From a virus: a DNA stretch of 64,000 nucleotides. Numbering within the stretch: the stretch's first letter is position 1; every line of letters begins with the position of its first letter. Positions 1 to 64,000 of the stretch are shown here, piece after piece. The notes beneath the pieces are model-generated. The model saw only the letters and a list, made by a program, of their open reading frames with translations. It had not been told where the DNA came from and made no database searches. Position numbers and translations under genes: made by a program. The stretch lies in IMG/VR virus record IMGVR_UViG_3300029319_000004, positions 32,001 through 96,000 of that record. The stretch is one strand, 5' to 3'.

Positions 1-42
1 AATGAGGACTCCTCCAAAGCGAAGCAGCTTCTTTTAGATTGA
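1..42 (+). CDS. 3' end of an upstream gene (partial)
   Basis: Frame 1 reads NEDSSKAKQLLLD then TGA at 40-42; too short to assign a function. Confidence 0.3.
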   Translation, partial: NEDSSKAKQLLLD

Positions 43-81
43 TTTACTCAGACGCTTGGGGTGCCTACTATACTAGTGTAT

Positions 82-161
82 GGGACAGTATCTCCTCGCT
101 CTTATAAAGCGTAGAAAGAGTAGTCGGTTACACGTGGGTTCAAACCCCACCTGTCCCACCA
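82..161 (+). tRNA. tRNA-like gene, anticodon TAT (Ile/AUA), non-canonical arm order, encoded CCA
   Basis: Acceptor stem GGGACAG (82-88)/CTGTCCC (151-157), discriminator A158, CCA 159-161. T-arm GTGGG-TTCAAAC-CCCAC (134-150). Anticodon hairpin CGCT-CTTATAA-AGCG (97-111). No D-arm lies 5' of the anticodon arm. Confidence 0.75.
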
Positions 162-177
162 TTAATGGAGGACGATA

Positions 178-387
178 ATGAAAAGAAGCTTAACAATGTT
201 TATTATTGCTGGAATATTTTTTGCTGGCTGTGCTGGTACGCAACCTAACGTTGCAACTGTCACTATCAATGTACATACCCAGCCCAGTATTCACTCTTTC
301 TACACTTACGAAAGACGATGCAAAAAAAGAAACCCGCAAATTTATCAAAAAGTATGCAAGACAGTTTTAATCAAACATAAATCATGA
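178..387 (+). CDS. small predicted lipoprotein
   Basis: GGAGG RBS; basic N-terminus, hydrophobic stretch and lipobox FAGC. Confidence 0.65.
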   Translation: MKRSLTMFIIAGIFFAGCAGTQPNVATVTINVHTQPSIHSFYTYERRCKKRNPQIYQKVCKTVLIKHKS

Positions 388-602
388 GTGGCGTTAACAG
401 ATATTTAGAAGAGTACGAAAAGTACAAACATGTTCAGCTTGAAATTGATATTGTTTACAATAAAAAATCACGCACTTCTGAGCGTATGGTTATCTTAGAG
501 ATAAACAATGACGAGGACAAAGCGCAAGTAAAGAACCTTCGTACAGAAAATATTCAATATAAAACGCTACATTGGTGTAGGAAAAACCTAATTAAAGAGT
601 GA
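384..602 (+). CDS. hypothetical protein
   Basis: 72-aa ORF coupled to the previous gene by an ATGA overlap. Confidence 0.6.
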   Translation: MSGVNRYLEEYEKYKHVQLEIDIVYNKKSRTSERMVILEINNDEDKAQVKNLRTENIQYKTLHWCRKNLIKE

Positions 603-603
603 T

Positions 604-747
604 ATGAAATACATTGTAAAATTTATGTCACGAGAAAAAGAAAAAGATATATTTACAATCAACCCGCCTATGTCGATCGACAGAGCACAAAAAATTTCAA
701 GAGATTTACAGTTAATGGGAATGACAGCGTGGATTGAAAAGATTTAA
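604..747 (+). CDS. small hypothetical protein (47 aa, below ORF-track cutoff)
   Basis: Manual translation MKYIVKFMSREKEKDIFTINPPMSIDRAQKISRDLQLMGMTAWIEKI*; fills the gap directly after the previous stop. Confidence 0.55.
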   Translation: MKYIVKFMSREKEKDIFTINPPMSIDRAQKISRDLQLMGMTAWIEKI

Positions 748-767
748 CGAACTTTAGAGACAAACAA

Positions 768-778
768 ACTATATATTA
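768..778 (+). promoter_or_regulatory. candidate late-promoter motif (ACTATATATTA variant)
   Basis: One-mismatch variant of the ACTATTTAT motif found before other structural genes; intergenic, upstream of 818. Confidence 0.35.
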
Positions 779-817
779 GAGAAAGCTTTATAAGCTATAT
801 TAAGGAGAACAAAACAA

Positions 818-1288
818 ATGGCAGATCGCAAAATTGAAAAAGCCCCTTTTAACGCGGTGAGAACATCAGTACTAGCAGTTTCCTCTGCAACGTCCCTAGG
901 AGATTCAGACTGCGGACGTCTAATCGCAGTTACCGCTGGTAATTACAATATTAATCTACCAGCAGCAAAAGCAGGCAGAACTGTAAAGTTTTTAATTGCT
1001 GCATCAAGCACTGACAACATGACAATTAAAGTTATTGGAGATGACCACCTAATGGGTCGAGTAGCCGTAACAAGCACCACTGCAGACAACACTGGCATAC
1101 CGCAGGTTGTGGACGATATTTCTGGCGAGCTGGTTGAGTTAAACATCGATTCTAACGTGGCCACCACCGGTGGCCTCACTGGAGATGTTATTGATCTTTA
1201 CTGCGCAGTGGATGGAACTTGGATTGTTAATGCACACTTGCTAACTACCAACGGAAATCCTGGCACTATTGCCACAATGACCACTTAA
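818..1288 (+). CDS. putative virion structural/decoration protein
   Basis: AGGAG RBS; A/T/G/V-rich beta-type composition with an LGDSDCGRLI...INLPAAKAGRTVKFLI pattern typical of small phage structural proteins; followed by its own terminator. Confidence 0.55.
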   Translation: MADRKIEKAPFNAVRTSVLAVSSATSLGDSDCGRLIAVTAGNYNINLPAAKAGRTVKFLIAASSTDNMTIKVIGDDHLMGRVAVTSTTADNTGIPQVVDDISGELVELNIDSNVATTGGLTGDVIDLYCAVDGTWIVNAHLLTTNGNPGTIATMTT

Positions 1289-1316
1289 GAAAACTAATCT
1301 TAATAGCTTATAGACT

Positions 1317-1351
1317 AAGACAGCCTTTTAACGAGGGCTGTCTTTTTTTTT
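1317..1351 (+). terminator. rho-independent terminator
   Basis: Stem AAGACAGCCTT/AGGGCTGTCTT with a 6-nt loop followed by a T tract, just after the 818-1288 stop. Confidence 0.85.
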
Positions 1352-1364
1352 AACAGGATACAAC

Positions 1365-2000
1365 ATGAATGAACGATGGAGTCTGTGGCAAAGAAACGTA
1401 ATTGATCGTTTTAAAAACATGCCAGACGAAGAAATCAAAAAAGAGCTACAACGCACTGCACATCCTGTTGCTGTATGTATGGAACAATGGCAAGGCGACT
1501 TTAATATCAGCACGCTAATCCGAAACGCCAATGCCTTTAACGTTGAAAAAGTGTTTTACTTTGGCAGAAGACGATACGATCGTCGAGGTACAGTCGGTAC
1601 TCACAACTATACAGATATTCAGTTTCTTGATGGTGGATACGACCAGTTAGAGACACTAAAAAATCAATATACATTTGTAGGCGTCGATAACAACGTATCT
1701 CAGAAAACCTTTAAATTAGGCGAGTTTGATTGGAATACACTATCAAAACCACCGTTGATGATCTTCGGTGAGGAAGGCACTGGATTGACACAACAAGCTA
1801 TTCAAATGTGTCATATTCTATTAGAAATTCCTCAATATGGGTCTGTTCGCAGTCTGAATGTTGGCACAAGTTCTGGAATACTCTTATATGACTACGTGAA
1901 CTATCTAAAAAATTCCACAAATCAACATATGTTGCGGACAATGAAATATGATGAAACCTGTAGTGGACAGAATGAATCATGCCAACTAACTCTCCTTTAG
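1365..2000 (+). CDS. trmH: SpoU/TrmH-family (SPOUT) RNA 2'-O-methyltransferase
   Basis: Motifs DFNISTLIRNANAF, LMIFGEEGTGL and EIPQYGSVRSLNVGTSSGILLYD; AGGA RBS. Confidence 0.9.
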   Translation: MNERWSLWQRNVIDRFKNMPDEEIKKELQRTAHPVAVCMEQWQGDFNISTLIRNANAFNVEKVFYFGRRRYDRRGTVGTHNYTDIQFLDGGYDQLETLKNQYTFVGVDNNVSQKTFKLGEFDWNTLSKPPLMIFGEEGTGLTQQAIQMCHILLEIPQYGSVRSLNVGTSSGILLYDYVNYLKNSTNQHMLRTMKYDETCSGQNESCQLTLL

Positions 2001-2595
2001 AGTTTAATATTGGTGATCCCGACGCACCTCCTACTGTCGGTATGCTATAATGTGCATGCCCTTGGGTGTTTCCAAAAAAATGTCCCGTAAATAAAGGAAC
2101 CATGTTTCCATCTGAAATACCCATTGGGCTAGCTATATTATATACTTTTTCTCCATATTCTGGTCTTTTTGTCGACATAGGGATATGAGGAAGATCTAAA
2201 TTCTTTGACTTAAGAAGGCAAACATCAACATCTTTATTAGATTTTAATATACTAGCATGTCTGCTTTTTCCCTCTCTGTCAATAATTTTTAAAAATACAT
2301 GGCCACCTTGGCTTTTTATTCTTTTTTCGAACTCTCCTAAGTTGCAAACGTGCGCAGCAGTTAAAACAACTTTTTTATTTCCGTAAAGAACAACCGATCC
2401 AGAGCCAACTGAAAAAACTTCAGGCTCGATGCATGTTTGTTTTTCTTCATTGCACACACCAACCCAAGTTTCTACCTTAACAAAAGCTTTTCTTGCTGTT
2501 CTAATATTTGTTAGTATGGTTGTTTGACTTGCGCAACTATTTAATATGAAGCTAAGTAAAAATACTATTATTAACAGTAATAACTTGATGCGCAT
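1798..2595 (-). CDS. trypsin-like (S1) serine protease, predicted lipoprotein
   Basis: Catalytic triad motifs LTAAHV, DVCLL and GGASGSP. Signal peptide MRIKLLLLIIVFLLSFILNSC with lipobox-like LNSC. Start placed at MRIK (2595) rather than 2619. Confidence 0.88.
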   Translation of the reverse strand: MRIKLLLLIIVFLLSFILNSCASQTTILTNIRTARKAFVKVETWVGVCNEEKQTCIEPEVFSVGSGSVVLYGNKKVVLTAAHVCNLGEFEKRIKSQGGHVFLKIIDREGKSRHASILKSNKDVDVCLLKSKNLDLPHIPMSTKRPEYGEKVYNIASPMGISDGNMVPLFTGHFFGNTQGHAHYSIPTVGGASGSPILNSKGELVGMIHSVHYRFHHISLSATYVDLWNFLDSSRSHIRVFQNLCQHSDCEQTHIEEFLIEYDTFE

Positions 2596-2600
2596 AACAC

Positions 2601-2611
2601 AAGTAACTAGT
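2601..2611 (-). promoter_or_regulatory. candidate late-promoter motif (ACTAGTTACTT on minus strand)
   Basis: Matches the CTA(A/T/G)TTA core and sits 5 nt upstream of the protease ATG. Confidence 0.35.
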
Positions 2612-2631
2612 AAAAGCATAAAGAGTAAAGT

Positions 2632-3942
2632 ATGAAAAAAACATATGTCCTTGATACTAACGTATTTTTGACGAACGCAAATTCAGTATTTGAATTTAAA
2701 AATAATGATATTGTAGTCCCGTTAAAAGTACTAGATGAAATTGATAAACACAAGAAAAGACAAGATGGCGTTGGTCTCAACGCTAGAAAAATAATAAGAA
2801 TATTAGACAACTTACGAAGCAAAGGTAATCTTCATAGAGGTGTTAGAATGGGAAGGGGGATGGGCATTTTATCCGTTAGAGGATATGATGTAGAAGATCT
2901 TCCACAAGGCTGTGATCTTGAAAGCGCAGACAATGAAATTATCACAACTGCGATTACAGAACACAAAAAAAATAAAAAAAGAAAAGTAATTGTTGTAACT
3001 CGTGATATTAATATGCGAGTTAAATGTGACTCTCTTGGTGTTCCAACTGAAGATTATGTTCCTAATCGAGTTGTCGAAGACGAAAGTAAATTATATTCAG
3101 GTTTTGTAAAACATTTAGTTGACGATCAGCTAATTGATCAGTTTTATGAAGGAGAAGAGATTATATTAGAAAAAGAAGATGGTAAGTTTTCTTCTAATGA
3201 ATTTGTGATGCTAGTGTCCAATAGTAATGATAAAAAAACAGCACTTGCTCGTTTTATAAATTACTCTTCACCGCTTAAAAAAATAAGAGATTATAAAGGC
3301 AAAGGACCATGGGGCCTTAATCCAAGAAATAAGGAACAAATGTTTGCGTTTGATCTTTTAATGGATGAGAATGTTCCAATAATAACTCTTATAGGAAAAG
3401 CCGGCTGTGGAAAAACTCTGCTAGCAATAGCTGCAGGCTTGGAGCAAGTTTTAGAAAAAGATATATATAAAAAGCTAGTTGTATCGCGACCTGTTCAGCC
3501 ACTAGGAAAAGATATTGGTTACTTACCTGGTACAATGGAAGAGAAGATGCGCCCTTGGCTTATGCCAATTCAGGACAACTTAGACTTTCTTATGAATGGT
3601 AAAAAAAGCAATATGGATATGTTTTTTGAAAATGGAACAATTCAAGTTGAAGCTTTAACTTATATAAGAGGTCGCTCAATTTCTAATGCGTTTATTATAA
3701 TTGATGAAGCACAAAATTTAACAATGCACGAATTAAAGACTATAATCACTAGAGTAGGAGAAAATACAAAAATTATTTTAACAGGTGACATCGAACAGAT
3801 TGATAGTGTTTACTTAGATGCAACTTCAAATGGTCTCTCTTACGCTGTAGAAAAATTTAAACCACACGAGATATCTGGCCATGTTACGCTTGTTAAAGGT
3901 GAAAGATCAAAAGTTGCAACGCTAGCTTCAAAGGTATTATAA
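2632..3942 (+). CDS. phoH: PIN domain-PhoH ATPase fusion (PhoH2/YlaK-like)
   Basis: N-terminal PIN motifs YVLDTNV, ADNEII and VTRDINMRVK; Walker A GKAGCGKT; PhoH motifs SRP...IGYLPG and YIRGRSISNAFIIIDEAQN. Confidence 0.93.
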   Translation: MKKTYVLDTNVFLTNANSVFEFKNNDIVVPLKVLDEIDKHKKRQDGVGLNARKIIRILDNLRSKGNLHRGVRMGRGMGILSVRGYDVEDLPQGCDLESADNEIITTAITEHKKNKKRKVIVVTRDINMRVKCDSLGVPTEDYVPNRVVEDESKLYSGFVKHLVDDQLIDQFYEGEEIILEKEDGKFSSNEFVMLVSNSNDKKTALARFINYSSPLKKIRDYKGKGPWGLNPRNKEQMFAFDLLMDENVPIITLIGKAGCGKTLLAIAAGLEQVLEKDIYKKLVVSRPVQPLGKDIGYLPGTMEEKMRPWLMPIQDNLDFLMNGKKSNMDMFFENGTIQVEALTYIRGRSISNAFIIIDEAQNLTMHELKTIITRVGENTKIILTGDIEQIDSVYLDATSNGLSYAVEKFKPHEISGHVTLVKGERSKVATLASKVL

Positions 3943-4232
3943 TGGAAACAATAAGTGCAAAAGAATTTGATAGAAACCCTAACCTCCCCTCTGTCGTAGA
4001 GCCCGATAACGATTTAAAAAATTTTTTAGTAGAATATACTGGAGAAACTTTAGATCCAAGCGATAGTCAGGTCACAGTAGAGATGATCGTTGAAGTCATG
4101 GCCAAAGAATTTCCAGAGTTTGTGTTGGCTTTGGCCGAAGAAAATTGGGTGCGTGGCTATCAACAAGCTCTAGACGATGTTGACACTGGTAGAAGCATGC
4201 TTGAAGGTGCCAACAATGATAAACAAGAGTAA
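3942..4232 (+). CDS. hypothetical protein
   Basis: Coupled by TAATG overlap; acidic helical 96-aa ORF. Confidence 0.7.
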   Translation: METISAKEFDRNPNLPSVVEPDNDLKNFLVEYTGETLDPSDSQVTVEMIVEVMAKEFPEFVLALAEENWVRGYQQALDDVDTGRSMLEGANNDKQE

Positions 4233-4920
4233 AATAAAAAGCTATATAAAGTCCCGTCGAAACAACATGGATCAGAAACTAATCAATGGCGTGTACGTCA
4301 TGATTAAGGATCCATTGCCGAAGAATGTATCAATTGACGATAGTATTTTAAAAATTACCAAACGCTTGCCAGATCATTTTTTACGGCTAGTTGATGTGAT
4401 TTACGTTGGAGATTTTGAATTTCTTAAAGAAAAAAATGCTAATGCAACATTTTTAGAAAACGCGATTTACATCACAAACGATCAAGATGATCAAAATGAT
4501 ATGCTAGACGATATTTTTCATGAGTTTGCACATGCTGTAGAGAAAGTAAACGAATATGAGATATATTCAGATGGGTCGATCGAAAGTGAGTTCTTAAGCA
4601 AAAGACACAAGCTAGAAGTTTTGCTAAACTACCAGGGTCTCAAAACAGATCAGTACAATTTTTCTAATCCTAATTTTGATGCAAATTTAGATAATTTTTT
4701 GTATAGAGAAGTAGGATATGAAAAGATACGAAACATTAGCTCAAATATGTTTTTAGGCGCTTACAGCGTAACATCGCTTTCTGAGTATTTTGCTACAAGT
4801 TTTGAAAATTACTATTTAAATGATAGAAAAATGGTGAAATTGATTACTCCAGCTGTTTTTAGAAAGTTGGAAATGTTAAACAAAAACGAGGAAAAAAATG
4901 AAACACAAAATTACTATTGA
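4216..4920 (+). CDS. zincin-type metallopeptidase (HExxH), lethal-factor/PPEP-like motif spacing
   Basis: DIFHEFAHAVE followed later by SLSEYFATSFENYY; start inferred at MINKSK (4216). Confidence 0.65.
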   Translation: MINKSKIKSYIKSRRNNMDQKLINGVYVMIKDPLPKNVSIDDSILKITKRLPDHFLRLVDVIYVGDFEFLKEKNANATFLENAIYITNDQDDQNDMLDDIFHEFAHAVEKVNEYEIYSDGSIESEFLSKRHKLEVLLNYQGLKTDQYNFSNPNFDANLDNFLYREVGYEKIRNISSNMFLGAYSVTSLSEYFATSFENYYLNDRKMVKLITPAVFRKLEMLNKNEEKNETQNYY

Positions 4921-5257
4921 CAAAGAAAATAAAGTGCTTAAATTAAAAGTTACTATACCTAAAAAAAAATATCACAAAGATCCTAACATCTCTGACATTC
5001 GGTTTGAAGCTAAAGAAGCTTGGGACCTTGTCAAAGGTAAAAAAATAGAAGGCTATGTTGTAGAGTTTGCACAATCTTTAGTACAATTAGATAATTTTGC
5101 TCTTTTTCGTCATGAAGGAGAATTTGTTTTTCCCTTGAGAGAGTTGCCAAAAAAGACAGTTGCTTCTGCCAAGAAACCACTTGCTAAGAGAAACACTACA
5201 AAAAAGCCAAGAAGACCAAGAAAAGCTTCTAACAAGGCTGAGAATGCAAAAAACTAG
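4898..5257 (+). CDS. hypothetical protein with basic Lys/Arg-rich C-terminal tail
   Basis: GAGG RBS; C-terminus KKPLAKRNTTKKPRRPRKAS. Confidence 0.65.
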   Translation: MKHKITIDKENKVLKLKVTIPKKKYHKDPNISDIRFEAKEAWDLVKGKKIEGYVVEFAQSLVQLDNFALFRHEGEFVFPLRELPKKTVASAKKPLAKRNTTKKPRRPRKASNKAENAKN

Positions 5258-6035
5258 AAATCACATTTCTTTTTCTGAAATAAAAATTTGGCAAGAGTGC
5301 CCGCACAAACACAAGTTATACTATATTGATGGCTTAAGAGTGTTCAAGGGCAACGAATATACTGCTTTTGGAAAAGCACTTCATGCAGTAAGCGAAAACT
5401 TTCTTGTCAAAGAAATGCAGCAAAGTCCTTCGGATTTTTTTGAAGCTGAGTTTTTAAATGAGCTTAAGGCCCTAAGCCAGGATGCTCCTGAATTAGAGCT
5501 TCGACCCACTCTTGTTAAGGAAATGCGTATACAAGGTAAAGATCTTGCGCCACTTATTAAGCCAGCTCTTGACAAGTACTTTGGTAAGTGTGAAATTTTT
5601 TCTGTTGAAGAAGAGATTTTACAAGAACTTCAGCAAAAAACTAATTTTAAAGGCTATATTGACCTGGTCGTGAAGAAAGAAGATCATTATTATATTATTG
5701 ATTGGAAGACTTGTAGTTGGGGATGGGACGCAAAAAGACGTTCTGATAAGATGACAACGTACCAGCTAGCATACTACAAGCACTTCTTTTGCGAAAAGCA
5801 CAATATTCCACTAGAAAATGTCTCTGTGTGCTTTGGTCTTCTTAAAAGAACTGCTAAAAAAGATAGAGCTGAAATATTTGAAATTTCTTGTGGCCCTAAA
5901 AAAATTAAAAATGCGCTTAAATTAATGGATACTGCGCTTTATAATATTAACAAACAAACTTTTGTTAAGAATAGACTCTCTTGCCATGGGAAGTTTGGTC
6001 AATGCGAGTTTTACAAAACAAACCACTGTAGGTAA
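5244..6035 (+). CDS. PD-(D/E)xK nuclease, Cas4/AddB-like with iron-staple cysteines
   Basis: HISFSEI..WQECP, GKALH, FKGYIDLV, IIDWKT, QLAYY, and C-terminal CHGKFGQCEFYKTNHC; start inferred at MQKTRN (5244). Confidence 0.85.
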   Translation: MQKTRNHISFSEIKIWQECPHKHKLYYIDGLRVFKGNEYTAFGKALHAVSENFLVKEMQQSPSDFFEAEFLNELKALSQDAPELELRPTLVKEMRIQGKDLAPLIKPALDKYFGKCEIFSVEEEILQELQQKTNFKGYIDLVVKKEDHYYIIDWKTCSWGWDAKRRSDKMTTYQLAYYKHFFCEKHNIPLENVSVCFGLLKRTAKKDRAEIFEISCGPKKIKNALKLMDTALYNINKQTFVKNRLSCHGKFGQCEFYKTNHCR

Positions 6036-6038
6036 TTT

Positions 6039-7295
6039 ATGAAAAAGATAAAGCTTTTGGTCTTATCAGACCATATGTTCTCTCCTTCTGGAGTAGGTAC
6101 TCAGACTAGGTATATGGTTGAAAGTCTTCTGGATACAGGTGACTATAGTGTCAGATATCTAGGCGGCGCTATAGGTCACAAGGAGTACGTTCCTCAGAAA
6201 ACTGATAAGTATGGTGATGACCTTATTATCTATCCTGTTGACGGATATGGTACGCCAGAGATTGTTAGATCTATATTACGCACGGAAAAACCAGATATTG
6301 TATGGTTTATGACAGATCCAAGATTTTGGGGTTGGCTGTGGGAAATGGAAGATGAAATTAGATCTTTAGTTCCAATGGTATATTATCATGTATGGGACAA
6401 TTATCCATATCCAGATTATAATGAACCTTTTTATTCTTCAAATGATGTAATTGCTGCCATATCAAAAGTTACTTATGATATTGTACAGAATGTTTCTCCC
6501 AGTGTTGAATCTCATTATATTCCTCATGCTGTAAATCCTGAAGTGTTTTTTCCAATGGATGAAGATGCTATTTTAAATTTTAAGAAAGAGCACATGGCAG
6601 ACGCAGAAAATAAGTTCATTGTTTTTTGGAATAACCGAAATGCTAGGCGAAAAATGCCTGGCAGTTTAATTTATTATTTTAGTAAATTTTTAGATAAGGT
6701 TGGTAGAGACAAAGCTCAGCTTATAATGCATACGGATCCATTTGACCAGCATGGTCCAAATTTAGAGGCGCTCCTGCATAAGTTTAATTTAATTAATGGA
6801 GAGGTAAAGTTATCCTCTGCTAAAGTAGAGCCTCAGCAGCTAGCTATGATGTATAATGTTGCAGATGTAACCATAAATATCTCAGACGCTGAGGGTTTTG
6901 GGCTATCAACGTTGGAATCTTTATCTTGTGGCACTCCAATCATTGTAAACATGACAGGCGGCTTGCAAGAACAGGTTACTGATGGAGATAACTGGTTTGG
7001 ATATGGAATAGAGCCAAACGCAAAAGCTATAATTGGATCACAAGATATACCTTATATCTTTGAAGATAGAGTTAACGAAGAAGATGTTGTTAATGCGCTT
7101 GTGCAAGCTTACGAAAACAAAGATCTTAAAAAAATGGGATCCGATGGACGACAGCATGTTGTTGAAAATTATGGTTTTGATAAGTTTTGCAAATCTTGGG
7201 ATGGTCTTCTTCGATCCGTTCATGATAGATATGGTTCTTGGGATACGAGAAATCATTATAATAGATGGGAATTTTTAGAGGTTAATAATGACTAA
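6039..7295 (+). CDS. GT4-family (GT-B) glycosyltransferase
   Basis: SPSGVGTQ, YIPHAVN, NNRNARRK and ISDAEGFGLSTLESLSCGTPII (EX7E motif). Confidence 0.9.
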   Translation: MKKIKLLVLSDHMFSPSGVGTQTRYMVESLLDTGDYSVRYLGGAIGHKEYVPQKTDKYGDDLIIYPVDGYGTPEIVRSILRTEKPDIVWFMTDPRFWGWLWEMEDEIRSLVPMVYYHVWDNYPYPDYNEPFYSSNDVIAAISKVTYDIVQNVSPSVESHYIPHAVNPEVFFPMDEDAILNFKKEHMADAENKFIVFWNNRNARRKMPGSLIYYFSKFLDKVGRDKAQLIMHTDPFDQHGPNLEALLHKFNLINGEVKLSSAKVEPQQLAMMYNVADVTINISDAEGFGLSTLESLSCGTPIIVNMTGGLQEQVTDGDNWFGYGIEPNAKAIIGSQDIPYIFEDRVNEEDVVNALVQAYENKDLKKMGSDGRQHVVENYGFDKFCKSWDGLLRSVHDRYGSWDTRNHYNRWEFLEVNND

Positions 7296-8544
7296 AAAGA
7301 AAGTTTTACTAAGATCGCCGCTCTTAACTCAATCCGGCTATGGAGAGCACGGAAGATTTGTTTTAAGATCTCTTCGAACAAGAGAAGATTTTTTTGATAT
7401 TTATCTTCATGCAACTGACTGGGGCAAGACTAGTTGGCGATGGGAAGATAGCGAAGAAAGAAATTTTATTGATGAGACTCTTCAAAAAACCATGAAATAC
7501 TCTCATGAACACGAAGGTAAGCCAGAATTCGATGCAACTATCCAAGTTACTATTCCAAATGAATGGGAGCCTGTTGCACCGATTAATATCGGAGTTACTG
7601 CCGGAATTGAAACTACAAAGCCTGCGCCTGTTTGGATTGAGCGTGGTAATTTCATGAACAGAATAATCACTGTCTCAGAACATTCGAAACAAGTTCATGA
7701 AAATGCCTCATATGAGGGAGCTAATCGTTTAACAGGCGAAGCAATGGTTTTAAAAAATACAACTGATATTGATGTTGTACACTATCCAGTAAAAACCAGA
7801 GATATTGATCCTGTTAATTTAGAACTTACAACAGATTTTAATTTTCTATCTGTTCAAATGATGGCGCCTAGAAAAAATACTGAACAATTGCTTCATGCTT
7901 TTTATCAACAATTTAAAGATGAAGATAATGTTGGTTTTATATTAAAGACTAACATTATGAAAAATTCTATTATTGATCGTCGTGCAACACTTAACAATCT
8001 TAAATCAATTTCAAAAGCTTATCCTGGTGCAAAATGTAAATTATATTTAGTTCATGGATTTATGACAGATAAGGAATTGAACGCCTTATATACTCATCCA
8101 AAAGTTAAAGCGTATATTACGTCAACGCATGGTGAGGGGTTTGGTTTGCCTCTTTTTGAAGCTGCATATAACGCTTTGCCTGTTATCGCTCCTAATTGGA
8201 GCGGTCATGTTGATTTTCTTTACAAGCCTACCAAACAAAAAAAAGGCAAGGTAAAAAACAAAGCTATGTTTTCAAAAATTAGCTACACTCTTGGATCAGT
8301 TAAACAAAAAAAATGGGCAGAATGGCCAAGCGTTATTGAGCCTGATTCTATGTGGGCTTATCCTGAAATGGGTTCGATTAAGATGTGTATGGATGAAGTA
8401 TACAAAGACCATGGTCGTTTTAAAAAACAAGCAAAAACACTTCAGTCATGGATTCTTGATGAATTTACTGAAGAAAAACAATATAATAAAATGATTGAAA
8501 GTATTATGAAATGTTTTGATCAAGAAGGAGAAAACAATGAATGA
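7288..8544 (+). CDS. GT4-family (GT-B) glycosyltransferase
   Basis: TQSGYGEHGR, PRKNTEQL and STHGEGFGLPLFEAAYNALPVI. Confidence 0.88.
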   Translation: MTKKKVLLRSPLLTQSGYGEHGRFVLRSLRTREDFFDIYLHATDWGKTSWRWEDSEERNFIDETLQKTMKYSHEHEGKPEFDATIQVTIPNEWEPVAPINIGVTAGIETTKPAPVWIERGNFMNRIITVSEHSKQVHENASYEGANRLTGEAMVLKNTTDIDVVHYPVKTRDIDPVNLELTTDFNFLSVQMMAPRKNTEQLLHAFYQQFKDEDNVGFILKTNIMKNSIIDRRATLNNLKSISKAYPGAKCKLYLVHGFMTDKELNALYTHPKVKAYITSTHGEGFGLPLFEAAYNALPVIAPNWSGHVDFLYKPTKQKKGKVKNKAMFSKISYTLGSVKQKKWAEWPSVIEPDSMWAYPEMGSIKMCMDEVYKDHGRFKKQAKTLQSWILDEFTEEKQYNKMIESIMKCFDQEGENNE

Positions 8545-8749
8545 AGTTAAAAGAGAGTTTAAGCTTTCAAATGAAGCTTTGGGAAGTTTAATGATGGCCC
8601 TTCAAAAATCTTTATTAGAACAAAGTGATATTGTTCCAGTGCTTCAAGGATTTAAATTTAGAGCAAGTGAAAATTTTGAGCTTTTTATTATGAATCCTCC
8701 AATTGTTAAGTTTGAAGATGAGGATTCTTATACAGAGAGCGAAGATTAA
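8537..8749 (+). CDS. hypothetical protein
   Basis: AGGAG RBS before MNEVKREF (8537). Confidence 0.7.
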   Translation: MNEVKREFKLSNEALGSLMMALQKSLLEQSDIVPVLQGFKFRASENFELFIMNPPIVKFEDEDSYTESED

Positions 8750-8750
8750 A

Positions 8751-8921
8751 ATGATTGATCTAAATAAGCAAGAGATTTGTGTATTGTCGAATTACTTAAA
8801 AAGAAATCTTCGTTATTTTTTTGAAAATAATTCTGAAAGACAATTTTGGAATGATGCTTATAACATTGATGAGCTAGAAACAATTCTAAAAAAATTAGAA
8901 AATGCCAAAGTACACATATAA
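8751..8921 (+). CDS. small hypothetical protein
   Basis: Start MIDLNKQ directly after the previous stop. Confidence 0.55.
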   Translation: MIDLNKQEICVLSNYLKRNLRYFFENNSERQFWNDAYNIDELETILKKLENAKVHI

Positions 8922-9159
8922 ATGCACTAATTGTCAAGAAGTTATAGCTAGATACCACAGTTTTTCTGAGCGCTTAGTAGACTGTCCAGTGTGCAGTACA
9001 GAAGATTGTTTAAAAAGATTACCTTCAAACTTTTTGACAGATAAGCAAGACGATAAGCCTATCGTAGTAGGAAATATTGTTAAAGAATTTATTAATGAAA
9101 CAAAAGAAGCGCTTGAAGAGCAAAAGGAAAATTTAAGAAGTGATTGGAACAACGAGTAG
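8902..9159 (+). CDS. FmdB-family zinc-ribbon protein
   Basis: MPKYTYKCTNC...DCPVC..EDCLKRL, the classic MPxYxYxCxxC...CPxC pattern. Confidence 0.85.
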   Translation: MPKYTYKCTNCQEVIARYHSFSERLVDCPVCSTEDCLKRLPSNFLTDKQDDKPIVVGNIVKEFINETKEALEEQKENLRSDWNNE

Positions 9160-9535
9160 AATATTAATATTTTTATCTGTTATCTTAAATGGAGTTTTGT
9201 TGTCATTTCTTTTTGGATTGGTGCCTTTCTTATTGTATGTAAGCGCAGTAATAAATCTAATTCTTTTGTGGTATGTAAAAAATGTTTTAAGTCAGACTGA
9301 AGCTGTACAAGATAATGTTTTAGAGATATTCGAAAAACTAGATGTATTTTCTGAGCACTTAGAGCAAGTTCATGCTATGGAGATGTTTTATGGCGAGCCT
9401 ATTCTTCAAGATCTCATAAATCATTCAAAACAACTAATAAATGATATTGTTGATATTCAGCAGCAGTATTACGATATTGATCAGGGATTGGAAGAGGAAT
9501 ATGACACAGAAGAAGACTCGCAGGAAAAAGAGTAA
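9140..9535 (+). CDS. membrane protein (two N-terminal hydrophobic segments, acidic tail)
   Basis: GTG start; ILIFLSVILNGVLLSFLFGLVPFLLYVSAVINLILLWYV followed by a helical/acidic C-terminus. Confidence 0.7.
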   Translation: MIGTTSRILIFLSVILNGVLLSFLFGLVPFLLYVSAVINLILLWYVKNVLSQTEAVQDNVLEIFEKLDVFSEHLEQVHAMEMFYGEPILQDLINHSKQLINDIVDIQQQYYDIDQGLEEEYDTEEDSQEKE

Positions 9536-10196
9536 AAATCAGTATTTTACGAAAGTTCATGAAGAGGCGATCATCAAATATGCCCTCACTGATAGTCGTG
9601 CTATAAGATCAGAACTGTATGTTACATTGATAGGTCCAGCTTTTGATGAGCTTGTTGACAAAATAGTGTTTACTTACAAGTTTACAAATTTACCAAACAT
9701 AGATTATCTTAAGGACGATTGCAAAATTTGGCTTATGACTATTTTGGATAAATATGACCCTAATAGAAAATCAAAAGCTTTTTCTTATTTTAGCGTGATC
9801 ACAAAAAATTGGTTTATTCATAAAGTAAAACAAAACTCTAAGCAGCTAAAAAGAGATGTTAACTTAGATGATGCTGATAAAGATATAGAAAACTCCCTTG
9901 TAACTTATAATGGTTATGAAAACAACAGAGAAAATTTTGAGTTCTGGTCTCATCTTTTTGGAGAAATAGAGCAGTGGGAAAAGCTAAAACTAAAAGACAA
10001 TGAAAAAAAAGTTTTAGACGCTATTAAGATTTTGTTCGATAGTATTGATGAGATAGAAATTTTCAATAAAAAAGCTATTTACTTGTACATGAGAGAGATA
10101 ACTGGTTTAAACACTAAGCAGATAGTTAGTAATTTGAACAGGATAAGAAAAAGATATAGGGCGTTTAAAAAAGAATGGGAAAAGGGAAACATATAA
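9501..10196 (+). CDS. phage RNA polymerase sigma factor (gp55-like region 2 plus C-terminal HTH-like segment)
   Basis: KYDPNRKSKAFSYFSVITKNWFI resembles sigma region 2.3-2.4 (FDPEK..AFSYF); GAGG RBS before MTQKK (9501). Confidence 0.75.
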   Translation: MTQKKTRRKKSKNQYFTKVHEEAIIKYALTDSRAIRSELYVTLIGPAFDELVDKIVFTYKFTNLPNIDYLKDDCKIWLMTILDKYDPNRKSKAFSYFSVITKNWFIHKVKQNSKQLKRDVNLDDADKDIENSLVTYNGYENNRENFEFWSHLFGEIEQWEKLKLKDNEKKVLDAIKILFDSIDEIEIFNKKAIYLYMREITGLNTKQIVSNLNRIRKRYRAFKKEWEKGNI

Positions 10197-10474
10197 CTTC
10201 TGAAGAGTTTGTTAACAAGGCTATAGAGAATATTGAAAATGACAGAGCTTTAGCCACCGACTTACTGATACACCTAACAAGCTATATGAAGGCTTCCGAA
10301 GAACGACACTCTAGTTGTGGAGTTGTCGCTGCTAAATACCTTGAAACTTTACAAAGATCAAACGAACAACTAGTTAAGCTAGCTTCTTTACTCAACAGGA
10401 AAGAAACATCGCCTAAAGCTGGGTTGTCGACAATGGAAAAATCAGATATCTACGACTTAATAAATAAGGAGTAG
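10175..10474 (+). CDS. hypothetical helical protein
   Basis: 99-aa ORF overlapping the sigma gene end. Confidence 0.7.
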   Translation: MGKGKHITSEEFVNKAIENIENDRALATDLLIHLTSYMKASEERHSSCGVVAAKYLETLQRSNEQLVKLASLLNRKETSPKAGLSTMEKSDIYDLINKE

Positions 10475-10476
10475 TA

Positions 10477-13400
10477 ATGACTGAAAAAAAAATTACAACA
10501 ATATCTGATCCATGGGCGTCGTGGAAAGCGTATGATGATTCTGAGCTTTGTCCAGAATCATCCACAATTGATGAGTATATTGGAGATGACGTAAGTCTGT
10601 ATGAGCAGCTGCAGCAGTTAAATAGCGATAAATACACCTCCAATAATACTAGTTCCGGTAGGTCCACCAGCTATTCTCAGGGTGTTGTTATCTCTGTTCT
10701 TTCTGGTAAGCATGCTAACAACGATGCTTCAACGCTTGGAAGAGAAACAGGCGCATTAAACGTTCGTGGTACTCGTCCTGTGCACGAAGAGGTTTCTGTG
10801 TTAGAGGGCAAAGCTCCAGCCCTCAGGGTTAAAGTTAAGTTGTTTTGTGAGCATCAGCATTTACCATGGCCGGAAGATGATAAAGATATAAAAACTATAG
10901 ATCAATACCCAGAAGCTGTTGCATTTGATGCCAGCATTGACGAAAAAGCTGTGGTAGCACCAGGCAGTGCAATATGGGTAGCATTATACAATTCAGATGA
11001 TGTTCACAGTGGGATTATAGGTGTGATAGTCAATGCGCTTGATGCGAACAAACCATCGGTTTCTACCGTAGACATTTCACCAAAAGACGGATTTAAACCA
11101 AAGTGTACCTCACCATTAAACATTTCTGATGGTGGACAGAACTATGTTGCAGATACAGTTTCTATTTTAGACAATGGACCATTAGTTCGTAGAGTTAAGA
11201 AAAAAATTCCTCTGGGAGTTTTTGGAAATGGAACAGCCCAAACTAAATCTCATTTTGTTGCTAGTCTTTTAAACTCTGATCCATCAACAGTTCAAAATTT
11301 AGAGGGACCAGCAGATTCTTTTAAAAATGCTTTTATATGGGTTGGCCATCTTAAGAACAATGGATATTTAGACCATGTAGATAGGCCATCAACAATAGGC
11401 AGAGAAACTATCATTTATGCACCAAAGTATTTTACTACTGCCCATCCGTATGAAATTATATATTATTTACATGATAGATCAGGATTTGGATTTTGCTGGG
11501 TTGACGGTCCAAAAACTACAGTTGAGCAAGCTATAGCAAATGCCTCACTAGAAGGAAATGACTTCTCACAGATCATAGGTCCAGCTATAAAAAACCTTAG
11601 TTTACTAGGTAGAAATTTTATATTGGTTATACCCGAAATGATGCACTCTAGAGGTTACGGAACACCAATTGCAGATGCGTCAAGGATACAAAAATATACT
11701 CTTGGACAGGATGTTGGAAAAGGAAGTGTTGCACAATTTGATTTAGTGCAAAGAGTAAACCCAGAAGTTAGTGGTAACGAGGCAGCTCTAGCATCTTTAC
11801 GCGCTAATTTACAACAAAAATCTTATAATCAAGGTGGAAAAACTCTTGCGTCAATAAATCGATTTGTAGAAAGACAATATTCTACTTTTGATAATTCTTA
11901 TACTGGAGGTAACTTTTTTAATTTTGATGCAGAGGTGCAAAGCACAATTCAAGCTTACTTAGGAAATGATTTAGGAACTCCAAATATAACAATTGTAGCT
12001 GACGGACTATCTTCTGTAACTTTAGCAGCAATGTCAATTGCGCCTGAAAATGGTCTACCAGGTTTAAGCAGTGTTGCGAATCTAAAAAGAATTAATTATA
12101 TTACTGCTGAGGAAGATTTTGGATTATATTCTCCTACTTTTAGTAGTTTTCCATCTATTGCATTATTTGAAAATTTAGTTTCTGGCATATCTGATATGGA
12201 ATTTAATTACGTTACAAAATATTCTGCCACTCTAAAGAATAATTTATTTTTTAGTCATGTAAATTTAGATGGACACTTTAGAACAATGTTTAAGCCTGGA
12301 TCAAATGGTCGAATATTTTCTAAGCCGGCTTCTGTTGGCGGTGGAACAGCAGATACAGGAATTTGTTTGCATCTGTCGTCAAACAAAAGTTTGTATGGGC
12401 TTACAATCCACAATGAATCAACAATTAATACAGAATTATTAAGAATGCAGAAGCCTAGTTTAAGTAAGGTTTTACAATCAGAAATTCCAAATCACGCTGC
12501 ACAACTAAGCACAAAGCCCTCTGTAGCCGCGATGCTTGAAGCAGAGTCAAAAATTAACAGCTTGAATGGAAAAAATGAATTTTTTAACGGTTTTTTGTTT
12601 GATTTTGTCAATAGTTCATCCGGAGGCCTTACGGCTTCTAGTCAAGTGTGTCTTAACCCAGATTGGAAAATATTTTGTCGTGCAGAGGACCCAACAACAC
12701 CTGACGAAGCAAAGTTTGTAAACATGGAGGAGGGAAGCAGACTTCAAACAATGTACAGTGATTGGTACGAAAATTACAAAGAAATTGTAAAACAAGAAAT
12801 GATACAAGAAGCACTTGTAGAAGTTGCGCACATAAACAGAAATCTTAATCTTTTAGATCAATCTTTTGTAGATGTTGGAAAAATGATAGAAGATTTTAAA
12901 AAGTCACAAAAAAATTATGATGCCTTAGCAGATTATTATTCAACATTTAGATTTTCAGATTGGGATCCATCTGTGGACGCTACAAACACTAATGCAGAGT
13001 CAATTTTAAGATCTGACATAAGAAATTTTCATATGGTAGAGGTGCTTGAGTTAAAAAGAAAAAAACTACAGGAAATTTACGATCAATACACTTCTGCTCA
13101 AATATCTTCTTTCTCTGACCCTGATTGTGCAACTCCTGCAACTTCGCTTGGGTTGTTGAAAAATAACAATATTTCTGGATCTCAAACATCAAATGCCTTT
13201 ATTGAGTGCGGTAGGCTAAGATTGTCAAATCCTGCTCCATCCTCTTACGCAGAATTGTCTAATTATATACCCTTTTATCCAACAAAACAAGATTTTGTTG
13301 ATCTTAAAAAAAATGATATTCAACAAGTTGAGGGCTATAAACTACTAGGTTTTAAGTATTTAACAAGGAAAGCTAACAGCAAGATAAGTTACCTAAACTC

Positions 13401-14166
13401 AGCTCAAACAGGCACAAAAGTGTGGCAGTGTATTGTTCCTATAATTGAAAAAAGTTGGGAAAATGCATGTGTTATATCAAAATATATTCCTTTTAGAGCT
13501 GCTTTTGGTTTTAGAGCAGATCCAACACCAAATTTAAAAGATAGCTTATCTTTACATAATTTAGGACTTGCTATCGATGTTGATCCTGCCCTTAGTCCAT
13601 CAGGGAATGATAAGACATCTGGTATTTTTACTAACTCTTGGAAGCTTGGAATCGGAGGAAATTATGAAATTGACCAGCTTGGAATATTTTCAGAAAGGTT
13701 TTTTGATTTGAAAAATAATGTTTATAAATCTTCTATTTTTACCGGAGAGACATTAATTACTACTGATGATTGGGATAGTGCTTATGGTGCTCATCGCGAT
13801 AAAAGTATTGGTGATTATTTAACTGGAATGCATAAAGGAAATGTTGTTTGCCCACTAGAATCAAATCCTCTTCTGTGGGTATTAGTTTTTTGCGAAACAT
13901 CCGGAATGAAATGGTGTAATTCAACTTTTATGAGAAAAAGATATCGAGGGGGGCAGAGATGGTCTCCACTAGAATTAAAAAAAATTGATAGAATTTTTGG
14001 TATCAATAATGTTGTTAGAAGAGTTGAAGCTATATCACACCGATCAACAAAAGGAGAAGCTCTAAACAACCACATGCAATTTCAATGGTGGAGCAATCGT
14101 TCCACAATAAAATTTGACGAAATAAGACAAGCAGAAGAGATAAATGGAGTTCAGGGTAAGCCCTAA
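10477..14166 (+). CDS. gp5-like baseplate hub protein with degenerate alpha/beta-hydrolase-like region and C-terminal M15 (LAS) peptidase
   Basis: N-terminal GVVISV...RVKVKL...HLPWP...YP..PGSAIWV (OB-fold-like); central ETIIYAP/IIYYLHD/ILVIPEM; C-terminal GFR...SLHNLGLAIDVD...NHMQF; located at the head of the baseplate cluster. Confidence 0.6.
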   Translation: MTEKKITTISDPWASWKAYDDSELCPESSTIDEYIGDDVSLYEQLQQLNSDKYTSNNTSSGRSTSYSQGVVISVLSGKHANNDASTLGRETGALNVRGTRPVHEEVSVLEGKAPALRVKVKLFCEHQHLPWPEDDKDIKTIDQYPEAVAFDASIDEKAVVAPGSAIWVALYNSDDVHSGIIGVIVNALDANKPSVSTVDISPKDGFKPKCTSPLNISDGGQNYVADTVSILDNGPLVRRVKKKIPLGVFGNGTAQTKSHFVASLLNSDPSTVQNLEGPADSFKNAFIWVGHLKNNGYLDHVDRPSTIGRETIIYAPKYFTTAHPYEIIYYLHDRSGFGFCWVDGPKTTVEQAIANASLEGNDFSQIIGPAIKNLSLLGRNFILVIPEMMHSRGYGTPIADASRIQKYTLGQDVGKGSVAQFDLVQRVNPEVSGNEAALASLRANLQQKSYNQGGKTLASINRFVERQYSTFDNSYTGGNFFNFDAEVQSTIQAYLGNDLGTPNITIVADGLSSVTLAAMSIAPENGLPGLSSVANLKRINYITAEEDFGLYSPTFSSFPSIALFENLVSGISDMEFNYVTKYSATLKNNLFFSHVNLDGHFRTMFKPGSNGRIFSKPASVGGGTADTGICLHLSSNKSLYGLTIHNESTINTELLRMQKPSLSKVLQSEIPNHAAQLSTKPSVAAMLEAESKINSLNGKNEFFNGFLFDFVNSSSGGLTASSQVCLNPDWKIFCRAEDPTTPDEAKFVNMEEGSRLQTMYSDWYENYKEIVKQEMIQEALVEVAHINRNLNLLDQSFVDVGKMIEDFKKSQKNYDALADYYSTFRFSDWDPSVDATNTNAESILRSDIRNFHMVEVLELKRKKLQEIYDQYTSAQISSFSDPDCATPATSLGLLKNNNISGSQTSNAFIECGRLRLSNPAPSSYAELSNYIPFYPTKQDFVDLKKNDIQQVEGYKLLGFKYLTRKANSKISYLNSAQTGTKVWQCIVPIIEKSWENACVISKYIPFRAAFGFRADPTPNLKDSLSLHNLGLAIDVDPALSPSGNDKTSGIFTNSWKLGIGGNYEIDQLGIFSERFFDLKNNVYKSSIFTGETLITTDDWDSAYGAHRDKSIGDYLTGMHKGNVVCPLESNPLLWVLVFCETSGMKWCNSTFMRKRYRGGQRWSPLELKKIDRIFGINNVVRRVEAISHRSTKGEALNNHMQFQWWSNRSTIKFDEIRQAEEINGVQGKP

Positions 14167-14182
14167 CGCAGAGGTTACATAA

Positions 14183-15481
14183 GTGTCATTAGATATTAAA
14201 ACAAGAGAATATAGTACATCTGTTAATGGTGATCTAAAAAAAGTTCATAGCGTGTCTGTCGTTGGCCCAGCAGGCCCAATCAAAACACTACAAACACAAG
14301 ATGTCAAAGAAGCTAATGATTTTGTATTAAAATCTCTGGATGAATATCCTAATGCAACAATAAATGGGGAAAATACAGATGAGTCTCCTTTTACTTCTGA
14401 TGCGCCTGCGTTTAAGCCCTCCAAGAAAATAAATGAAGATCCTCCAGGGCTGGCAAGTAGTGGCACAGCAATCAGTAACAAAGCTCCTACCCCTAATCTC
14501 AATAATCTTTCTAGTCGCTTGCCGCAAATAAGAAAATCTTCAAAGAAAAAAGCAGTTGATTTAAGTGGTTTGTCTGTTGAAAAACAAAGAATTTATAAAC
14601 AAAGTTCTAAACAAGAGCGCATAGATCGTGGTCTTATTGGTCCTTTTTGCGGAGAAACTATGGAGGCTGTGCCTAATAGGATAACAACAAAAGGAGAAAA
14701 AATTATTGGTAAATCACCAACTAGTCCAGCTTTTATTGTTTGTGGTCGTGATCGTCCAAGATCCACAGCTAGTGGATATGGCGGTAAAGGCCACACTCAA
14801 TCTAGTTGTATTGATTTGGTTGCTGGTCTGGGAGGCTATAAGCCAAAGCAAGTTGATTCTAGCGATAATCCAGTCTATACAGATCCAGATATGTTTATGG
14901 ACGCTGCAAGAGTTTACATATCTCAAAAAACAGATGTGGATGAAAATTTTGCAATCGGAAAAAAAGAAACATATTTTAGATCTAAAGCGAAATCTGCAAT
15001 TGCTGTGAAGGCAGATCATGTGAGAATTATTGGAAGAGAAAGTTTAAAATTAGTTACTTATACTGATAGAATGAATTCTCAAGGGGGAGAAATAAGATCT
15101 TGGTCTGGAATTGAATTAATGGCGAATAACGATGAAGACGGTCTTCAACCAATACCCCGTGGCGACAATCTAGCACTGGGATTAAGAAAACTTAGTGTTA
15201 ATGTGGAAAAATTAGCAAAAATTTTAAGTGGATTTATTGAATACCAAGGGGTATATAACGAACAGGTTGCTGAACATACACACGTTGCTCCTTTCTTTGC
15301 AAAGCCCACGCTTCCAGACCCTAACATTATTAAAGCCGGCTTGCAACAAAGCACTAATGCTTTTTCAAAAAGTCAAATGAGCATATTAAAAATTTTAACA
15401 AATTTAGCCGGCTTTAGACACAATTTTCTTGTTGAGAGCGGCAAGAGTTATATTAATAGTAGATACAACAAGGTTAATTAA
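14183..15481 (+). CDS. putative baseplate spike/puncturing protein (gp5 C-terminal/gpV-like)
   Basis: GTG start with GAGG RBS; short beta-strand repeats (ARVYISQKTD, AIAVKADHVRIIGRESLKLVT) and a late HTH-type His motif (EHTHV) typical of spike tips; position between hub and wedge genes. Confidence 0.5.
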   Translation: MSLDIKTREYSTSVNGDLKKVHSVSVVGPAGPIKTLQTQDVKEANDFVLKSLDEYPNATINGENTDESPFTSDAPAFKPSKKINEDPPGLASSGTAISNKAPTPNLNNLSSRLPQIRKSSKKKAVDLSGLSVEKQRIYKQSSKQERIDRGLIGPFCGETMEAVPNRITTKGEKIIGKSPTSPAFIVCGRDRPRSTASGYGGKGHTQSSCIDLVAGLGGYKPKQVDSSDNPVYTDPDMFMDAARVYISQKTDVDENFAIGKKETYFRSKAKSAIAVKADHVRIIGRESLKLVTYTDRMNSQGGEIRSWSGIELMANNDEDGLQPIPRGDNLALGLRKLSVNVEKLAKILSGFIEYQGVYNEQVAEHTHVAPFFAKPTLPDPNIIKAGLQQSTNAFSKSQMSILKILTNLAGFRHNFLVESGKSYINSRYNKVN

Positions 15482-15486
15482 AATAC

Positions 15487-18400
15487 ATGTCTTTAACTGC
15501 AGCAAAACAAAATGAAGCAAAGTCATCGTTACTGGATATAAAAAAAATATTAGGACTTTTAATTCAGTCTGATTCTGAAATAGAAAAATTATCTGCGCTA
15601 ACAAGCATTGGAGTAGATTTTGATAGTTCAGGATATAATACCATCAAAGAAGATACTGATTCTCCTGATTCTACTTTCGAAAATGTAGCCTCCTCTCTGC
15701 TTTCTTTAATGACAGAGTCATCAAATCTTTTAGCAGCGCTTAACGATGTTAATCTAGAAGAGAAAGAAAGTTTAAGTCTTTTTACGGAAGGTGCATCAAC
15801 TTTAGCTGATATCATAGACAATATTGATCCAAAAGTATATCAAGATCCTAAATTATGGTTTAAGGGGTTTCCAACTGATTGGATTGGCAATGTGCAGCCA
15901 TCTTCATATGAAAGCCTAGTTAAGCAATTTTGCAGAAGGATGCAGTATGATGTCGAAGACGCTGGAGGTGTATCTAATTTTGATCCTAAGACTTTCTTAT
16001 TTCAAGCTTTATCTAATTCTTTAAAAAAATACTCATCTCTATTTGGAAAAAGTTATTTTAACAGAAGACCAATAGAAGCGCCTCCTGGCCCAATTGATAT
16101 CGCTCAAATGATGCCAGTTGATGAAAATTTAGAAACAAAATTTCTTCCAAAAAACATCAATGCGACTCACTATATTGGCGCCCTAGAGCCTGCAGTTAGT
16201 TCAGCAGGCGCAAGAGAAGAAGATTATTTACCTGTTAGATTGGCGCCAGGTGCGTATCCAACACCCTTAGCTAGTGGCTGGGATGATGAGGGATATAAAC
16301 TATTAAATAAACAAGGAAAATTAGTCAATCAGTCTCACCCTCGTGAAAATGGAATAGTTATTCCTATAGGAACACAAGTTTTTGTAACTGAAGTTGTTCT
16401 TGGTCTTTCTGGCGTGTGGGTAGGATTTATTCCTTTAGATTTAAGCGGTCAGCAAAAGTCTGCTTATGAAGCTGCAACTAAAAAAAATCAAAACATACTC
16501 TACACTCATGTAGATTATCTTAGAAGGTTTGCATCTTCAGATCCTATGGCAGTGTTATCTCAAACACTAATTCCTTATGATGGTCAAGATCCTAGAGCTA
16601 GTACCATGCAAGGTGCTTCTCTTATAAAACCTGATTCAAATCTAAACTGGACAACTTTGGGCTATGGCGATGTTCACTTAGCCTATTATAACTTTTTAGA
16701 ACACAATAATAAATATCCAATTTATTTAGACGCAGATGATAATCCATCTGTTAGCGAACCTGATAATCTTGAAGCTATAGGTGCAATGTTTTCTAGGCCT
16801 CGTGGAAAATTTTCGGAAGGTTATTATTATTTTGCAACTCTTGATACAACTCGTCCAACAGTTGGAGAACTTTTAGAAAGCATTTCTCCTGGGCCTGGTG
16901 TAGAAAATTCAAACGAAATGAGAGAGGCGAAAGAAGAAGCAGCAACTAATGCAATTAGTGAATTAACGCCTCAGGCAATAAAAATTATTTTAGAATATGC
17001 TGGAAAACAAATTCCAGACGACCTTCTCAGTTTTGAATCATACTATATTGCTCCTGTAGCTCAAAACTTATCAACGCGTGGTGGAGAAAACAATGCAAGA
17101 ATTCTTTTTGCGATGCCAGCACAAGTAGTCGACGCGCTTCCGAATTCGAAAAACATATATTATGATGATTTTAATTCTGATCTAAAAGACACTTTTAACG
17201 GTAAAGATTACACATTTACAATAAAAATATCTGATATTCCAAAAATATCTGAAAAACTAGTTCAGTTTTTAGAAAATATTAAATCAAAATTAGATACGTT
17301 TACTCAAGAGGGTGGGGCTATAAAAAATCCTAATGGAATTGATTATAATATCGAATCTCAAATAACAAGGATTGAAGAGTTCCCCATAATATTAAATGAT
17401 TTTTTGCAAAGGCAAAGCACAGCTGGAGAAAGAGATGTTTTGTCTGAGCATCTTTCTTTAGGGACAAACATTGAGGGAGAAGCATTAATACAGTTTGGAA
17501 TAAGAGACAATGGACAAGTTGGAGGGCAAGTAAGACAGACAGTATCTTTTGTTCTTTATAGTCCAGATCCAGATAGACTAGTACAGTCGAACAGGAAAGA
17601 GTTTGTTACCTTAGATCCTTATTTAATTGATGAAGAAAAAAATGGTTTAGCAGTGCCAACTAGGACTGGAGTTGTACTAACGAAGGCGCTACCTTGGTTG
17701 AGAGATAAATTTCTTGATGCTGAAGGTGCAAGGACTCTTCACTATTTCATGTCTCATAGAAACTTAATTGAGTTTGATTCTGAAACAGGCGCAGACTTGA
17801 GACTAAATGAGTGGGTTAAGTTTTTGCAGGCATATACTGTTCCTCCGTTATTAATAAAGTTATCAAAGGAAAAATCTACATCACCAGAGCAAATAGACTG
17901 TAAAAAGCTAGTTGATGATTTATTGAATTCTCCCAGCGTTGTTGGGCCAAAAGATAAAAAGTTAAGAGAGCTTGTAGAAAAAAGATGCGGTAAAGAGTAT
18001 CTTGAAGCGGTTCTGCAAGATACAGATGCTAGTGATTCTGAATCATCAGAAAAAGCCTTAGAATTTAAACAAAAAGCCTCTCAAAACCCTGGCTCCTTTG
18101 GCAATTCTAAAGCAGCTGCTCATTTAACTTTATTATATAGACAGTTTCTTCATAAGCTTGACCCACAGGGTTTAATTGCTTTATTGATGGCATGTCTGCA
18201 GGAACAATTAGGTATTCCGCTAACAGCAGAAGCGCTTTGTGAGGTTGCAATAGAAAAACTTATTGAAGCAGCTGGGGTTGAAGAAATTAAAAAAACAATT
18301 GTAAAAGCAGTGCCTGAACTTGCTTTGTTTTTTCCCGAGCTTCGTGTCGCTGAAAGGCTTGGCGACATTAGTGTAATGAACCCTGATCCCTATGATTATG

Positions 18401-21400
18401 ACAACTCATCTGAAAATTTCGCTGCTTCTTTCGGCGAAATAATGTACCCCAGCGAAAGTGAATATGAGGATACGCTAGGAGAGGATGGAACTAGTATTTT
18501 TCAAAAAGAACATATTATAAATCAAAATATATATACTAATGCTCCAATTGCTGCAGGCGTAAAGCTTTCAAATCCTAAGTTTCCCCAAGACAAAATAATT
18601 TTTATTGCGAAATTAGAAAGAGTTGGGTATCCTATACCTCTTGTTCCAACTTCAAAAACTAATTCTATTTCTGGAGGGGGACTTTCATATCTTGCAGAAA
18701 AACAACAAATATATCTCGATAAAGGATACAGCGAGTATGAAGCAAGAGCCGCTATGGTACGAGATGGAGATTTAGAAGTTCATGAAGAGTTTTTAAATAG
18801 AGACATTGAAATTAATCCATACGAAGCAGCTCAAAATAAGCTTCAAGGAGCAGAGAGCGCCTTTTCTGACATAAGTGATGCATTTTACAATGCAGGTCAG
18901 CGAATGAATAATCTTCCGCCAGGCACTGACGTGCTTTTAGGAACAGGAGGATCTGAATTATTAAACGCAGTTGGAGCAACTGCTGAAAGTGCAGAGCAGT
19001 TCTTGGGATATTTAAAAAGAATTATTGACCTTCAACAACTTTGTGAATTATTGGTTGGTCCAATACTTCAAGCACCAGGATTGTTATTTTCGGATCCTAA
19101 CAGTTTTGTAAGTAATTGGGAAAATTGGGCGGCTAATTTAAAAGATTCACTAATCAGGCAGTTTAAGCCACCAGATTTTAATATTCCTAAGCTAGGGTTG
19201 CCAGATGAGTTGTCAACTGACGATTTGATTGGTGATTATGCTACAAAACTTGAACAACTAATTGTTGGTGCGATTGGAATGATTTTAGGAGAAATTTTAA
19301 ATCTTCTACTAAAAGAGCTTTTAGAGAAATGCTTTAATAATCCTCAAGACAATGACTCAACAGGACCTCGGCCTGTTGGATCTGAGCCATCAATCCCACT
19401 TCCAATCATAGATGACTTAAGCACTCGTTTGCCATCGGGAGCAACACGACCAGATTGGCCAGGTTGGTGGGCTGATATGATTGGCATATTGTCTAACCAG
19501 CAGTTATGTCGATTGTTAAAATTTAACGCAACCAGAGAAGAAATAGATATTGTTCTTGATAGAACAGATAAAAAATGGCCAGAATGCTGGGAAGCCGGAA
19601 TGGACAACTCTGCAGACGTTCAGATTACGTTTAAGCAGGCTGGTGATCGAATGCGTGCTACTGGAGATTTAGATATATGCGACGCAATTCAAGCATTAAC
19701 TCCTATTTTAGTTACTGCATGTGATGCAAAATATGATTATGATGCTCGTTGTGCTGAATTGCAAATGAACGGCCTAACCAAAGAAGAGTGTGATGAGCAA
19801 ATAAGACAAGAAATAGAGGATTTAAAAAACAAATTAAAATTGTTTTCTAGTAAATTATTTCCTGGGGAAGATGACACTTTTGCAGGGGTACCCGAACCTT
19901 GCGGTCCAGATGGTTATTTTGTTTTACCGCCCATGATGGAAAATACAATGGGTAGGATAACGGACAACTATTTGCGTGCAGTAAAAAGATCTGTTTTGGA
20001 TGATTTAACAACTATGGAGTTTTTCTCAGTTCCTCCTAAGGCATATGAAGCTATTAATGATCCCGAAATTCTACAGTCAACTTACAACCTAGCATTGAAA
20101 GCTACTTCTCAGGGAGCTTCGAAAGAAATAAATGCAGTAATGCCTATTCAAAAGCACTCTTTTTTGACCCAGATGGGTCTCTTCGAGCCGCGTGATTATG
20201 AGAATCTTGATGTAAATGAAAGCCCTACGCACCTGCCATTAACCTATTCGACTGTTGGTTACAATCTTTATCTTTTTAAAATTGGCGCAAATCAAAGCGA
20301 TATTACATCTGAGGAAGTAGAAACCATAAGTGCTGATGATTGGTTTGGACATCCTCCAGAGGGATTTATAAATTCTAAAACATATCAAGACACACTCCGC
20401 TCAGGAGATGGAACTTTAGTTCTTCCAGCTTGTTCATGGAATTCTACAATACCAAATCCTCATTCTAAAAATAACATACCTCAACTATCACAAGTTACTG
20501 GTGCCACAAACTTTTTATCTGCATTAAGTATTTTTAATATGTCTCTCAATAATCAAAATACTAATATTAGTGATGCATCTGAGCTTAACGTTGTTCTTAA
20601 CAATATTGAAGATCAAGTAGAAATATTACAAGATATTTTTGAAAATTCATTTTTAGGTTCGGAGATGTTTAATGTTTTTATAGAAGATGAACTATCAGAG
20701 GAACTCTTTGGTCAAAGAGTTTACAATCTTACAAAAGAATCAGAAGAATTTATAAAAGCTAATCGCCTTGGGTTTATTGAACTTAAAACAACTGATGATT
20801 TAAATTATGACTTGCCAGCCTCACTTGGAGGAATTGGTGCAGCCGGAACTAAAAAATATTGGGGATACTGGGAGCCTGGAGCAAGTTATATGGGAGATGC
20901 TACGAATGAGTATTCCGGAGCAAACTATTTCTCATCTAACGTTGGTCTCTTCAAAACTCTTACTGAAGAAGAAAAAGAGCACATGCTTAAATTAAGATCT
21001 AATGCTTTTGATGATCGATTAGCTGCCAATCTAAAGTTATTAAATAACTTTGCGCCAGGAATTTTTCCTGTTACTAGGTTTGAAGAAATAAAAAACTTTT
21101 TGGTTCAATACGCGCCAGATGATATTTATTCAGTTCTAAAAGAAATTCTTCCTGGTCCACCAACGGAAGCACAATCTAAAAAATCTGCGGCCCTTCTTTT
21201 GACTCACACTGAGTTTGAACTTATTCAAAAAAGAAAAAGATCTATAAGTCCAGAAATTAATGTCGATGCAGGCATGAGAATGCTTAATGAAAGCATGCTT
21301 GATATGATTACTTTAGATACTCCAATGAGTGACTTATTTGCCATATCTGAAGACAGAGAGCAAAAATTTAAAAAATTTCTTGGCCGGTTGCTTGCCGACC

Positions 21401-24400
21401 AGAAAAACGCAAAAAATGCTGCTAAAATGCCAAAGAAATTAGCTAATATGGCTGAGGGTGGCGAGCCGCATTTTGCTTTCTTGCAAATGATGGCAAGCTT
21501 TATTGGCTGTGATATGTCAAGTATCCCATTGGAAGTGCTAGGTGTAGATGTGGCACAATTAGTTCAGTTCACAACAGATGATATTCCGGTTACTGATCAT
21601 GAAAAAGTAGACAGTGGAGTTAACATTGAAGAAGGTGGTGGTAGAATTCACTACTATAAACAAGATGTAAAGAAAGCTAGTTGGCAGTATAAGTTTTACA
21701 GATGGATTACTAACCACTCAGATTTTCACATTCAAACACTTTGGGAGCAAGATCTTCCATCTTATTCAGTAGGGGGAGGAGTATATCAAGAGGAGTTTTT
21801 AGTTGATAAAGAAGGAAACCATAGCGGCGATACAGCTCACCACTACTTTGTTTCCAATGTAAGTGTTGGAGATTCACCAATATTTAAAGCGATTCGTCAA
21901 ATTGCACTACATGCTAGGAGCAGTGATGAAAATCTCCTACAAGCTTTTACTCATATGCCAATTGGAAAAGCTACTGGCTTAACACCAGAAAGGTTAAATA
22001 AAATATTACCAAACTGGACTGGTTTTTTTGGATTAATTGAGGGTGTATTTTTGGATAAAACACCAGGACTACTTGCAGACTCAATGAGGACAAATTTCGG
22101 CAACGACCACACAGACCTGGATCCAGGGATATACATGGGCTATATCCAAGATATTTTTCGAGTGCCTCAAGTAGAGGTTTCTGCATTGGCTTTAAAAACA
22201 ATGCATCGAGGAAATAATCCTTTAGAAAATACTGATTTATGCGAAATGGTTCCCGCTCTTTCAAAAAAGCCTGTTAGCGAAGCTTTGATTACAATGTTTG
22301 ATAATCCTTCAGAAACAGAAGTTTTTTCTCGTGGTCTTTATGAGAGAAGCACAATTTTAACACCAGGCGATCCATACAGTCTTACTGGAACTCCGTACAA
22401 GCGAACATTTAATAATCTTACATTCATATCAGAACAAGTTCCAGGACTTACAGAATCTCCTAGAGCTTGGTATGGAAATACTAATTTTAATCCAAACATT
22501 TTTTATTTTGATATGCCATTGAAAAGGTCTACAACCCTAGCTCAAGCTTCTAGTGTTTCAAAAAGACTTTTAGACTCACTAGCTACACCAAGTCAAGTAT
22601 CAAATGCGGGAACGCCATCTGCTTCAGATTTGCCTCTTGTGGCATTATCAGGAATGCGAAGTTCTGCATTAAATAAAATTTTGATTTATCAAGAGATCCC
22701 TTTGGGCTCTGTTCACACACAAAAAGCCTTTAGCAACGATATAAAAGATTCTTATTTTATAACAAAATCAAAAGTCGTCTCAGTAGAGGGTGTTGATTCA
22801 AAATCATTTATATTAAGCGATTCCCAGCCAAATAGAGTCAGCCCTATAAAACAAGAAAGTCAGTTAATAAATCCAGAGTATAGTTTTAACATTTTTGAAG
22901 ATTATGATGATGATGTTAAAAAATTAATTTATGATGTTGTTGAGAAAGCAAAAATTAAATATCTTGATGCATCTTATTTAAATCAGCCGTTCCCTGAGCA
23001 AAATTTTTCTTGGGGGTTTGGAGAAGTTAGTGCATCTGATAGAAAATATGATACTCCATCAATTTTTGCTAGTCTAGTGATGTCAAAGCTACAAGATATG
23101 ATGGATGAGTATGCTGATGGGCCAGGGACAGAAGATTCTACACCAGACTATATTGAGCGTTTTCTGCCCTGGATTTTCAAAAACCGAGAATTTTCTGCTT
23201 GTAGGTTAGCGTATTCAAATAAAGTTTTTGGAAAATTAAGATTTTCAAGATTAAATCACAAAAATTTTATGACATCGATGTGGAAAAAAATTCTTAAATC
23301 TCCTCTATCAACACCAAGAACAAATAAGCAGTGTGAAGACGTTTTAGATTCTATAAGCAGAACAAGTCAAGACACAGAAAAAACAGAAACTGATTTTTTT
23401 CAAATAGATAAAATTAAACCTCAAATTGTTGAATTTTATAAAAAATCTGTCTGTGCTGATGTTTATGATCAGTCAACTGACGTGTATAACTCTACTCATC
23501 GTGCCTTAATAGAAGGCGCAGTATCCTTAATGATTAAAATTCATGTTTTAGAGATGTGTTTAGCAGGAATAATAGCTTGGGATTGTTATAATCTAAGTGA
23601 TGTATTTTCTGAAAGAATAATTTCTAATATAATCACTAAAAGATTGAGAGAATTATTTGACGGCGATTCAGAAGAGTATGAGGACTTTTTGTTGTTTGCT
23701 GAAAACATAGCTAGAAAAGAAACAAATGTAGTTAGTTTTGCCGCAAGAACTCAAGTTAAAAATCAAACAGGTCTGGAGTATCTCATACAAAAAGAAGCGG
23801 AAAATATTGATTCAATTGTAAGACCAATGTTTAGAAATTCTAGACCAATGAATACTAATTTATCTCTAAATGTTGTTGACTCCTCTGATGACAGTCTTTT
23901 GAAAGAGTTGGCAGCTGTTAGTTTGAGACAAAATGTTGCAAAAAAAGTTTTTCAATGTGAAGATGTGCCAAATATATTAGTAAATCAAGCTTTAAGTTCA
24001 TACCCGCCAATATCAGATGACGATGTAAAGAATGACGCAGAAAGATTATTAAAAATAGAAGAGGAATCGCTTTATTTTAATTCATTCTCAGAAAGAGATA
24101 TAACTTATCCTGCTATAAATCATTTTGTTGACAATCATTATACTCATAATTATTACGATGCCGTGCTACAAAATAGATATCATTATACACGCGGGCTATA
24201 TGAAAGCATGGATGGTCTGTCGACAGAACACGATTTAAAACTAGTATATTCAAGTAAACCAACTAATGATCCTGAAACTGCAATGGATTTTTCAAGCTTG
24301 TTGTCCAAGCTTTCACAGAGAAATTTCTTACATTCAGTTCCATTAAATTATTTTCCCGAAGCAACTCTAACTGAACCGAGAGAAATGCAAAACCTTGTTC

Positions 24401-26541
24401 TTTGCGAAACTCCAACAAACAGTGGAGGAAATATAGAACCAGATTTTCTAAGAGTAGAAGAGTTCTATGAGCACATGTCAAAAATTAATGTTTTGCCAGC
24501 AGCAGAATTTTTAAGATCAAAATTAATGTGCGACCCTTCCCAGTTTATAAATCAGCATGAATTTATGATTGGCAATGGTCTAAACAGTAAAATGGGAAAT
24601 TTTATATTTCAACCATATGTTAAATTGGTTGACCAGGATGACAGAAGTTTTAAATCTAGAAAAGGACAAGATTTAGAACCTTGCGATATTGATGATAAAA
24701 CACAAGGAAGCATTGTTGAAGCAGAGACTTTAATGCCAGCAGGACCCATCTTAGAAGACATAAGGAATGAAGATAATCCTTATAGTGCTTACATTTTTGA
24801 TGTTGTTCCTCTTTCTATCTTCAATTGGTTCATGGGTGAAGCTTTAATTCCTTGGCTTAATCAGCCAGAAAACCAAGACATTAATGTTTTATATAAAGAT
24901 CATGGAATGAAATTATTTTTCAAAGATGTTAAATTTGGCATGAGAATGGTATATGTTAGTTCTTTTGGTCCTTTAGTGTCCACTAATAGTTTAAAAACTA
25001 ATATTATACAAGAGTTAAAAAATACATTTGGTGACGAAGCCTTTAAAAGATCAAAAGCTGGATTAGTTTCTAGAATATATTCTTTAGAAAATCGCAGATA
25101 TCAGACGGCAGAAAAAAACGGACAGCCTTATACGTTTCCTGGCAGTGATCTAAGCATTAGAAAGATTCCTCAATTAATGCATGAACTTCATATACCTATG
25201 GCTTCATATGAGGAATCATTAGAAATAACTAGAAATTCTGTGTATTTTAAAGATTCTGATAACTCAAGAGGGTCAAAAGTTTTTGATACGCAAGAGTTTT
25301 GTTACGGCCCAGTTCAAATCCCCGGCTCTGTAGAAACATTCGATATAAGGGACTTAGCGAATAAAGAAAATGAAGCGCTTCTTAAGTCTTTAGTACACAT
25401 ACCGAGTAATTTTTACTTTAAACACTTCGCAAACAGGGCTATCAATCAAATACAAGGATCACCTGAATTTAAACTTTTATTTGAGCATGTTTTTCCGATA
25501 AAAAGGTACATGGCTCTAGCTTATTTGTATGCTAATGACACTATGCTTGAAAATAGATCAGGAGATTCGAATCTTTTGGCTCAGACAAAAAGCACTATTT
25601 TTGACATTATAAAATCTCTAAAAGCATCATCAGGCAATGATTACACCTTTATAACAGAATCTTCTAAAAACAAACTTGAGATTGATTTAAATGCAGAAAG
25701 AACTGGAACAACTGGTAAAGAAGAGTCCCTAACAGATCAAATAAAAATGATTATTTTTAAAACATTGCTTCTTCTTCTAAAGGGCTTTGTTGAGATTACT
25801 GATCCTGCTATTATAACTGCGAAGTCTATTATTGACATCGGTAAGGCAATCTATGAAGCAGTAATTATTGCTGTTGAAACAGGGTTTAACGCTGCAAAAC
25901 AAGGATTTCAAGCGGTTATTGATGCTGCAAATAGTGCAAAAGTTCAATTAGAGGTATCAATAGCTGTTTCTGGTCCTCCGTTAGAACAAGCATACAACCC
26001 ACTAGCGCAAGCTCTAGGAGAAAAAGCCGCAGACGCAGTGCCAAATTTTGATGTCAGTAAGGAAAAAGTAACGGAATGGGAAATTGAAGTAAATGAAAGT
26101 TTTGAAATTCCTCCTGATTTGGGTATTGAGCAGGAACAATGGGAGGATTTTGTTGAATTAGCATCTGACCTTAAGAGCACAATTGATGAGCTTAAAAAAG
26201 TTGATGAAGAACTAAAAAAAGCAGAGAAAGACAAAGAAGATTTAGAAAAAGAATATGAAAAGATAATGAACGGTGAAGATGGAAAAGGAGGAATAAAAGG
26301 CGAAATGGAAAAAGTTTTTGGATCTAATTTTCTTCTTCCGGCAACCTGGGCAGCTCTTCTGCCATCAATGACACCATATGGCGGAGGAATCATCCCGCCG
26401 CCACTTTTCATAGGCCCCCCTGGAACTTTTCCAGGTATAATATATTTAGTTTTAGTAATGTCGGGCGCTTATGAAGATTTATTTGCTGAAGAGTCCTTAA
26501 ACAACTCAAGTGATGATCCTAATTGTGATGATGAATTGTAA
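15487..26541 (+). CDS. giant 3684-aa virion-associated protein (SH3b-like segment, hydrophobic helices, C-terminal coiled coil)
   Basis: Uninterrupted 11-kb ORF directly upstream of gp25; function not recognisable overall. Confidence 0.75.
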   Translation: MSLTAAKQNEAKSSLLDIKKILGLLIQSDSEIEKLSALTSIGVDFDSSGYNTIKEDTDSPDSTFENVASSLLSLMTESSNLLAALNDVNLEEKESLSLFTEGASTLADIIDNIDPKVYQDPKLWFKGFPTDWIGNVQPSSYESLVKQFCRRMQYDVEDAGGVSNFDPKTFLFQALSNSLKKYSSLFGKSYFNRRPIEAPPGPIDIAQMMPVDENLETKFLPKNINATHYIGALEPAVSSAGAREEDYLPVRLAPGAYPTPLASGWDDEGYKLLNKQGKLVNQSHPRENGIVIPIGTQVFVTEVVLGLSGVWVGFIPLDLSGQQKSAYEAATKKNQNILYTHVDYLRRFASSDPMAVLSQTLIPYDGQDPRASTMQGASLIKPDSNLNWTTLGYGDVHLAYYNFLEHNNKYPIYLDADDNPSVSEPDNLEAIGAMFSRPRGKFSEGYYYFATLDTTRPTVGELLESISPGPGVENSNEMREAKEEAATNAISELTPQAIKIILEYAGKQIPDDLLSFESYYIAPVAQNLSTRGGENNARILFAMPAQVVDALPNSKNIYYDDFNSDLKDTFNGKDYTFTIKISDIPKISEKLVQFLENIKSKLDTFTQEGGAIKNPNGIDYNIESQITRIEEFPIILNDFLQRQSTAGERDVLSEHLSLGTNIEGEALIQFGIRDNGQVGGQVRQTVSFVLYSPDPDRLVQSNRKEFVTLDPYLIDEEKNGLAVPTRTGVVLTKALPWLRDKFLDAEGARTLHYFMSHRNLIEFDSETGADLRLNEWVKFLQAYTVPPLLIKLSKEKSTSPEQIDCKKLVDDLLNSPSVVGPKDKKLRELVEKRCGKEYLEAVLQDTDASDSESSEKALEFKQKASQNPGSFGNSKAAAHLTLLYRQFLHKLDPQGLIALLMACLQEQLGIPLTAEALCEVAIEKLIEAAGVEEIKKTIVKAVPELALFFPELRVAERLGDISVMNPDPYDYDNSSENFAASFGEIMYPSESEYEDTLGEDGTSIFQKEHIINQNIYTNAPIAAGVKLSNPKFPQDKIIFIAKLERVGYPIPLVPTSKTNSISGGGLSYLAEKQQIYLDKGYSEYEARAAMVRDGDLEVHEEFLNRDIEINPYEAAQNKLQGAESAFSDISDAFYNAGQRMNNLPPGTDVLLGTGGSELLNAVGATAESAEQFLGYLKRIIDLQQLCELLVGPILQAPGLLFSDPNSFVSNWENWAANLKDSLIRQFKPPDFNIPKLGLPDELSTDDLIGDYATKLEQLIVGAIGMILGEILNLLLKELLEKCFNNPQDNDSTGPRPVGSEPSIPLPIIDDLSTRLPSGATRPDWPGWWADMIGILSNQQLCRLLKFNATREEIDIVLDRTDKKWPECWEAGMDNSADVQITFKQAGDRMRATGDLDICDAIQALTPILVTACDAKYDYDARCAELQMNGLTKEECDEQIRQEIEDLKNKLKLFSSKLFPGEDDTFAGVPEPCGPDGYFVLPPMMENTMGRITDNYLRAVKRSVLDDLTTMEFFSVPPKAYEAINDPEILQSTYNLALKATSQGASKEINAVMPIQKHSFLTQMGLFEPRDYENLDVNESPTHLPLTYSTVGYNLYLFKIGANQSDITSEEVETISADDWFGHPPEGFINSKTYQDTLRSGDGTLVLPACSWNSTIPNPHSKNNIPQLSQVTGATNFLSALSIFNMSLNNQNTNISDASELNVVLNNIEDQVEILQDIFENSFLGSEMFNVFIEDELSEELFGQRVYNLTKESEEFIKANRLGFIELKTTDDLNYDLPASLGGIGAAGTKKYWGYWEPGASYMGDATNEYSGANYFSSNVGLFKTLTEEEKEHMLKLRSNAFDDRLAANLKLLNNFAPGIFPVTRFEEIKNFLVQYAPDDIYSVLKEILPGPPTEAQSKKSAALLLTHTEFELIQKRKRSISPEINVDAGMRMLNESMLDMITLDTPMSDLFAISEDREQKFKKFLGRLLADQKNAKNAAKMPKKLANMAEGGEPHFAFLQMMASFIGCDMSSIPLEVLGVDVAQLVQFTTDDIPVTDHEKVDSGVNIEEGGGRIHYYKQDVKKASWQYKFYRWITNHSDFHIQTLWEQDLPSYSVGGGVYQEEFLVDKEGNHSGDTAHHYFVSNVSVGDSPIFKAIRQIALHARSSDENLLQAFTHMPIGKATGLTPERLNKILPNWTGFFGLIEGVFLDKTPGLLADSMRTNFGNDHTDLDPGIYMGYIQDIFRVPQVEVSALALKTMHRGNNPLENTDLCEMVPALSKKPVSEALITMFDNPSETEVFSRGLYERSTILTPGDPYSLTGTPYKRTFNNLTFISEQVPGLTESPRAWYGNTNFNPNIFYFDMPLKRSTTLAQASSVSKRLLDSLATPSQVSNAGTPSASDLPLVALSGMRSSALNKILIYQEIPLGSVHTQKAFSNDIKDSYFITKSKVVSVEGVDSKSFILSDSQPNRVSPIKQESQLINPEYSFNIFEDYDDDVKKLIYDVVEKAKIKYLDASYLNQPFPEQNFSWGFGEVSASDRKYDTPSIFASLVMSKLQDMMDEYADGPGTEDSTPDYIERFLPWIFKNREFSACRLAYSNKVFGKLRFSRLNHKNFMTSMWKKILKSPLSTPRTNKQCEDVLDSISRTSQDTEKTETDFFQIDKIKPQIVEFYKKSVCADVYDQSTDVYNSTHRALIEGAVSLMIKIHVLEMCLAGIIAWDCYNLSDVFSERIISNIITKRLRELFDGDSEEYEDFLLFAENIARKETNVVSFAARTQVKNQTGLEYLIQKEAENIDSIVRPMFRNSRPMNTNLSLNVVDSSDDSLLKELAAVSLRQNVAKKVFQCEDVPNILVNQALSSYPPISDDDVKNDAERLLKIEEESLYFNSFSERDITYPAINHFVDNHYTHNYYDAVLQNRYHYTRGLYESMDGLSTEHDLKLVYSSKPTNDPETAMDFSSLLSKLSQRNFLHSVPLNYFPEATLTEPREMQNLVLCETPTNSGGNIEPDFLRVEEFYEHMSKINVLPAAEFLRSKLMCDPSQFINQHEFMIGNGLNSKMGNFIFQPYVKLVDQDDRSFKSRKGQDLEPCDIDDKTQGSIVEAETLMPAGPILEDIRNEDNPYSAYIFDVVPLSIFNWFMGEALIPWLNQPENQDINVLYKDHGMKLFFKDVKFGMRMVYVSSFGPLVSTNSLKTNIIQELKNTFGDEAFKRSKAGLVSRIYSLENRRYQTAEKNGQPYTFPGSDLSIRKIPQLMHELHIPMASYEESLEITRNSVYFKDSDNSRGSKVFDTQEFCYGPVQIPGSVETFDIRDLANKENEALLKSLVHIPSNFYFKHFANRAINQIQGSPEFKLLFEHVFPIKRYMALAYLYANDTMLENRSGDSNLLAQTKSTIFDIIKSLKASSGNDYTFITESSKNKLEIDLNAERTGTTGKEESLTDQIKMIIFKTLLLLLKGFVEITDPAIITAKSIIDIGKAIYEAVIIAVETGFNAAKQGFQAVIDAANSAKVQLEVSIAVSGPPLEQAYNPLAQALGEKAADAVPNFDVSKEKVTEWEIEVNESFEIPPDLGIEQEQWEDFVELASDLKSTIDELKKVDEELKKAEKDKEDLEKEYEKIMNGEDGKGGIKGEMEKVFGSNFLLPATWAALLPSMTPYGGGIIPPPLFIGPPGTFPGIIYLVLVMSGAYEDLFAEESLNNSSDDPNCDDEL

Positions 26542-26546
26542 TAGTA

Positions 26547-26557
26547 ACTAATTAAAT
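26547..26557 (+). promoter_or_regulatory. candidate late-promoter motif ACTAATTAAAT
   Basis: Lies in the 31-bp gap before gp25, followed by the GAGGG RBS. Confidence 0.45.
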
Positions 26558-26572
26558 AAAAGAGGGATTAAC

Positions 26573-26971
26573 ATGCAAGGAATTGGACCAGCTTTACCTT
26601 TAACAAGAGATTCTAGTTTTGGGGTTTTTGCTCTCATTACTGATTACGAAGCAGAAATAAGACAAAATTTTAAAAACCTAGTATTGACTAGTCCCGGCGA
26701 ACGAATGATGAATACTGATTTTGGTGTTGGAATAAGAAATATTTTATTCGAAAACTACATCACAGCAAAAACTGTATTTAAACAAAGACTAGACTCTCAA
26801 GTAAGAAGGTACATGCCTTTTATAAATATTCAAGACGTTATTTTTCAAAGCAATGATGAAAATCAAGTGCCCTTAGAGGAAAGAAATATTTTATCCATAA
26901 AGATTATCTTCTCTGTTCCTGATTTAAATTTAAATTCTTCAATAATTGTCAACACAGAGGTGGAAAATTAA
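26573..26971 (+). CDS. gp25: baseplate wedge subunit, GPW/gp25 family
   Basis: IRQNFKNLVLTSPGERMMNTDFGVGIRNILFE. Confidence 0.92.
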   Translation: MQGIGPALPLTRDSSFGVFALITDYEAEIRQNFKNLVLTSPGERMMNTDFGVGIRNILFENYITAKTVFKQRLDSQVRRYMPFINIQDVIFQSNDENQVPLEERNILSIKIIFSVPDLNLNSSIIVNTEVEN

Positions 26972-28770
26972 TGAGTAAAATGAACAAAAAACTAATCAGA
27001 TACACTGATAGAGATTTTAATACGATAAAAGAAAGTCTTGTAAATTATGCAAAAAGATATTATCCTAATGTTTATCAAGATTTTTCTGAGGCCTCATTCG
27101 GGTCTTTAATGTTGGATACCGTGTCTTATGTTGGAGATGTGCTTTCATTTTACTTAGATTATCAAGTTAACGAATCTTTTATTGACACAGCAACAGAGTA
27201 TGACAATGTTTTAAGGCTTGGAGAACAAGTTGGATACTATCCATCATTAAGGTCTCCATCATTCGGAATAGTTTCTTTATATGTTCTTGTTCCCACCAGC
27301 CCAAACGGCAGCGGCCCAGACACAGACTATCTTCCAATAATTACTAAAGGAAGCAAATATTCTACTATTGCTGGAGATACTTTTGAGCTTACAGAAGACG
27401 TTGATTTTTCAAACCCCAACAATGAAGTTGTGGCAGGGACTGAGGAGCAACAAGGTGGTGGAGCAACATCATTTGTTGTAAAAGCGTATGGAAAAGTTAT
27501 TTCTGGAGAATTAAAAGAACAAAATATAACTGTTGGCGATTTTTCAAGATTTTTAACTGTGTCTCTTGCAGATGAAAATATTACTGAAATTGTTTCTGTT
27601 ACAGATACTGAAGGACATGAGTATTTTCAAGTTCCATTCTTATCTCACGATACGGTCTTTAGAACAGTTATAAATAAAGATCCAGCTACAAGATCCAAAG
27701 CTCCTAGTATTTTAGTAACCACTGCAGTTCCTAGAAGATTTATTAGCTTTGTAAGAGACCAAAGAGTTCATTTAAAATTTGGATATGGCTCTGAATCTTC
27801 TTTAAGAACAGACAATACAACTCACCCATCAAATGTAGTTTTAAAAATGCACGGTCGGGATTACGAAACTGACACTGGGTTTGATCCATCTAAATTATTA
27901 GAAAGTGACAAATTTGGTATCGCGCCGGCAAACACTGTCCTTAACGTTGTTTATCGTGCAAATACTTCTGATAATTCAAATACCGCAACTGATAGTATTT
28001 CATTTATTGGAGATCAGACGTTTATTTTTCCCGAGTCTGCGGATAATTTAGAAAAAATTGATTTTGTAAGAGGTAGTTTAGAAGTCTCCAATGAGTTTCC
28101 AATAGTAGGAGATGTTAGCATCCCAACAACTTCTGAGTTGAAGCAAAGAATAAATGATCTTTTTGCAACACAAAACCGTGCTGTTACTGAAGAAGACTAT
28201 AGATCTCTTATTTATAGAATGCCAGCTAAATTTGGAAAAGTAAAAAGAGCAAAAATTGTTAGAGATCAGGATTCTTTTAAGAGAAACTTAAATTTGTATA
28301 TTGCCTCTGAAGATGAAGATAGAAATCTTATTACTTCAAATGCTGTAATAAAAAACAATTTAAAAACTTTTTTGCAACACTACAAAATGGTTAATGACAC
28401 TATTGACATTCTTGATGCTAAGATTGTAAACGTTGGAATTGAATTTGTTGCGGTTATTAATACCGATCAAGACAAGTATCAAGCTCTTAGTGCAGCAATA
28501 AAAACGCTGCAAAACGAAATGTTTGCAGAAAAATATGACATAGGACAGCCAATATATATAACAAACATATATGATATGTTAAACAATTTAGATGAAATTG
28601 TTGATGTTGTTGATGTCAGAATAGTCCCTAAAACAACTGGGCTTTATTCAGATTTCTCTCTCAATATTAATGAATATGTTTCAGCAGACGGTAGAATTTT
28701 ATACGCTCCTGAAGATGTTATATACGAAATCAAATATCCTAATAGAGACATTAAGGGGACCATAAGATAA
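26971..28770 (+). CDS. gp6: baseplate wedge subunit, gp6/baseplate J family
   Basis: YTDRDFNTIKESL...DFSEASFGSLMLDTVSYVGDVLSFYLDYQVNESF and QNRAVTEEDY. Confidence 0.9.
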   Translation: MSKMNKKLIRYTDRDFNTIKESLVNYAKRYYPNVYQDFSEASFGSLMLDTVSYVGDVLSFYLDYQVNESFIDTATEYDNVLRLGEQVGYYPSLRSPSFGIVSLYVLVPTSPNGSGPDTDYLPIITKGSKYSTIAGDTFELTEDVDFSNPNNEVVAGTEEQQGGGATSFVVKAYGKVISGELKEQNITVGDFSRFLTVSLADENITEIVSVTDTEGHEYFQVPFLSHDTVFRTVINKDPATRSKAPSILVTTAVPRRFISFVRDQRVHLKFGYGSESSLRTDNTTHPSNVVLKMHGRDYETDTGFDPSKLLESDKFGIAPANTVLNVVYRANTSDNSNTATDSISFIGDQTFIFPESADNLEKIDFVRGSLEVSNEFPIVGDVSIPTTSELKQRINDLFATQNRAVTEEDYRSLIYRMPAKFGKVKRAKIVRDQDSFKRNLNLYIASEDEDRNLITSNAVIKNNLKTFLQHYKMVNDTIDILDAKIVNVGIEFVAVINTDQDKYQALSAAIKTLQNEMFAEKYDIGQPIYITNIYDMLNNLDEIVDVVDVRIVPKTTGLYSDFSLNINEYVSADGRILYAPEDVIYEIKYPNRDIKGTIR

Positions 28771-30617
28771 TGGCGATCAAAAGATACTATGCAGAGGCCG
28801 ATAATACAATAACAAATGCATTTGACACCGTGTTGTCTCAAAGAGGAACAGGATCCAATGCAGGGGCAAATGATGTTTTAGAAACATTTTCAATTTACGG
28901 CCAATACAGTACTAGCTCTACAGAGCTTTCTAGAATTCTAATAAAGTTTCCTGTTACTGGGACAACTAGTGTTAAAGCCGATAGAGATGCGTCAAACCTG
29001 CCTGCGTCTGGTAGTGTTAAATTTTATTTAAAAATGTTTAACGCTAGACATCAAGAGCAGCTGCCTGAAAATTTAATTCTTAGTATTTTTCCAGTTGCGA
29101 GGAACTGGGAAGAAGGAACAGGCATTGACCTTGTTAATCATGCTGATAAAACAAAAGATGTTATCCCTGGCTCGAATTGGGTCAATAGAACAAAAGGTGT
29201 TGCTTGGGTTCGAAATGGTGGAGATTATATTTCTGGAAGTGCAAACTCAGCAGTGTGGTCTACGGCCAGTTTTGTTACTGGATCCGAAGATCTAGAAGTT
29301 GATGTTACTGATGTGGTAGAAGAATGGATAAGCTCTACAGAAGTAAAGGCTACAGCGACAATAACCTTTACTGAAAAACCGCATGAAGCAACAACAATTA
29401 CCTTAGTTGATGGTGATGGAACATCTGCAACGTTCGAGATTGACGATAACGAAGATGGTGTTGTCGCTGGCAATATTGCCATGAACCCCGCTTCAGACGA
29501 CGCCGCAGGAATGGCTACGATTTTATTTCAAAAAGTAAATGCATCCGCATTGAAAATCACAGCGACTAACCCATCATCTGGCCAGGTTGTCTTAACACAG
29601 GATACAGCAGGGCGAGTTGGAAATACTACAATTACTTATAGTAATTCTACTAGTTGGAGCGACAATACATCAGGTACTTTACCAACAGCTTTTACCGGAG
29701 GCACCGGCGTAGTTAACTATGGTTTTGGAATCATGGTCACAAGCAGCCAGGAAGCTTATCGCGCAACGGCAGACTCTGGGTCTGAGTTGCAAAACACAGA
29801 TGGAATAACTAAGTCAACCTATACTAAAAGATTTTATTCTAGGAGTTCTGAATATTTCTTTAGAAGGCCTGTAATTGAGGCTCGCTGGGAAGATAGAATC
29901 AGTGATGACAGAAATAAGTTTTTTGCTAGTAGTTCTCTGTGCAGCACACAAAATACTCAAAGCGTCTACTTGTATAATTATATTGATGGAGTATTAACTA
30001 ACTTACCTGACGAATCAGTTACAATTAATTTTTATGCTAGCTCTGGATCATTGCCAAGTGGCTCTTCTATCGCCAATACAACAGCCACAAAAGTTAGCAC
30101 TGGAATATATCGAGCTGCTTTGGCGATAAACACTACCGAGTCAGTTTTGCATGATGTTTGGTCAGAGACTGATGGAGGAAGTGTATACCATACAGGCACA
30201 ATTTCTGTGCGAACACGAAGTGCTAGCGATTCAAATAAAATTGGTGATTTTATTAGCAATATAACAAACTTAAAAGATACATACAAAAGAACTGAAAATG
30301 CAAGAATAAAAGTTTTTGTTAGAAGAAGGAATGAGTGCCCTACTGTGTACACAGTGGCTACTAGTGTTGCAGAGGGAGAGACAATTGTTAGTGCATCGTA
30401 CTCTGTCGTAAGAGATATAGATAATAAGATAATTTTTCAGCATAGCACAGGCAGTTCAGATAGACATACATTCTTATCGTATGATAATTCTGGTAGTTAT
30501 TTTGATTTTGATATGTCGTTGCTAGAGGCTGGATATATGTATGGGTTTAAGTTTGCTTATTATGCCGCCGGAAAGTGGAGAGAGCAAGAAGAACTGTTTA
30601 AATTTAGAGTAGAATAA
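28770..30617 (+). CDS. baseplate/tail-associated structural protein with one inserted beta-sandwich module
   Basis: ADNTI...SRILIKF...NWEEGTG...GGDY...DLEVDVTDVVEEW pattern (DNRLRE-like); interrupted by a module at 29349-29702. Confidence 0.65.
   Translation: MAIKRYYAEADNTITNAFDTVLSQRGTGSNAGANDVLETFSIYGQYSTSSTELSRILIKFPVTGTTSVKADRDASNLPASGSVKFYLKMFNARHQEQLPENLILSIFPVARNWEEGTGIDLVNHADKTKDVIPGSNWVNRTKGVAWVRNGGDYISGSANSAVWSTASFVTGSEDLEVDVTDVVEEWISSTEVKATATITFTEKPHEATTITLVDGDGTSATFEIDDNEDGVVAGNIAMNPASDDAAGMATILFQKVNASALKITATNPSSGQVVLTQDTAGRVGNTTITYSNSTSWSDNTSGTLPTAFTGGTGVVNYGFGIMVTSSQEAYRATADSGSELQNTDGITKSTYTKRFYSRSSEYFFRRPVIEARWEDRISDDRNKFFASSSLCSTQNTQSVYLYNYIDGVLTNLPDESVTINFYASSGSLPSGSSIANTTATKVSTGIYRAALAINTTESVLHDVWSETDGGSVYHTGTISVRTRSASDSNKIGDFISNITNLKDTYKRTENARIKVFVRRRNECPTVYTVATSVAEGETIVSASYSVVRDIDNKIIFQHSTGSSDRHTFLSYDNSGSYFDFDMSLLEAGYMYGFKFAYYAAGKWREQEELFKFRVE
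29349..29702 (+). repeat. single copy of the ~100-120 aa ATATITF...FTGG protein module
   Basis: ATATITF-TITLVDGDG-TFEID-ATILFQKVN-ITAT-VVLTQDTAGRVGNTTIT-FTGG; same motif order as the copies in the 30639 and 37505 proteins. Confidence 0.7.
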
Positions 30618-30626
30618 TAATTACAT
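30616..30626 (+). promoter_or_regulatory. candidate late-promoter motif AATAATTACAT
   Basis: At the short junction before the 2263-aa gene; TAATTA core. Confidence 0.3.
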
Positions 30627-30638
30627 GTGGGCACTTAA

Positions 30639-33600
30639 ATGAGTACAAAAGATCTTTTTGATAAAGGCTATTCTTTAAACTTTTTAAAGAACAAGTCTCT
30701 TACGGACTACAGAGAAGATGTAGAGTCGCCCAGATATATCGATGCTTATATCAAAAAAAGAGAAAGATTTTTTCCTGATGTAAATTATGCCACTGCTTCT
30801 AATTTCGCTGCATATGGATTAGCAGAGGAATATTACAAGCAATCTATAGAAAGAATATATAAAACATATCCTTACGATGGATCTTTAGCAGAAAAATTAG
30901 AGTGGGAAAATGAAAGCACCTATTTAGATCTTTTTATTTTTGAAAACGAATACCCTAGATCAACTGGCTATATTGTTTTTAACAGCAGTTCTTACTCGTA
31001 TACAGACACCAAAACAGGCAATTTCTATAGCAGTAGCGCCCCTCAATATGTTTACTTTTATGGAAATCCTCACGCTGATGTTAGCGGAAACTTTAAAGAG
31101 CCACCAACAGCTGGCCCTTCAGGAGTCGGTGTTTCCAAAGCCAATGTTTATGAAACAGGCAGTCAAAGAACTTCTAATCTTGAAATTGATTTAGAAAAAG
31201 GGATTACAGTAGAATTTTGGCTTAAAAAAACTTCTTGGGCAACACAAAATGCAGCTGCCGAGGTTTTATTTAGTAACATAACAGACGAAACCAGTACAGA
31301 AACTAGGTTTTGGATTTCTTCTTCAAACACCGCTAAAGGAAAAATTACAGCAGAGCTATTTTCCACTCCAGTCATAGCGACTTTTGAACACGACACAGGT
31401 TTATCTGACATAGGAGATGGAGCTTGGCATCACTACGCAGTAACAGTTAAAAGATCTGGAAATACAAATGTTAGTAATTTGTATGTCGATGGAGTCCACA
31501 AATCAAAAAAAACATCTGGAGCAGGTGGTACATTTACTAACATTACTGCATCAACTGTCGCCGCTATTGGGGCGATATCAAAAGATGTTGATGGTTTTTA
31601 CGGCGCAGGATATGGAAATGTTGTTGGATGCTCCTTCGATGAATTTAGATACTGGAAAACAGAAAGGAACGCACAGCAAATTGGCAGACACTTCAGAGAT
31701 CAAATTGGCGGCGGAACAAATACAGACAACGTTAAGTATGATAAGACACACAATCCTGTAGATTTAGGAGTATATTTTAAATTTAACGAGGGAATAACTG
31801 GTGATAGTTCAATCGACTCCACAGTTTTAGATTACTCTGGTCGCATATCTAATGGAACTTTTGTAAACTATCAAAGTAGCTCATCTAGAAATACTGGATC
31901 AGCAATGGTTTCTGCTAGCGTGGCTGAGCGTGAATTTAAAGATCCTATTATATACTCGTCTCATCCAAGTGTTATTAGTCTAATACAGGAGAAAACAAGA
32001 GATGGTGCAGTGCACGATCATGAAAATGCTACTTCAATTTTCAAATCACTACCTGGATGGATAGCAGAGGAAGATGAAGAAAAATCTGGAAATTTAAAAT
32101 ATCTTATACAGATCATGTCAAGTGTTTTTGATGAGATTCAGCTTCAAGTCGGTTCTATTCCAAAATTAAAAGATATAAACTATCCATACGATGCAAAGTT
32201 TGAAAAACCATTGCCTTTTGCAGATCGTCTTTTGTCTTCCCGCGGACTCGATGCACCAGAGCTTTTTTCTGATGCATCTCTTCTAGCAAAATTTTTACAG
32301 AGGGGTGAAAAAAAGTTATTTGAAAAAAAACTATATGAGATAAAAAATACAATATATCAAAACATTTACAATAACTTAACATACATCCATAAATCAAAAG
32401 GCACAATGAAGTCAATGAGAAACCTTTTAAGGTGTTTCGGAGTTGACGAAGAGCTTGTAAAAATTAATATTTATTCAAAAAATGGCACTTATGAGTTCAA
32501 AGATAATGTATCGCACATGGCTTTACGTAAAAAATATGCAGATTTTGATGACCTAGAGACAAGATTTGGAACAACCGGTATATATTCTGGCACTTTTGCT
32601 TCTACAGTTTATCAATATTACGATTCAACTAACGCTAATTCACTTTCTTATATTCCAGCGTTAGCCGATGTATCTCATGGGCTTGCTGCTACAATTGAAG
32701 CGGAGGTTATTTTTCCAAAAAGAACTCCTCAAAGAGATGATAATTTTGGACTTTTTCCCGGCAGAGAGGTTTCTTTGTTTGGACTGCATGCAGTCGAAGC
32801 TTCAAATACTAATTTGAATTACTTGAACGACAATATTAATTTCAATGTCATAGCTGTAAAATCTAACAACGACCCCAGAAGCGTAAAATTTGCTGTTACA
32901 TCAAACTCTAACTCAAATATTCCACACATGGAAACAACTGGCACGTTTATGGGAGTTTATGATAATGAAAAATGGAATCTTGCATTTAGAATCCGACCTG
33001 TAAAACACCCGTTAGCAGACAAAGTTAATGATTCTTTAGTTCCTGCAGCATCATCATATCAAGTTGAACTTTACGGGGTAAATTATTTATCAGATCAGCT
33101 TCAGAATGAGTTTACTTTAACGCAGGTACTATCAGAAGCTAATGCGAGGGCATTTTTTAGCAAAGCAAAAAGATTATTTGTAGGTGCAAATAGAACAAAC
33201 TTTGATGGAGATTTAGTTAGAGCTTCCGATGTTAAAATATCTTCTGTCAATATGTGGTATGATTATCTTGAAGATGATGAAATTAAAGCACACGCAAGGG
33301 ACGCGAACAATGATGGACGCGCTCACCCTTACAGAAATGCAATATTTAACGAGGGCACACAAAATGATTTAATAGCTGGTGGCGACAGCGACCTACTGTG
33401 GACTTTTAGAGTACCAGAAATTGATACTTTAGTATTAAGCTGGAACTTTGAAAATGTTACAGGTTCAAATTCTGATGGTCAATTCTTAGTAAATGATATT
33501 TCATCGGGATCTGCAGAAGATAGAACTAATTTACGTTATGGAGCGTTAAGTGAGGTAAATACTTATCACTTTTCAGGTCGTGGAGACAAGTTTGTTGCAA

Positions 33601-36600
33601 ATAGCGACCAGGCTGTGGATATAGAGTTTGTTCCGACAGGCAGAACTAGACTTCCAGAGGTTATTGCTAGCGATGATATGGTAAAAATACTTAATCAACA
33701 AGATGATGTGATGTTCACCAGAGACACAACCTTCATACAGCACATTATATCTGTAGAAAAGAGCATGTATCAGTCTATTTCTGAAGAAATGTTGAGAATG
33801 TTTGCTACTGTTACTGACTTTAACAATATTGTAGGTAGTCCTGTTAACAGATATAGGATGAATTACAAGGAATTGTCAAAATTAAGAAATATTTTCTTTG
33901 AAATTGTACAAAACGAGCCAGATATTGAAAAATACATTGAATATTTTAAATGGATTGACGATGCAATATCATTATTTATCTTTCAGCTGCTTCCTGCCTC
34001 TTCAAACAAGGTAGAATTCTTAAGAACCATGGTTGAAAGCCATATTCTTGAAAGATCAAAGCATTTTAATAAGTTTCCAACCATAGAAATGTTTAATCCA
34101 GAACCAAACGAAGCTTTCAAAGGTATAAATCAGCTACTTTATAACTGGAAAATAGGCCATGCACCTCTTCAGTCGAATGGATCGGGACCAAGTCAGACAC
34201 AAAACCAGCACATGCACTCACTATGGTGGAAAGAACGTGCTGAAAGAACAGGATCCGGCGCCGTCCTTACATCAGGCGACGATAATATTGATGCTAGCAA
34301 GCACGAAATACTAAAAGTGGCCATAACAGAGACTTCAGGTAATGATAGCTTGTCATTATCGTTCGGGCCTTCTGGTTTAGACAAGGCAGATGGTAAATAT
34401 GGCGCCCAGGGGGGTACAAAGACCAAGTATTCCGCATCATATTACTCAGATCGCTCAACAAGCACTCCAGTTAGGGTAACACAAAGTTTTGTTAAGACAT
34501 ACAAATCTGGTCCAAATCCTGATTCAAATAAGATATATGATTTTTATAAGGGTGTTGTTAAGTTTGCCAGCGATAACGACTATATTTTTCTAGATAAAGA
34601 CCACGTTGTCAAACCTCTAGATTCAACTGATGTCCTCCAAGCTGAAAAAAGCTCTTCATCCGAGGGTTTTTATCTTCCAAACAAGAAAGAGTATGTTATT
34701 AAAGCCCTTACAATGACAGGAGATGAAATTTCAAGCTCAAATGCTGCTGGCACGGGAGACAGCGACTATAAATACACAGATGCTCTTAATAAACTAACAA
34801 CTCCGTTTAGTATGTTTGCAAATAAAGGCGTGGCGAACGGTGATTATACAGTATTTTACGAAAATTATTTTGAAAATGGACATCATAACAGTCAAAATGA
34901 CACAACTCGTATCGAAATAAACAACTTACACCATGACATATATCGTCCGACTTTTGAAGTTCCAATGCAGGGGCCTTTTAACAGACAACATGTTGGAGGA
35001 AACCAACACCGCCATGTTAGTTTGAACTATCGGGATTATGACTCTTTTGGTAGCTTAGGTTCTCTTGACACAAGGATGTCACGGCCGGAAGCTTGGGAGT
35101 TAGTTCATGATAAAGGTATGTCAAATTATATTATTTTGGATATGCCGTTCTCTAGGTATAATATGCCACCAGAAATGTCTGGATCAGATCCAACAACTGG
35201 TCATGTTGACGGTGGTCATGGTTTCGGAGATCCTGAGCCTCGTGATAGGTGGAGGAATGTAACTAAAAATGACAAGCTAGCTGGCTCTATTAATGGATGG
35301 CAAAGAACAACGTTTATATCAGATCCAGATTGTGGACCAGCAAATGACTCTGGCGATGGAACTACTTATTTTGCATATGCAAGACTAGAAAACGAAGAAA
35401 ACAATGCAACTAAATATTTTGGATATCGAACACCTTTAATTGATGCTCACGATGCGCATCGAGGTTTAAAAATTCAATTCTATTACCATGTAACATCAGC
35501 TCCAAATTTAGAAACTGGACGATTTTTTGTTGATTATTCTTATGATGAAGATTTTAGTGATGGCGGAACAAGCTTAACTACTACATGGGACAAAGGCGCA
35601 GCTGGTCAAGAAAGCGCAGTTGATCTTCCAAAAACTTTAGAACAAGCCTCTAAAAATGCTTCTTGGAAGTTGGCAGAAATAAATCTTAGCGCATTTATGG
35701 GGCAGAGAGTATATCTTAGATTTAATTACATAGCAGCACCACACTCATTTAATATATGTGCTATAGATCAAGTTAAAGTTTTTGCTGAAGCTGGAATATC
35801 TTCTTTACGACTACTTCATCCAACTCATGATGACCATCATCGTCCATACGCTCCATATATGCGAGAGGAGTATGCAAAACGTCCAGTTAATATTAAAAAT
35901 ATTCAGATTGGCAAGCTTAACAGTAATGGCAACTTAAATTCTTTACATGCCGGTGATTTTGGAGCACTTCAAAGGACAGTCGCCGGAAACTATCGCAATA
36001 CATATGAATATGTTAGTACTGTTAGTCGAGAGGCCAACGACCCTGCATTCAAAAAACTAGTAGAGACTTTGCCAGAATCTAGTAATCCACAAGAAGGGAT
36101 GCAAGAAATAGCATCGATGTATTTAGGATACAGTGATTCTTTTCCAGTGTTGTTTTCTTCTCAAAAAACTCAACATGGTACAGAAAATCGCTTAGCTAGA
36201 TATTTAACTGTTCATCAGATAGAGAATGGTGTTACATCTTCTTCCGAAGTTACTTCAAACGCAATTTCTGTCAACCCAGTGCCTGGAAGAGATAGAGAGG
36301 AGTTTCATAAAGGAATTGAGGCTAGATATAGGCAAAAAACAAGAATGGTTAATTTATTTTCTGCTCCAGGTGATATTTTAGATTCTTGCACTGGATTTTT
36401 AGATGAGGCGCATACAACTTATTCTGCCTATAATTGCCTTCCTTGGAGGAACTATAGGATCAGACAAAGAATGCAATCTATGCTGACAGCGCACTGTGGT
36501 AGGTTTGGCATTGGATCACACACGCAAGATGCAGTTGCTGCTAGCGGAAGCATAAAATTTAAAGACATTGCAACATTAAAATCTTATCTTGACGCGGCGC

Positions 36601-37430
36601 CTGAAAAAACTGACTTTGTCATATCCTTGACTGATGCAAGATCGAATACTATAAATATTTATTTAATGTCCTCAAAATGGGCCCCAGCCTCCCTAATTTT
36701 TTGGGAAGATAAGTATAAAGTAGCGAATATTGCTCATACCGTCGATGCGGTCGACGAGGTGGGTTTAGCTGCTGCTGTTATAGCAACTTTTAATGCCGCA
36801 AGATCAATTTTTGATAATACCGCTGCAGATGCACTCCCCGGAGCCGGCCATGCCTTTGGCATTACTGCAACTAACGCTGCTGATACTATTTCTTTCTTCC
36901 AGTCGACCCCAGGCTTTGTTGGCAATACAAATATATATATTAGACAGGTTGATCAAGCGGAAACAACAAAAATGGTTGATGTGTCCTCTGATGTAATTCA
37001 GCTTAAAAACTTTGCTGGTGGGAAAAATGCAACATCTAGAGTTTATCGATCTCAAGCTGTGGAACCACCTCAGCCCGGTGTTATAGAAAAAGCTGATTAT
37101 ACAGTCGTAAGTGCTAGCTTTCACAAGTACCACAGGAATAGAGCTGACAAGTTCTTTTTAAGCGACGCAACACAAGAAAACATGTATTATGATAAAATGC
37201 AAGAAGCCACAAGTAGTTTGTCTAAAATTGATTTTCCAACAGACATCCTAGCGCGAGGTTCAGTTTATGACAATGCTTATATTGGTCACGCAATTCCTCG
37301 CTCAGATGACCAAGTTCACTGGGTCAGAAGCGTTAATGGGTTAGTCCAGGAGCAGCTAAATTTGGAATATGAGGATAACGATCCAATATTGAAATTCTTA
37401 GACTTGATTATAGCCTATATCAAGCCGTGA
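30639..37430 (+). CDS. 2263-aa baseplate/tail-fibre protein with LamG-like and MAM-like domains
   Basis: LamG motifs ITVEFWLKK, WHHYAVTV, LYVDG and FDEFRYWKTERNAQQI; second degenerate LamG; MAM-like GPANDSGDGTTYFAY...IQFYYHV...WKLAEINL...IDQVKV; one repeat module near the C-terminus. Confidence 0.75.
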   Translation: MSTKDLFDKGYSLNFLKNKSLTDYREDVESPRYIDAYIKKRERFFPDVNYATASNFAAYGLAEEYYKQSIERIYKTYPYDGSLAEKLEWENESTYLDLFIFENEYPRSTGYIVFNSSSYSYTDTKTGNFYSSSAPQYVYFYGNPHADVSGNFKEPPTAGPSGVGVSKANVYETGSQRTSNLEIDLEKGITVEFWLKKTSWATQNAAAEVLFSNITDETSTETRFWISSSNTAKGKITAELFSTPVIATFEHDTGLSDIGDGAWHHYAVTVKRSGNTNVSNLYVDGVHKSKKTSGAGGTFTNITASTVAAIGAISKDVDGFYGAGYGNVVGCSFDEFRYWKTERNAQQIGRHFRDQIGGGTNTDNVKYDKTHNPVDLGVYFKFNEGITGDSSIDSTVLDYSGRISNGTFVNYQSSSSRNTGSAMVSASVAEREFKDPIIYSSHPSVISLIQEKTRDGAVHDHENATSIFKSLPGWIAEEDEEKSGNLKYLIQIMSSVFDEIQLQVGSIPKLKDINYPYDAKFEKPLPFADRLLSSRGLDAPELFSDASLLAKFLQRGEKKLFEKKLYEIKNTIYQNIYNNLTYIHKSKGTMKSMRNLLRCFGVDEELVKINIYSKNGTYEFKDNVSHMALRKKYADFDDLETRFGTTGIYSGTFASTVYQYYDSTNANSLSYIPALADVSHGLAATIEAEVIFPKRTPQRDDNFGLFPGREVSLFGLHAVEASNTNLNYLNDNINFNVIAVKSNNDPRSVKFAVTSNSNSNIPHMETTGTFMGVYDNEKWNLAFRIRPVKHPLADKVNDSLVPAASSYQVELYGVNYLSDQLQNEFTLTQVLSEANARAFFSKAKRLFVGANRTNFDGDLVRASDVKISSVNMWYDYLEDDEIKAHARDANNDGRAHPYRNAIFNEGTQNDLIAGGDSDLLWTFRVPEIDTLVLSWNFENVTGSNSDGQFLVNDISSGSAEDRTNLRYGALSEVNTYHFSGRGDKFVANSDQAVDIEFVPTGRTRLPEVIASDDMVKILNQQDDVMFTRDTTFIQHIISVEKSMYQSISEEMLRMFATVTDFNNIVGSPVNRYRMNYKELSKLRNIFFEIVQNEPDIEKYIEYFKWIDDAISLFIFQLLPASSNKVEFLRTMVESHILERSKHFNKFPTIEMFNPEPNEAFKGINQLLYNWKIGHAPLQSNGSGPSQTQNQHMHSLWWKERAERTGSGAVLTSGDDNIDASKHEILKVAITETSGNDSLSLSFGPSGLDKADGKYGAQGGTKTKYSASYYSDRSTSTPVRVTQSFVKTYKSGPNPDSNKIYDFYKGVVKFASDNDYIFLDKDHVVKPLDSTDVLQAEKSSSSEGFYLPNKKEYVIKALTMTGDEISSSNAAGTGDSDYKYTDALNKLTTPFSMFANKGVANGDYTVFYENYFENGHHNSQNDTTRIEINNLHHDIYRPTFEVPMQGPFNRQHVGGNQHRHVSLNYRDYDSFGSLGSLDTRMSRPEAWELVHDKGMSNYIILDMPFSRYNMPPEMSGSDPTTGHVDGGHGFGDPEPRDRWRNVTKNDKLAGSINGWQRTTFISDPDCGPANDSGDGTTYFAYARLENEENNATKYFGYRTPLIDAHDAHRGLKIQFYYHVTSAPNLETGRFFVDYSYDEDFSDGGTSLTTTWDKGAAGQESAVDLPKTLEQASKNASWKLAEINLSAFMGQRVYLRFNYIAAPHSFNICAIDQVKVFAEAGISSLRLLHPTHDDHHRPYAPYMREEYAKRPVNIKNIQIGKLNSNGNLNSLHAGDFGALQRTVAGNYRNTYEYVSTVSREANDPAFKKLVETLPESSNPQEGMQEIASMYLGYSDSFPVLFSSQKTQHGTENRLARYLTVHQIENGVTSSSEVTSNAISVNPVPGRDREEFHKGIEARYRQKTRMVNLFSAPGDILDSCTGFLDEAHTTYSAYNCLPWRNYRIRQRMQSMLTAHCGRFGIGSHTQDAVAASGSIKFKDIATLKSYLDAAPEKTDFVISLTDARSNTINIYLMSSKWAPASLIFWEDKYKVANIAHTVDAVDEVGLAAAVIATFNAARSIFDNTAADALPGAGHAFGITATNAADTISFFQSTPGFVGNTNIYIRQVDQAETTKMVDVSSDVIQLKNFAGGKNATSRVYRSQAVEPPQPGVIEKADYTVVSASFHKYHRNRADKFFLSDATQENMYYDKMQEATSSLSKIDFPTDILARGSVYDNAYIGHAIPRSDDQVHWVRSVNGLVQEQLNLEYEDNDPILKFLDLIIAYIKP
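36540..37022 (+). repeat. copy of the ASGSIKF...NFAGG module
   Basis: ASGSIKF-VISLTDARSN-LAAAVIATFN-ITATN-ISFFQSTPGFVGNTNIYI-NFAGG. Confidence 0.6.
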
Positions 37431-37438
37431 GGATCATA

Positions 37439-37481
37439 ATACTTTAACTTAAGGTATATTTGTTATATAATCTAATTATTT
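37439..37481 (+). promoter_or_regulatory. regulatory region: imperfect palindrome, sigma70-like TTTAAC-N17-TATAAT, and late-type motif TCTAATTATTT
   Basis: ATACTTTAA-C-TTAAGGTAT (37439-37457); TTTAAC 37443-37448; TATAAT 37466-37471; motif 37471-37481; all in the 74-bp gap between two giant genes. Confidence 0.4.
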
Positions 37482-37504
37482 AAGAATACCCACAAAGGTG
37501 AAAA

Positions 37505-40500
37505 ATGTCAAGAAGCAGATATATTACACTCGAACAAAGCAGAGCAAGCAGAGCAAATAGAGCAACCACTTTTACATCAGTTAAAACTTATACTCTTGGA
37601 TCTAGAAACACAGCCTCAGTCACGGCTTCATCAGAGTTTGTTCCTCTAAACACTCTTATTGTTGATAATTTTCCTGAAACTTCTAAAAAAGGGTCATGGT
37701 ATCTATATGTTTTTGATAATCCCACCGGTAGTTTTTTTCAACTAGAGACGCCTGAAAAAACACATAAGTTTATAGCTGTTAACGACACAACTCCACTAGT
37801 GCCAGCTAGTGCTAGCATAAGTGTAGTTGCAAATCAAGCAGTTGCCAAAATTACTTTTGATGGTACTACAATTCAAAATGGTGAAAATTTTAGAATTATT
37901 GACGGTGAGGGTAAGACAACTTTGTTTACGTTTGATACCGGGTCAACATCGTCTACTGGAACAACTGTTGGTTTATCGGGAAGATCAACCACAAGCACTA
38001 TTGCCACTGCTGTTGCTTCATGTATTAATTCTGAATCAATCAAAATTACAGCAACTGCTTCTGGAAGCAGTGTAGAGCTAAAGCAAGATATCTTTGGAAG
38101 CCATGGAAACACACTAACACAGACTTCTGGGAGTACAACTTTAAACTCCGGATATAGAATTTCTAATTTTTCCGGCGGTCGAGGACTAAATTATTCCTCA
38201 CACAATCAAACAATTACTTTTTCTGATGCTTCAAATAATAGTTACAGCGCATCAATAGACGGGGGGACACGATCAACTTTGTCTATTGATCTGGTTTCTA
38301 TTGATAATATTGCTTCTAGTGCAGCCGCCTCAGGCTCAATAACAGTAACAGACTACTCAGCTTTAACAGCTGCGACTACAGCATCAGCTACGGTTTCGGT
38401 TTCAAGCGCGAACATAACTGCTGGAGACACTATTAGGCTAATTGATTCCTATGGCTACGCGCATTCATTTAGGGCAGTTGCCTCTCGCGGCAATGAAAGT
38501 ACAGATTATATTTTTGACTCAGGAAGCTCTAGCACTACAGCAACAAATTTAGCTAGGATAATAAATCTAAATAATTCTTTTTCTGCCTCTGCATCCTCAA
38601 ATAACGTTACAATTACTCAGTTTGTTGGAGGTGCTGCAGGAAATACAACCATTACAGTTACAGACTCAACAGGTAGCGCCGGTCTTGAAGTTACCTCCAA
38701 CTTTTCATCAGGTGCAGATGGTACAAAAATTGTTTTAACGTCTGCGGATGGTCAGCAATATAATTTATTAGCTGATAGTAAAGTAACGTCTGGTGATGTA
38801 TCAACTACAACTGCTTCTCCTACCTTTAGAGGAAATACACTATTTTTTAAGATTGGCTCAACAAACGCAGCCACAGCAACTAATATAAAAACTGCGTTAA
38901 ATCAAATAGGAGCATTTAATTCTTCTATTTCCAGTAATGTAATATCTGTCACTCAGCAATTTGCAGGAACCTCTGGAAATATTTCTATAACAGAGAATTC
39001 ATCTGGACTGACTGCAGATGGATTTGCTGGTGGCACTGCTGGGGACTCATTTGTCTTTACAACAAGACACTCTGATAGCGTAACTCTTCGAGCAGGAGAA
39101 AATTTTCTTGTTAAGTCTGGAGATAGAGAATTAACAAGAGACAATTTAATTTCCTCTATTAATTTAAACCCAATTTTATTTGCTAATTTTACTGCTTTTC
39201 CACACGATTGCGATCCAGGCATTGCAGTTTTAACTTCTCGCAGGGCTGGTACAAGCGAAAATTCTCATTCTGTTTCTTTTTCTTCTACTAGTACTGCAGC
39301 TGGCGATATTAAAATTCAAGATACTGCAATAACAAATAGTAGAAGCATATCAGCTCAATCTTTTGTCTCAGGGGCTGCATCGGCTACAACATCAAAAACA
39401 ATTATTGGAGTTAGCAGCGTTACTACTCCAACGGAGTTTGCTGCAGAAATAAATACTTCTTTGGCAGCAGCAATAACTGATGGACTAAAAGCCACCACGT
39501 CTGCTAGTGGAGCCACAGTTTCTGTGGTGTCGTCAGTTGCAGGATCTGCAGGAAATAACACCATAAGTGGTTCATATGTTTTTGGATATAATGCATTTAC
39601 CTCTGGCTTTTCTGGTGGTGCAGACAATGTGCATGTAGGTTCTAGCAAGACAGACTATGCTACTAATCTTGTTTCTAGAATAAACACGTCTTTATCTTCT
39701 TATGTTACTGCAACTCTTGGAGATCTTACAACAATAACTGCGCCGCGACATCCTCCAACTGGAAAAATTACATTTGTATCTACCACTCTTAGCGATTACA
39801 CATCGCAGACTATTACTATAAGCGGACTGGAAAAAACTAAAACTTATAAATTTTCTGATGAGTGTGGAGACACTGGGGAATTAAGCGGATCTAGTGTGAT
39901 GGTCTACTTAGGAAACCAAACAACCATAAATGTAAATAATATAGCTAATGAGTTTGTTGGTGCATTAAATCATTCGAATGGCCACGGGTTTAACATTAGA
40001 GTTAAAAACCCCTCCAGCGGAGTCATAATTTTATCTCTAAAACATGGTACTGAAAATTCTATTACAGCTATGTCAAAAACCGCTGCAGATTCTGTCATGA
40101 CCAAGGAAGATATAACGCAACAGACTGCAGTTCCAATTACAATTGCAATGAAATTTGGAGGAGACTTTAGGGACGCATATCCAGCATCAATTAGCATAGA
40201 TGGTAGTCTTTTCTTAGATAAGACACCTTCAACTAGTTGTGATTCCTGTGAGGATGATGTAGATAATCATTTCGAGACCGGCCCAATAGGTGGAGAAGGC
40301 CCATCGATTATTAATTTTGACAATATTAAAGGTGGAGGAAACACAGATACGAGTGACTACCTCAACCCAAATTATCAAGATTTTTATGGCTCTGGCTCTC
40401 AAGCAAACTCTGATGGTCTTTTAAACGATATATTAATAAACAGAAATGGAATTTACGAGTATCCCACTTTTAAACAATATGGCGAGATTATTGAAAAACT

Positions 40501-43500
40501 TGGTGGAGGAAACTATTATACCACACCTCCGCTTGGTATGGGATTTCAGCCACCAGAATATGATACTGCTTTTGAGATACCTCAGCCTACAGGTGATGGC
40601 CCTCCATACAAACTAGGTGCAATTATTTTAGATGGCGATGACGATAATATTCCAGATAATGCAACGTTGGGCGAACTAGGTGAAATTGGTGAAGGCGACG
40701 TTTTTGATCCAAAACCTAGAATTCCTGGGCTTCCTCACCTTCGTGCTAAGCCAGTGCAATATTTTTATGAGCCGGCTTTAGAGGATAGACATAAGCCATT
40801 GATTTATCAATTTGCTTCTGATGAGGGATCTCCAAATTCAGTCGCAATTGCAAGACAGACTTTGTTTAATGGTATTCACTTTTTTTCAAACAAGTATCAA
40901 AATATAAAATATAGACTTTTGGATGGAGATGCTAGAGACTTCAAAGTTGGTTCGCTTAGAAAATCTCATTTATATGATTTATTTAGGGCTGCTCGCGCAA
41001 TGGGAGGTCGAAGATTTAGGTTTAGAGAGCGTTTGTTCCCAGGAGAGTTAAATTCAAGAAGATCTCAATTAAATAAGCGCCCTGATTATCATGAACTAGA
41101 TAGTATTGTTGCGTTTGACGGTCAAAAAATAGATCCAAAACAAGATATAGATCACAGAAAAAGATTGACCGATCTTAGAATATTTTGGAGAAACAAACAA
41201 GTAGATAGGGTAAGAAACATACGAGCTAGCCATGCAGATGAATCAGTTTTTCTTACGCCTACAAGCTCTTTAGGTGGTGTATATCAACCCTCTCCAATCA
41301 CCAAAGATGGAATGTTTCACGAGATAAGACAAATATCTCATGGTTTTTATGTTCAGCCTGGAGATTTAAAAGATCAGCTTGCAGGCTCTGATGGACGTAA
41401 GCATCATATTGCTGCTGGTATATCTACAAGATATCAAATGGCTAAAACTGCAGACAGCACACCAAATCTAAGCGAAAATGCTATAGTTATCAATGATGAA
41501 AGACATGAGGGCAATCTTAATGCACAATCTGGCACACCACAGCAAGAACCTGTAAAACTAAACAGCTCTATGATTGAGGCTATAGTATTACCTACTTCTG
41601 CCATGCAAGGTATAGATTCCCCATTTTTGCCTGAAGATTCTTTAATTGTTGCATTTTCAGCAACATCTGCATCCTTCATAGACTCAAATAGCCAAACTGT
41701 AACTAATGATGTTGATGTAGGTCATGAAATCCACTACAATCAACCTTTTGATTTTAGTTTAATAAGTATGTGGCCTTTAGATTTCCCAGAATATCTCCGT
41801 TTGCCCTTCAAGCCAAAAAGTAATGTTCCTACCCTGCAAAGCCCTGATAACTCAACTTATCAGGTTTTGGATAGTGGGCCTTTTGTTTATGGAATTCAGA
41901 GAGTTGGTCTTGCCCCTAACAGAATTGCTCCTGATAGAGTTGAGGGTGCAAATGGCACGCCTGTTCCTAATTTTTATGAATTTCTCGAAAACAATCCTCA
42001 TGCTTCTAAATTATTTAATCAAGAATATGCGAACAGGCTTGGAGACCCTAAGCTAGCAACACATGGTCAAAATCCAAAAAATCAAGTTACTGGAGCCGCA
42101 GGCGAGCTTTTGTTCAGCACCAAGCCGACAATCACTTTGTATAATAAGCACGCATACAGAAGGCCTTTGCCTTTTCCAAGCAACGGCTTTTTACCGGGAG
42201 GCAAGCAGTTTTATTCAAACTTAACTACTAATTCTCCAAGTGAAGCACTGCTTTTCGCCGCCGCATATGTTTTTAATGGCGCAGAATTTAGTGAGCCAAT
42301 ATTTGTTGATGATGCTTCAGATTTGATAAGAGGATATGGTATTGTTAGTGAGTTGTCTAATGAGCTTGAAACTACAGAAACTTCCCTTGCTAGCGCTATT
42401 TCTAGTGCAGAGCCAAATAGTGAAACTCTTCTTAGCAGCTACGAGCCAAAACCAGCTATTTCTTTTCAAGGAGGAAAACTAATAGGTGATTCAGACAAGA
42501 AAGAAGATTCCAGCGGTCTAATAGCGCAAGATGTTGGCACAGCATATAAATATGATTATAGCTCAATACATCATACTGCATTTTTAAGAGACGGAGCACC
42601 TGCACCAGGAACTACATATGACTATAAGCTCGTCTTGGGAAAGGCCGCAGGTGCGAAATTTACTACTATAGAAAATCGCGATAGTTATTTTACTTTAGAG
42701 AGGGCAGCAGAGGGTGCAGCTGGGTATGCTAGTGCAACAGCTAGTATGCAATATTTACGTCATGCTTGGCCTTATTACCAGCCAATATGGAGATTGGATA
42801 AGTTAACTGGTCGCTCTCCTTTTCATGACTCATATCAAGATTTTACTAATGATGTTGATATTGTTGGCCGTGGATATTCACAAATTGCAGAGTTTACAAT
42901 TTCAGATCATTTTGAACACTACAATGATTTCTTAATTGAGTCTATTAATAATGACAGGCCTGTGTATTCGATTACTGAATTTAATAGAATTAAAAGAAAC
43001 TTAAATGTTCCAATTGATTATGCTGCTAACTTTGCAAAAATTATTGGATCATCAAATGTTGGTGATGTGCAAGTTTCTGTTCTGGCTGGCCAGTTTGGTC
43101 TTTTAAATGAGTCTCCAAGAGTTATACACACTGCTAGTGCCATGTCCTCTACTTTTAATGCAACCTCTACAATGCATGATTTAGAATATGCAGACTACAC
43201 TGTTGTATTAAATTCTTTATCTGCCAGCCAATATGAAGAGGCGAATGGACACTGGAGAATGGATTCTCACAGTACAGCCTTTATGCCAAAATACATGCAG
43301 GCTGATGCTAGCAAAAACTTTGCAAAACTGTCGCGACAAAACGATAGAGGGTTTTTAGATGATAAAGATACTATACCAAATAAAATTACTTTGACTGTTA
43401 AATCAATTAAAAAGCTCTTGCCTCAGAAAGATATGTATCCTTTGTTTAGAACAATGAAACTTGGCTCAATGTTAACGGATGCATTTTCTGACTCAATAAG

Positions 43501-46500
43501 TTACTCTACTAGAGAATACGATGGAATAAATTCTGGCGTGACTGACTCTCACAAGGCTGCTGCTGCAACACAAAGCTTTTTAGAACCTCTTTTTGCTCCT
43601 GGAATCATGTTTAATTCAATTAAATCTGGGTTAGGAGTTAGTTTTCCTATTTTTGTTGATGAAGGAGCCGGCCGCGGCGCTCCATACTATTATGGCAATC
43701 CTCACATATATGGTCCATGGGGACCATCTCCATTTACCTCCTCCGGCCAGCAACATGCAGGATATGATAATTTAGCATATAGAATAGATGATCCTGTTAC
43801 AATGTTTAGTTATGGATTAGCCAATAGTGCTGGAGTTAATAGAACGGCGCCAACATATTTGATGCGTAGGCCAAGTTTTCAGTTGCCTTTTGAGGCAATA
43901 TATAAGCCAAATTATTTAGAAATAATGAAAAAACGCAAGACTTATATGGTTGATGATCTTTTTGATCAAACAAGGTCAACTTATGTTACAGGGGCCTATA
44001 ATCAGATAGAGTATGAGACCGGCACACCAGGCGGATCACATGAATGGACATTTACAACTGCGTCAATTTCATATGTTATTACAGGAACTTCTAATCATGC
44101 TCACATGACAGGTTCAAGATTTACATTGTCTGCTTGGCATGCGCAATCAGGAGAGAAAACAAAAGATTTTGATAGCCAGACACAGTTTGATTATGGAACT
44201 CCAGAGGACACATTTTATTGGGAGTTTAAAAATCATCCCCAAAGTGCTTTAGACCCTTCAATAGCTTTATTTCCAGAGATAAATAGCTTAACTGCCTCAG
44301 TCGATGATGAAAGTATTGATGATTTTCCATTATTTTTGAATTATAGATTTGAAGGCGTTGCTAATGACACTGATGCTGTTAATATAACAGGATCTCAATT
44401 TTTAGTAGGAACTACTCCATACGAGTATGCTACAAATTTAGCAGACGCAATCAATCGTCGATGCAAAGTTACTCATTCAGTGCAAACAGGCTCAACACCA
44501 TCTTACGATATTGATGGAAATGAAGTGGTGGCTTCTAGTAAAACTATGAAGTTACGTATTCATCAATTTTTTACAGCTAGTGTGCTAGTGGATACCACAG
44601 GAAAATTTGGTCAACCGGTCGGACAAGTTGCAAACGTGCTAACAATACACACTGCTGGCCCATTAATGAACCATGGAATAAAAGAAGGTATTTTGTACTT
44701 TAACGATAATGATGAACTTGTTACTTTTGATGACACAAATATTCATCCTCTTGTATTTGCTAGAGAAATGAGACTTCCAATTGGAGACGCCAACGCAGAT
44801 TGTATATTCGGTACCCCCATATGCCATACATCATCACATGGTAAAAGATTTACCAGTTCTACAACTGCACTAGGACAAGTGAATCATTCCTATGGCTTTT
44901 TCGATAGACCAGGAAGTTCTCACTCTAGAAATGTTGCGCAACATGAATTTAAGCCTCATGTCCTTCTGTACCCAGACATGCCAGATACTGGCAGTTTTCA
45001 AAGTAGATTATATGAAGCATCAATTAATAACTTTTTAGCAGAAACAATTAATTTCTTTATAGATTCTGAAAGTGAAGGCAGGTACTATGATTTAAAAATG
45101 CCAGTTATTGTATCTGATCCAATAGAAACTGTGCCGGTGACGTCTGGTACGGTATATTACATGTCTGTAAATCTATACATGGGCAAAAGCCACATTATGT
45201 GTGAAGGCCCTAGGTTTGCAAATATGCCTCACGCAGCTCATAATGCATCTTCCTCAATGAGAGGTGCTTTTTTTGGGCCACCAATGGAGGTTGTGCACCG
45301 TGATTCTAAGATAAATGGACCCGCTAGTGGAGGATACACAAGTGATGCTGAGGCAATGAGTTCTAATTTAACAGACCCAGCCTATCATCATGTAACACCC
45401 CCATATTTTTATGGCCCATCATCTATTCTATTGCGATACCAAGCTACCAGCAGTGGCGATGTTACAATTGATGATATATGGACAAATACTAAAAAATCAT
45501 CATTATATTTTGAAGAATATATTACAGACATTCCAGATGGATCAACTACTACAATCGGAGATGAAGTCCCGGTATCCGACTTTTTCTTCCCAACTTCGTC
45601 GTTAAGTCCAAAAGTGCCGACAAAAAAATCTGTATCGCAAGGCTCGGCTGCAAGAATGAAATTAGAAGAGTGTGTTGATGTTTGGTCTCCAAAAAATCTT
45701 GTTGAAGTACAGGCGCTTGATCCAGCAACAAACATCCCCTCTGCAACTCCGACAAAAGTTTGGGCTATGACTCCAAAATGGGTTTGTCCCGTTTTAGATT
45801 TTGGTCTGCCGGCAACACTTTTCATGTCTGCTAGCTCATATGATTCTTTTGATAACAAAATATTTGAATCTTCATTTCAACTTAATGATCCAGCAATTAA
45901 GTCAACTTTATCTTACTATAACATGCTTACAGGTAGATCTATGTGGACTGGATACGGAATTGACCCATATGATGGGTCAGATTTAAAAAGAATTGAATTG
46001 TATATGAACAAACAACAACTTCTTAAAAAACAGTTTGAAGATTATTATGAAATTTTAAAACAAGATGAATTAGAAAATGGAAATATAGAAAAAGAAACTA
46101 TCGCTTTTGTGGTAGAGCCAGATCAAGATGTTTCTTCTGTTAATAAAAAAGGAATTTATTTTCAAATATCAGAAACGTTCCCGGAAGAGCTTGCAACACA
46201 AGCTGCTTCTTCTGTCACATTCCAAACCCCATACGAGGGTGCAGAAAATGCTTCCGGATATTATACCTCCAGAGAAGAAGTGTTTTCATCAACTAGCGTA
46301 ACATCATCTCTTGTACCCTTGCTGGGCTTTAACGATACAAATAGAAGGCCAATTGGAAAAATTTCAAAGAGCAAAGTCGTCTCTGAGGCTATTGTCGCTA
46401 TCCCTTATCTACCCAAGCCTTTTGGAATATACGGAAAAATTAGAGGAACTGGCCCAGATGGATCAGTAATTGCATCTAAAGATTTGCTTAGTCTTGTGGA

Positions 46501-47413
46501 AAAAGGACCTGATCAATCTTTAGTAAGAACTTTGATGGCTACTACTGAGGTTATTCCAGGATATCACTTTTTGTCGATTGACAATTTGGTTTTTGATAAT
46601 TTCTTGAATACTATTTTAATAGACTTTTTAACTCCAAACAGCTCACCCAGAAGTGAAGAGTTAAAGCAAAGGTACGAAAATTATTCAAATGCATTAGAGA
46701 TATGTGATGCTAGTGATCTAGGAATAATGATAAACACACTCCTAGGTCGTGTTGGCCCATCTAAGCTTGGCTATATGCTTCCGCCAGAGATGGACTTCAT
46801 AAACAATTCAGCGATTGCACCTTTTCAAATGGCTGTAGTTCCTCTTGCTCACGAGTTAGACAAAAGAGATCTTATGAATATGTGGCAAAATATAATGCCA
46901 GATATATCTACTAAATTGATAAAATCTGTTGATAACATTTCGTTTAATCCAAATGCAAATTTCTTTGGAACGCCTGAAGCTGAATTTGACTTATTGGCAA
47001 TATCTAAGACTGGTGGAAATCTAGGATCGCCTCCGCTAGCCGAAGTTTGCCCGGGCCAGTTCTTGAATACTAAATCTCTTTCAAAGAATTTTCAAAAAAC
47101 TTTTGAAGACGATATACTTCCTTATAATATTCCATTCATCCCTCCTAATTCATCTGCTTTTTTTGAAAAGCTTAAGTGGCTTGTATTTAAAGTAAAGCAG
47201 CGCGCTGCAAAAGATTATGAAACCTACAGAGAGCGTCAAATAGATGCTGCAATTGCTTCGAAAGGATACCAAAGAAAACAACAACAAAACTTGCAATATT
47301 CTGCTCTAGATTGTCTAAATACAAAAGAGATCTATGGTGCAAACTGGCCCTATGATTTCTTCTCATTAACTGAGAGAGCAAAAATAGAAATTGAATATGA
47401 GGTGCAGTCTTAA
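37505..47413 (+). CDS. giant 3302-aa virion structural protein with nested S/T/A-rich repeat modules
   Basis: Uninterrupted 9.9-kb ORF in the tail cluster; the N-terminal ~900 aa are built of the repeated module. Confidence 0.8.
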   Translation: MSRSRYITLEQSRASRANRATTFTSVKTYTLGSRNTASVTASSEFVPLNTLIVDNFPETSKKGSWYLYVFDNPTGSFFQLETPEKTHKFIAVNDTTPLVPASASISVVANQAVAKITFDGTTIQNGENFRIIDGEGKTTLFTFDTGSTSSTGTTVGLSGRSTTSTIATAVASCINSESIKITATASGSSVELKQDIFGSHGNTLTQTSGSTTLNSGYRISNFSGGRGLNYSSHNQTITFSDASNNSYSASIDGGTRSTLSIDLVSIDNIASSAAASGSITVTDYSALTAATTASATVSVSSANITAGDTIRLIDSYGYAHSFRAVASRGNESTDYIFDSGSSSTTATNLARIINLNNSFSASASSNNVTITQFVGGAAGNTTITVTDSTGSAGLEVTSNFSSGADGTKIVLTSADGQQYNLLADSKVTSGDVSTTTASPTFRGNTLFFKIGSTNAATATNIKTALNQIGAFNSSISSNVISVTQQFAGTSGNISITENSSGLTADGFAGGTAGDSFVFTTRHSDSVTLRAGENFLVKSGDRELTRDNLISSINLNPILFANFTAFPHDCDPGIAVLTSRRAGTSENSHSVSFSSTSTAAGDIKIQDTAITNSRSISAQSFVSGAASATTSKTIIGVSSVTTPTEFAAEINTSLAAAITDGLKATTSASGATVSVVSSVAGSAGNNTISGSYVFGYNAFTSGFSGGADNVHVGSSKTDYATNLVSRINTSLSSYVTATLGDLTTITAPRHPPTGKITFVSTTLSDYTSQTITISGLEKTKTYKFSDECGDTGELSGSSVMVYLGNQTTINVNNIANEFVGALNHSNGHGFNIRVKNPSSGVIILSLKHGTENSITAMSKTAADSVMTKEDITQQTAVPITIAMKFGGDFRDAYPASISIDGSLFLDKTPSTSCDSCEDDVDNHFETGPIGGEGPSIINFDNIKGGGNTDTSDYLNPNYQDFYGSGSQANSDGLLNDILINRNGIYEYPTFKQYGEIIEKLGGGNYYTTPPLGMGFQPPEYDTAFEIPQPTGDGPPYKLGAIILDGDDDNIPDNATLGELGEIGEGDVFDPKPRIPGLPHLRAKPVQYFYEPALEDRHKPLIYQFASDEGSPNSVAIARQTLFNGIHFFSNKYQNIKYRLLDGDARDFKVGSLRKSHLYDLFRAARAMGGRRFRFRERLFPGELNSRRSQLNKRPDYHELDSIVAFDGQKIDPKQDIDHRKRLTDLRIFWRNKQVDRVRNIRASHADESVFLTPTSSLGGVYQPSPITKDGMFHEIRQISHGFYVQPGDLKDQLAGSDGRKHHIAAGISTRYQMAKTADSTPNLSENAIVINDERHEGNLNAQSGTPQQEPVKLNSSMIEAIVLPTSAMQGIDSPFLPEDSLIVAFSATSASFIDSNSQTVTNDVDVGHEIHYNQPFDFSLISMWPLDFPEYLRLPFKPKSNVPTLQSPDNSTYQVLDSGPFVYGIQRVGLAPNRIAPDRVEGANGTPVPNFYEFLENNPHASKLFNQEYANRLGDPKLATHGQNPKNQVTGAAGELLFSTKPTITLYNKHAYRRPLPFPSNGFLPGGKQFYSNLTTNSPSEALLFAAAYVFNGAEFSEPIFVDDASDLIRGYGIVSELSNELETTETSLASAISSAEPNSETLLSSYEPKPAISFQGGKLIGDSDKKEDSSGLIAQDVGTAYKYDYSSIHHTAFLRDGAPAPGTTYDYKLVLGKAAGAKFTTIENRDSYFTLERAAEGAAGYASATASMQYLRHAWPYYQPIWRLDKLTGRSPFHDSYQDFTNDVDIVGRGYSQIAEFTISDHFEHYNDFLIESINNDRPVYSITEFNRIKRNLNVPIDYAANFAKIIGSSNVGDVQVSVLAGQFGLLNESPRVIHTASAMSSTFNATSTMHDLEYADYTVVLNSLSASQYEEANGHWRMDSHSTAFMPKYMQADASKNFAKLSRQNDRGFLDDKDTIPNKITLTVKSIKKLLPQKDMYPLFRTMKLGSMLTDAFSDSISYSTREYDGINSGVTDSHKAAAATQSFLEPLFAPGIMFNSIKSGLGVSFPIFVDEGAGRGAPYYYGNPHIYGPWGPSPFTSSGQQHAGYDNLAYRIDDPVTMFSYGLANSAGVNRTAPTYLMRRPSFQLPFEAIYKPNYLEIMKKRKTYMVDDLFDQTRSTYVTGAYNQIEYETGTPGGSHEWTFTTASISYVITGTSNHAHMTGSRFTLSAWHAQSGEKTKDFDSQTQFDYGTPEDTFYWEFKNHPQSALDPSIALFPEINSLTASVDDESIDDFPLFLNYRFEGVANDTDAVNITGSQFLVGTTPYEYATNLADAINRRCKVTHSVQTGSTPSYDIDGNEVVASSKTMKLRIHQFFTASVLVDTTGKFGQPVGQVANVLTIHTAGPLMNHGIKEGILYFNDNDELVTFDDTNIHPLVFAREMRLPIGDANADCIFGTPICHTSSHGKRFTSSTTALGQVNHSYGFFDRPGSSHSRNVAQHEFKPHVLLYPDMPDTGSFQSRLYEASINNFLAETINFFIDSESEGRYYDLKMPVIVSDPIETVPVTSGTVYYMSVNLYMGKSHIMCEGPRFANMPHAAHNASSSMRGAFFGPPMEVVHRDSKINGPASGGYTSDAEAMSSNLTDPAYHHVTPPYFYGPSSILLRYQATSSGDVTIDDIWTNTKKSSLYFEEYITDIPDGSTTTIGDEVPVSDFFFPTSSLSPKVPTKKSVSQGSAARMKLEECVDVWSPKNLVEVQALDPATNIPSATPTKVWAMTPKWVCPVLDFGLPATLFMSASSYDSFDNKIFESSFQLNDPAIKSTLSYYNMLTGRSMWTGYGIDPYDGSDLKRIELYMNKQQLLKKQFEDYYEILKQDELENGNIEKETIAFVVEPDQDVSSVNKKGIYFQISETFPEELATQAASSVTFQTPYEGAENASGYYTSREEVFSSTSVTSSLVPLLGFNDTNRRPIGKISKSKVVSEAIVAIPYLPKPFGIYGKIRGTGPDGSVIASKDLLSLVEKGPDQSLVRTLMATTEVIPGYHFLSIDNLVFDNFLNTILIDFLTPNSSPRSEELKQRYENYSNALEICDASDLGIMINTLLGRVGPSKLGYMLPPEMDFINNSAIAPFQMAVVPLAHELDKRDLMNMWQNIMPDISTKLIKSVDNISFNPNANFFGTPEAEFDLLAISKTGGNLGSPPLAEVCPGQFLNTKSLSKNFQKTFEDDILPYNIPFIPPNSSAFFEKLKWLVFKVKQRAAKDYETYRERQIDAAIASKGYQRKQQQNLQYSALDCLNTKEIYGANWPYDFFSLTERAKIEIEYEVQS
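37802..40200 (+). repeat. six to seven interleaved copies of the beta-sandwich module
   Basis: Recurrent A.A.ITF / TI.L.D..G / AT.(I/L)A..IN / VT.TQ..G..GN..IT / F(S/A)GG motifs. Five FxxG ends lie at ~38170, ~38705, ~39025, ~39365 and ~39610. Confidence 0.7.
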
Positions 47414-48441
47414 TGGAATTTTTTGATTCAAAAGAAGAAGTTATTGATCTTCAATTAACTCAGTTTGGGCGTCATTTGCTCTCTAAGGGGAAATTTAAGC
47501 CTGTATATTATTCTTTTTTTGATGACGATGTGCTTTATAATTGTGAAAATGCAGGGTTTTCAGAAGAACAAAACCAAACTCACGAAAGAATATATAAAGC
47601 AACAGAAAATCTTACAGGTTCTGGTGCTCCAAGAATGAAACCTCAAATATCTTTCTTAAGCTTAGAAAAAGAATTTCTTAATAACTACAATAAAACTGTT
47701 TCTGGGCAAGAAAAGCCTGGTGACCCTGGGCAGCAGCCAACAGCAATAAAAAATTATACCCTGCCTCAGCCAATTGGTACTATCGCGGTTGACAAAGACT
47801 CCGCCCCAGCATTTTCTGTGAAGGTCTTACAAGGAGAAATATCCAGTTCAGCCGGATTTATAGATCTTAAGCAAACATCTGGTGGCAAAAATACAATTAT
47901 GATACCTCAGCTTGAGATGGAGCTTGATATAGAATACATACCTCAAGAACACGATGAATTTTATGAAATAGAGGACGCGTCTGCTATATCTTTTGGTGTT
48001 ACAACAAAAAATGAAGAAATGTTTTTGTTTGTTAAGATTTTAGAGGAAAATGCGCCGTATCAAAAAAGAAATTTTGATATGGAGGTTTATGAAATATCTG
48101 AAGAGGTGTCTGGTTCAACTACGGTTGAGCACCTCAGACAATTAGAGTTTTTTAATATGCCTAAGTGGCTTTTTGATAGTGAAAAACCAAGTGATCCATC
48201 GCTTTTAATAAGCTCAAACACCACTCCTGAGTTAGCTCAAAACAATGTTGAATACTATTTTGATGTTTTTGTTGATGAAGAAATTGATGAAGAAATTTGC
48301 AGGCTAGATCCTGACACATTTAATAGAGGTGTCTTTGCAAATAAAGATAATAAATTATGTCGTGATGTATTAAATGATGATAATAAAGTATCTTATGATA
48401 TTTATGAAGCAGAGGCTGATGATCCTGGAGAAGTTTGCTAA
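47413..48441 (+). CDS. virion structural protein, N-terminus paralogous to the 55492 protein
   Basis: LQLTQFGRHLLSKGKFKPVYYSFFDDDVLYN aligns with AVLTDTGRLRLAQGDGSFKITKFALGDDEINY. Confidence 0.65.
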   Translation: MEFFDSKEEVIDLQLTQFGRHLLSKGKFKPVYYSFFDDDVLYNCENAGFSEEQNQTHERIYKATENLTGSGAPRMKPQISFLSLEKEFLNNYNKTVSGQEKPGDPGQQPTAIKNYTLPQPIGTIAVDKDSAPAFSVKVLQGEISSSAGFIDLKQTSGGKNTIMIPQLEMELDIEYIPQEHDEFYEIEDASAISFGVTTKNEEMFLFVKILEENAPYQKRNFDMEVYEISEEVSGSTTVEHLRQLEFFNMPKWLFDSEKPSDPSLLISSNTTPELAQNNVEYYFDVFVDEEIDEEICRLDPDTFNRGVFANKDNKLCRDVLNDDNKVSYDIYEAEADDPGEVC

Positions 48442-51400
48442 TGGCTAGTAATGTTTTAGATACTCTTGTTGGCGATATTCTACCTCATGTTCACATTAAA
48501 AAAATTATTGTTGAAGACTGGGATGGTAGTAGCCAAGCCGGCTTAAATGATGGTCCTGGCATACCATATCTTCATACAATAACTGTCCAAATGGAGCTTT
48601 ATCAGCGTAAAGATAGCTTATTAAAAAGTTCATGGCTGGCAGATATAGACTTAAACCTTGAAGAAGAAGGCGTAACTAGTCTTTTTGATTTTTTTAAATT
48701 AAATTTTGCAACTGTTCAAAGTTCTACCTCTATTAGGAAGCTAAGAAAGTCCAATCCTACTAGTGCCCTAAAATCAAATCAATCTGTATATCTACACAAA
48801 CAATCTGATATTTCTGATCAAGATTATTGGCCGGCCGCTTTTAAAGGAAGAGAGTCAGGGATGGGTGTTTCGTCGGCGTATGGTGATCCATTTGCTAGAA
48901 AATGGAGCGTTCCTGTTCATCTAGGTGCTCTTGCTGGTCTAACTCAATCAGGCTTCGATGGTAATTCTTCTGTTTTACATGATGCTAAAATTAGAGAAGA
49001 AATTTATAATGGGGATGTGTACTACGCTATACCATATCAAACTAAGTTTAACTGGCGACCAGTTATGGAATTGTCACAGGTCGCTGAATATGATGCTTCT
49101 GGAGAAAACCTGGCCGCGTCAATTAAGAAAAAAAATGAAAAACTTATTGGTGATGTGTCACGTTTAGTTACTTCCGGCGAACTATCAGCGTACAACCTTG
49201 GGTTTGTAGCATATATGTCTCTAAAGTTAGACGATGCTTTGGGCCTTCCAGCAAACTCTGTCTATAGAGATGTGGTTAATCTAGAGGGCACAATATCTAC
49301 AGAAGTTATAATGGCCAATGGTGTTCCAGTTGACACAAGAGAGGCTTTTGTTGACCCCAATGGAAAGGAGTGGTCTGGCGCTGTGCACTATCATGGCCCA
49401 GAAAACCCAGTTGAGGGATATCAAGGATACATGGTTGGACTTAAGCACCGTCCGGGAGAGAACCAGCCAAAGTTAACTGTCATAGAGAAACCTAATGTTT
49501 TAATTTCTGATATGACAGACCCAATTCAACAAAAAGTGCCAAATGAGATGTTTAGTATTGATAAGTCTGGCAATGTTGTTGTAACCGGCGAAGACTCAAC
49601 ATCAAATATTGGGCCTTCCTACGCTAATGCAAAAGAAATTTTTGATTTAATAAACGAGCCTATACAGGTTCAGTATCAAAAAAACACTGTAAAGGATATT
49701 TTTAAGAACGATAAAGATAATGATACTGAATTCTCTGGCCTGTACGTTAGTAGGGACTCTTCCAACAATGCCAGAGGAATGTTTTTCATTGATTTTAGAG
49801 AACTTTTATTAAATAATTCTCAATACATGCAATATATCAGGCCACAAATTAGAAAAAGCCTAGGTGTTGTTTCAGAGGCACTTCTTAAAAGCAGGATAAT
49901 AAATTTATCTTTGTATAGAAGAAGAATTAACCCGCATATAATGGAAAAAGGCTATAAGGCCTTTGCTGTAAACACAAGTTATGAACACCCACCAGAGCTT
50001 ATAGGGACACTTCAAGATAATGATTCTTTCAAAACTGCATTTACTTCTTATGAAAAAAGCACTACTTCTTTCAGAGAGACAAAAATAGATACGGAAAAAT
50101 CAAACTTTACAAGATATTTTGCTTTTTCTGACTCTGATATTTCGCTTTTAGGGTCAGGGTATTATCAATATGAAGTCGAGCTTGAGTTTTTTGATGGCAC
50201 TGCAATTGTAATGCAGGAATTATCAGATAATTTAAAATCACTTAAAGTTGAAATAGACGATTACGGCAGATTAGCGTCATCTTCAGAACAAAAACAGGTT
50301 GCGCAAAGCGAAACATTGCAGAAAATTAAAGGAAGCAAGAAATCTACTTCTGTTACTACTAATAAATACATGTATGTTCCGTACTATGATAATAATTACA
50401 AATCTTACAGAACGGAATTTTCTAAATTAGCTCATGAACAGTTTCAAAAAAATGGATCGCATGTTTGGACAAGAACAGCAGAGGCCATGGTTATTTATTT
50501 TACTTTATTTTCATCAAAAAAATTGTCTACAGATCTTTTAGGCCAATCTAAAGTAGGAAAGAAAATTCTTAAAATGTTAATGCCTGGTCCTGTGATAAAT
50601 GGAAGTCCGGATGAAATTGCGCTTGTCTCCAGAATATTGAACAACTCGATCAAGTCTTTAGATAAAATTTTGTATCAAAAATCGTCAAAAAAACAATATA
50701 ATTCAAATATTTTTCAAAGCATTGTTAAAACAGATGATCCAAAAAATGAATTTGACTATAAAATGCCTTCATATTCAACAATAAAAGAAAAACATAGCTA
50801 TGATCATCCAAGAGAAATAGTTAGAGCATCTCGCGCCTCATCTTTTTACGCTGATTACTTATCAACTAATAATGAACCACTTTTTTCAAGTTACTCTGGG
50901 CCTAGAGTTATTTCAAAACAAACTTTCAAAAAAAGATGTTACTTAGAGCTTTTAAAGTTTTCTCCTTTGGCGTTAAATCAATTTGCTGTGCATGGCACAG
51001 ACCCAGAATCTGCACCTTTTGGAGGAGCTATTCCAAGATTGATTCAAGGGCAGGCTAGACGAGACGCAGACAACTTCACCATGGATAATCTTTCTAAAAC
51101 TATGTTTAGCTATTTGTGTCCATCGCTCATATCTTTAGCATCTAATGTTGAAAATGAAGCTAGTTTTAATTTTAGATATTCAACTTTTGATTTAAAAGCA
51201 GAGGAAGTTCTGCTTGGTAATTTACAACCAGCCTATACTAATATAATATCAAGAAGAGGTAGAAACAACAGCTTGTTAAACACTATGCTTTTGACCATAG
51301 GAAATTATGCAAAAAATTTGCAAGATGTAAGATATGCAGAACAAGTTGATGCTTTTATAATTCCTCCCGATATCGCTCTAAGGCTCCCAGGTCCACCATC

Positions 51401-52439
51401 TCAGTCCCACAACAATCTTGTACAGTCTGAGGCTTATAAATCATTTTTTTCAAAGCATAACATCACTATTCATGACACGTCAGCCCACACTAAAATATTT
51501 GGTGATGGACTAGTCAAAGAAGGTGGTGCACTTGGATATAGCCACACTCCTTCTGTTGATGAATTTCCCCTTCGAAGTGAGTATTTTACAGATTCTGGCG
51601 TGCAGCCAAGATCGTTTTTTTCTAAAATAATCACCTCAAAAGAACAAACATACTTAAAAGTTCCAAAAGGACAAATTCAACCTTATGATTACTCTGTAAA
51701 TTTGCCAAATATTTTTAAATTTAAATATGTTAGAGATGATTTTGAATCTGCAAATATTGATGTCAAGTTTTTAAATGGCACATTTTTTAATATGTTGGCT
51801 GCGTCAAATGAAAGTCAAACTTCTGAACTTAATGCATTTAAGTTTTTTAATTTTAACATGGTTGTGAAAATAGAAAAATTGTCAGGTCATGGCCTAGCAG
51901 GCGTTGGTGCATCTGCAGCGATAGAAGAAAAATGGCAGCTTTTAACTGAGTCTGACTTAGTTGGCGAAGAAAGATTACTATGTAAAATGAGTTATTATGA
52001 TTCTTCTTTGTTATCTGGTATTGAGCTTCCTATTTTAGATCAATATTTTATTCTATCTCCTAATTCAAATGAAGAAACAGTTCCAATAATGCTGCCATCT
52101 GTGCTTCTAGGTCCCTTGGTAGACAGTACACTGGCTGATGATATTCTATATTTTGAGAGTCAAAATATTGATAAGTTAAATGAGATGATGACAATATTAG
52201 AGAAAGGAAAAACTAAAATTAGCCCCTCGTCTCTAAAGTTACCATCCTTAACCGGTCCGGTTTTGGATCAAATTAGCTCTGCAGTTGTTCCTGGACAAAC
52301 ACAAACTCCAACTGCACAAGATGTTACTCTGCCAAGCCAAACTCAGACGCCAGGTGAGGCACCCTCCTCCCCATCACCAGGAGGAACAGTTACAGGTGGC
52401 GGAGGAGGCTACGGCGGTGGAGGAGGAGGTTCATACTGA
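48441..52439 (+). CDS. large virion structural protein with P/Q/T-rich linker and Gly-rich tail
   Basis: ATG at 48441 coupled to the previous stop (TAATG); ends GGGGGYGGGGGGSY. Confidence 0.7.
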   Translation: MASNVLDTLVGDILPHVHIKKIIVEDWDGSSQAGLNDGPGIPYLHTITVQMELYQRKDSLLKSSWLADIDLNLEEEGVTSLFDFFKLNFATVQSSTSIRKLRKSNPTSALKSNQSVYLHKQSDISDQDYWPAAFKGRESGMGVSSAYGDPFARKWSVPVHLGALAGLTQSGFDGNSSVLHDAKIREEIYNGDVYYAIPYQTKFNWRPVMELSQVAEYDASGENLAASIKKKNEKLIGDVSRLVTSGELSAYNLGFVAYMSLKLDDALGLPANSVYRDVVNLEGTISTEVIMANGVPVDTREAFVDPNGKEWSGAVHYHGPENPVEGYQGYMVGLKHRPGENQPKLTVIEKPNVLISDMTDPIQQKVPNEMFSIDKSGNVVVTGEDSTSNIGPSYANAKEIFDLINEPIQVQYQKNTVKDIFKNDKDNDTEFSGLYVSRDSSNNARGMFFIDFRELLLNNSQYMQYIRPQIRKSLGVVSEALLKSRIINLSLYRRRINPHIMEKGYKAFAVNTSYEHPPELIGTLQDNDSFKTAFTSYEKSTTSFRETKIDTEKSNFTRYFAFSDSDISLLGSGYYQYEVELEFFDGTAIVMQELSDNLKSLKVEIDDYGRLASSSEQKQVAQSETLQKIKGSKKSTSVTTNKYMYVPYYDNNYKSYRTEFSKLAHEQFQKNGSHVWTRTAEAMVIYFTLFSSKKLSTDLLGQSKVGKKILKMLMPGPVINGSPDEIALVSRILNNSIKSLDKILYQKSSKKQYNSNIFQSIVKTDDPKNEFDYKMPSYSTIKEKHSYDHPREIVRASRASSFYADYLSTNNEPLFSSYSGPRVISKQTFKKRCYLELLKFSPLALNQFAVHGTDPESAPFGGAIPRLIQGQARRDADNFTMDNLSKTMFSYLCPSLISLASNVENEASFNFRYSTFDLKAEEVLLGNLQPAYTNIISRRGRNNSLLNTMLLTIGNYAKNLQDVRYAEQVDAFIIPPDIALRLPGPPSQSHNNLVQSEAYKSFFSKHNITIHDTSAHTKIFGDGLVKEGGALGYSHTPSVDEFPLRSEYFTDSGVQPRSFFSKIITSKEQTYLKVPKGQIQPYDYSVNLPNIFKFKYVRDDFESANIDVKFLNGTFFNMLAASNESQTSELNAFKFFNFNMVVKIEKLSGHGLAGVGASAAIEEKWQLLTESDLVGEERLLCKMSYYDSSLLSGIELPILDQYFILSPNSNEETVPIMLPSVLLGPLVDSTLADDILYFESQNIDKLNEMMTILEKGKTKISPSSLKLPSLTGPVLDQISSAVVPGQTQTPTAQDVTLPSQTQTPGEAPSSPSPGGTVTGGGGGYGGGGGGSY

Positions 52440-55400
52440 TGTCTGACTTAGTAGGAAAAAAGAAACTTGTTATAAATGATGAACTTTGGGGCGCCCCTGA
52501 GCAAACAGCTGGTCATGAGCCAGTTTTTGAAGATCCAAATTTTGATGTTATGGTGCAAAACTCACCAGTTGGAATGACATTTTTAGCTTATGATAGTAAT
52601 GGATTTCAAACGGAAGATAATTTAAGAATAGCATTAGGAAAAAATTGGAATACCGCCCCAGAAGACTCTAATGACGAAAATTCTCAAGTTGTTACAAAAA
52701 ATGATTGGGGTTCTTTAAAGCTTTTTTACGGACAGCCTTTAGGTATAAAATATTGTTTTGAAGGTCAGGGTCTAGATTCAGAATATCCTGGATTCTACTC
52801 TGAAGCAGGATCTCCTACAATTGCTATTGAATCGTTTTTCACAGAGGGACTTATAGCGGATCCAATTTATTTTGAGGCTATTTGGAAAGAAAAAATTGTT
52901 GTGTCTTGTTCTGTTCCAAAAGGACCAAAAGCTGATTTGGAAGATGATGCAGCAGCTAATCCAGAGCTTAACAAATTTAAAAGACCAAATTTAGAGTTAT
53001 GGTCTGGGTTTATAAAAACAGGAGTTATTTCTGATGGAAAGTATTACTTTCCAATTATTAAAAATAAGGGTAACGGACTTCAAGTTGATGTCGTGCCAGG
53101 TAGAATGTATGGCGATCACTATCATGAATCTGTTAACCCTTTTACACCAAAAGAACTGTTATCTAAACAGCCATTTGGAAAGTCTGCTTTTGCCAATGTA
53201 AGCACTTATTATAAATCAACCAGCGCTTCTACTTCAAATATGCTTTTTAGTAATTTATCATATGAAAAGTTTATTGGTCAATTGGCAGATCCATCTAACA
53301 TTGGGGTTTCAGTTTTTCCTGGCAATGTAGCTAGCTTTAATACAATTATGCCAACTCCATATGGTTTTTTAAGATTAATGACAAATAAATTTGAGGTTGA
53401 AGATCTTTATGACCTAGATGTACCATCTAGCACTCTATTTCCGCATCCTTACAAAAATGTCGGCCAGCTTTTTAAGAATTTTCCATTAGAGGCATTAACA
53501 ACATATTTTTCTAGAGTGCCTCATCAAACTTTATCAAAATTTATGAAAAGCAGTTTTAAAAATTTAGATATTTCAGCTTTCATGGATGAATATTTTATAA
53601 GATGGCAAGAAGCGCACACATCAATCAACACAAAGGGCACTCAATCAAAATCAACTCGATCTTTGTTTTTGCAGCTTTTAGATCAAAGATTGTCAAACAT
53701 CGTTATAAGCCCAGAAATGATAAAAAAATTAGATAAAGTTGAATCTATTAAGAAATATTTTCCTTTTTATTGTGAGTTAGAATTTAGTACTAGTATATTC
53801 ACTGAACTTGGAGATTTAATTAAAAAACTTTTATTTACTAAATTTTTTACTAATAAGATAGCAGAGTTTAACACAAGAGACTACTCAGATCCAAGTCAGT
53901 TGGCAACTACGCACACCCCAGCAGCGGAAGTACCCTTTTACGATCACTATACTGATGGATATTATGAGAATATATTAGCTGATGAGATGATTGGAGATCA
54001 GCAAACCGGTAAAACAGTTACTCAGTCCAACCTTCAGTTTAGTGTTGGCTCTGTTGACGGATCTGTGTCTCAAGAGGTAACCAAAAAGGTGTATGATATT
54101 GCGTCTCTTTTGAATACATATCTTGATGAAGATAACGTGGATTATTATAGGGACCCTGGAGACAACGGCACTAGTTTAGATATCCAAGATTACATTACAT
54201 ATCTTCGAAGCGACCTAGAAGAGCCAATAAATATTGATGAATACAATAATGTCTGGAAAAATGTGTTAGGTCAAATTTTAAAAGTTAAATTATTAAAAAC
54301 TTATAAAAAACATCACAGAACATATCAAGACTTGCTAGAAGGTAAGCCAGCTTATTATGAAACAATAGCTTATAAAATTGAAAAATTTGAAAAAAATCCT
54401 GAAGACGCTCCTAGCGCGTATACTCCTGTGCAAAGTTTTATTATTCCAAATACCTCTGAGTTGGATGTTTTTAAATATGTCGACACACAAGTTAGATATG
54501 GAGATACAAAAGTCTATCGATATGATGTAAATGCTATCAAAATAGTTTTTGGTTGCAACTACAGATATTCTTTTAATGATGAAGCTGATGGATTTGAGGC
54601 TGTAGATGCATCGACACCAGAAAAAGTTTTGAATCCAAACAATTATCAAGATTTATTGGCAACTCCTTTTTCTGAAGATGGAGAGCCTCAACAATATAGC
54701 GCTACTTGTGGAGTAGAGATCTATCCCAGCATTGTTATGATGGAAGATTTGTATTTTAGGACGCCTGATATTATTATATCAGATAACCCACCGATATCTC
54801 CAGATGTTAACATAGTGCCCTACAGAGCGGTTAATGATAGAATTTTAATCTTACTCAATAATATGATAGACTCCCATAGGCTACCACCAATAGAAATATT
54901 AGATTCAGATAATGATAAATTTGAGTTTAACAAAAAAGCTCAATTAACACCGGATGATAAAATTTTATTTTCATCTGATGATGCAATTAAAAAATACGAA
55001 ATATTTAGGACAGAAAAAGAGCCTTATTCATACACAGATTTTGAAAGAATCGAACAAACCTCAAAAACACACTATGTTGATCAGATTACACCAAATAAAA
55101 GATACTGGTATTGCTTTAGATCTATAGATGATCACGGCAATATATCAAACCCAACAGCTGTTTTTGAAGTTGAGCTTGTTGACGATCAGGGCGCGGTTAG
55201 ACCAATGATAAGAGTCTTTAATTTTAAAGAACCAAAGAATTCTCAGGCGATTAAGGAATGTCAAAAATATTTAATGATAAGACCTAGTTTTGAGCAAATT
55301 TACTATGATGGTGAAAAAGACCTAGATCACATGTTTAACAACAAAGATGACACAACTAAAAGAAAATTCAAAATTAGGCTTACTTCTAAATCAACTGGAA

Positions 55401-55447
55401 GAAAAATAGACTTTAACGTTGCTTTCAATAAGAAAGCAGTAACATAA
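52439..55447 (+). CDS. large virion structural protein with C-terminal FN3/Ig-like strands
   Basis: TGATG coupling; YEIFRT...YVDQITPNKRYWYCFRSIDDHGNISNPTAVFEVELV pattern. Confidence 0.7.
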   Translation: MSDLVGKKKLVINDELWGAPEQTAGHEPVFEDPNFDVMVQNSPVGMTFLAYDSNGFQTEDNLRIALGKNWNTAPEDSNDENSQVVTKNDWGSLKLFYGQPLGIKYCFEGQGLDSEYPGFYSEAGSPTIAIESFFTEGLIADPIYFEAIWKEKIVVSCSVPKGPKADLEDDAAANPELNKFKRPNLELWSGFIKTGVISDGKYYFPIIKNKGNGLQVDVVPGRMYGDHYHESVNPFTPKELLSKQPFGKSAFANVSTYYKSTSASTSNMLFSNLSYEKFIGQLADPSNIGVSVFPGNVASFNTIMPTPYGFLRLMTNKFEVEDLYDLDVPSSTLFPHPYKNVGQLFKNFPLEALTTYFSRVPHQTLSKFMKSSFKNLDISAFMDEYFIRWQEAHTSINTKGTQSKSTRSLFLQLLDQRLSNIVISPEMIKKLDKVESIKKYFPFYCELEFSTSIFTELGDLIKKLLFTKFFTNKIAEFNTRDYSDPSQLATTHTPAAEVPFYDHYTDGYYENILADEMIGDQQTGKTVTQSNLQFSVGSVDGSVSQEVTKKVYDIASLLNTYLDEDNVDYYRDPGDNGTSLDIQDYITYLRSDLEEPINIDEYNNVWKNVLGQILKVKLLKTYKKHHRTYQDLLEGKPAYYETIAYKIEKFEKNPEDAPSAYTPVQSFIIPNTSELDVFKYVDTQVRYGDTKVYRYDVNAIKIVFGCNYRYSFNDEADGFEAVDASTPEKVLNPNNYQDLLATPFSEDGEPQQYSATCGVEIYPSIVMMEDLYFRTPDIIISDNPPISPDVNIVPYRAVNDRILILLNNMIDSHRLPPIEILDSDNDKFEFNKKAQLTPDDKILFSSDDAIKKYEIFRTEKEPYSYTDFERIEQTSKTHYVDQITPNKRYWYCFRSIDDHGNISNPTAVFEVELVDDQGAVRPMIRVFNFKEPKNSQAIKECQKYLMIRPSFEQIYYDGEKDLDHMFNNKDDTTKRKFKIRLTSKSTGRKIDFNVAFNKKAVT

Positions 55448-55464
55448 AATAAATAATGATGTAT

Positions 55465-55475
55465 ACTATTTATAT
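55465..55475 (+). promoter_or_regulatory. candidate late promoter ACTATTTATAT
   Basis: Intergenic, 16 nt before the 55492 start, followed by a GAGG RBS; identical 11-mer at 60385. Confidence 0.55.
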
Positions 55476-55491
55476 TTGCGAGGAATAAACC

Positions 55492-56535
55492 ATGGCATTT
55501 TTAGACAATTCTGGAGATATTATCCTAGACGCTGTTCTAACGGACACAGGCCGCTTGCGCCTGGCGCAGGGCGACGGCAGCTTTAAGATTACAAAGTTTG
55601 CTTTAGGAGATGACGAGATAAATTATGGACTTTACAACAAAAATCATCCATCAGGCAGCGCATACTATGATTTAGAAATTTTACAAACACCAGTTTTAGA
55701 AGCTTTTACTAACAATACTTCAAATCTTAATTCAAAGCTAATGTCTATCTCAAGAACAAATCTTCTTTTTATGCCTGTCTTGAGACTTAATAAAACAGAT
55801 AAAACTGCTGGACCAAATTCAAGATCTACTTTAATGTATGATCGTAGCAATAGCGATGGTTCTGTTGCTGCTGGCTCATCTTTCAAAACAAAGTTTGTTG
55901 TTGCAGTTGATGAGACAACCTTCAATATTTTTAATACAGGGTCGGTATCTGTTCAGGGCGTTATTCAAGGATATCAAAGCACAGGATCTCTAGTTGGTGG
56001 TCAAGTAAGAGTCGACCAGGGGATGTCAACTTCACAAATATCCCCAGCTTCTGGGCTGGACTCTGATCTTCTTGAAACTCAGTTTATTTTAGAGCTTGAT
56101 TATCGCCTAGGCCGACTAGCAAGGCCTAATGCTCAGACTGTTCAAAATGTAAACTTTATCGATGATGATAGCATTGCTTCATATTATGTCGCTGGCACCA
56201 ATTTTGTTAGCCCAATCAATAATACTGATTCGGTTGCTAGCGCTTCTGCGCAGGACCCACAAGTTTTTGATGGCCCTCGTGGAAATGCTCTTATGTTTAG
56301 GCTTCAAGCATCAACAGAGCTACAATATTCTACATATTTGTTCACTCAAATAGGAAAAACTTTATCCAATAGTAACGTTGGTAATAATGTCTTTGGTATT
56401 TCACAAACAGATATCACTAATAGTCCCGCTGGCGCAAATGCATCATTATACTACATTGATTCTACTGTTCGTGTTGTAGGTGCGAATACTGGCTTTAGGC
56501 TTGATATCCCCGTAAGGTACGTTAAAATTCAATAG
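55492..56535 (+). CDS. baseplate/tail-collar-like structural protein
   Basis: DAVLTDTGRLRLAQGDGSFKITKFALGDDEINY resembles tail-collar fibre (DUF3751-like) N-termini. Confidence 0.65.
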   Translation: MAFLDNSGDIILDAVLTDTGRLRLAQGDGSFKITKFALGDDEINYGLYNKNHPSGSAYYDLEILQTPVLEAFTNNTSNLNSKLMSISRTNLLFMPVLRLNKTDKTAGPNSRSTLMYDRSNSDGSVAAGSSFKTKFVVAVDETTFNIFNTGSVSVQGVIQGYQSTGSLVGGQVRVDQGMSTSQISPASGLDSDLLETQFILELDYRLGRLARPNAQTVQNVNFIDDDSIASYYVAGTNFVSPINNTDSVASASAQDPQVFDGPRGNALMFRLQASTELQYSTYLFTQIGKTLSNSNVGNNVFGISQTDITNSPAGANASLYYIDSTVRVVGANTGFRLDIPVRYVKIQ

Positions 56536-56546
56536 GAAAAACAATC

Positions 56547-57731
56547 ATGGCAAGCACTTTTAAAACTTTACTAAACGATGATGTGGTCAGCACACGCACT
56601 CTTCTTCACGAGGCAATCCCAATTACAGGTACAATTGTTAGTGGGACAACCTATAATACAGCGCAGATTAAAACTTATACACACGGTATGTTTGAGTCGA
56701 CGTTTGATTATCCTTATTTAAGCTCATCAGCTAATCATATTTTTGATCTTACTTTTGGACATCATGAAAGTGTTTACAGCGATTTAGAGACAGCTAAAGC
56801 CGCCGGTACCGCCACGCCTTATCAAAACCAGAAAAAGCGAGACATTTATAATCAATTTGCACAGGTTTTGATGGGGTATGACGAGTCTGGCTCTATCCGG
56901 CACTTTGACTCTGATGGCACTCTTGACGATGGAACAACTGGAAGAATGACAGAGTGCTTTTTCTTGTCTTTTTCTCGCTTGCTTGTGAAAGATGAGATCA
57001 AAAAGAACAGCTTCAGACTTCAGTATCGCCCTAGCGGAACAGTGGATAACCTTGTTTCACAAAAAGCCGCGGATAATTTTGTAGCTCCAGAAAGCACAAC
57101 AGCCACTCTTGGTGACTACGCATCTGCAAATGAGTATTATACTTCGCCAGCTGGCGATTATGGCTTGATCTTTACAAGCAGTGCGACAGCGCACGTAGAA
57201 GATCCTGCAAATAGCGTCGGGATTGTTTTTTATCAAGCCGGCGTTGTTGTATTATCTTCTTCTATATTTAGTGGAGGGGAGACAACTGCAAATGGCGCTC
57301 TTTCGTTTGGCTATAGCGGATCCGAAGGAGCTGCCAATAGCTGGGGCGAAGCTGATATTGGTTCTGGCGCCGACGCAGCAAAAGCCGATGGTGTGCAACA
57401 TTGTATCGTATCAGGCTCTATTGAAAACGCAGCTCAGGGTTTTAGAAACAGATGGGTTGATTGTGACTTCAACAACACAATTGAGCTTAACTCTACCATT
57501 TATTTCGCTAGAATTAACCATAATGAGTTTAATTATAGCGCAAATCCGACTTATGTAAGCGGAAGCAAGCTAGTAGTTAAGAACAACGTTAATGATCTTC
57601 CTGTCACATATATCACAACAGTTGGGCTATACTCACCAGACAACGAATTATTGGCATGTGCCAAGCTATCAGAGCCGATCCGAAAGGATCCAAACACGGA
57701 GTTGACGCTGAGGGTCAGATTAGATTACTAG
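56547..57731 (+). CDS. baseplate wedge/tail-collar-like structural protein
   Basis: C-terminal FNYSANPTY...TYITTVGLYSPDNELLACAKLSEPIRK. Confidence 0.65.
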   Translation: MASTFKTLLNDDVVSTRTLLHEAIPITGTIVSGTTYNTAQIKTYTHGMFESTFDYPYLSSSANHIFDLTFGHHESVYSDLETAKAAGTATPYQNQKKRDIYNQFAQVLMGYDESGSIRHFDSDGTLDDGTTGRMTECFFLSFSRLLVKDEIKKNSFRLQYRPSGTVDNLVSQKAADNFVAPESTTATLGDYASANEYYTSPAGDYGLIFTSSATAHVEDPANSVGIVFYQAGVVVLSSSIFSGGETTANGALSFGYSGSEGAANSWGEADIGSGADAAKADGVQHCIVSGSIENAAQGFRNRWVDCDFNNTIELNSTIYFARINHNEFNYSANPTYVSGSKLVVKNNVNDLPVTYITTVGLYSPDNELLACAKLSEPIRKDPNTELTLRVRLDY

Positions 57732-57744
57732 GAGGCGATAAAAG

Positions 57745-58962
57745 ATGCCATTAAAGCCTCAATATGGTAATTTTTTTGAATTTGATGAAAATGACCTTAT
57801 TATTAACAGGATAGAAGCCTTTCCAAAGGTTGAATTCTTTGTGCATAGCAACGTTGTTTACTTTAATAACGAGAATAACAACGCTTCTAACCCTAATGTT
57901 CCTAATGGACACCTTAGTTTATACGACTACAACGTCAATAGAGATTCAAACGCGGCAAATGGGCAACTAATCCACCCATTTGTAACTAAAATTGGCGCTG
58001 GAACAAGCTTGGGGACTGTTACAACGTCAAATTATGTCTTTGATTTCGACGTCGGAGACAAAATAACTGGTTCTTACCCAATGACTGCCTCTATTTCGAT
58101 TGATAGATTAGGCACAAAAGCAATGTGGTCGACTTTAACAGAGTCAGCAGACGGTAAAAAGCAGTATTATATACCTGCTCTAAAGAATCACCTCAATTAT
58201 TATACGAAACTTAGCCCTCATTACGAGTATTCTTCCTCCCAGCACGGAGATTTAAATGATAAGTACGTAAATCTGATTAGTATTCCAAGTATCTTCTATG
58301 GTTCAGAGATTAAAAAGGGTACAGTAACCCTCAAGTACTTTGTGTCTGGAACTCTCATAGGAGAGGCATCAGATATTAACAAAAACGGCGAGTTAATTCA
58401 CACAACTGGCAGTGAGGGTGCCGTTACTACAGGATCTGTGGTCGGAGTCGTGTTATATAACGAAGGTTTTATACTTTTGAAGTCAAATGACTCAATTGCA
58501 AGTCACACAGAGAGATATGATGGTCCAACCGATGGTGTGGAGCCAGCTGTGGCTAACGCTTCATGGTTTAACTTTGGTGCTACCGGATCAACGGCGGGGG
58601 CGCCTTCATCGAGCTTCTCGATCCACCTAAGCGGAACTTCACATATAGATACAATGACAATGTTTGCTCATGCATCCGAAAATAAGTTAAATTTTTCAAA
58701 TAATCCAACTTATCTTACGTCAGCAGTTAAACAGGTAGTTACAGGAAGCGACCATTATGTGGAAAGCGCAGGAACTGCGATTAAAAACATAGTTTCTAGT
58801 TCTTATGCTGCTCATAGCGCTACTTTTGAGCCAACAACGTATATATCAAAAATTGGTATATATGATCAGAACAAAAATCTAATTGCAATTGCATCATTAG
58901 CTAAGCCGATGCGAAAAAGAGAAAAAGATAGCTATACCTTTAAACTAAAGCTTGATATTTGA
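57745..58962 (+). CDS. structural protein paralogous to 56547-57731
   Basis: GVVLYNEGFILL and LNFSNNPTY...TYISKIGIYDQNKNLIAIASLAKPMRK. Confidence 0.65.
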   Translation: MPLKPQYGNFFEFDENDLIINRIEAFPKVEFFVHSNVVYFNNENNNASNPNVPNGHLSLYDYNVNRDSNAANGQLIHPFVTKIGAGTSLGTVTTSNYVFDFDVGDKITGSYPMTASISIDRLGTKAMWSTLTESADGKKQYYIPALKNHLNYYTKLSPHYEYSSSQHGDLNDKYVNLISIPSIFYGSEIKKGTVTLKYFVSGTLIGEASDINKNGELIHTTGSEGAVTTGSVVGVVLYNEGFILLKSNDSIASHTERYDGPTDGVEPAVANASWFNFGATGSTAGAPSSSFSIHLSGTSHIDTMTMFAHASENKLNFSNNPTYLTSAVKQVVTGSDHYVESAGTAIKNIVSSSYAAHSATFEPTTYISKIGIYDQNKNLIAIASLAKPMRKREKDSYTFKLKLDI

Positions 58963-58968
58963 TATAAT
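58939..58968 (+). promoter_or_regulatory. sigma70-type promoter with extended -10 (TTTAAA-N18-TATAAT; TGnTATAAT)
   Basis: TGATATAAT at 58960-58968; the ATG of the RuvC-like gene follows 6 nt later, implying a near-leaderless mRNA. Confidence 0.55.
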
Positions 58969-58974
58969 TGTGGC

Positions 58975-59496
58975 ATGATTTTAGGACTAGATGTTAGCAC
59001 CAGCATAACAGGTGCCACTGTCATTGACAGTGATGGAAAAATAGTATATAATGAGGCGTGGGACCTGAGAAAGTATAAAGATTTCTTTCAAAAAGCAGAA
59101 GTTGTAAAAGGCAAAATTTGGGAACTAGAAGATACTTTTCTTATCAAAGAAATTTACATTGAGCAGTCTCTTCAGAGCTTCAGAAGTGGCTTTTCCTCTG
59201 CAAAAACTCTCTCTACTCTTTCTCGCTTCAATGGTGTTGTGTCTTGGCTGTGTTATGACATTTTAAAAACTGCGCCAGAGTATATAGCTGCCACAAGTGC
59301 CAGAAAAAAGGTTGGGATAACAGTTCCAAAGGGAACAAAAGCTAAAGAGTGTGTTATTAAGCATGTAATTGACAATGTGCCAGATGTTGCTATAACTTAT
59401 ACTAAGTTCGACAATGTGAAGCCTGAATGCTACGATAAAGCAGACAGTTGGGTTATCGCTATGGCAGGTCATATACAATGCAAGACAAAAAACTAA
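58975..59496 (+). CDS. ruvC: RuvC-like Holliday junction resolvase
   Basis: MILGLDVSTSITG, IYIEQ and DKADSWVIA acidic RNase H-fold catalytic motifs. Confidence 0.82.
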   Translation: MILGLDVSTSITGATVIDSDGKIVYNEAWDLRKYKDFFQKAEVVKGKIWELEDTFLIKEIYIEQSLQSFRSGFSSAKTLSTLSRFNGVVSWLCYDILKTAPEYIAATSARKKVGITVPKGTKAKECVIKHVIDNVPDVAITYTKFDNVKPECYDKADSWVIAMAGHIQCKTKN

Positions 59497-60419
59497 AAAT
59501 TCTAACCTCAGTATTAGGAAGATATTTTTCTTCCAGTGATGAAAAACTTTTTCACTGTCCTAGATGCGAGCACCACAAGCAGAAGCTCTCTGTAAATATA
59601 GAAAAAAACGTATTTAAATGCTGGGTTTGTGATTACAAAGGAAAAGACCTTTATAGGATTGTCAAAAGATATGGCGTATACGAGCAACGTCGCAAATGGA
59701 AAGAGTTGACATCTACAGTTGATGTAGAGAACTTTACAGCCAATCTTTTTGATCAGAGACAAGAACAAGAGAAGCAGATTATTGACATGCCCCGCGAGTT
59801 TATATCGTTAGCAAATAAAAATCTTCCACCCTTGTCGATGTATGCTTTAAATTATCTTCACTCACGTGGACTATCAAAGGCGGATATTATAAGATGGAAA
59901 ATAGGTTTTTGCCCAGATGGAGATTACGGAGGAAGAGTTATTGTACCATCGTTTGACGAGGACGGAGATTTAAATTACTTCATTGCTAGATCTTATGATC
60001 ACACGTGGCCAAAATATTTAAATCCTAAAGATGCTAATAAGGGTATCATATTTAATGAGCTTTTTTTAGATTTTGATGAGGACCTTATCTTAGTTGAGGG
60101 GGTATTTGACGCAATTGTTGCTGGTCCCAATGCTGTGCCGATACTTGGATCAACTCTGAGAGATGAACACCCTTTAATTCAAAAAATCATTGATAACGAC
60201 ACAACAATATACATTGGGATGGATCATGATGCGAAAAAGAAAGAATTAGACATAATTAAGCTGCTACTCAAGTATGATATTGAAGTTTACAAAATTGATA
60301 CTGGCAATCATGATGATATTGGCTCAATGAAAATATCTGAATTCAGAGAAAGAAAACAATCTTCTTCATTAGTTACAAATGACAACTATTTATATCAAGT
60401 TATACAGGAGTTTTTGTAG
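59478..60419 (+). CDS. DNA primase (CHC2-type zinc finger + TOPRIM)
   Basis: CPRCEHH...CWVC zinc finger; GRVIVP; LVEGVFDA; YIGMDHDA; start inferred at MQDKK (59478). Confidence 0.9.
   Translation: MQDKKLKILTSVLGRYFSSSDEKLFHCPRCEHHKQKLSVNIEKNVFKCWVCDYKGKDLYRIVKRYGVYEQRRKWKELTSTVDVENFTANLFDQRQEQEKQIIDMPREFISLANKNLPPLSMYALNYLHSRGLSKADIIRWKIGFCPDGDYGGRVIVPSFDEDGDLNYFIARSYDHTWPKYLNPKDANKGIIFNELFLDFDEDLILVEGVFDAIVAGPNAVPILGSTLRDEHPLIQKIIDNDTTIYIGMDHDAKKKELDIIKLLLKYDIEVYKIDTGNHDDIGSMKISEFRERKQSSSLVTNDNYLYQVIQEFL
60385..60395 (+). promoter_or_regulatory. candidate late promoter ACTATTTATAT
   Basis: Identical to 55465; embedded in the primase 3' end, upstream of a CAGGAG RBS and two small MK(I/V)T genes. 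Confidence 0.5.
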
Positions 60420-60745
60420 TGAAGATTACCATCCTTAAAGAAAAGAAGCAAAAAAAACAAATTGATGAGGGGTTGCCCTTAGCTGGATTGGCTACACTTA
60501 TTGGCGGTGCAATCTCTGACGCGCTAGATGATGAGCCTGCAGAAACAGCAGACAACATTATAGATAAGTCAAGCAACAAGCCAGTAATGGTACAAGCTCA
60601 TGGTGACGAATTTAGATCTATAAAAAGAATCCTACAGGCCATACAAGCACAACTAATTAAGATGGGCGGAGGTCCTACAGGCAAGCGCTCTTCTAAGGCC
60701 GCTCCAGCCGCGGCAGGTGTTGTTTCTGAGGAAAAAATAGATTAA
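60419..60745 (+). CDS. small protein with MKIT leader, candidate internal head protein
   Basis: GTG start, AGGAG RBS; MKITILKE...QIDE. Confidence 0.6.
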   Translation: MKITILKEKKQKKQIDEGLPLAGLATLIGGAISDALDDEPAETADNIIDKSSNKPVMVQAHGDEFRSIKRILQAIQAQLIKMGGGPTGKRSSKAAPAAAGVVSEEKID

Positions 60746-60749
60746 AATT

Positions 60750-61022
60750 ATGAAAGTTACGAAAGAAAAACTTCGAGAAATCATAAAAGAAGAGCTTCAA
60801 GAAGCTTACGTTCAGTCCTTATCTTCTAAAGGCTCACATGAGGGAAGAATGGCTAGAAGCCAACTTTTAAGGTCTGCGGAGTATTCTGTTAAGCTCATTA
60901 ATATGATTGAAGACGATGATGAATTGCCCTCATGGGTACAATCAAAAATTACGTTGGCATCAGATTATTTAGCTAAAGTTTATCACTATCTTTATGGTGA
61001 AGAAGTTTTTGATCAAGAATAG
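60750..61022 (+). CDS. small phage protein with MKVTKEKLREIIKEE leader (candidate prohead/internal protein)
   Basis: Leader plus HEGRMARSQL...LPSWVQSKITLASDYL, a motif I recall from large T4-like phages. Confidence 0.7.
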   Translation: MKVTKEKLREIIKEELQEAYVQSLSSKGSHEGRMARSQLLRSAEYSVKLINMIEDDDELPSWVQSKITLASDYLAKVYHYLYGEEVFDQE

Positions 61023-61024
61023 TA

Positions 61025-61052
61025 TTTACATGCTATATTGTGTTTGTATAAT
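61025..61052 (+). promoter_or_regulatory. sigma70-type promoter TTTACA-N16-TATAAT
   Basis: Intergenic, upstream of the CAGGAG RBS and ATG at 61072. Confidence 0.6.
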
Positions 61053-61071
61053 GCTATGAGCAGGAGTTTAT

Positions 61072-64000
61072 ATGAAATTTGCTCACATAGCTGATACTCA
61101 CATCAGAAACTTAAAATATCACAAAGAATACAAAGAGGTATTCAACAACCTTTACAAATCCTTAAAGGAAAAAAAGGTTGACTACATTGTCCATTGTGGA
61201 GACATTGCACACACAAAAACTCAGATCTCGCCTGAGTTTGTTGAGATGTGCTCTGATTTTCTTTTTAACCTAGCAGAGATTGCCCCTACATATGTTATTC
61301 TTGGGAACCATGATGGAAATTTAAAAAATTCAAATCGTCAAGATGCGCTAACCCCAATTGTTCATGCGCTGAATCATGATAACTTATTTTTGCTCAAGAA
61401 CTCTGGAGAAACTCAGATTGATAATAAATTTACTATTAATGTATTATCAGTCTTTGATAGGGAAAACTGGCAACTACCTACTAATGAGGAAAAAATAAAT
61501 ATTGCCCTATACCATGGCTCTATTAGTGGTGTAACCACAGACTCTGGCTGGACAATGGAGAGCGGTGAAGATGATATCAATATTTTTAATAACTTTGACT
61601 ATGGGTTTCTTGGTGACATCCACAAGACCAATCAGACCCTTGATAAAAAAGGAAAAATTAGATATCCAGGATCAACCGTACAACAAAACCATGGAGAAAC
61701 AAACGACAAGGGTTTTCTATTATGGGACATTGTAAGCAAAGATAGCTTCACTTGTGAGCACATAGTATTAAAAAACCCTAAGCCGTTTATTACAATAAAG
61801 CTGACACCTAAGGGTCGCTTACCTAACAAAATTTCTATTCAAGAAAACTCTAGATTGCGCCTTGTAGCAGAGAACAATTTACCCCTTGATGTTATTCGTC
61901 GAGCTATAGACGTAGCAAAACACCGGTTCTCTCCAGAGTCTGTAACCTTTCTAAATCGTGCACAAGGCGATCGTAAGGATATGCAAGAGAGTACAAACTC
62001 TTTGGGCAAGCAAGACCTTCGAGATCTTGCAGTTCAGGAAAAGCTAATACAAGAGTACCTAGAAGATTTTCACCCTAGTCAGGATACACTCAAGTCTGTT
62101 TTTTCTTCAAACTCATCATACAATACAAAAGCTGAAGAGCAAGAGGACATCCAAAGAAATGTTAACTGGAGACTTCTTAAGCTAGAGTGGGACAACCTTT
62201 TTAACTACGGAGAGGGCAACTGTATTGATTTTTCTGAAAAACAAGGAGTTGTAGGTATTTTAGGGAAGAATTTTTCTGGAAAATCAAGCACTATTGATAG
62301 CCTTCTTTATACCTTATACAATACCACTTCGAAACGTAATAGAAAAAATCTTAATTTAATTAACCAAAATAAAGACAATGCACGTGGTTATATTGAAATT
62401 GGAATTGGAACAAAAATCTATTATGTTGAAAGAACAAGCACAAAATATACTAAAAAGCTAAAAGGAAAGCAGACTCTAGAAGCTAAAACTGATGTTAATT
62501 TTTGGCTTATTGACGAGGCAACCGGAGAGGAAAGATCGCTAAACGGTATTACACGTGCAGAAACTGATAAAAACATTCGTAAGGTTTTTGGAACTTTAGA
62601 GGATTTTTTGACAACCTCTATGGCTAGTCAGCTTGACTCTCTTTCATACATAAATGAAGGGTCAACTCGAAGAAAAGAAATATTAGCTAAGTTTTTGGAT
62701 TTGGAATTTTTTGATAAAAAGTTTAAACTTATAAAAGAGGATACTACTGACGTAAAAGCCGTTGTTAAAAGGTTTTCCGATGTAGATTATGATGATGAGA
62801 TCTCAAATGCCAGAACTTTACTGGCTAGATCTCAAACAGAGCTTTCTGTAAATCAAAGAGAGCTTGAGAAGATAGAGTTAGATAAAGAAAATCTCGTTGT
62901 TGCATTGACTAGCATTAACTCTAAGCTGCAGCAAATACCTAATGAAGTCGTCGAAGGTAGCGGCCTAGAAGATAAGATATCTAAAACTCAAGACACTATC
63001 TCAACTTTAGAAATTAATTCTTCATCTATCTCAGATAAGCTTCATGCCTGCAATAATATACATACTAAGCTTGAAAATTTTATTGAAAATTTTGATATCG
63101 AGAATTGGAAAAGTCGTAATCAAGATATTGAAGATATGAATGATCGTCTTCAAAAAGTTCAAAGAGACTTAGATGAGTATGAGACTCTTAACAATAGAAA
63201 TAATTCAAAAATAGAGCTTTTAAAAAGCGCACCTTGTAACAAAGCATTAAAACAAAAATGTCATTTTGTGAAAGATGCGTATAAGGCCTATGAGGACGTC
63301 TCTAGAACTAGAATGGCTGTTAATCAATTATCTTTGAATAAGAAAACTTTAATTTCTAGGTTGAAAGAGTCGCAGCCTGAAAAAGTTATGCGCTATATTG
63401 AACAATACGAAACGCTCTTAGAGAAAAAGAGGCAAAAAACTATTGAAGTAGCCAATCTAAAGCTTGACATGCAAAAAAACAAGTCTCAGCTGTTTCAGCT
63501 TAGGTCTCTTTACGATGAGCTTCTTGTAAAACAGCAAAAACAACAAGATAACTTGGACTTGATAAAAGAACTAAATGGTCTAGAAAAAGAAAGGAAAGAG
63601 ACTGAAAAACTTCTTCAACAGACTTCGAGCGAATACGAAGATCAAAAAGTTTTAGTTCTCGACTTGTATAAGAAAAGTGGCAGCTATGAACAAAGCCTTC
63701 AGGAGCTTATTGATCAAAAAGAGGAATTTGAAAACATGGAGAAGGAGTTTACGACTCTAGATCTTTTGATGCGATGCATGCACCCTAATGGCATTTCTTA
63801 CGATATTATCAAAAAACAATTGCCAGTCATTAACACTGAAATTTCTAAAATTTTAACTAATATTGTCGATTTCCAAATCTTTTTTGAAAATGACGAAAAT
63901 CGACTCAATATTCTTATTCAACACCCTGGATATGCGGCTCGTCCAATTGAGATGGGCTCAGGTGCAGAAAAGACTATAAGCGCTATGGCAATCAGATTAG
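61072..64000 (+). CDS. sbcDC: fused Mre11/SbcD nuclease-Rad50/SbcC ATPase (gp47-gp46-like), 3' partial
   Basis: Manually translated; no stop from 61072 to the window end. Phosphoesterase motifs ADTH, CGDIAH, GNHD, YHG, GDIH and YPGS; Walker A GKNFSGKS (~62266-62289); coiled coil; ABC signature MGSGAE (~63952-63969). Absent from the ORF track. Confidence 0.92.
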   Translation, partial: MKFAHIADTHIRNLKYHKEYKEVFNNLYKSLKEKKVDYIVHCGDIAHTKTQISPEFVEMCSDFLFNLAEIAPTYVILGNHDGNLKNSNRQDALTPIVHALNHDNLFLLKNSGETQIDNKFTINVLSVFDRENWQLPTNEEKINIALYHGSISGVTTDSGWTMESGEDDINIFNNFDYGFLGDIHKTNQTLDKKGKIRYPGSTVQQNHGETNDKGFLLWDIVSKDSFTCEHIVLKNPKPFITIKLTPKGRLPNKISIQENSRLRLVAENNLPLDVIRRAIDVAKHRFSPESVTFLNRAQGDRKDMQESTNSLGKQDLRDLAVQEKLIQEYLEDFHPSQDTLKSVFSSNSSYNTKAEEQEDIQRNVNWRLLKLEWDNLFNYGEGNCIDFSEKQGVVGILGKNFSGKSSTIDSLLYTLYNTTSKRNRKNLNLINQNKDNARGYIEIGIGTKIYYVERTSTKYTKKLKGKQTLEAKTDVNFWLIDEATGEERSLNGITRAETDKNIRKVFGTLEDFLTTSMASQLDSLSYINEGSTRRKEILAKFLDLEFFDKKFKLIKEDTTDVKAVVKRFSDVDYDDEISNARTLLARSQTELSVNQRELEKIELDKENLVVALTSINSKLQQIPNEVVEGSGLEDKISKTQDTISTLEINSSSISDKLHACNNIHTKLENFIENFDIENWKSRNQDIEDMNDRLQKVQRDLDEYETLNNRNNSKIELLKSAPCNKALKQKCHFVKDAYKAYEDVSRTRMAVNQLSLNKKTLISRLKESQPEKVMRYIEQYETLLEKKRQKTIEVANLKLDMQKNKSQLFQLRSLYDELLVKQQKQQDNLDLIKELNGLEKERKETEKLLQQTSSEYEDQKVLVLDLYKKSGSYEQSLQELIDQKEEFENMEKEFTTLDLLMRCMHPNGISYDIIKKQLPVINTEISKILTNIVDFQIFFENDENRLNILIQHPGYAARPIEMGSGAEKTISAMAIRL

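What the first reader, a model, noticed from the sequence alone, without database searches (positions are those of the whole stretch)
82..161. tRNA-like RNA with swapped arm order (D-like hairpin 3' of the anticodon arm) and a UAU anticodon
Seen: a perfect acceptor stem, T-arm and encoded CCA. The anticodon hairpin (97-111, loop CU-UAU-AA) starts only 8 nt after the acceptor strand, so there is no D-arm in its normal place. Instead a D-loop-like hairpin GTA-GTCGGT-TAC (120-131, carrying the GG dinucleotide) lies between the anticodon arm and the T-arm; TCTC (91-94) can pair with 113-120 to close a new junction. Established: bacteria normally decode AUA with lysidine-modified tRNA-Ile(CAU), and UAU anticodons are rare. 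Inference: this is either a functional tRNA with a novel topology supplying AUA decoding for an AT-rich phage, or a tRNA mimic acting as decoy for host anticodon nucleases or uncharged-tRNA sensors.
Basis: partly seen in the sequence, partly recalled or inferred. Interest (0 to 1): 0.82.

Follow-up and report, generated by a model that had tools for sequence, protein, structure and literature searches.

The report
Phage isoleucine tRNA with rewired core
This 80-base gene in a marine phage is very probably a working isoleucine tRNA (anticodon UAU, for the codon AUA). The pieces of its D-arm lie on either side of the anticodon arm instead of in front of it, a non-cloverleaf layout shared by hundreds of phages, missed by tRNA finders, and not described in any paper I could find.

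Summary
Window 82-161 (+) is a real, conserved tRNA-like gene.

Among 129 distinct homologues, three features are conserved or covary:
- a 3-bp helix (92-94 with 118-120) that closes the anticodon arm;
- a D-loop-like segment UAR-YY-GGU-NR-CA (121-132);
- a single pair, G123:C133, that behaves like the Levitt pair 15:48.

The scaffold carries only isoleucine anticodons (UAU, then GAU, rarely CAU). It sits inside phage tRNA arrays and tends to complement the canonical tRNA-Ile genes beside it. In this complete 180.7-kb phage it is the only tRNA with a UAU or GAU anticodon, and AUA makes up 33% of Ile codons.

Best reading (about 0.75): a functional tRNA-Ile whose core blocks are transposed but can still form the L-shape. 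Charging, decoding and expression were not tested; the one RNA run did not cover the gene.

I found no description in six literature searches. Earlier agents of this scan reported the same family on other phage DNA. About 77 cultured Streptomyces phage records and Rhodococcus phage Peregrin carry it, almost always unannotated, so it can be tested at the bench.

The parts
82..88 (+). Acceptor stem, 5' strand (GGGACAG), pairs with 151-157
   Evidence: All 7 pairs show changes on both sides across 100 distinct homologues; 96.6% of cells are paired. They are the top-ranked mutual-information pairs.
89..91 (+). U8-A9-U10 linker (TAT), invariant
   Evidence: Columns 8-10 are invariant in 100 of 100 sequences. 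U89 is the likely partner of A122, equivalent to U8:A14 (inference).
92..94 (+). D-stem-like helix, 5' strand (CTC), pairs with 118-120
   Evidence: 100% paired. The middle pair is CG 56 / UA 42 / UG 2. The outer pair also occurs as A:U and U:A. The double change arose within at least 4 acceptor-stem lineages, including sequences that differ only at these two bases.
95..96 (+). C-U spacer opposite 112-113; U96 faces U112 (U-U in 92%) and C95 faces A113 (83%)
   Evidence: Column counts. Reading these as non-Watson-Crick continuations of the anticodon stem (27:43 and 26:44 equivalents) is inference.
97..111 (+). Anticodon arm: 4-bp stem 97-100/108-111, loop CTTATAA, anticodon UAU at 103-105, U33 at 102, A37 at 106
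   Evidence: All 4 stem pairs covary and 99% of cells are paired. C32, U33, A35, U36 and A37 are invariant. Position 34 is U 90 / G 9 / C 1. With the anticodon left free in the search pattern, all folded matches still carry NAU.
112..117 (+). Linker TAGAAA; GAAA at 114-117 is invariant and forms a 4-nt bulge between the anticodon stem and the D-like stem
   Evidence: Columns 33-36 are invariant in 100 of 100. Its role, such as base triples in the groove of the D-like stem like residues 9, 45 and 46 of canonical tRNA, is inference.
118..120 (+). D-stem-like helix, 3' strand (GAG)
   Evidence: See 92-94.
121..133 (+). D-loop-like strand TAGTCGGTTACAC. A122 is like A14, G123 like R15, G126-G127 like G18-G19, A132 like A21, C133 like Y48.
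Evidence: U121, A122, G126, G127, U128, C131 and A132 are invariant. The 123:133 pair covaries: AU 72 / GC 27; AU 85, GC 38, A-C 3, G-G 3 of 129. AU and GC forms interchange within 3 lineages.
134..150 (+). T-arm: stem 134-138/146-150, loop TTCAAAC (T54, psi55 and C56 positions, A58)
   Evidence: 4 of 5 stem pairs covary. Loop positions U54, U55, C56 and A58 are 99-100% conserved. The two exceptions swap U54:A58 to A54:U58 together.
151..157 (+). Acceptor stem, 3' strand (CTGTCCC)
   Evidence: Related marine contigs carry a different but complementary acceptor pair (loose end at 152; L027).
158..161 (+). Discriminator A73 and encoded CCA
   Evidence: A73 in 100 of 100 and C74 in 99 of 100. Full CCA is encoded in 13 of 100 members. 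Three of this phage's four canonical tRNA genes (Leu, CAU, Arg) also encode CCA.

Best explanation
Window 82-161 encodes a functional elongator tRNA-Ile (anticodon UAU, reading AUA) of a phage-borne lineage in which the blocks of the tRNA core are transposed.

In a canonical tRNA the order is: 8-9, D-stem 5' strand, D-loop, D-stem 3' strand, 26, anticodon arm, variable loop, T-arm. Here the chain runs differently. It goes from U8-A9-U10 straight into one strand of a 3-bp D-like stem (92-94) and down the anticodon arm. It then returns through an invariant GAAA bulge into the other strand of that stem (118-120). Only then does it run through a D-loop-like strand (A14-, R15-, G18G19- and A21-like residues) and a Y48-like base into the T-stem.

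Each new junction joins residues that are spatial neighbours in the canonical L-shape: 8 next to the 13:22 end of the D-stem, 44 next to 10, and 21 next to 48. The molecule can therefore keep the D-stem stacked on the anticodon stem, the U8:A14 and R15:Y48 pairs, and the G18G19 to T-loop elbow.

Shown here: the helices, the conserved residues, the covariation, the restriction to Ile anticodons, and the position in tRNA arrays. Inferred: the L-shaped fold, processing by RNase P and 3' trimming, charging by the host IleRS (anticodon, A37, A73), and use on the ribosome to supply AUA decoding for a phage in which AUA is a third of all Ile codons.
For: 1. Rfam tRNA match above the gathering score, obtained only by deleting the D-arm and inserting 18 nt.
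They come from marine, gut and soil phages, including crAss-like phages, Streptomyces cluster BE phages, Rhodococcus phage Peregrin and a 462-kb phage.
3. 97.9% of cells are paired against 69.5% in shuffles, and 18 of 20 pairs show double changes. Sliding the partner by 1-3 columns drops pairing to 37-48%.
4. An all-against-all mutual-information scan puts 15 model pairs in the 15 top places, including 12:38 and 42:53.
5. Compensatory switches are repeated within lineages.
6. RNAalifold returns the same structure.
7. Residues matching U8, A14, G18, G19, A21, U33, A37, T54, psi55, C56, A58 and A73 are 99-100% conserved.
8. Anticodons are UAU 90, GAU 9, CAU 1 of 100. With the anticodon unconstrained in the pattern, 149 of 150 matches still carry NAU loops and the exception does not fold.
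9. 127 of 141 loci hold canonical tRNA genes within the fetched stretch, often only a few nt away.
10. Complementarity with neighbours: rewired UAU lies with canonical GAU in 16 loci and with canonical UAU in 4; rewired GAU lies with canonical UAU in 4 and with canonical GAU in 0.
11. This phage is complete and has one copy and no canonical Ile(GAU/UAU) gene. Its other tRNAs are Leu-UAA, Arg-UCU, Asn and CAU. Codon use is ATA 20.4, AGA 20.5 and TTA 24.6 per thousand.
Against: There is no direct evidence of transcription, end maturation, aminoacylation or decoding. The single metatranscriptome that holds this phage covers only 2246-2525.

The 3-D argument is inference from canonical tRNA structure; nothing was modelled. 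IleRS, EF-Tu, RNase P and the ribosome all touch the tRNA core or elbow, and it is unknown whether they tolerate this one. Some phages carry a canonical tRNA-Ile(UAU) as well (4 loci), so the rewired form is not needed merely to supply that anticodon. The reason for the rewiring is unexplained.

The shuffle controls do not correct for relatedness, although reduce that concern.
Confidence: 0.75

Rival explanations
1. It is a tRNA mimic that is not used in translation. It would copy the acceptor/T-arm and the tRNA-Ile anticodon loop to titrate or mislead a host factor, such as an anticodon nuclease, a tRNA-modifying enzyme or a sensor of uncharged tRNA.
For: The non-cloverleaf core might not be accepted by the translation machinery. 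Phage tRNAs are known to counter tRNA-cleaving defences (established knowledge). Some phages keep a canonical tRNA-Ile(UAU) beside it. Allo-tRNA(UAU) species tested by Mukai et al. were inactive in translation (PMC5389517).
Against: A decoy for an anticodon nuclease needs only the anticodon loop. Here A73, the 7/5 acceptor-T branch, the G18G19-like GG and the Levitt-like pair are all kept, which is the full set needed for an L-shape and for charging. The anticodon changes between UAU, GAU and CAU, and complements the neighbouring canonical Ile genes as an isoacceptor would. The hosts span many phyla, so a single host target is unlikely. No anticodon nuclease specific for tRNA-Ile is known to me.
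Confidence: 0.13
2. It is a working tRNA but is charged with another amino acid, so AUA would be recoded or read ambiguously in infected cells. One candidate is Leu: bacterial LeuRS reads A73 and core tertiary features, and nematode V-arm tRNAs with anticodon UAU are leucylated.
For: A73 is invariant, the A15:U48-like pair predominates and the core is unusual. nev-tRNA-Ile(UAU) is misacylated with Leu in vitro (abstracts of PMC3333845 and PMC4300185, listed).
Against: The anticodon is restricted to the three Ile anticodons, which is what recognition by IleRS predicts. LeuRS ignores the anticodon, so it would impose no such restriction. GAU members would then misread the commonest Ile codons, which would be highly deleterious. 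No signal of recoding was looked for or seen.
Confidence: 0.05
3. It is a precursor that is cut and religated after transcription into a canonical cloverleaf, as the circularly permuted tRNA genes of Cyanidioschyzon merolae are.
For: The blocks present would make a normal tRNA if the segment 118-132 were moved in front of 92.
Against: The mature 5' and 3' ends are already in place and paired. Restoring the normal order would need two internal cuts and two ligations, and no bacterial or phage pathway for that is known. No bulge-helix-bulge motifs are present. The helix 92-94/118-120 and the pair 123:133 covary in the arrangement as encoded.
Confidence: 0.02
4. It is a decaying tRNA pseudogene or a chance tRNA-like sequence.
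For: ARAGORN rejects it at default settings, and most phage annotations leave it blank.
Against: There are more than 100 distinct homologues in unrelated phages, with compensatory changes in every helix and 40 invariant positions.
Confidence: 0.01

Closest known systems
Canonical bacterial and phage tRNA-Ile (Rfam RF00005; isoacceptors GAU, lysidine-CAU and the rarer UAU type)
   Same: 7-bp acceptor stem, 5-bp T-stem with a UUCRA loop, 7-nt anticodon loop with U33 and A37, A73, NAU anticodons, a GG dinucleotide in a D-loop-like context, an R15:Y48-like covarying pair, location in tRNA arrays, and a length of 77 nt before CCA.
   Different: The order of the core blocks. One D-stem strand precedes the anticodon arm; the other strand and the D-loop follow it. 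There is no separate variable loop; an invariant GAAA bulge takes its place. The D-like stem has 3 bp and the anticodon stem has 4 Watson-Crick pairs plus U-U. Gene finders miss it.
D-arm-lacking mitochondrial tRNAs (mt-tRNA-Ser(AGY), nematode mt-tRNAs)
   Same: No hairpin between the acceptor stem and the anticodon stem; only a short connector.
   Different: Those are truncated (about 54-65 nt), have lost the G18G19 to T-loop elbow, and need adapted mitochondrial factors. This RNA is full length, keeps all elbow residues, and rebuilds a D-stem from non-adjacent strands.
Allo-tRNAs, including (8/4) allo-tRNA(UAU) (Mukai et al. 2017, PMC5389517)
   Same: Non-canonical bacterial or phage tRNAs found in metagenomes. 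UAU is a predominant anticodon. They are missed by standard annotation.
   Different: Allo-tRNAs have an 8/4 or 9/3 acceptor-T branch, a normal-position D-arm (long stem, tetraloop) and a long variable arm, with Ser identity. The present family is 7/5 with no D-arm at the normal place.
Class II tRNAs (Leu, Ser, Tyr) and nematode nev-tRNA-Ile(UAU)
   Same: Extra nucleotides between the anticodon arm and the T-arm. Rfam's model aligns the element this way.
   Different: Class II tRNAs keep a normal D-arm and their extra arm is a self-contained hairpin. Here the extra segment pairs back to the 5' connector and carries the D-loop residues; its own hairpin is not conserved.
Circularly permuted tRNA genes of Cyanidioschyzon merolae (from my own knowledge: Soma et al. 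2007)
   Same: The gene order of tRNA parts differs from the cloverleaf order.
   Different: There the whole gene is circularly permuted at the ends and processing restores a normal cloverleaf. Here the ends are normal, internal blocks are transposed, and the mature RNA is expected to keep that order.

Membership tests
tRNA (Rfam RF00005, cloverleaf) | Score at or above the curated gathering threshold | tested here: met
   34.2 bits against 29, reached only through a D-arm deletion and an 18-nt insertion.
tRNA (Rfam RF00005, cloverleaf) | 7-bp acceptor stem, 5-bp T-stem and 7-nt T-loop with T54, psi55, C56 and A58 | tested here: met
   82-88/151-157 and 134-150. The stems covary and the loop is conserved.
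tRNA (Rfam RF00005, cloverleaf) | Anticodon arm with a 7-nt loop, U33 and a purine at 37 | tested here: met
   97-111. C32, U33 and A37 are invariant. The stem has 4 Watson-Crick pairs plus U-U rather than 5.
tRNA (Rfam RF00005, cloverleaf) | D-arm hairpin between positions 9 and 26 | tested here: not met
   Only 8 nt lie between the acceptor and anticodon stems. ARAGORN finds nothing at default settings or with introns. Its relaxed-threshold cloverleaf needs a mismatched acceptor stem starting at 74.
tRNA (Rfam RF00005, cloverleaf) | Core tertiary set (U8:A14, R15:Y48, G18G19 with the T-loop) | tested here: inconclusive
   All residues are present and invariant, and the 15:48-like pair covaries. 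They lie in a different chain order, and the contacts themselves cannot be shown by sequence.
tRNA-Ile identity | Anticodon NAU (G, modified C, or U at position 34), with A35 and U36 | tested here: met
   UAU here. In the family UAU 90, GAU 9, CAU 1, and no other anticodon when the pattern leaves it free.
tRNA-Ile identity | A37 (site of t6A after U36) and discriminator A73 | tested here: met
   Both are invariant in 100 of 100. That they are IleRS determinants is established knowledge for E. coli.
tRNA-Ile identity | Aminoacylation by IleRS and decoding of Ile codons | not testable with these tools
   Needs in vitro charging or tRNA sequencing of infected cells.
D-arm-lacking mitochondrial-type tRNA | Truncated length and loss of the D-loop/T-loop elbow residues | tested here: not met
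   77 nt plus CCA. GG and the UUCRA T-loop are invariant. ARAGORN's mitochondrial mode finds no such gene on this strand.
Allo-tRNA (8/4 or 9/3) | 12-bp acceptor branch split 8/4 or 9/3, with a D-arm of long stem and tetraloop and a long V-arm | tested here: not met
   The branch is 7/5 and there is no D-arm hairpin. Definition taken from PMC5389517.

The most novel reading that the evidence does not exclude
The transposed core is an adaptation rather than an accident. It would keep the surfaces read by IleRS, EF-Tu and the ribosome while removing the normal D-arm hairpin and variable loop that host nucleases, modification enzymes or tRNA quality control read. That would give phages an Ile decoder, mostly for AUA, that works independently of host control and of the TilS-dependent tRNA-Ile2. 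If so, it would be the first natural tRNA of non-cloverleaf connectivity shown to act in bacterial translation, and a case of topological escape from tRNA-targeting defence.
Probability: 0.15. Interest if true: 0.92.

Novelty: new variant of a known kind. Interest (0 to 1): 0.8.

Why it matters
The cloverleaf order of tRNA arms is among the most universal features of biology. Outside mitochondria, deviations are limited to arm lengths and extra arms. A widespread phage lineage that keeps every tertiary-contact residue but joins them in another order would show two things: that the L-shape, not the cloverleaf connectivity, is what translation requires, and that tRNA cores can evolve by block transposition.

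There are practical consequences too.
- Standard finders miss the gene, so phage tRNA complements are under-counted and Ile can seem missing. In one cultured phage the gene is annotated as tRNA-Leu, and in another a CDS is drawn over it.
- It offers a compact, naturally validated alternative scaffold for tRNA engineering.
- Cultured Streptomyces and Rhodococcus phages carry it, so it can be tested directly.

Tried and rejected
- **Expression.** The one RNA run that holds this phage (X20) gave contigs only at 2246-2525. That says nothing about the element.
Tested and rejected.
- **Single-sequence MFE fold.** It pairs 93-94 with 114-115 and forms the GTA/TAC hairpin. Covariation contradicts both.
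- **ARAGORN.** Nothing at default settings or with introns. Mitochondrial mode gives only a spurious hit on the opposite strand. A relaxed threshold gives a forced 87-nt cloverleaf (74-160) with a mismatched acceptor stem.
- **Promoter and terminator scan.** No sigma-70-like site directly upstream and no terminator after it. The gene is probably co-transcribed with its + strand neighbours, which is inference.
- **Link to the nearby SpoU/TrmH-like methyltransferase and PIN-PhoH2** (a lead from another first-reader note). Both domains are real. tblastn found no homologue of either in any of the other fetched loci, which reach at most about 15 kb. No family-wide linkage was detected within the DNA fetched.
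- **Cellular origin.** Of 47 pattern hits in 185,579 species genomes, 30 are true members and all lie in MAG contigs. The two hits in isolate genomes were chance matches.
- **PHROGs.** Nothing for the small flanking ORFs.
- **Literature.** Six searches and two papers read found no description. The library lacks most subscription journals, so this is not proof of absence.
- **Other rejected readings.** attP or integration site: no integrase nearby, and the gene lies in arrays of large lytic-type phages. tmRNA-like domain: it has a full anticodon arm.

Full report
**What is in the sequence**

Window 82-161 (+ strand) reads, in order:
- acceptor strand GGGACAG (82-88);
- TAT (89-91);
- CTC (92-94);
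- CT (95-96);
- anticodon stem CGCT (97-100), loop CTTATAA (101-107) and stem AGCG (108-111);
- TAGAAA (112-117);
- GAG (118-120);
- TAGTCGGTTACAC (121-133);
- T-arm GTGGG-TTCAAAC-CCCAC (134-150);
- acceptor strand CTGTCCC (151-157);
- A158 and CCA (159-161).

Rfam's tRNA model matches 82-158 at 34.2 bits (gathering score 29). It does so only by deleting the D-arm (4 nt against 15 model positions) and inserting 18 nt before the T-arm. ARAGORN reports no tRNA in the window. It also finds nothing with introns allowed. At a relaxed threshold it forces an 87-nt cloverleaf starting at 74, with a mismatched acceptor stem.

**Where it lies**

The window is bases 32001-96000 of a complete 180.7-kb IMG/VR phage genome with direct terminal repeats. 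The phage occurs in marine metagenomes of nine studies. It has one copy of the element. A tmRNA lies 0.9 kb upstream (ARAGORN, and Rfam at 127 bits). Four canonical tRNAs (Leu-UAA, Asn-GUU, CAU, Arg-UCU) lie 132 kb away.

**It is a family**

BLAST found the same 70-80 nt in Streptomyces phages and in a crAss-like phage, in intergenic DNA without annotation. A covariance model built from 18 seeds found 102 matches at 74-103 bits in 100 sources. It found 30 more in MAG contigs of many phyla. No true member lay in an isolate bacterial genome.

Among cultured phages, about 77 Streptomyces cluster BE records carry it, as do Rhodococcus phage Peregrin, two crAss-type records and a 462-kb uncultured phage. 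Almost all leave it unannotated. EGole calls it tRNA-Leu(UUA), and in Coruscant the FtsK-like CDS is drawn over it.

**Structure from covariation**

I counted pairs on 100 distinct sequences.
- 97.9% of cells are paired, against 69.5% in shuffles and 37-48% when partners are slid by 1-3 columns.
- Every acceptor, anticodon-stem and T-stem pair except the invariant G53:C61 shows double changes.
- The helix 92-94/118-120 is paired in 100% of sequences. Its middle pair is C:G in 56, U:A in 42 and U:G in 2.
- Its outer pair is also seen as A:U (one marine locus and the EGole-type Streptomyces phages) and as U:A.
- The search pattern allowed all four Y/R combinations at the middle pair, so that correlation is not built in.

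The double change recurs within at least four acceptor-stem lineages, including sequence pairs that differ at these two bases only. An all-against-all mutual-information scan with average-product correction places 15 model pairs in the 15 top ranks. RNAalifold returns the same structure.

It shows no double change, its third pair is unpaired in 46% of sequences, and G120 is already engaged with C92.

**The D-loop-like strand**

After the helix come invariant U121 and A122, then a purine at 123, two pyrimidines, invariant G126, G127 and U128, two variable bases, invariant C131 and A132, and a pyrimidine at 133 just before the T-stem.

Positions 123 and 133 covary: A:U 72, G:C 27, other 1. Over all 129 sequences the counts are A:U 85, G:C 38, A-C 3 and G-G 3. 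A:U and G:C forms interchange within three lineages.

This is the pattern of the Levitt pair R15:Y48. From my own knowledge, G15-G48 occurs in E. coli tRNA-Cys; such exceptions would be odd in an ordinary helix. Read this way, 118-132 is collinear with positions 10/11-21 of a normal tRNA (D-stem strand, A14, R15, Y16, Y17, G18, G19, U20 ... A21), and 133 corresponds to position 48. In the T-loop, the two sequences that lose U54 and A58 swap them together to A54:U58. That fits the reverse-Hoogsteen pair of a real T-loop.

**How the rewired core could fold (inference)**

In the canonical L-shape U8 pairs with A14 next to the 13:22 end of the D-stem, the 26:44 pair stacks on 10:25, and A21 and Y48 lie beside the 8:14 and 15:48 pairs. 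The three junctions that differ here are 8-9-10 into the top of the D-like stem, the 44-like residue through GAAA into the bottom of that stem, and the A21-like residue into the Y48-like one. Each joins residues that are already neighbours in space. The molecule can therefore keep the D-stem on the anticodon stem and the D-loop on the T-loop, with two blocks (10-21 and 22-47) exchanged along the chain. The invariant GAAA bulge may fill the groove of the short stem, as residues 9, 45 and 46 do in normal tRNAs. None of this was modelled.

**Identity and use**

The anticodon is UAU in 90, GAU in 9 and CAU in 1 of 100 distinct sequences. C32, U33, A35, U36, A37 and A73 are invariant. When I repeated the viral scan with the whole anticodon arm left free, 149 of 150 matches still carried NAU loops and the one exception does not fold. 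The scaffold is therefore an Ile-specific lineage, which is what IleRS recognition of the anticodon, A37 and A73 predicts.

The gene behaves like a tRNA gene in the genome. 127 of 141 loci hold canonical tRNAs in the same stretch, often a few nt away. The commonest neighbours are Arg-UCU, Met-CAU and Leu-UAA.

It tends to complement its neighbours. Rewired UAU lies with canonical Ile-GAU in 16 loci and with canonical Ile-UAU in 4. Rewired GAU lies with canonical UAU in 4 loci and never with canonical GAU. Three loci carry rewired GAU and UAU together. By my own calculation Fisher's exact test gives p of about 0.007, not corrected for relatedness.

In this phage, 128 long ORFs use ATA at 20.4 per thousand, 33% of Ile codons. 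AGA is at 20.5 and TTA at 24.6, the codons read by its other tRNAs. ARAGORN finds no canonical Ile(GAU) or Ile(UAU) gene in the genome. Whether its CAU tRNA is Met or Ile2 was not resolved.

**What is not shown**

Transcription, processing, charging and decoding are all untested. The only RNA library holding this phage covers 2246-2525 and not the element. No promoter-like site lies directly upstream, and 124 of 128 ORFs are on the + strand. Co-transcription with the neighbouring genes and release by RNase P and 3' trimming is therefore the likely route, but that is inference.

**Rivals**

- A non-translational mimic (0.13) would not need A73, the 7/5 branch and the elbow residues all at once. 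It also would not switch anticodon in step with the neighbouring isoacceptors.
- Charging with another amino acid (0.05) does not explain the restriction to Ile anticodons, and would be very costly for the GAU members.
- Post-transcriptional rearrangement into a cloverleaf (0.02) has no known pathway, and the covariation supports the arrangement as encoded.
- A pseudogene (0.01) is excluded by the conservation.

**Comparison with known kinds**

It works like, and most probably is, a tRNA-Ile, but it fails the defining cloverleaf feature of a D-arm hairpin between positions 9 and 26.
- It is not an allo-tRNA, which has an 8/4 or 9/3 branch with a normal D-arm and a long V-arm (PMC5389517).
- It is not a truncated mitochondrial-type tRNA, because it is full length and its elbow residues are intact.
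- It is not a class II tRNA, because the extra segment is not a self-contained arm.
- It is not a circularly permuted gene of the Cyanidioschyzon type, because its ends are normal.

The 2020 review of non-canonical tRNAs (PMC7609411) never uses the word phage, and its passages on UAU anticodons and on D-arm-lacking tRNAs concern only allo-tRNAs and mitochondrial tRNAs. Four further full-text searches found nothing.

Earlier agents of this scan reported the same family on other phage genomes and likewise found no publication. I formed my reading before seeing their notes, and I tested the structure, the anticodon restriction, the array context and the literature myself.

**Verdict**

The finding is a new variant of a known kind, of high interest, and testable in cultured Streptomyces and Rhodococcus phages.

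Noticed in passing
Outside the window: G000:C1:30845-31193 = L001:286-634 (+), about 0.9 kb upstream of the element: The phage encodes a full-length tmRNA (ARAGORN tag ANDNVSFDYALAA; Rfam RF00023 at 127 bits). Streptomyces cluster BE phages, which also carry the rewired tRNA, encode a tmRNA too according to their genome announcements.
   Followed up: partly
window 1365-2000 (+): A 211-aa SpoU-family RNA 2'-O-methyltransferase (PF00588, 83.7 bits). The best NCBIfam match is TrmH (Gm18) at 58.9 bits, far below its cut-off, so the subfamily is unresolved. tblastn found no homologue in any other fetched locus that holds the rewired tRNA, so no family-wide link was detected within the DNA fetched.
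   Followed up: yes
window 2632-3942 (+): A PIN-PhoH2 protein: an N-terminal PIN_4 domain plus a PhoH ATPase. NCBIfam's RNA 5'-3' helicase PhoH2 model scores 305 bits, below its cut-off of 680. It is not found next to the element in other loci.
   Followed up: partly
L003:2448-2493, L005, L008 (crAss-like group); L007, L009, L014, L037 group (about 45 nt directly upstream of the element): A 5' half of a canonical tRNA (acceptor strand, D-arm, anticodon arm with a GUG-type or mutated loop) abuts the rewired gene and has no T-arm or 3' acceptor strand. In the related locus L036 an intact tRNA-His(GUG) sits at that place. These look like truncated, decaying tRNA-His genes, because their changes are not compensatory.
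   Followed up: partly
L201:1495-1571 (Streptomyces phage EGole) and H4/H5 (Coruscant, record positions 73031-73102): Annotation errors caused by the odd fold. EGole annotates the element as tRNA-Leu (codon UUA), although its anticodon loop reads CUGAUAA (GAU). In Coruscant the FtsK-like CDS overlaps the element. In LilMartin, EGole and relatives a nucleotidyltransferase gene ends just upstream of it.
   Followed up: partly
window 178-387 (+): A 69-aa ORF starts 17 nt after the CCA. It has a lipoprotein-like N-terminus (hydrophobic stretch ending in AGC) and no PHROG match. The next ORF (384-602) has homologues just downstream of the element in two related marine loci (L096, L121).
   Followed up: partly
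A3/A4 columns 59 and 63 (window 139 and 143); members L063:3968-4047 and L170:1209-1288: Two members have a T-loop reading AUCAUUC, in which U54 and A58 are exchanged together to A54:U58. This is a compensatory change in a tertiary (reverse-Hoogsteen) pair.
   Followed up: no
window 125 and 152 onward, in runs X1, X4 and X5: Related marine strains carry C125T (a D-loop pyrimidine). Some carry a different acceptor 3' strand with the matching 5' strand (L027 type), so the acceptor stem is turning over among close relatives.
   Followed up: no
window 5160-6035 (+): An ORF with a PD-(D/E)XK nuclease domain (PF12705, 60.8 bits).
   Followed up: no

Follow-up and report, generated by a model that had tools for sequence, protein, structure and literature searches.

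A giant phage protein with a probable recursive domain-insertion array of one small beta-barrel module

Residues ~64-890 of a giant protein from an uncultured marine phage very probably form a recursive domain-insertion array, in which copies of a single ~110-aa module are set into the loops of other copies. The protein (P0001) is one open frame of 3302 aa at 37505..47413 (+) of the window, by which we mean the whole 64,000-nucleotide stretch of viral DNA analysed, and about seven copies of the module lie within its first ~830 residues. We would parse their order as O[ A[ B ][ C[ D[ E ] ] ] ][ F? ], where O is the outer module and F may be either inserted in O or placed simply after it. By this parse nesting would run five levels deep (O > A > C > D > E), of which structure models back C > D > E plus a whole B; module A, host to both B and the C nest, would follow from sequence order and from relatives, as would O and F. 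The principle is already known from sheath proteins, flagellins and a cyanobacterial RNA polymerase, and P0001 is a deep new example of it. The segments of residues 64-~868 are as follows.

37694..37801 (+): N-terminal part of O, proposed and tentative; residues ~64-99, WYLYVFDN...KTHKFIAVND
37802..37837 (+): orphan strand 1 of A; residues 100-111, ASASISVV; strand-1 matrix 8.5 bits
37838..38179 (+): module B, complete and contiguous; residues 112-225; profile E 1.8e-34
38180..38266 (+): strands 2-3 of A, proposed; residues 226-254, QTITFSDASNNSYSASID; sequence order only
38267..38317 (+): orphan strand 1 of C; residues 255-271, TRSTLSIDL; first aligned block of a compact domain in model 1
38318..38374 (+): orphan strand 1 of D; residues 272-290, ASGSITVTD; strand-1 matrix 15.1 bits
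38375..38713 (+): module E, complete, contiguous and innermost; residues 291-403; profile E 9e-26
38714..39034 (+): rest of D, without strand 1; residues 404-510; profile positions 16-117, E 2.4e-15
39035..39373 (+): rest of C, without strand 1; residues 511-623; one fold with the C strand in model 1
39374..39619 (+): rest of A; residues 624-705; strand 4, helix, strands 5-8 and FSGG end
39620..39751 (+): rest of O, proposed and tentative; residues 706-749, NVHVGSS-KTDYATNLVSRIN-YVTATLG
39752..40108 (+): module F, a diverged copy; residues 750-~868; strand-1 matrix 7.3 bits

The motif coordinates given in a preliminary description of this DNA were all borne out (PASASISV at 37802, residue 100; AASGSITV at ~38320, residue 273; PPTGKITF at 39752, residue 750), as were the ends of the rest segments of D (39034, residue 510), C (39373, residue 623) and A (39619, residue 705). 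Judged by its sequence, the ~110-aa module is a real repeat, beyond chance. Its motifs run in the order A-x-A/G-T-I-T-V (strand 1), G-D/E-T-I-x-L-x-D, a helix ending A-I-N, V-T-V-T-Q, G-x-x-G-N and a final N-F-x-G-G. A module profile grown from B with 51 related proteins matched both B and E over positions 2-117, the rest of D over positions 16-117 only, which is why we describe this segment as being without strand 1, and the rest of A with E 2.6e-12 (in orthologues over positions 38-117). Host and guest thus share one profile, with B, E, the rest of D and the rest of A matching at 1e-34 to 1e-12. Profile matches were either full (2-117) or began at positions 14-22, and the incomplete ones always lay directly behind another module. 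A position matrix for strand 1, built without P0001's own family, reached at least 8 bits at exactly four sites in residues 61-900, namely 101 (A), 112 (B), 275 (D) and 293 (E); shuffles gave 0.43 such sites, and nothing in the C-terminal 2400 aa of the protein scored above 4.4. Strand 1 of C scored ~0 on this matrix and the rest of C matched the module profile weakly (hhalign E 0.07); C would be a copy of the module by its modelled fold, not by sequence.

We assessed continuity in two AlphaFold models built on shallow alignments of 8 rows: model 1, covering residues 40-900 (mean pLDDT 53, pTM 0.33), and model 2, covering D[E] at residues 268-512 (pLDDT 77.6, pTM 0.74). Discontinuity was read from the first and last aligned residues relative to the aligned length of each superposition, not from coordinates. 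In these models, B and E are contiguous and C and D are discontinuous. Range 216..569 of model 1 superposes on the contiguous sheath domain 8kee_A 92-185 (93/94 residues, rmsd 1.9, Z 12.5) and range 218..570 on Sf14 sheath 81-182 (Z 10.3); C is therefore modelled as strand ~255-263 plus residues 514-608, separated pieces that make a single compact domain. Model 2 likewise predicts D as a single compact domain of strand ~272-281 (pLDDT ~90) and residues 407-512, and small single domains span 2..245 or 5..243 of the model while skipping E (24..139). Structural matches for D are modest (Z 4-5); Milano sheath 89-202 aligns over 72 residues with rmsd 2.5 and Z 5.2, and a protein of 75 residues over 67 with rmsd 2.9 and Z 5.0. 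E, at model range 24..133-139, matches 8kee_A (Z 9.5), FliC 4nx9 (Z 8.1) and FliD 6kty (Z 7.6-8.4), and B, with pLDDT 75-86 in model 1, matches PhiTE sheath residues 86-177 (Z 9.5, rmsd 2.1, 88 aligned, 25% identity). FliD D2-D3 (5xlk_A) aligns over 135 residues with 234..442 of model 1, which comprises the D strand, E and part of D. By their alignment ranges, C and D are each a host made from two chain segments around a contiguous guest, the definition of recursive domain insertion in a recent survey (PMC13114784), and a guest is itself a host over at least two levels, E lying in D and D in C. The AlphaFold check proposed in the preliminary description, which predicted discontinuous A, C and D, came out as expected for C and D as judged by alignment ranges; the A region was modelled poorly (pLDDT <60).

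The module is modelled as a small beta-barrel in which about eight strands pack against a single helix. This is the fold of the outer domains of tail sheaths (T4 gp18 domain I type) and flagellins, and of FliD D2/D3. Superposition gave Z 9.1-12.5 to the sheath domains of A-1(L), PhiTE and Sf14 and Z 7-8.4 to FliD and FliC, where the typical best background Z is 7-8; VIA Z was 8-12.5 overall for sheath outer domains, a T7-type nozzle, FliD D2/D3 and P. aeruginosa FliC. Foldseek searches of the PDB gave weak E-values, never as low as 1e-3. In BFVD, the best structural match was a protein of Rhodobacter phage RcTitan (A0A0K1LKT2), with E 9e-12 across 248 columns; sheaths and baseplate J-like proteins also matched, and one member of the module family (P0056) bears a sheath C-terminal Pfam domain.

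Related proteins offer a view of the same arrangement with fewer or more levels. The orthologue P0008 is collinear with P0001 from the outer start to C strand 1; E is absent, and one contiguous module joins the rest of C exactly as the rest of D does in P0001, so that P0008 reads as an orthologue without E whose D is contiguous, the kind of case with fewer nesting levels for which the preliminary description had suggested looking. Among distant relatives, orphan first strands equal strand-less modules in number (1+1, 2+2 and about 8+8). Four proteins (P0010, P0050, P0049 and P0012) have one of each, P0007 has two orphan strands, one full module and two strand-less modules, and L004, one gene split by a scaffold gap, has 7-8 stacked orphan strands, one full module and eight strand-less modules. 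P0015 runs N-half, N-half, full, C-half, C-half, with the insertion at strand 3/4, the site proposed for A. No orphan strand lies upstream in some 18 proteins whose full modules are single or in tandem. Unrelated family members thus follow the same bracket rule as P0001, and this rule, the discontinuous C and D of the models and the E-less P0008 together uphold the earlier claim that copies are inserted in loops of other copies.

That description had put the nesting at up to about four levels, while its parse gives five (outer > A > C > D > E), of which C > D > E and a whole B stand in the models; the models being poor for A, for O and for F within O, we place these by sequence order. It is conceivable that only the inner part is nested, with B free-standing next to a three-level C[D[E]], and that A, the outer module and the inserted F are an over-reading of short Ser/Thr/Ala-rich strands and of partial, decayed remnants of modules serving as linkers. 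All A, O and F segments have pLDDT <50 in model 1 (the rest of A is elsewhere given as <60), the proposed N-terminal part of O has no profile match, hhalign gives E 0.16 for the rest of O and for F, and the 8.5 bits of A strand 1, a strand predicted at low confidence, compare with a mean shuffle maximum of 7.2 bits. Against this, the rest of A matches exactly the part of the profile (38 to end) that is missing after strands 1-3, with hhalign E 7e-6 for the helix-to-end part, and P0015 uses the strand 3/4 insertion site cleanly. Orthologues with as little as 35% identity conserve the A pieces in collinear order; strand 1 is kept there, and strands 2-3 are collinear in P0008. FliC D2/D3 also aligns, weakly, over the A strand, B and A strands 2-3 (model 64..216, Z 4.2-5.1). 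For the outer module, the N-terminal part is conserved in orthologues P0002, P0006, P0008 and P0045, and the rest gives weak profile matches in orthologues (positions 49-~100, iE 0.04-0.14). F matches B by BLAST at E 3e-4 (six-sequence set) and is collinear with the profile from strand 1 to the helix. We consider nesting confined to the inner part unlikely and favour the full parse, in which A would be a bifurcating node and O a discontinuous host, as sequence order and the P0015 analogue suggest.

Lone strands might instead complete strand-less modules of neighbouring subunits, an intermolecular swap that would zip up an oligomer. Virion fibre and baseplate proteins are usually oligomers and our models are monomers only, but orphan strands and strand-less modules balance inside single chains across the family, the D[E] monomer is modelled confidently with its strand in place, and linkers of 3-10 residues suit bracket pairing within the chain; we regard such a swap as highly improbable. 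A plain tandem array, in which orphan strands are unstructured linkers and truncated profile matches are alignment artefacts, would suit the low-complexity Ser/Thr/Ala/Gly-rich composition and the plain tandem full modules of relatives such as P0017, P0030 and P0048, but has next to no plausibility given the discontinuous C and D of the models, the E-less P0008, the half-modules kept apart by a whole module in P0015 and the constant profile positions at which truncation begins.

P0001 is located within the baseplate/tail gene block of a phage genome of 180,711 bp (~181 kb) with terminal repeats. The context includes a block of giant ORFs, and the upstream ORF 26971 has a weak match to TIGR02243 (baseplate assembly; E 8e-5, below the cut-off of that family); we call P0001 a baseplate/tail-region protein from this context, and its being a baseplate or fibre protein is putative. 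Searches of P0001 against Pfam, PHROG and PDB sequences gave no match, as did Pfam, PHROGs and NCBIfam for P0001 and most neighbouring ORFs, and residues 61-900 had no Pfam match up to E 1. ESM Atlas returned only unusable scores (<=0.80) for the C-terminal 1003 aa. Nothing in a collection of phage genomes matched P0001 at the DNA or protein level; IMG/VR yielded a single 99% twin (L002), a metagenome scan no further orthologue, and searches of 5.8 billion proteins fragments only. An assembly artefact was rejected because the twin contig and four orthologue fragments preserve the segment order. We also dropped the filing of P0001 as a tail-sheath or flagellin relative, since the core domains of these proteins are missing. 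Elsewhere in the phage genome, a search found the module in a 615-aa ORF and a 1324-aa ORF; it did not recover a copy that had been proposed at 36540-37022.

The fold and the order of the parts, from which we infer how such an array could arise, suggest a simple mechanism. The first and last strands of the module would be adjacent, and because this brings both ends together a copy could be placed in a loop. Two loops would accept a guest, one after strand 1 and one between strands 3 and 4, and a domain that is both insertable and insertion-tolerant could be applied to itself repeatedly. The chain would rise through one lone first strand after another until it reaches the whole copy at the centre and, returning, complete the outer copies in reverse order, so that the array would begin and finish at one point of the carrier protein and project from it as a stack with two connections per joint. 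The branched, tree-like appendage of the preliminary description was overstated: the parse gives one there-and-back stack (outer-A-C-D-E) and two side domains, B on A and F on the outer module. Growth probably proceeded partly by import of ready-made nests, as unrelated phage proteins contain two-level nests that are collinear with the D[E] unit even across its junctions; the match of D[E] to P0010 is one HSP (157 columns, 40% identity, E 6e-18) that spans the outer strand, the inner module and the first part of the outer rest. Local duplication is seen elsewhere in the module family, as in P0015. By analogy, the array is probably an exposed decoration or an adhesion or bracing projection of a baseplate-attached protein, the same domains being found on sheaths, nozzles, baseplate J-like proteins and flagellar filaments.

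More broadly, the evidence leaves us evenly divided on whether phage tails make general use of this unnamed module family as a building block prone to recursion, with nests passed between unrelated proteins as cassettes and one to at least nine levels (L004), from which phages would grow there-and-back rods and small trees because the module is insertable and insertion-tolerant. If so, recursion would stand beside tandem repetition as a separate way in which giant virion proteins evolve, one not described for phages, nor for this fold at more than one level. The D[E] pattern itself suggests that nests travel as cassettes. Giant phage virion proteins are mostly unannotated, and linear domain finders miss or truncate nested copies; the self-nested array of P0001 would supply a parsing rule for them, in which lone first strands are set against strand-less modules. 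For protein design, it would offer a naturally occurring scaffold that can gain domains at its tip while both ends remain side by side.

The architecture and its mode of growth were previously taken to be undescribed, which does not hold, as nesting has been published in three systems. In T4 gp18, domain I lies in II, II in III, and III between the termini forming IV (PMC3004832). The protein gp18 belongs to a phage tail, as P0001 probably does, and its chain is likewise nested in Russian-doll fashion; its domain I is a surface-exposed six-stranded barrel plus helix, and it is the corresponding outer domains of the A-1(L), PhiTE, Sf14, Milano and Mu sheaths that the module matches best in structure. 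Sheaths, however, nest domains of unlike folds and hold one copy of this domain, whereas the module of P0001 would nest within itself up to five deep, and P0001 has neither the sheath core nor a match to a Pfam sheath family. In the flagellin of Geovibrio thiophilus, D5 is a duplicate of the FliD-D2-like D4 and is inserted in a D4 loop (PMC11532411). P0001 resembles flagellins and FliD in fold class (FliD D2-D3 and FliC, Z 7-8.4) and in the hairpin there-and-back chain; the likeness is limited to the fold and the helix ending A-I-N, the D0/D1 helical termini and any flagellin or FliD Pfam match being absent, and the context is a phage rather than a flagellum. Self-nesting depth known for this fold would thereby pass from the one level of that flagellin to three to five in P0001 and about nine in its relative L004. 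A parallel in self-insertion is Si3 of the cyanobacterial RNA polymerase beta' subunit (RpoC2), where SBHM-2 to -5 are built from distant chain segments (PMC10895346) and a 2026 survey describes six-level recursion with bifurcating nodes (PMC13114784). There too, a single small beta domain has been inserted repeatedly into its own copies; that domain is a sandwich-barrel hybrid motif rather than a barrel plus helix, has no sequence relation to the module and belongs to a cellular enzyme solved experimentally, whereas P0001 is a virion-region protein whose array is predicted.

In the 3302-aa product of the target ORF (P0001), the preliminary description had placed copies of one module inside one another. 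With a ~110-aa module, residues ~64–890 parse as O[A[B][C[D[E]]]][F?], O being the outer module. A residue-to-coordinate check recovered every motif named in that proposal at its reported position, and segment-against-segment BLAST revealed that B, E, D rest, and A rest are mutually related (24–37% identity) and F faintly so, where "rest" denotes a copy minus its first strand (for A, from strand 4 on). A profile seeded on B converged at 94 module copies with 51 related proteins.

Target ORF and profile matches of its modules
37505..47413, + strand: target ORF, P0001, 3302 aa
Residues 110-225: B, profile positions 2-117 (E-value 1.8e-34)
Residues 291-403: E, profile positions 2-117 (E-value 9e-26)
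Residues 404-510: D rest, profile positions 16-117 (E-value 2.4e-15)
A rest: profile positions 38-117 in orthologues (E-value about 1e-10 to 1e-12)

Compared with the helix-to-end portion of the profile, A rest gave an E-value of 7e-6; the resemblance of C rest, O rest, and F to the profile was faint. A strand-1 matrix made without the target's family reached at least 8 bits only at residues 101, 112, 275, and 293, where shuffles averaged 0.43 such hits and the C-terminal 2400 aa peaked at 4.4; C strand 1 gave no score on it. P0001 had no match in Pfam, PHROG, PDB sequences, or phage databases.

Structural modeling bore on whether the separated pieces form single domains. An AlphaFold2 model of residues 40-900 from an 8-row alignment (model 1) was poor overall (mean pLDDT 53, pTM 0.33), with B, E, and D usable (65-91) and C moderate. 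Residues 92-185 of 8kee_A, an uninterrupted outer domain from the sheath of cyanophage A-1(L), aligned with model 1 over 216..569 (93 residues, rmsd 1.9, Z 12.5), as did Sf14 sheath 81-182 over 218..570 (Z 10.3). Only by combining the lone strand at protein residues ~255-263 with residues 514-608 can a 94-residue domain extend over 354 model residues, and these two pieces constitute module C. For B (68..189) and E (252..366), the matches to those sheath domains were contiguous. Modeled alone, D[E] (model 2, residues 268-512) reached pLDDT 77.6 and pTM 0.74, with the D strand at about 90. Here E was matched at 24..139, and small single-domain chains covered 2..245 or 5..243, corresponding to the D strand plus D rest; the spanning matches included Milano sheath 89-202 (72 aligned, rmsd 2.5, Z 5.2) and a 75-residue protein (67 aligned, Z 5.0). 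The discontinuity of C and D was thus read from alignment ranges rather than from coordinates or PAE.

Comparison with relatives pointed the same way. Module order is unchanged in P0002, P0003, P0045, and P0006+P0005 (40-73% identity). P0008 (35% identity) is collinear with the target from the outer start through C strand 1, after which a single contiguous module is joined to C rest exactly like the target's D rest; it is without E, and D is uninterrupted. Throughout the family, profile hits were either full or began at positions 14-22, the second kind always immediately after another module, and reading upstream we found as many orphan (lone first) strands as strand-less modules. In P0007, a full module is preceded by two orphan strands and followed by two modules that lack the strand; the count is one of each in P0010, P0050, P0049, and P0012; and no orphan strand lies upstream in ~18 proteins whose full modules occur singly or in tandem. 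The claim that separated pieces make one domain is therefore borne out for C and D by three independent lines: models, orthologues, and family grammar.

The A, O, and F-in-O segments fell below pLDDT 50. The reading of A as one domain, of O, and of F within O follows sequence order and is provisional, with these proposed pieces:

A: strand 100-108, strands 236-252, rest 631-705
O: 64-99, 706-749, perhaps ~870-890

Given these low values and the faint C rest, O rest, and F, three levels of nesting are well supported and five are probable.

A deep nest and a recent one occur in relatives. In P0015 (L003:521-4189, residues 70-390), the order is N-half, N-half, full, C-half, C-half. The module is broken after strand 3 and before strand 4, where A is proposed to take its second guest. 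Its N-halves are ~95% identical to each other and its C-halves ~80%, so this nesting is recent and shows local duplication. The surroundings of this locus are phage-like (PhoH, dUTPase, glycosyltransferase). On an ENA scaffold (L004:1629-6064), the called ORFs P0052 (751 aa) and P0014 (687 aa) belong to a single gene interrupted by a run of ten N. That gene has 7-8 orphan strands in a stack, a single full module, and eight modules that lack the strand, giving a nest ~nine levels deep.

Such recursion could arise from the module itself. Its first and last strands are adjacent, so its ends would meet and make it insertable, and two of its loops accept guests in relatives; a module both insertable and guest-accepting would build a there-and-back stack with both ends staying at the base. 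Domain I of T4 gp18, a barrel-plus-helix fold of this type, is likewise inserted within another domain (PMC3004832). Nests also appear to move as cassettes, since one HSP between D[E] and P0010 covers both junctions (40% identity, E-value 6e-18) and the nests of P0050 and P0049 are collinear with D[E].

The module is covered by no Pfam model, and its relatives are all without protein names. Its structural neighbours (Z 6-12.5) comprise sheath surface domains of A-1(L), PhiTE, Sf14, Milano, and Mu, together with T7-type nozzle proteins, T4 gp11, FliD D2/D3, and P. aeruginosa flagellin. Against BFVD, the D[E] model matched a Rhodobacter phage RcTitan protein (248 columns, E-value 9e-12), along with sheaths and proteins of the baseplate J-like type. 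Family member P0056 (892 aa) carries PF17482 (phage sheath C-terminal domain), placing the same sequence module in a genuine sheath protein.

The window covers bases 32001-96000 of the virus record (180,711 bp, direct terminal repeats, rated complete). All large ORFs lie on the + strand, including a giant-ORF block of 1229, 3684, 2263, 3302, 1334, and 1002 aa. Other products could be identified as PIN-PhoH, two glycosyltransferases, a primase, and an Mre11-Rad50-like fusion.

Further features of the genome
26971-28770, + strand: 599-aa ORF, weak TIGR02243 (baseplate-assembly) match, E-value 8e-5, far under the family cut-off
29331-29783, + strand: module copy in 615-aa ORF 28770..30617 (E-value 1e-17)
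61072-63999, + strand: Mre11-Rad50-like single open frame (Pfam Metallophos and AAA_23/SMC_N)
G000:C1:120739-121224 (full genome, outside the window), + strand: module copy in 1324-aa open frame (E-value 8e-15)

The Mre11-Rad50-like frame unites an Mre11/SbcD-type phosphoesterase with a Rad50/SbcC-type ATPase N-terminus. Only the weak match of ORF 26971 hints at what the giant-ORF block does, and from it the target ORF probably belongs to a baseplate/fibre module. The copy at 29331-29783 interrupts a neighbouring structural ORF; the module search of the genome did not recover the one previously proposed within the 2263-aa ORF at 36540-37022. P0004 (359 aa) begins with 36 residues identical to a C-terminal stretch of P0001 (NYRFEGVAND...YEYATNLA) and is otherwise identical to orthologue P0002, the two parts meeting at a common YATNLA helix motif; it is probably a co-assembly chimera. 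The comparison also exposes a degenerate piece resembling the module far into the C-terminal portion of P0001.

The suggestion that nested architecture was undescribed did not hold, since the principle is known from several systems. In the T4 gp18 chain, domain IV encloses III, III encloses II, and II encloses I (PMC3004832), and extra domains of sheaths are built from two chain regions (PMC9230969). In Geovibrio thiophilus flagellin, D4 is FliD-D2-like and D5 is a D4 duplicate inside a D4 loop (PMC11532411). Cyanobacterial Si3 assembles SBHM-2 to -5 from distant segments (PMC10895346) and reaches six levels with bifurcating nodes, in an account that mentions neither phages nor flagella (PMC13114784). 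Set against these systems, what is new here is the module family, its nesting depth, and its cassette behaviour.
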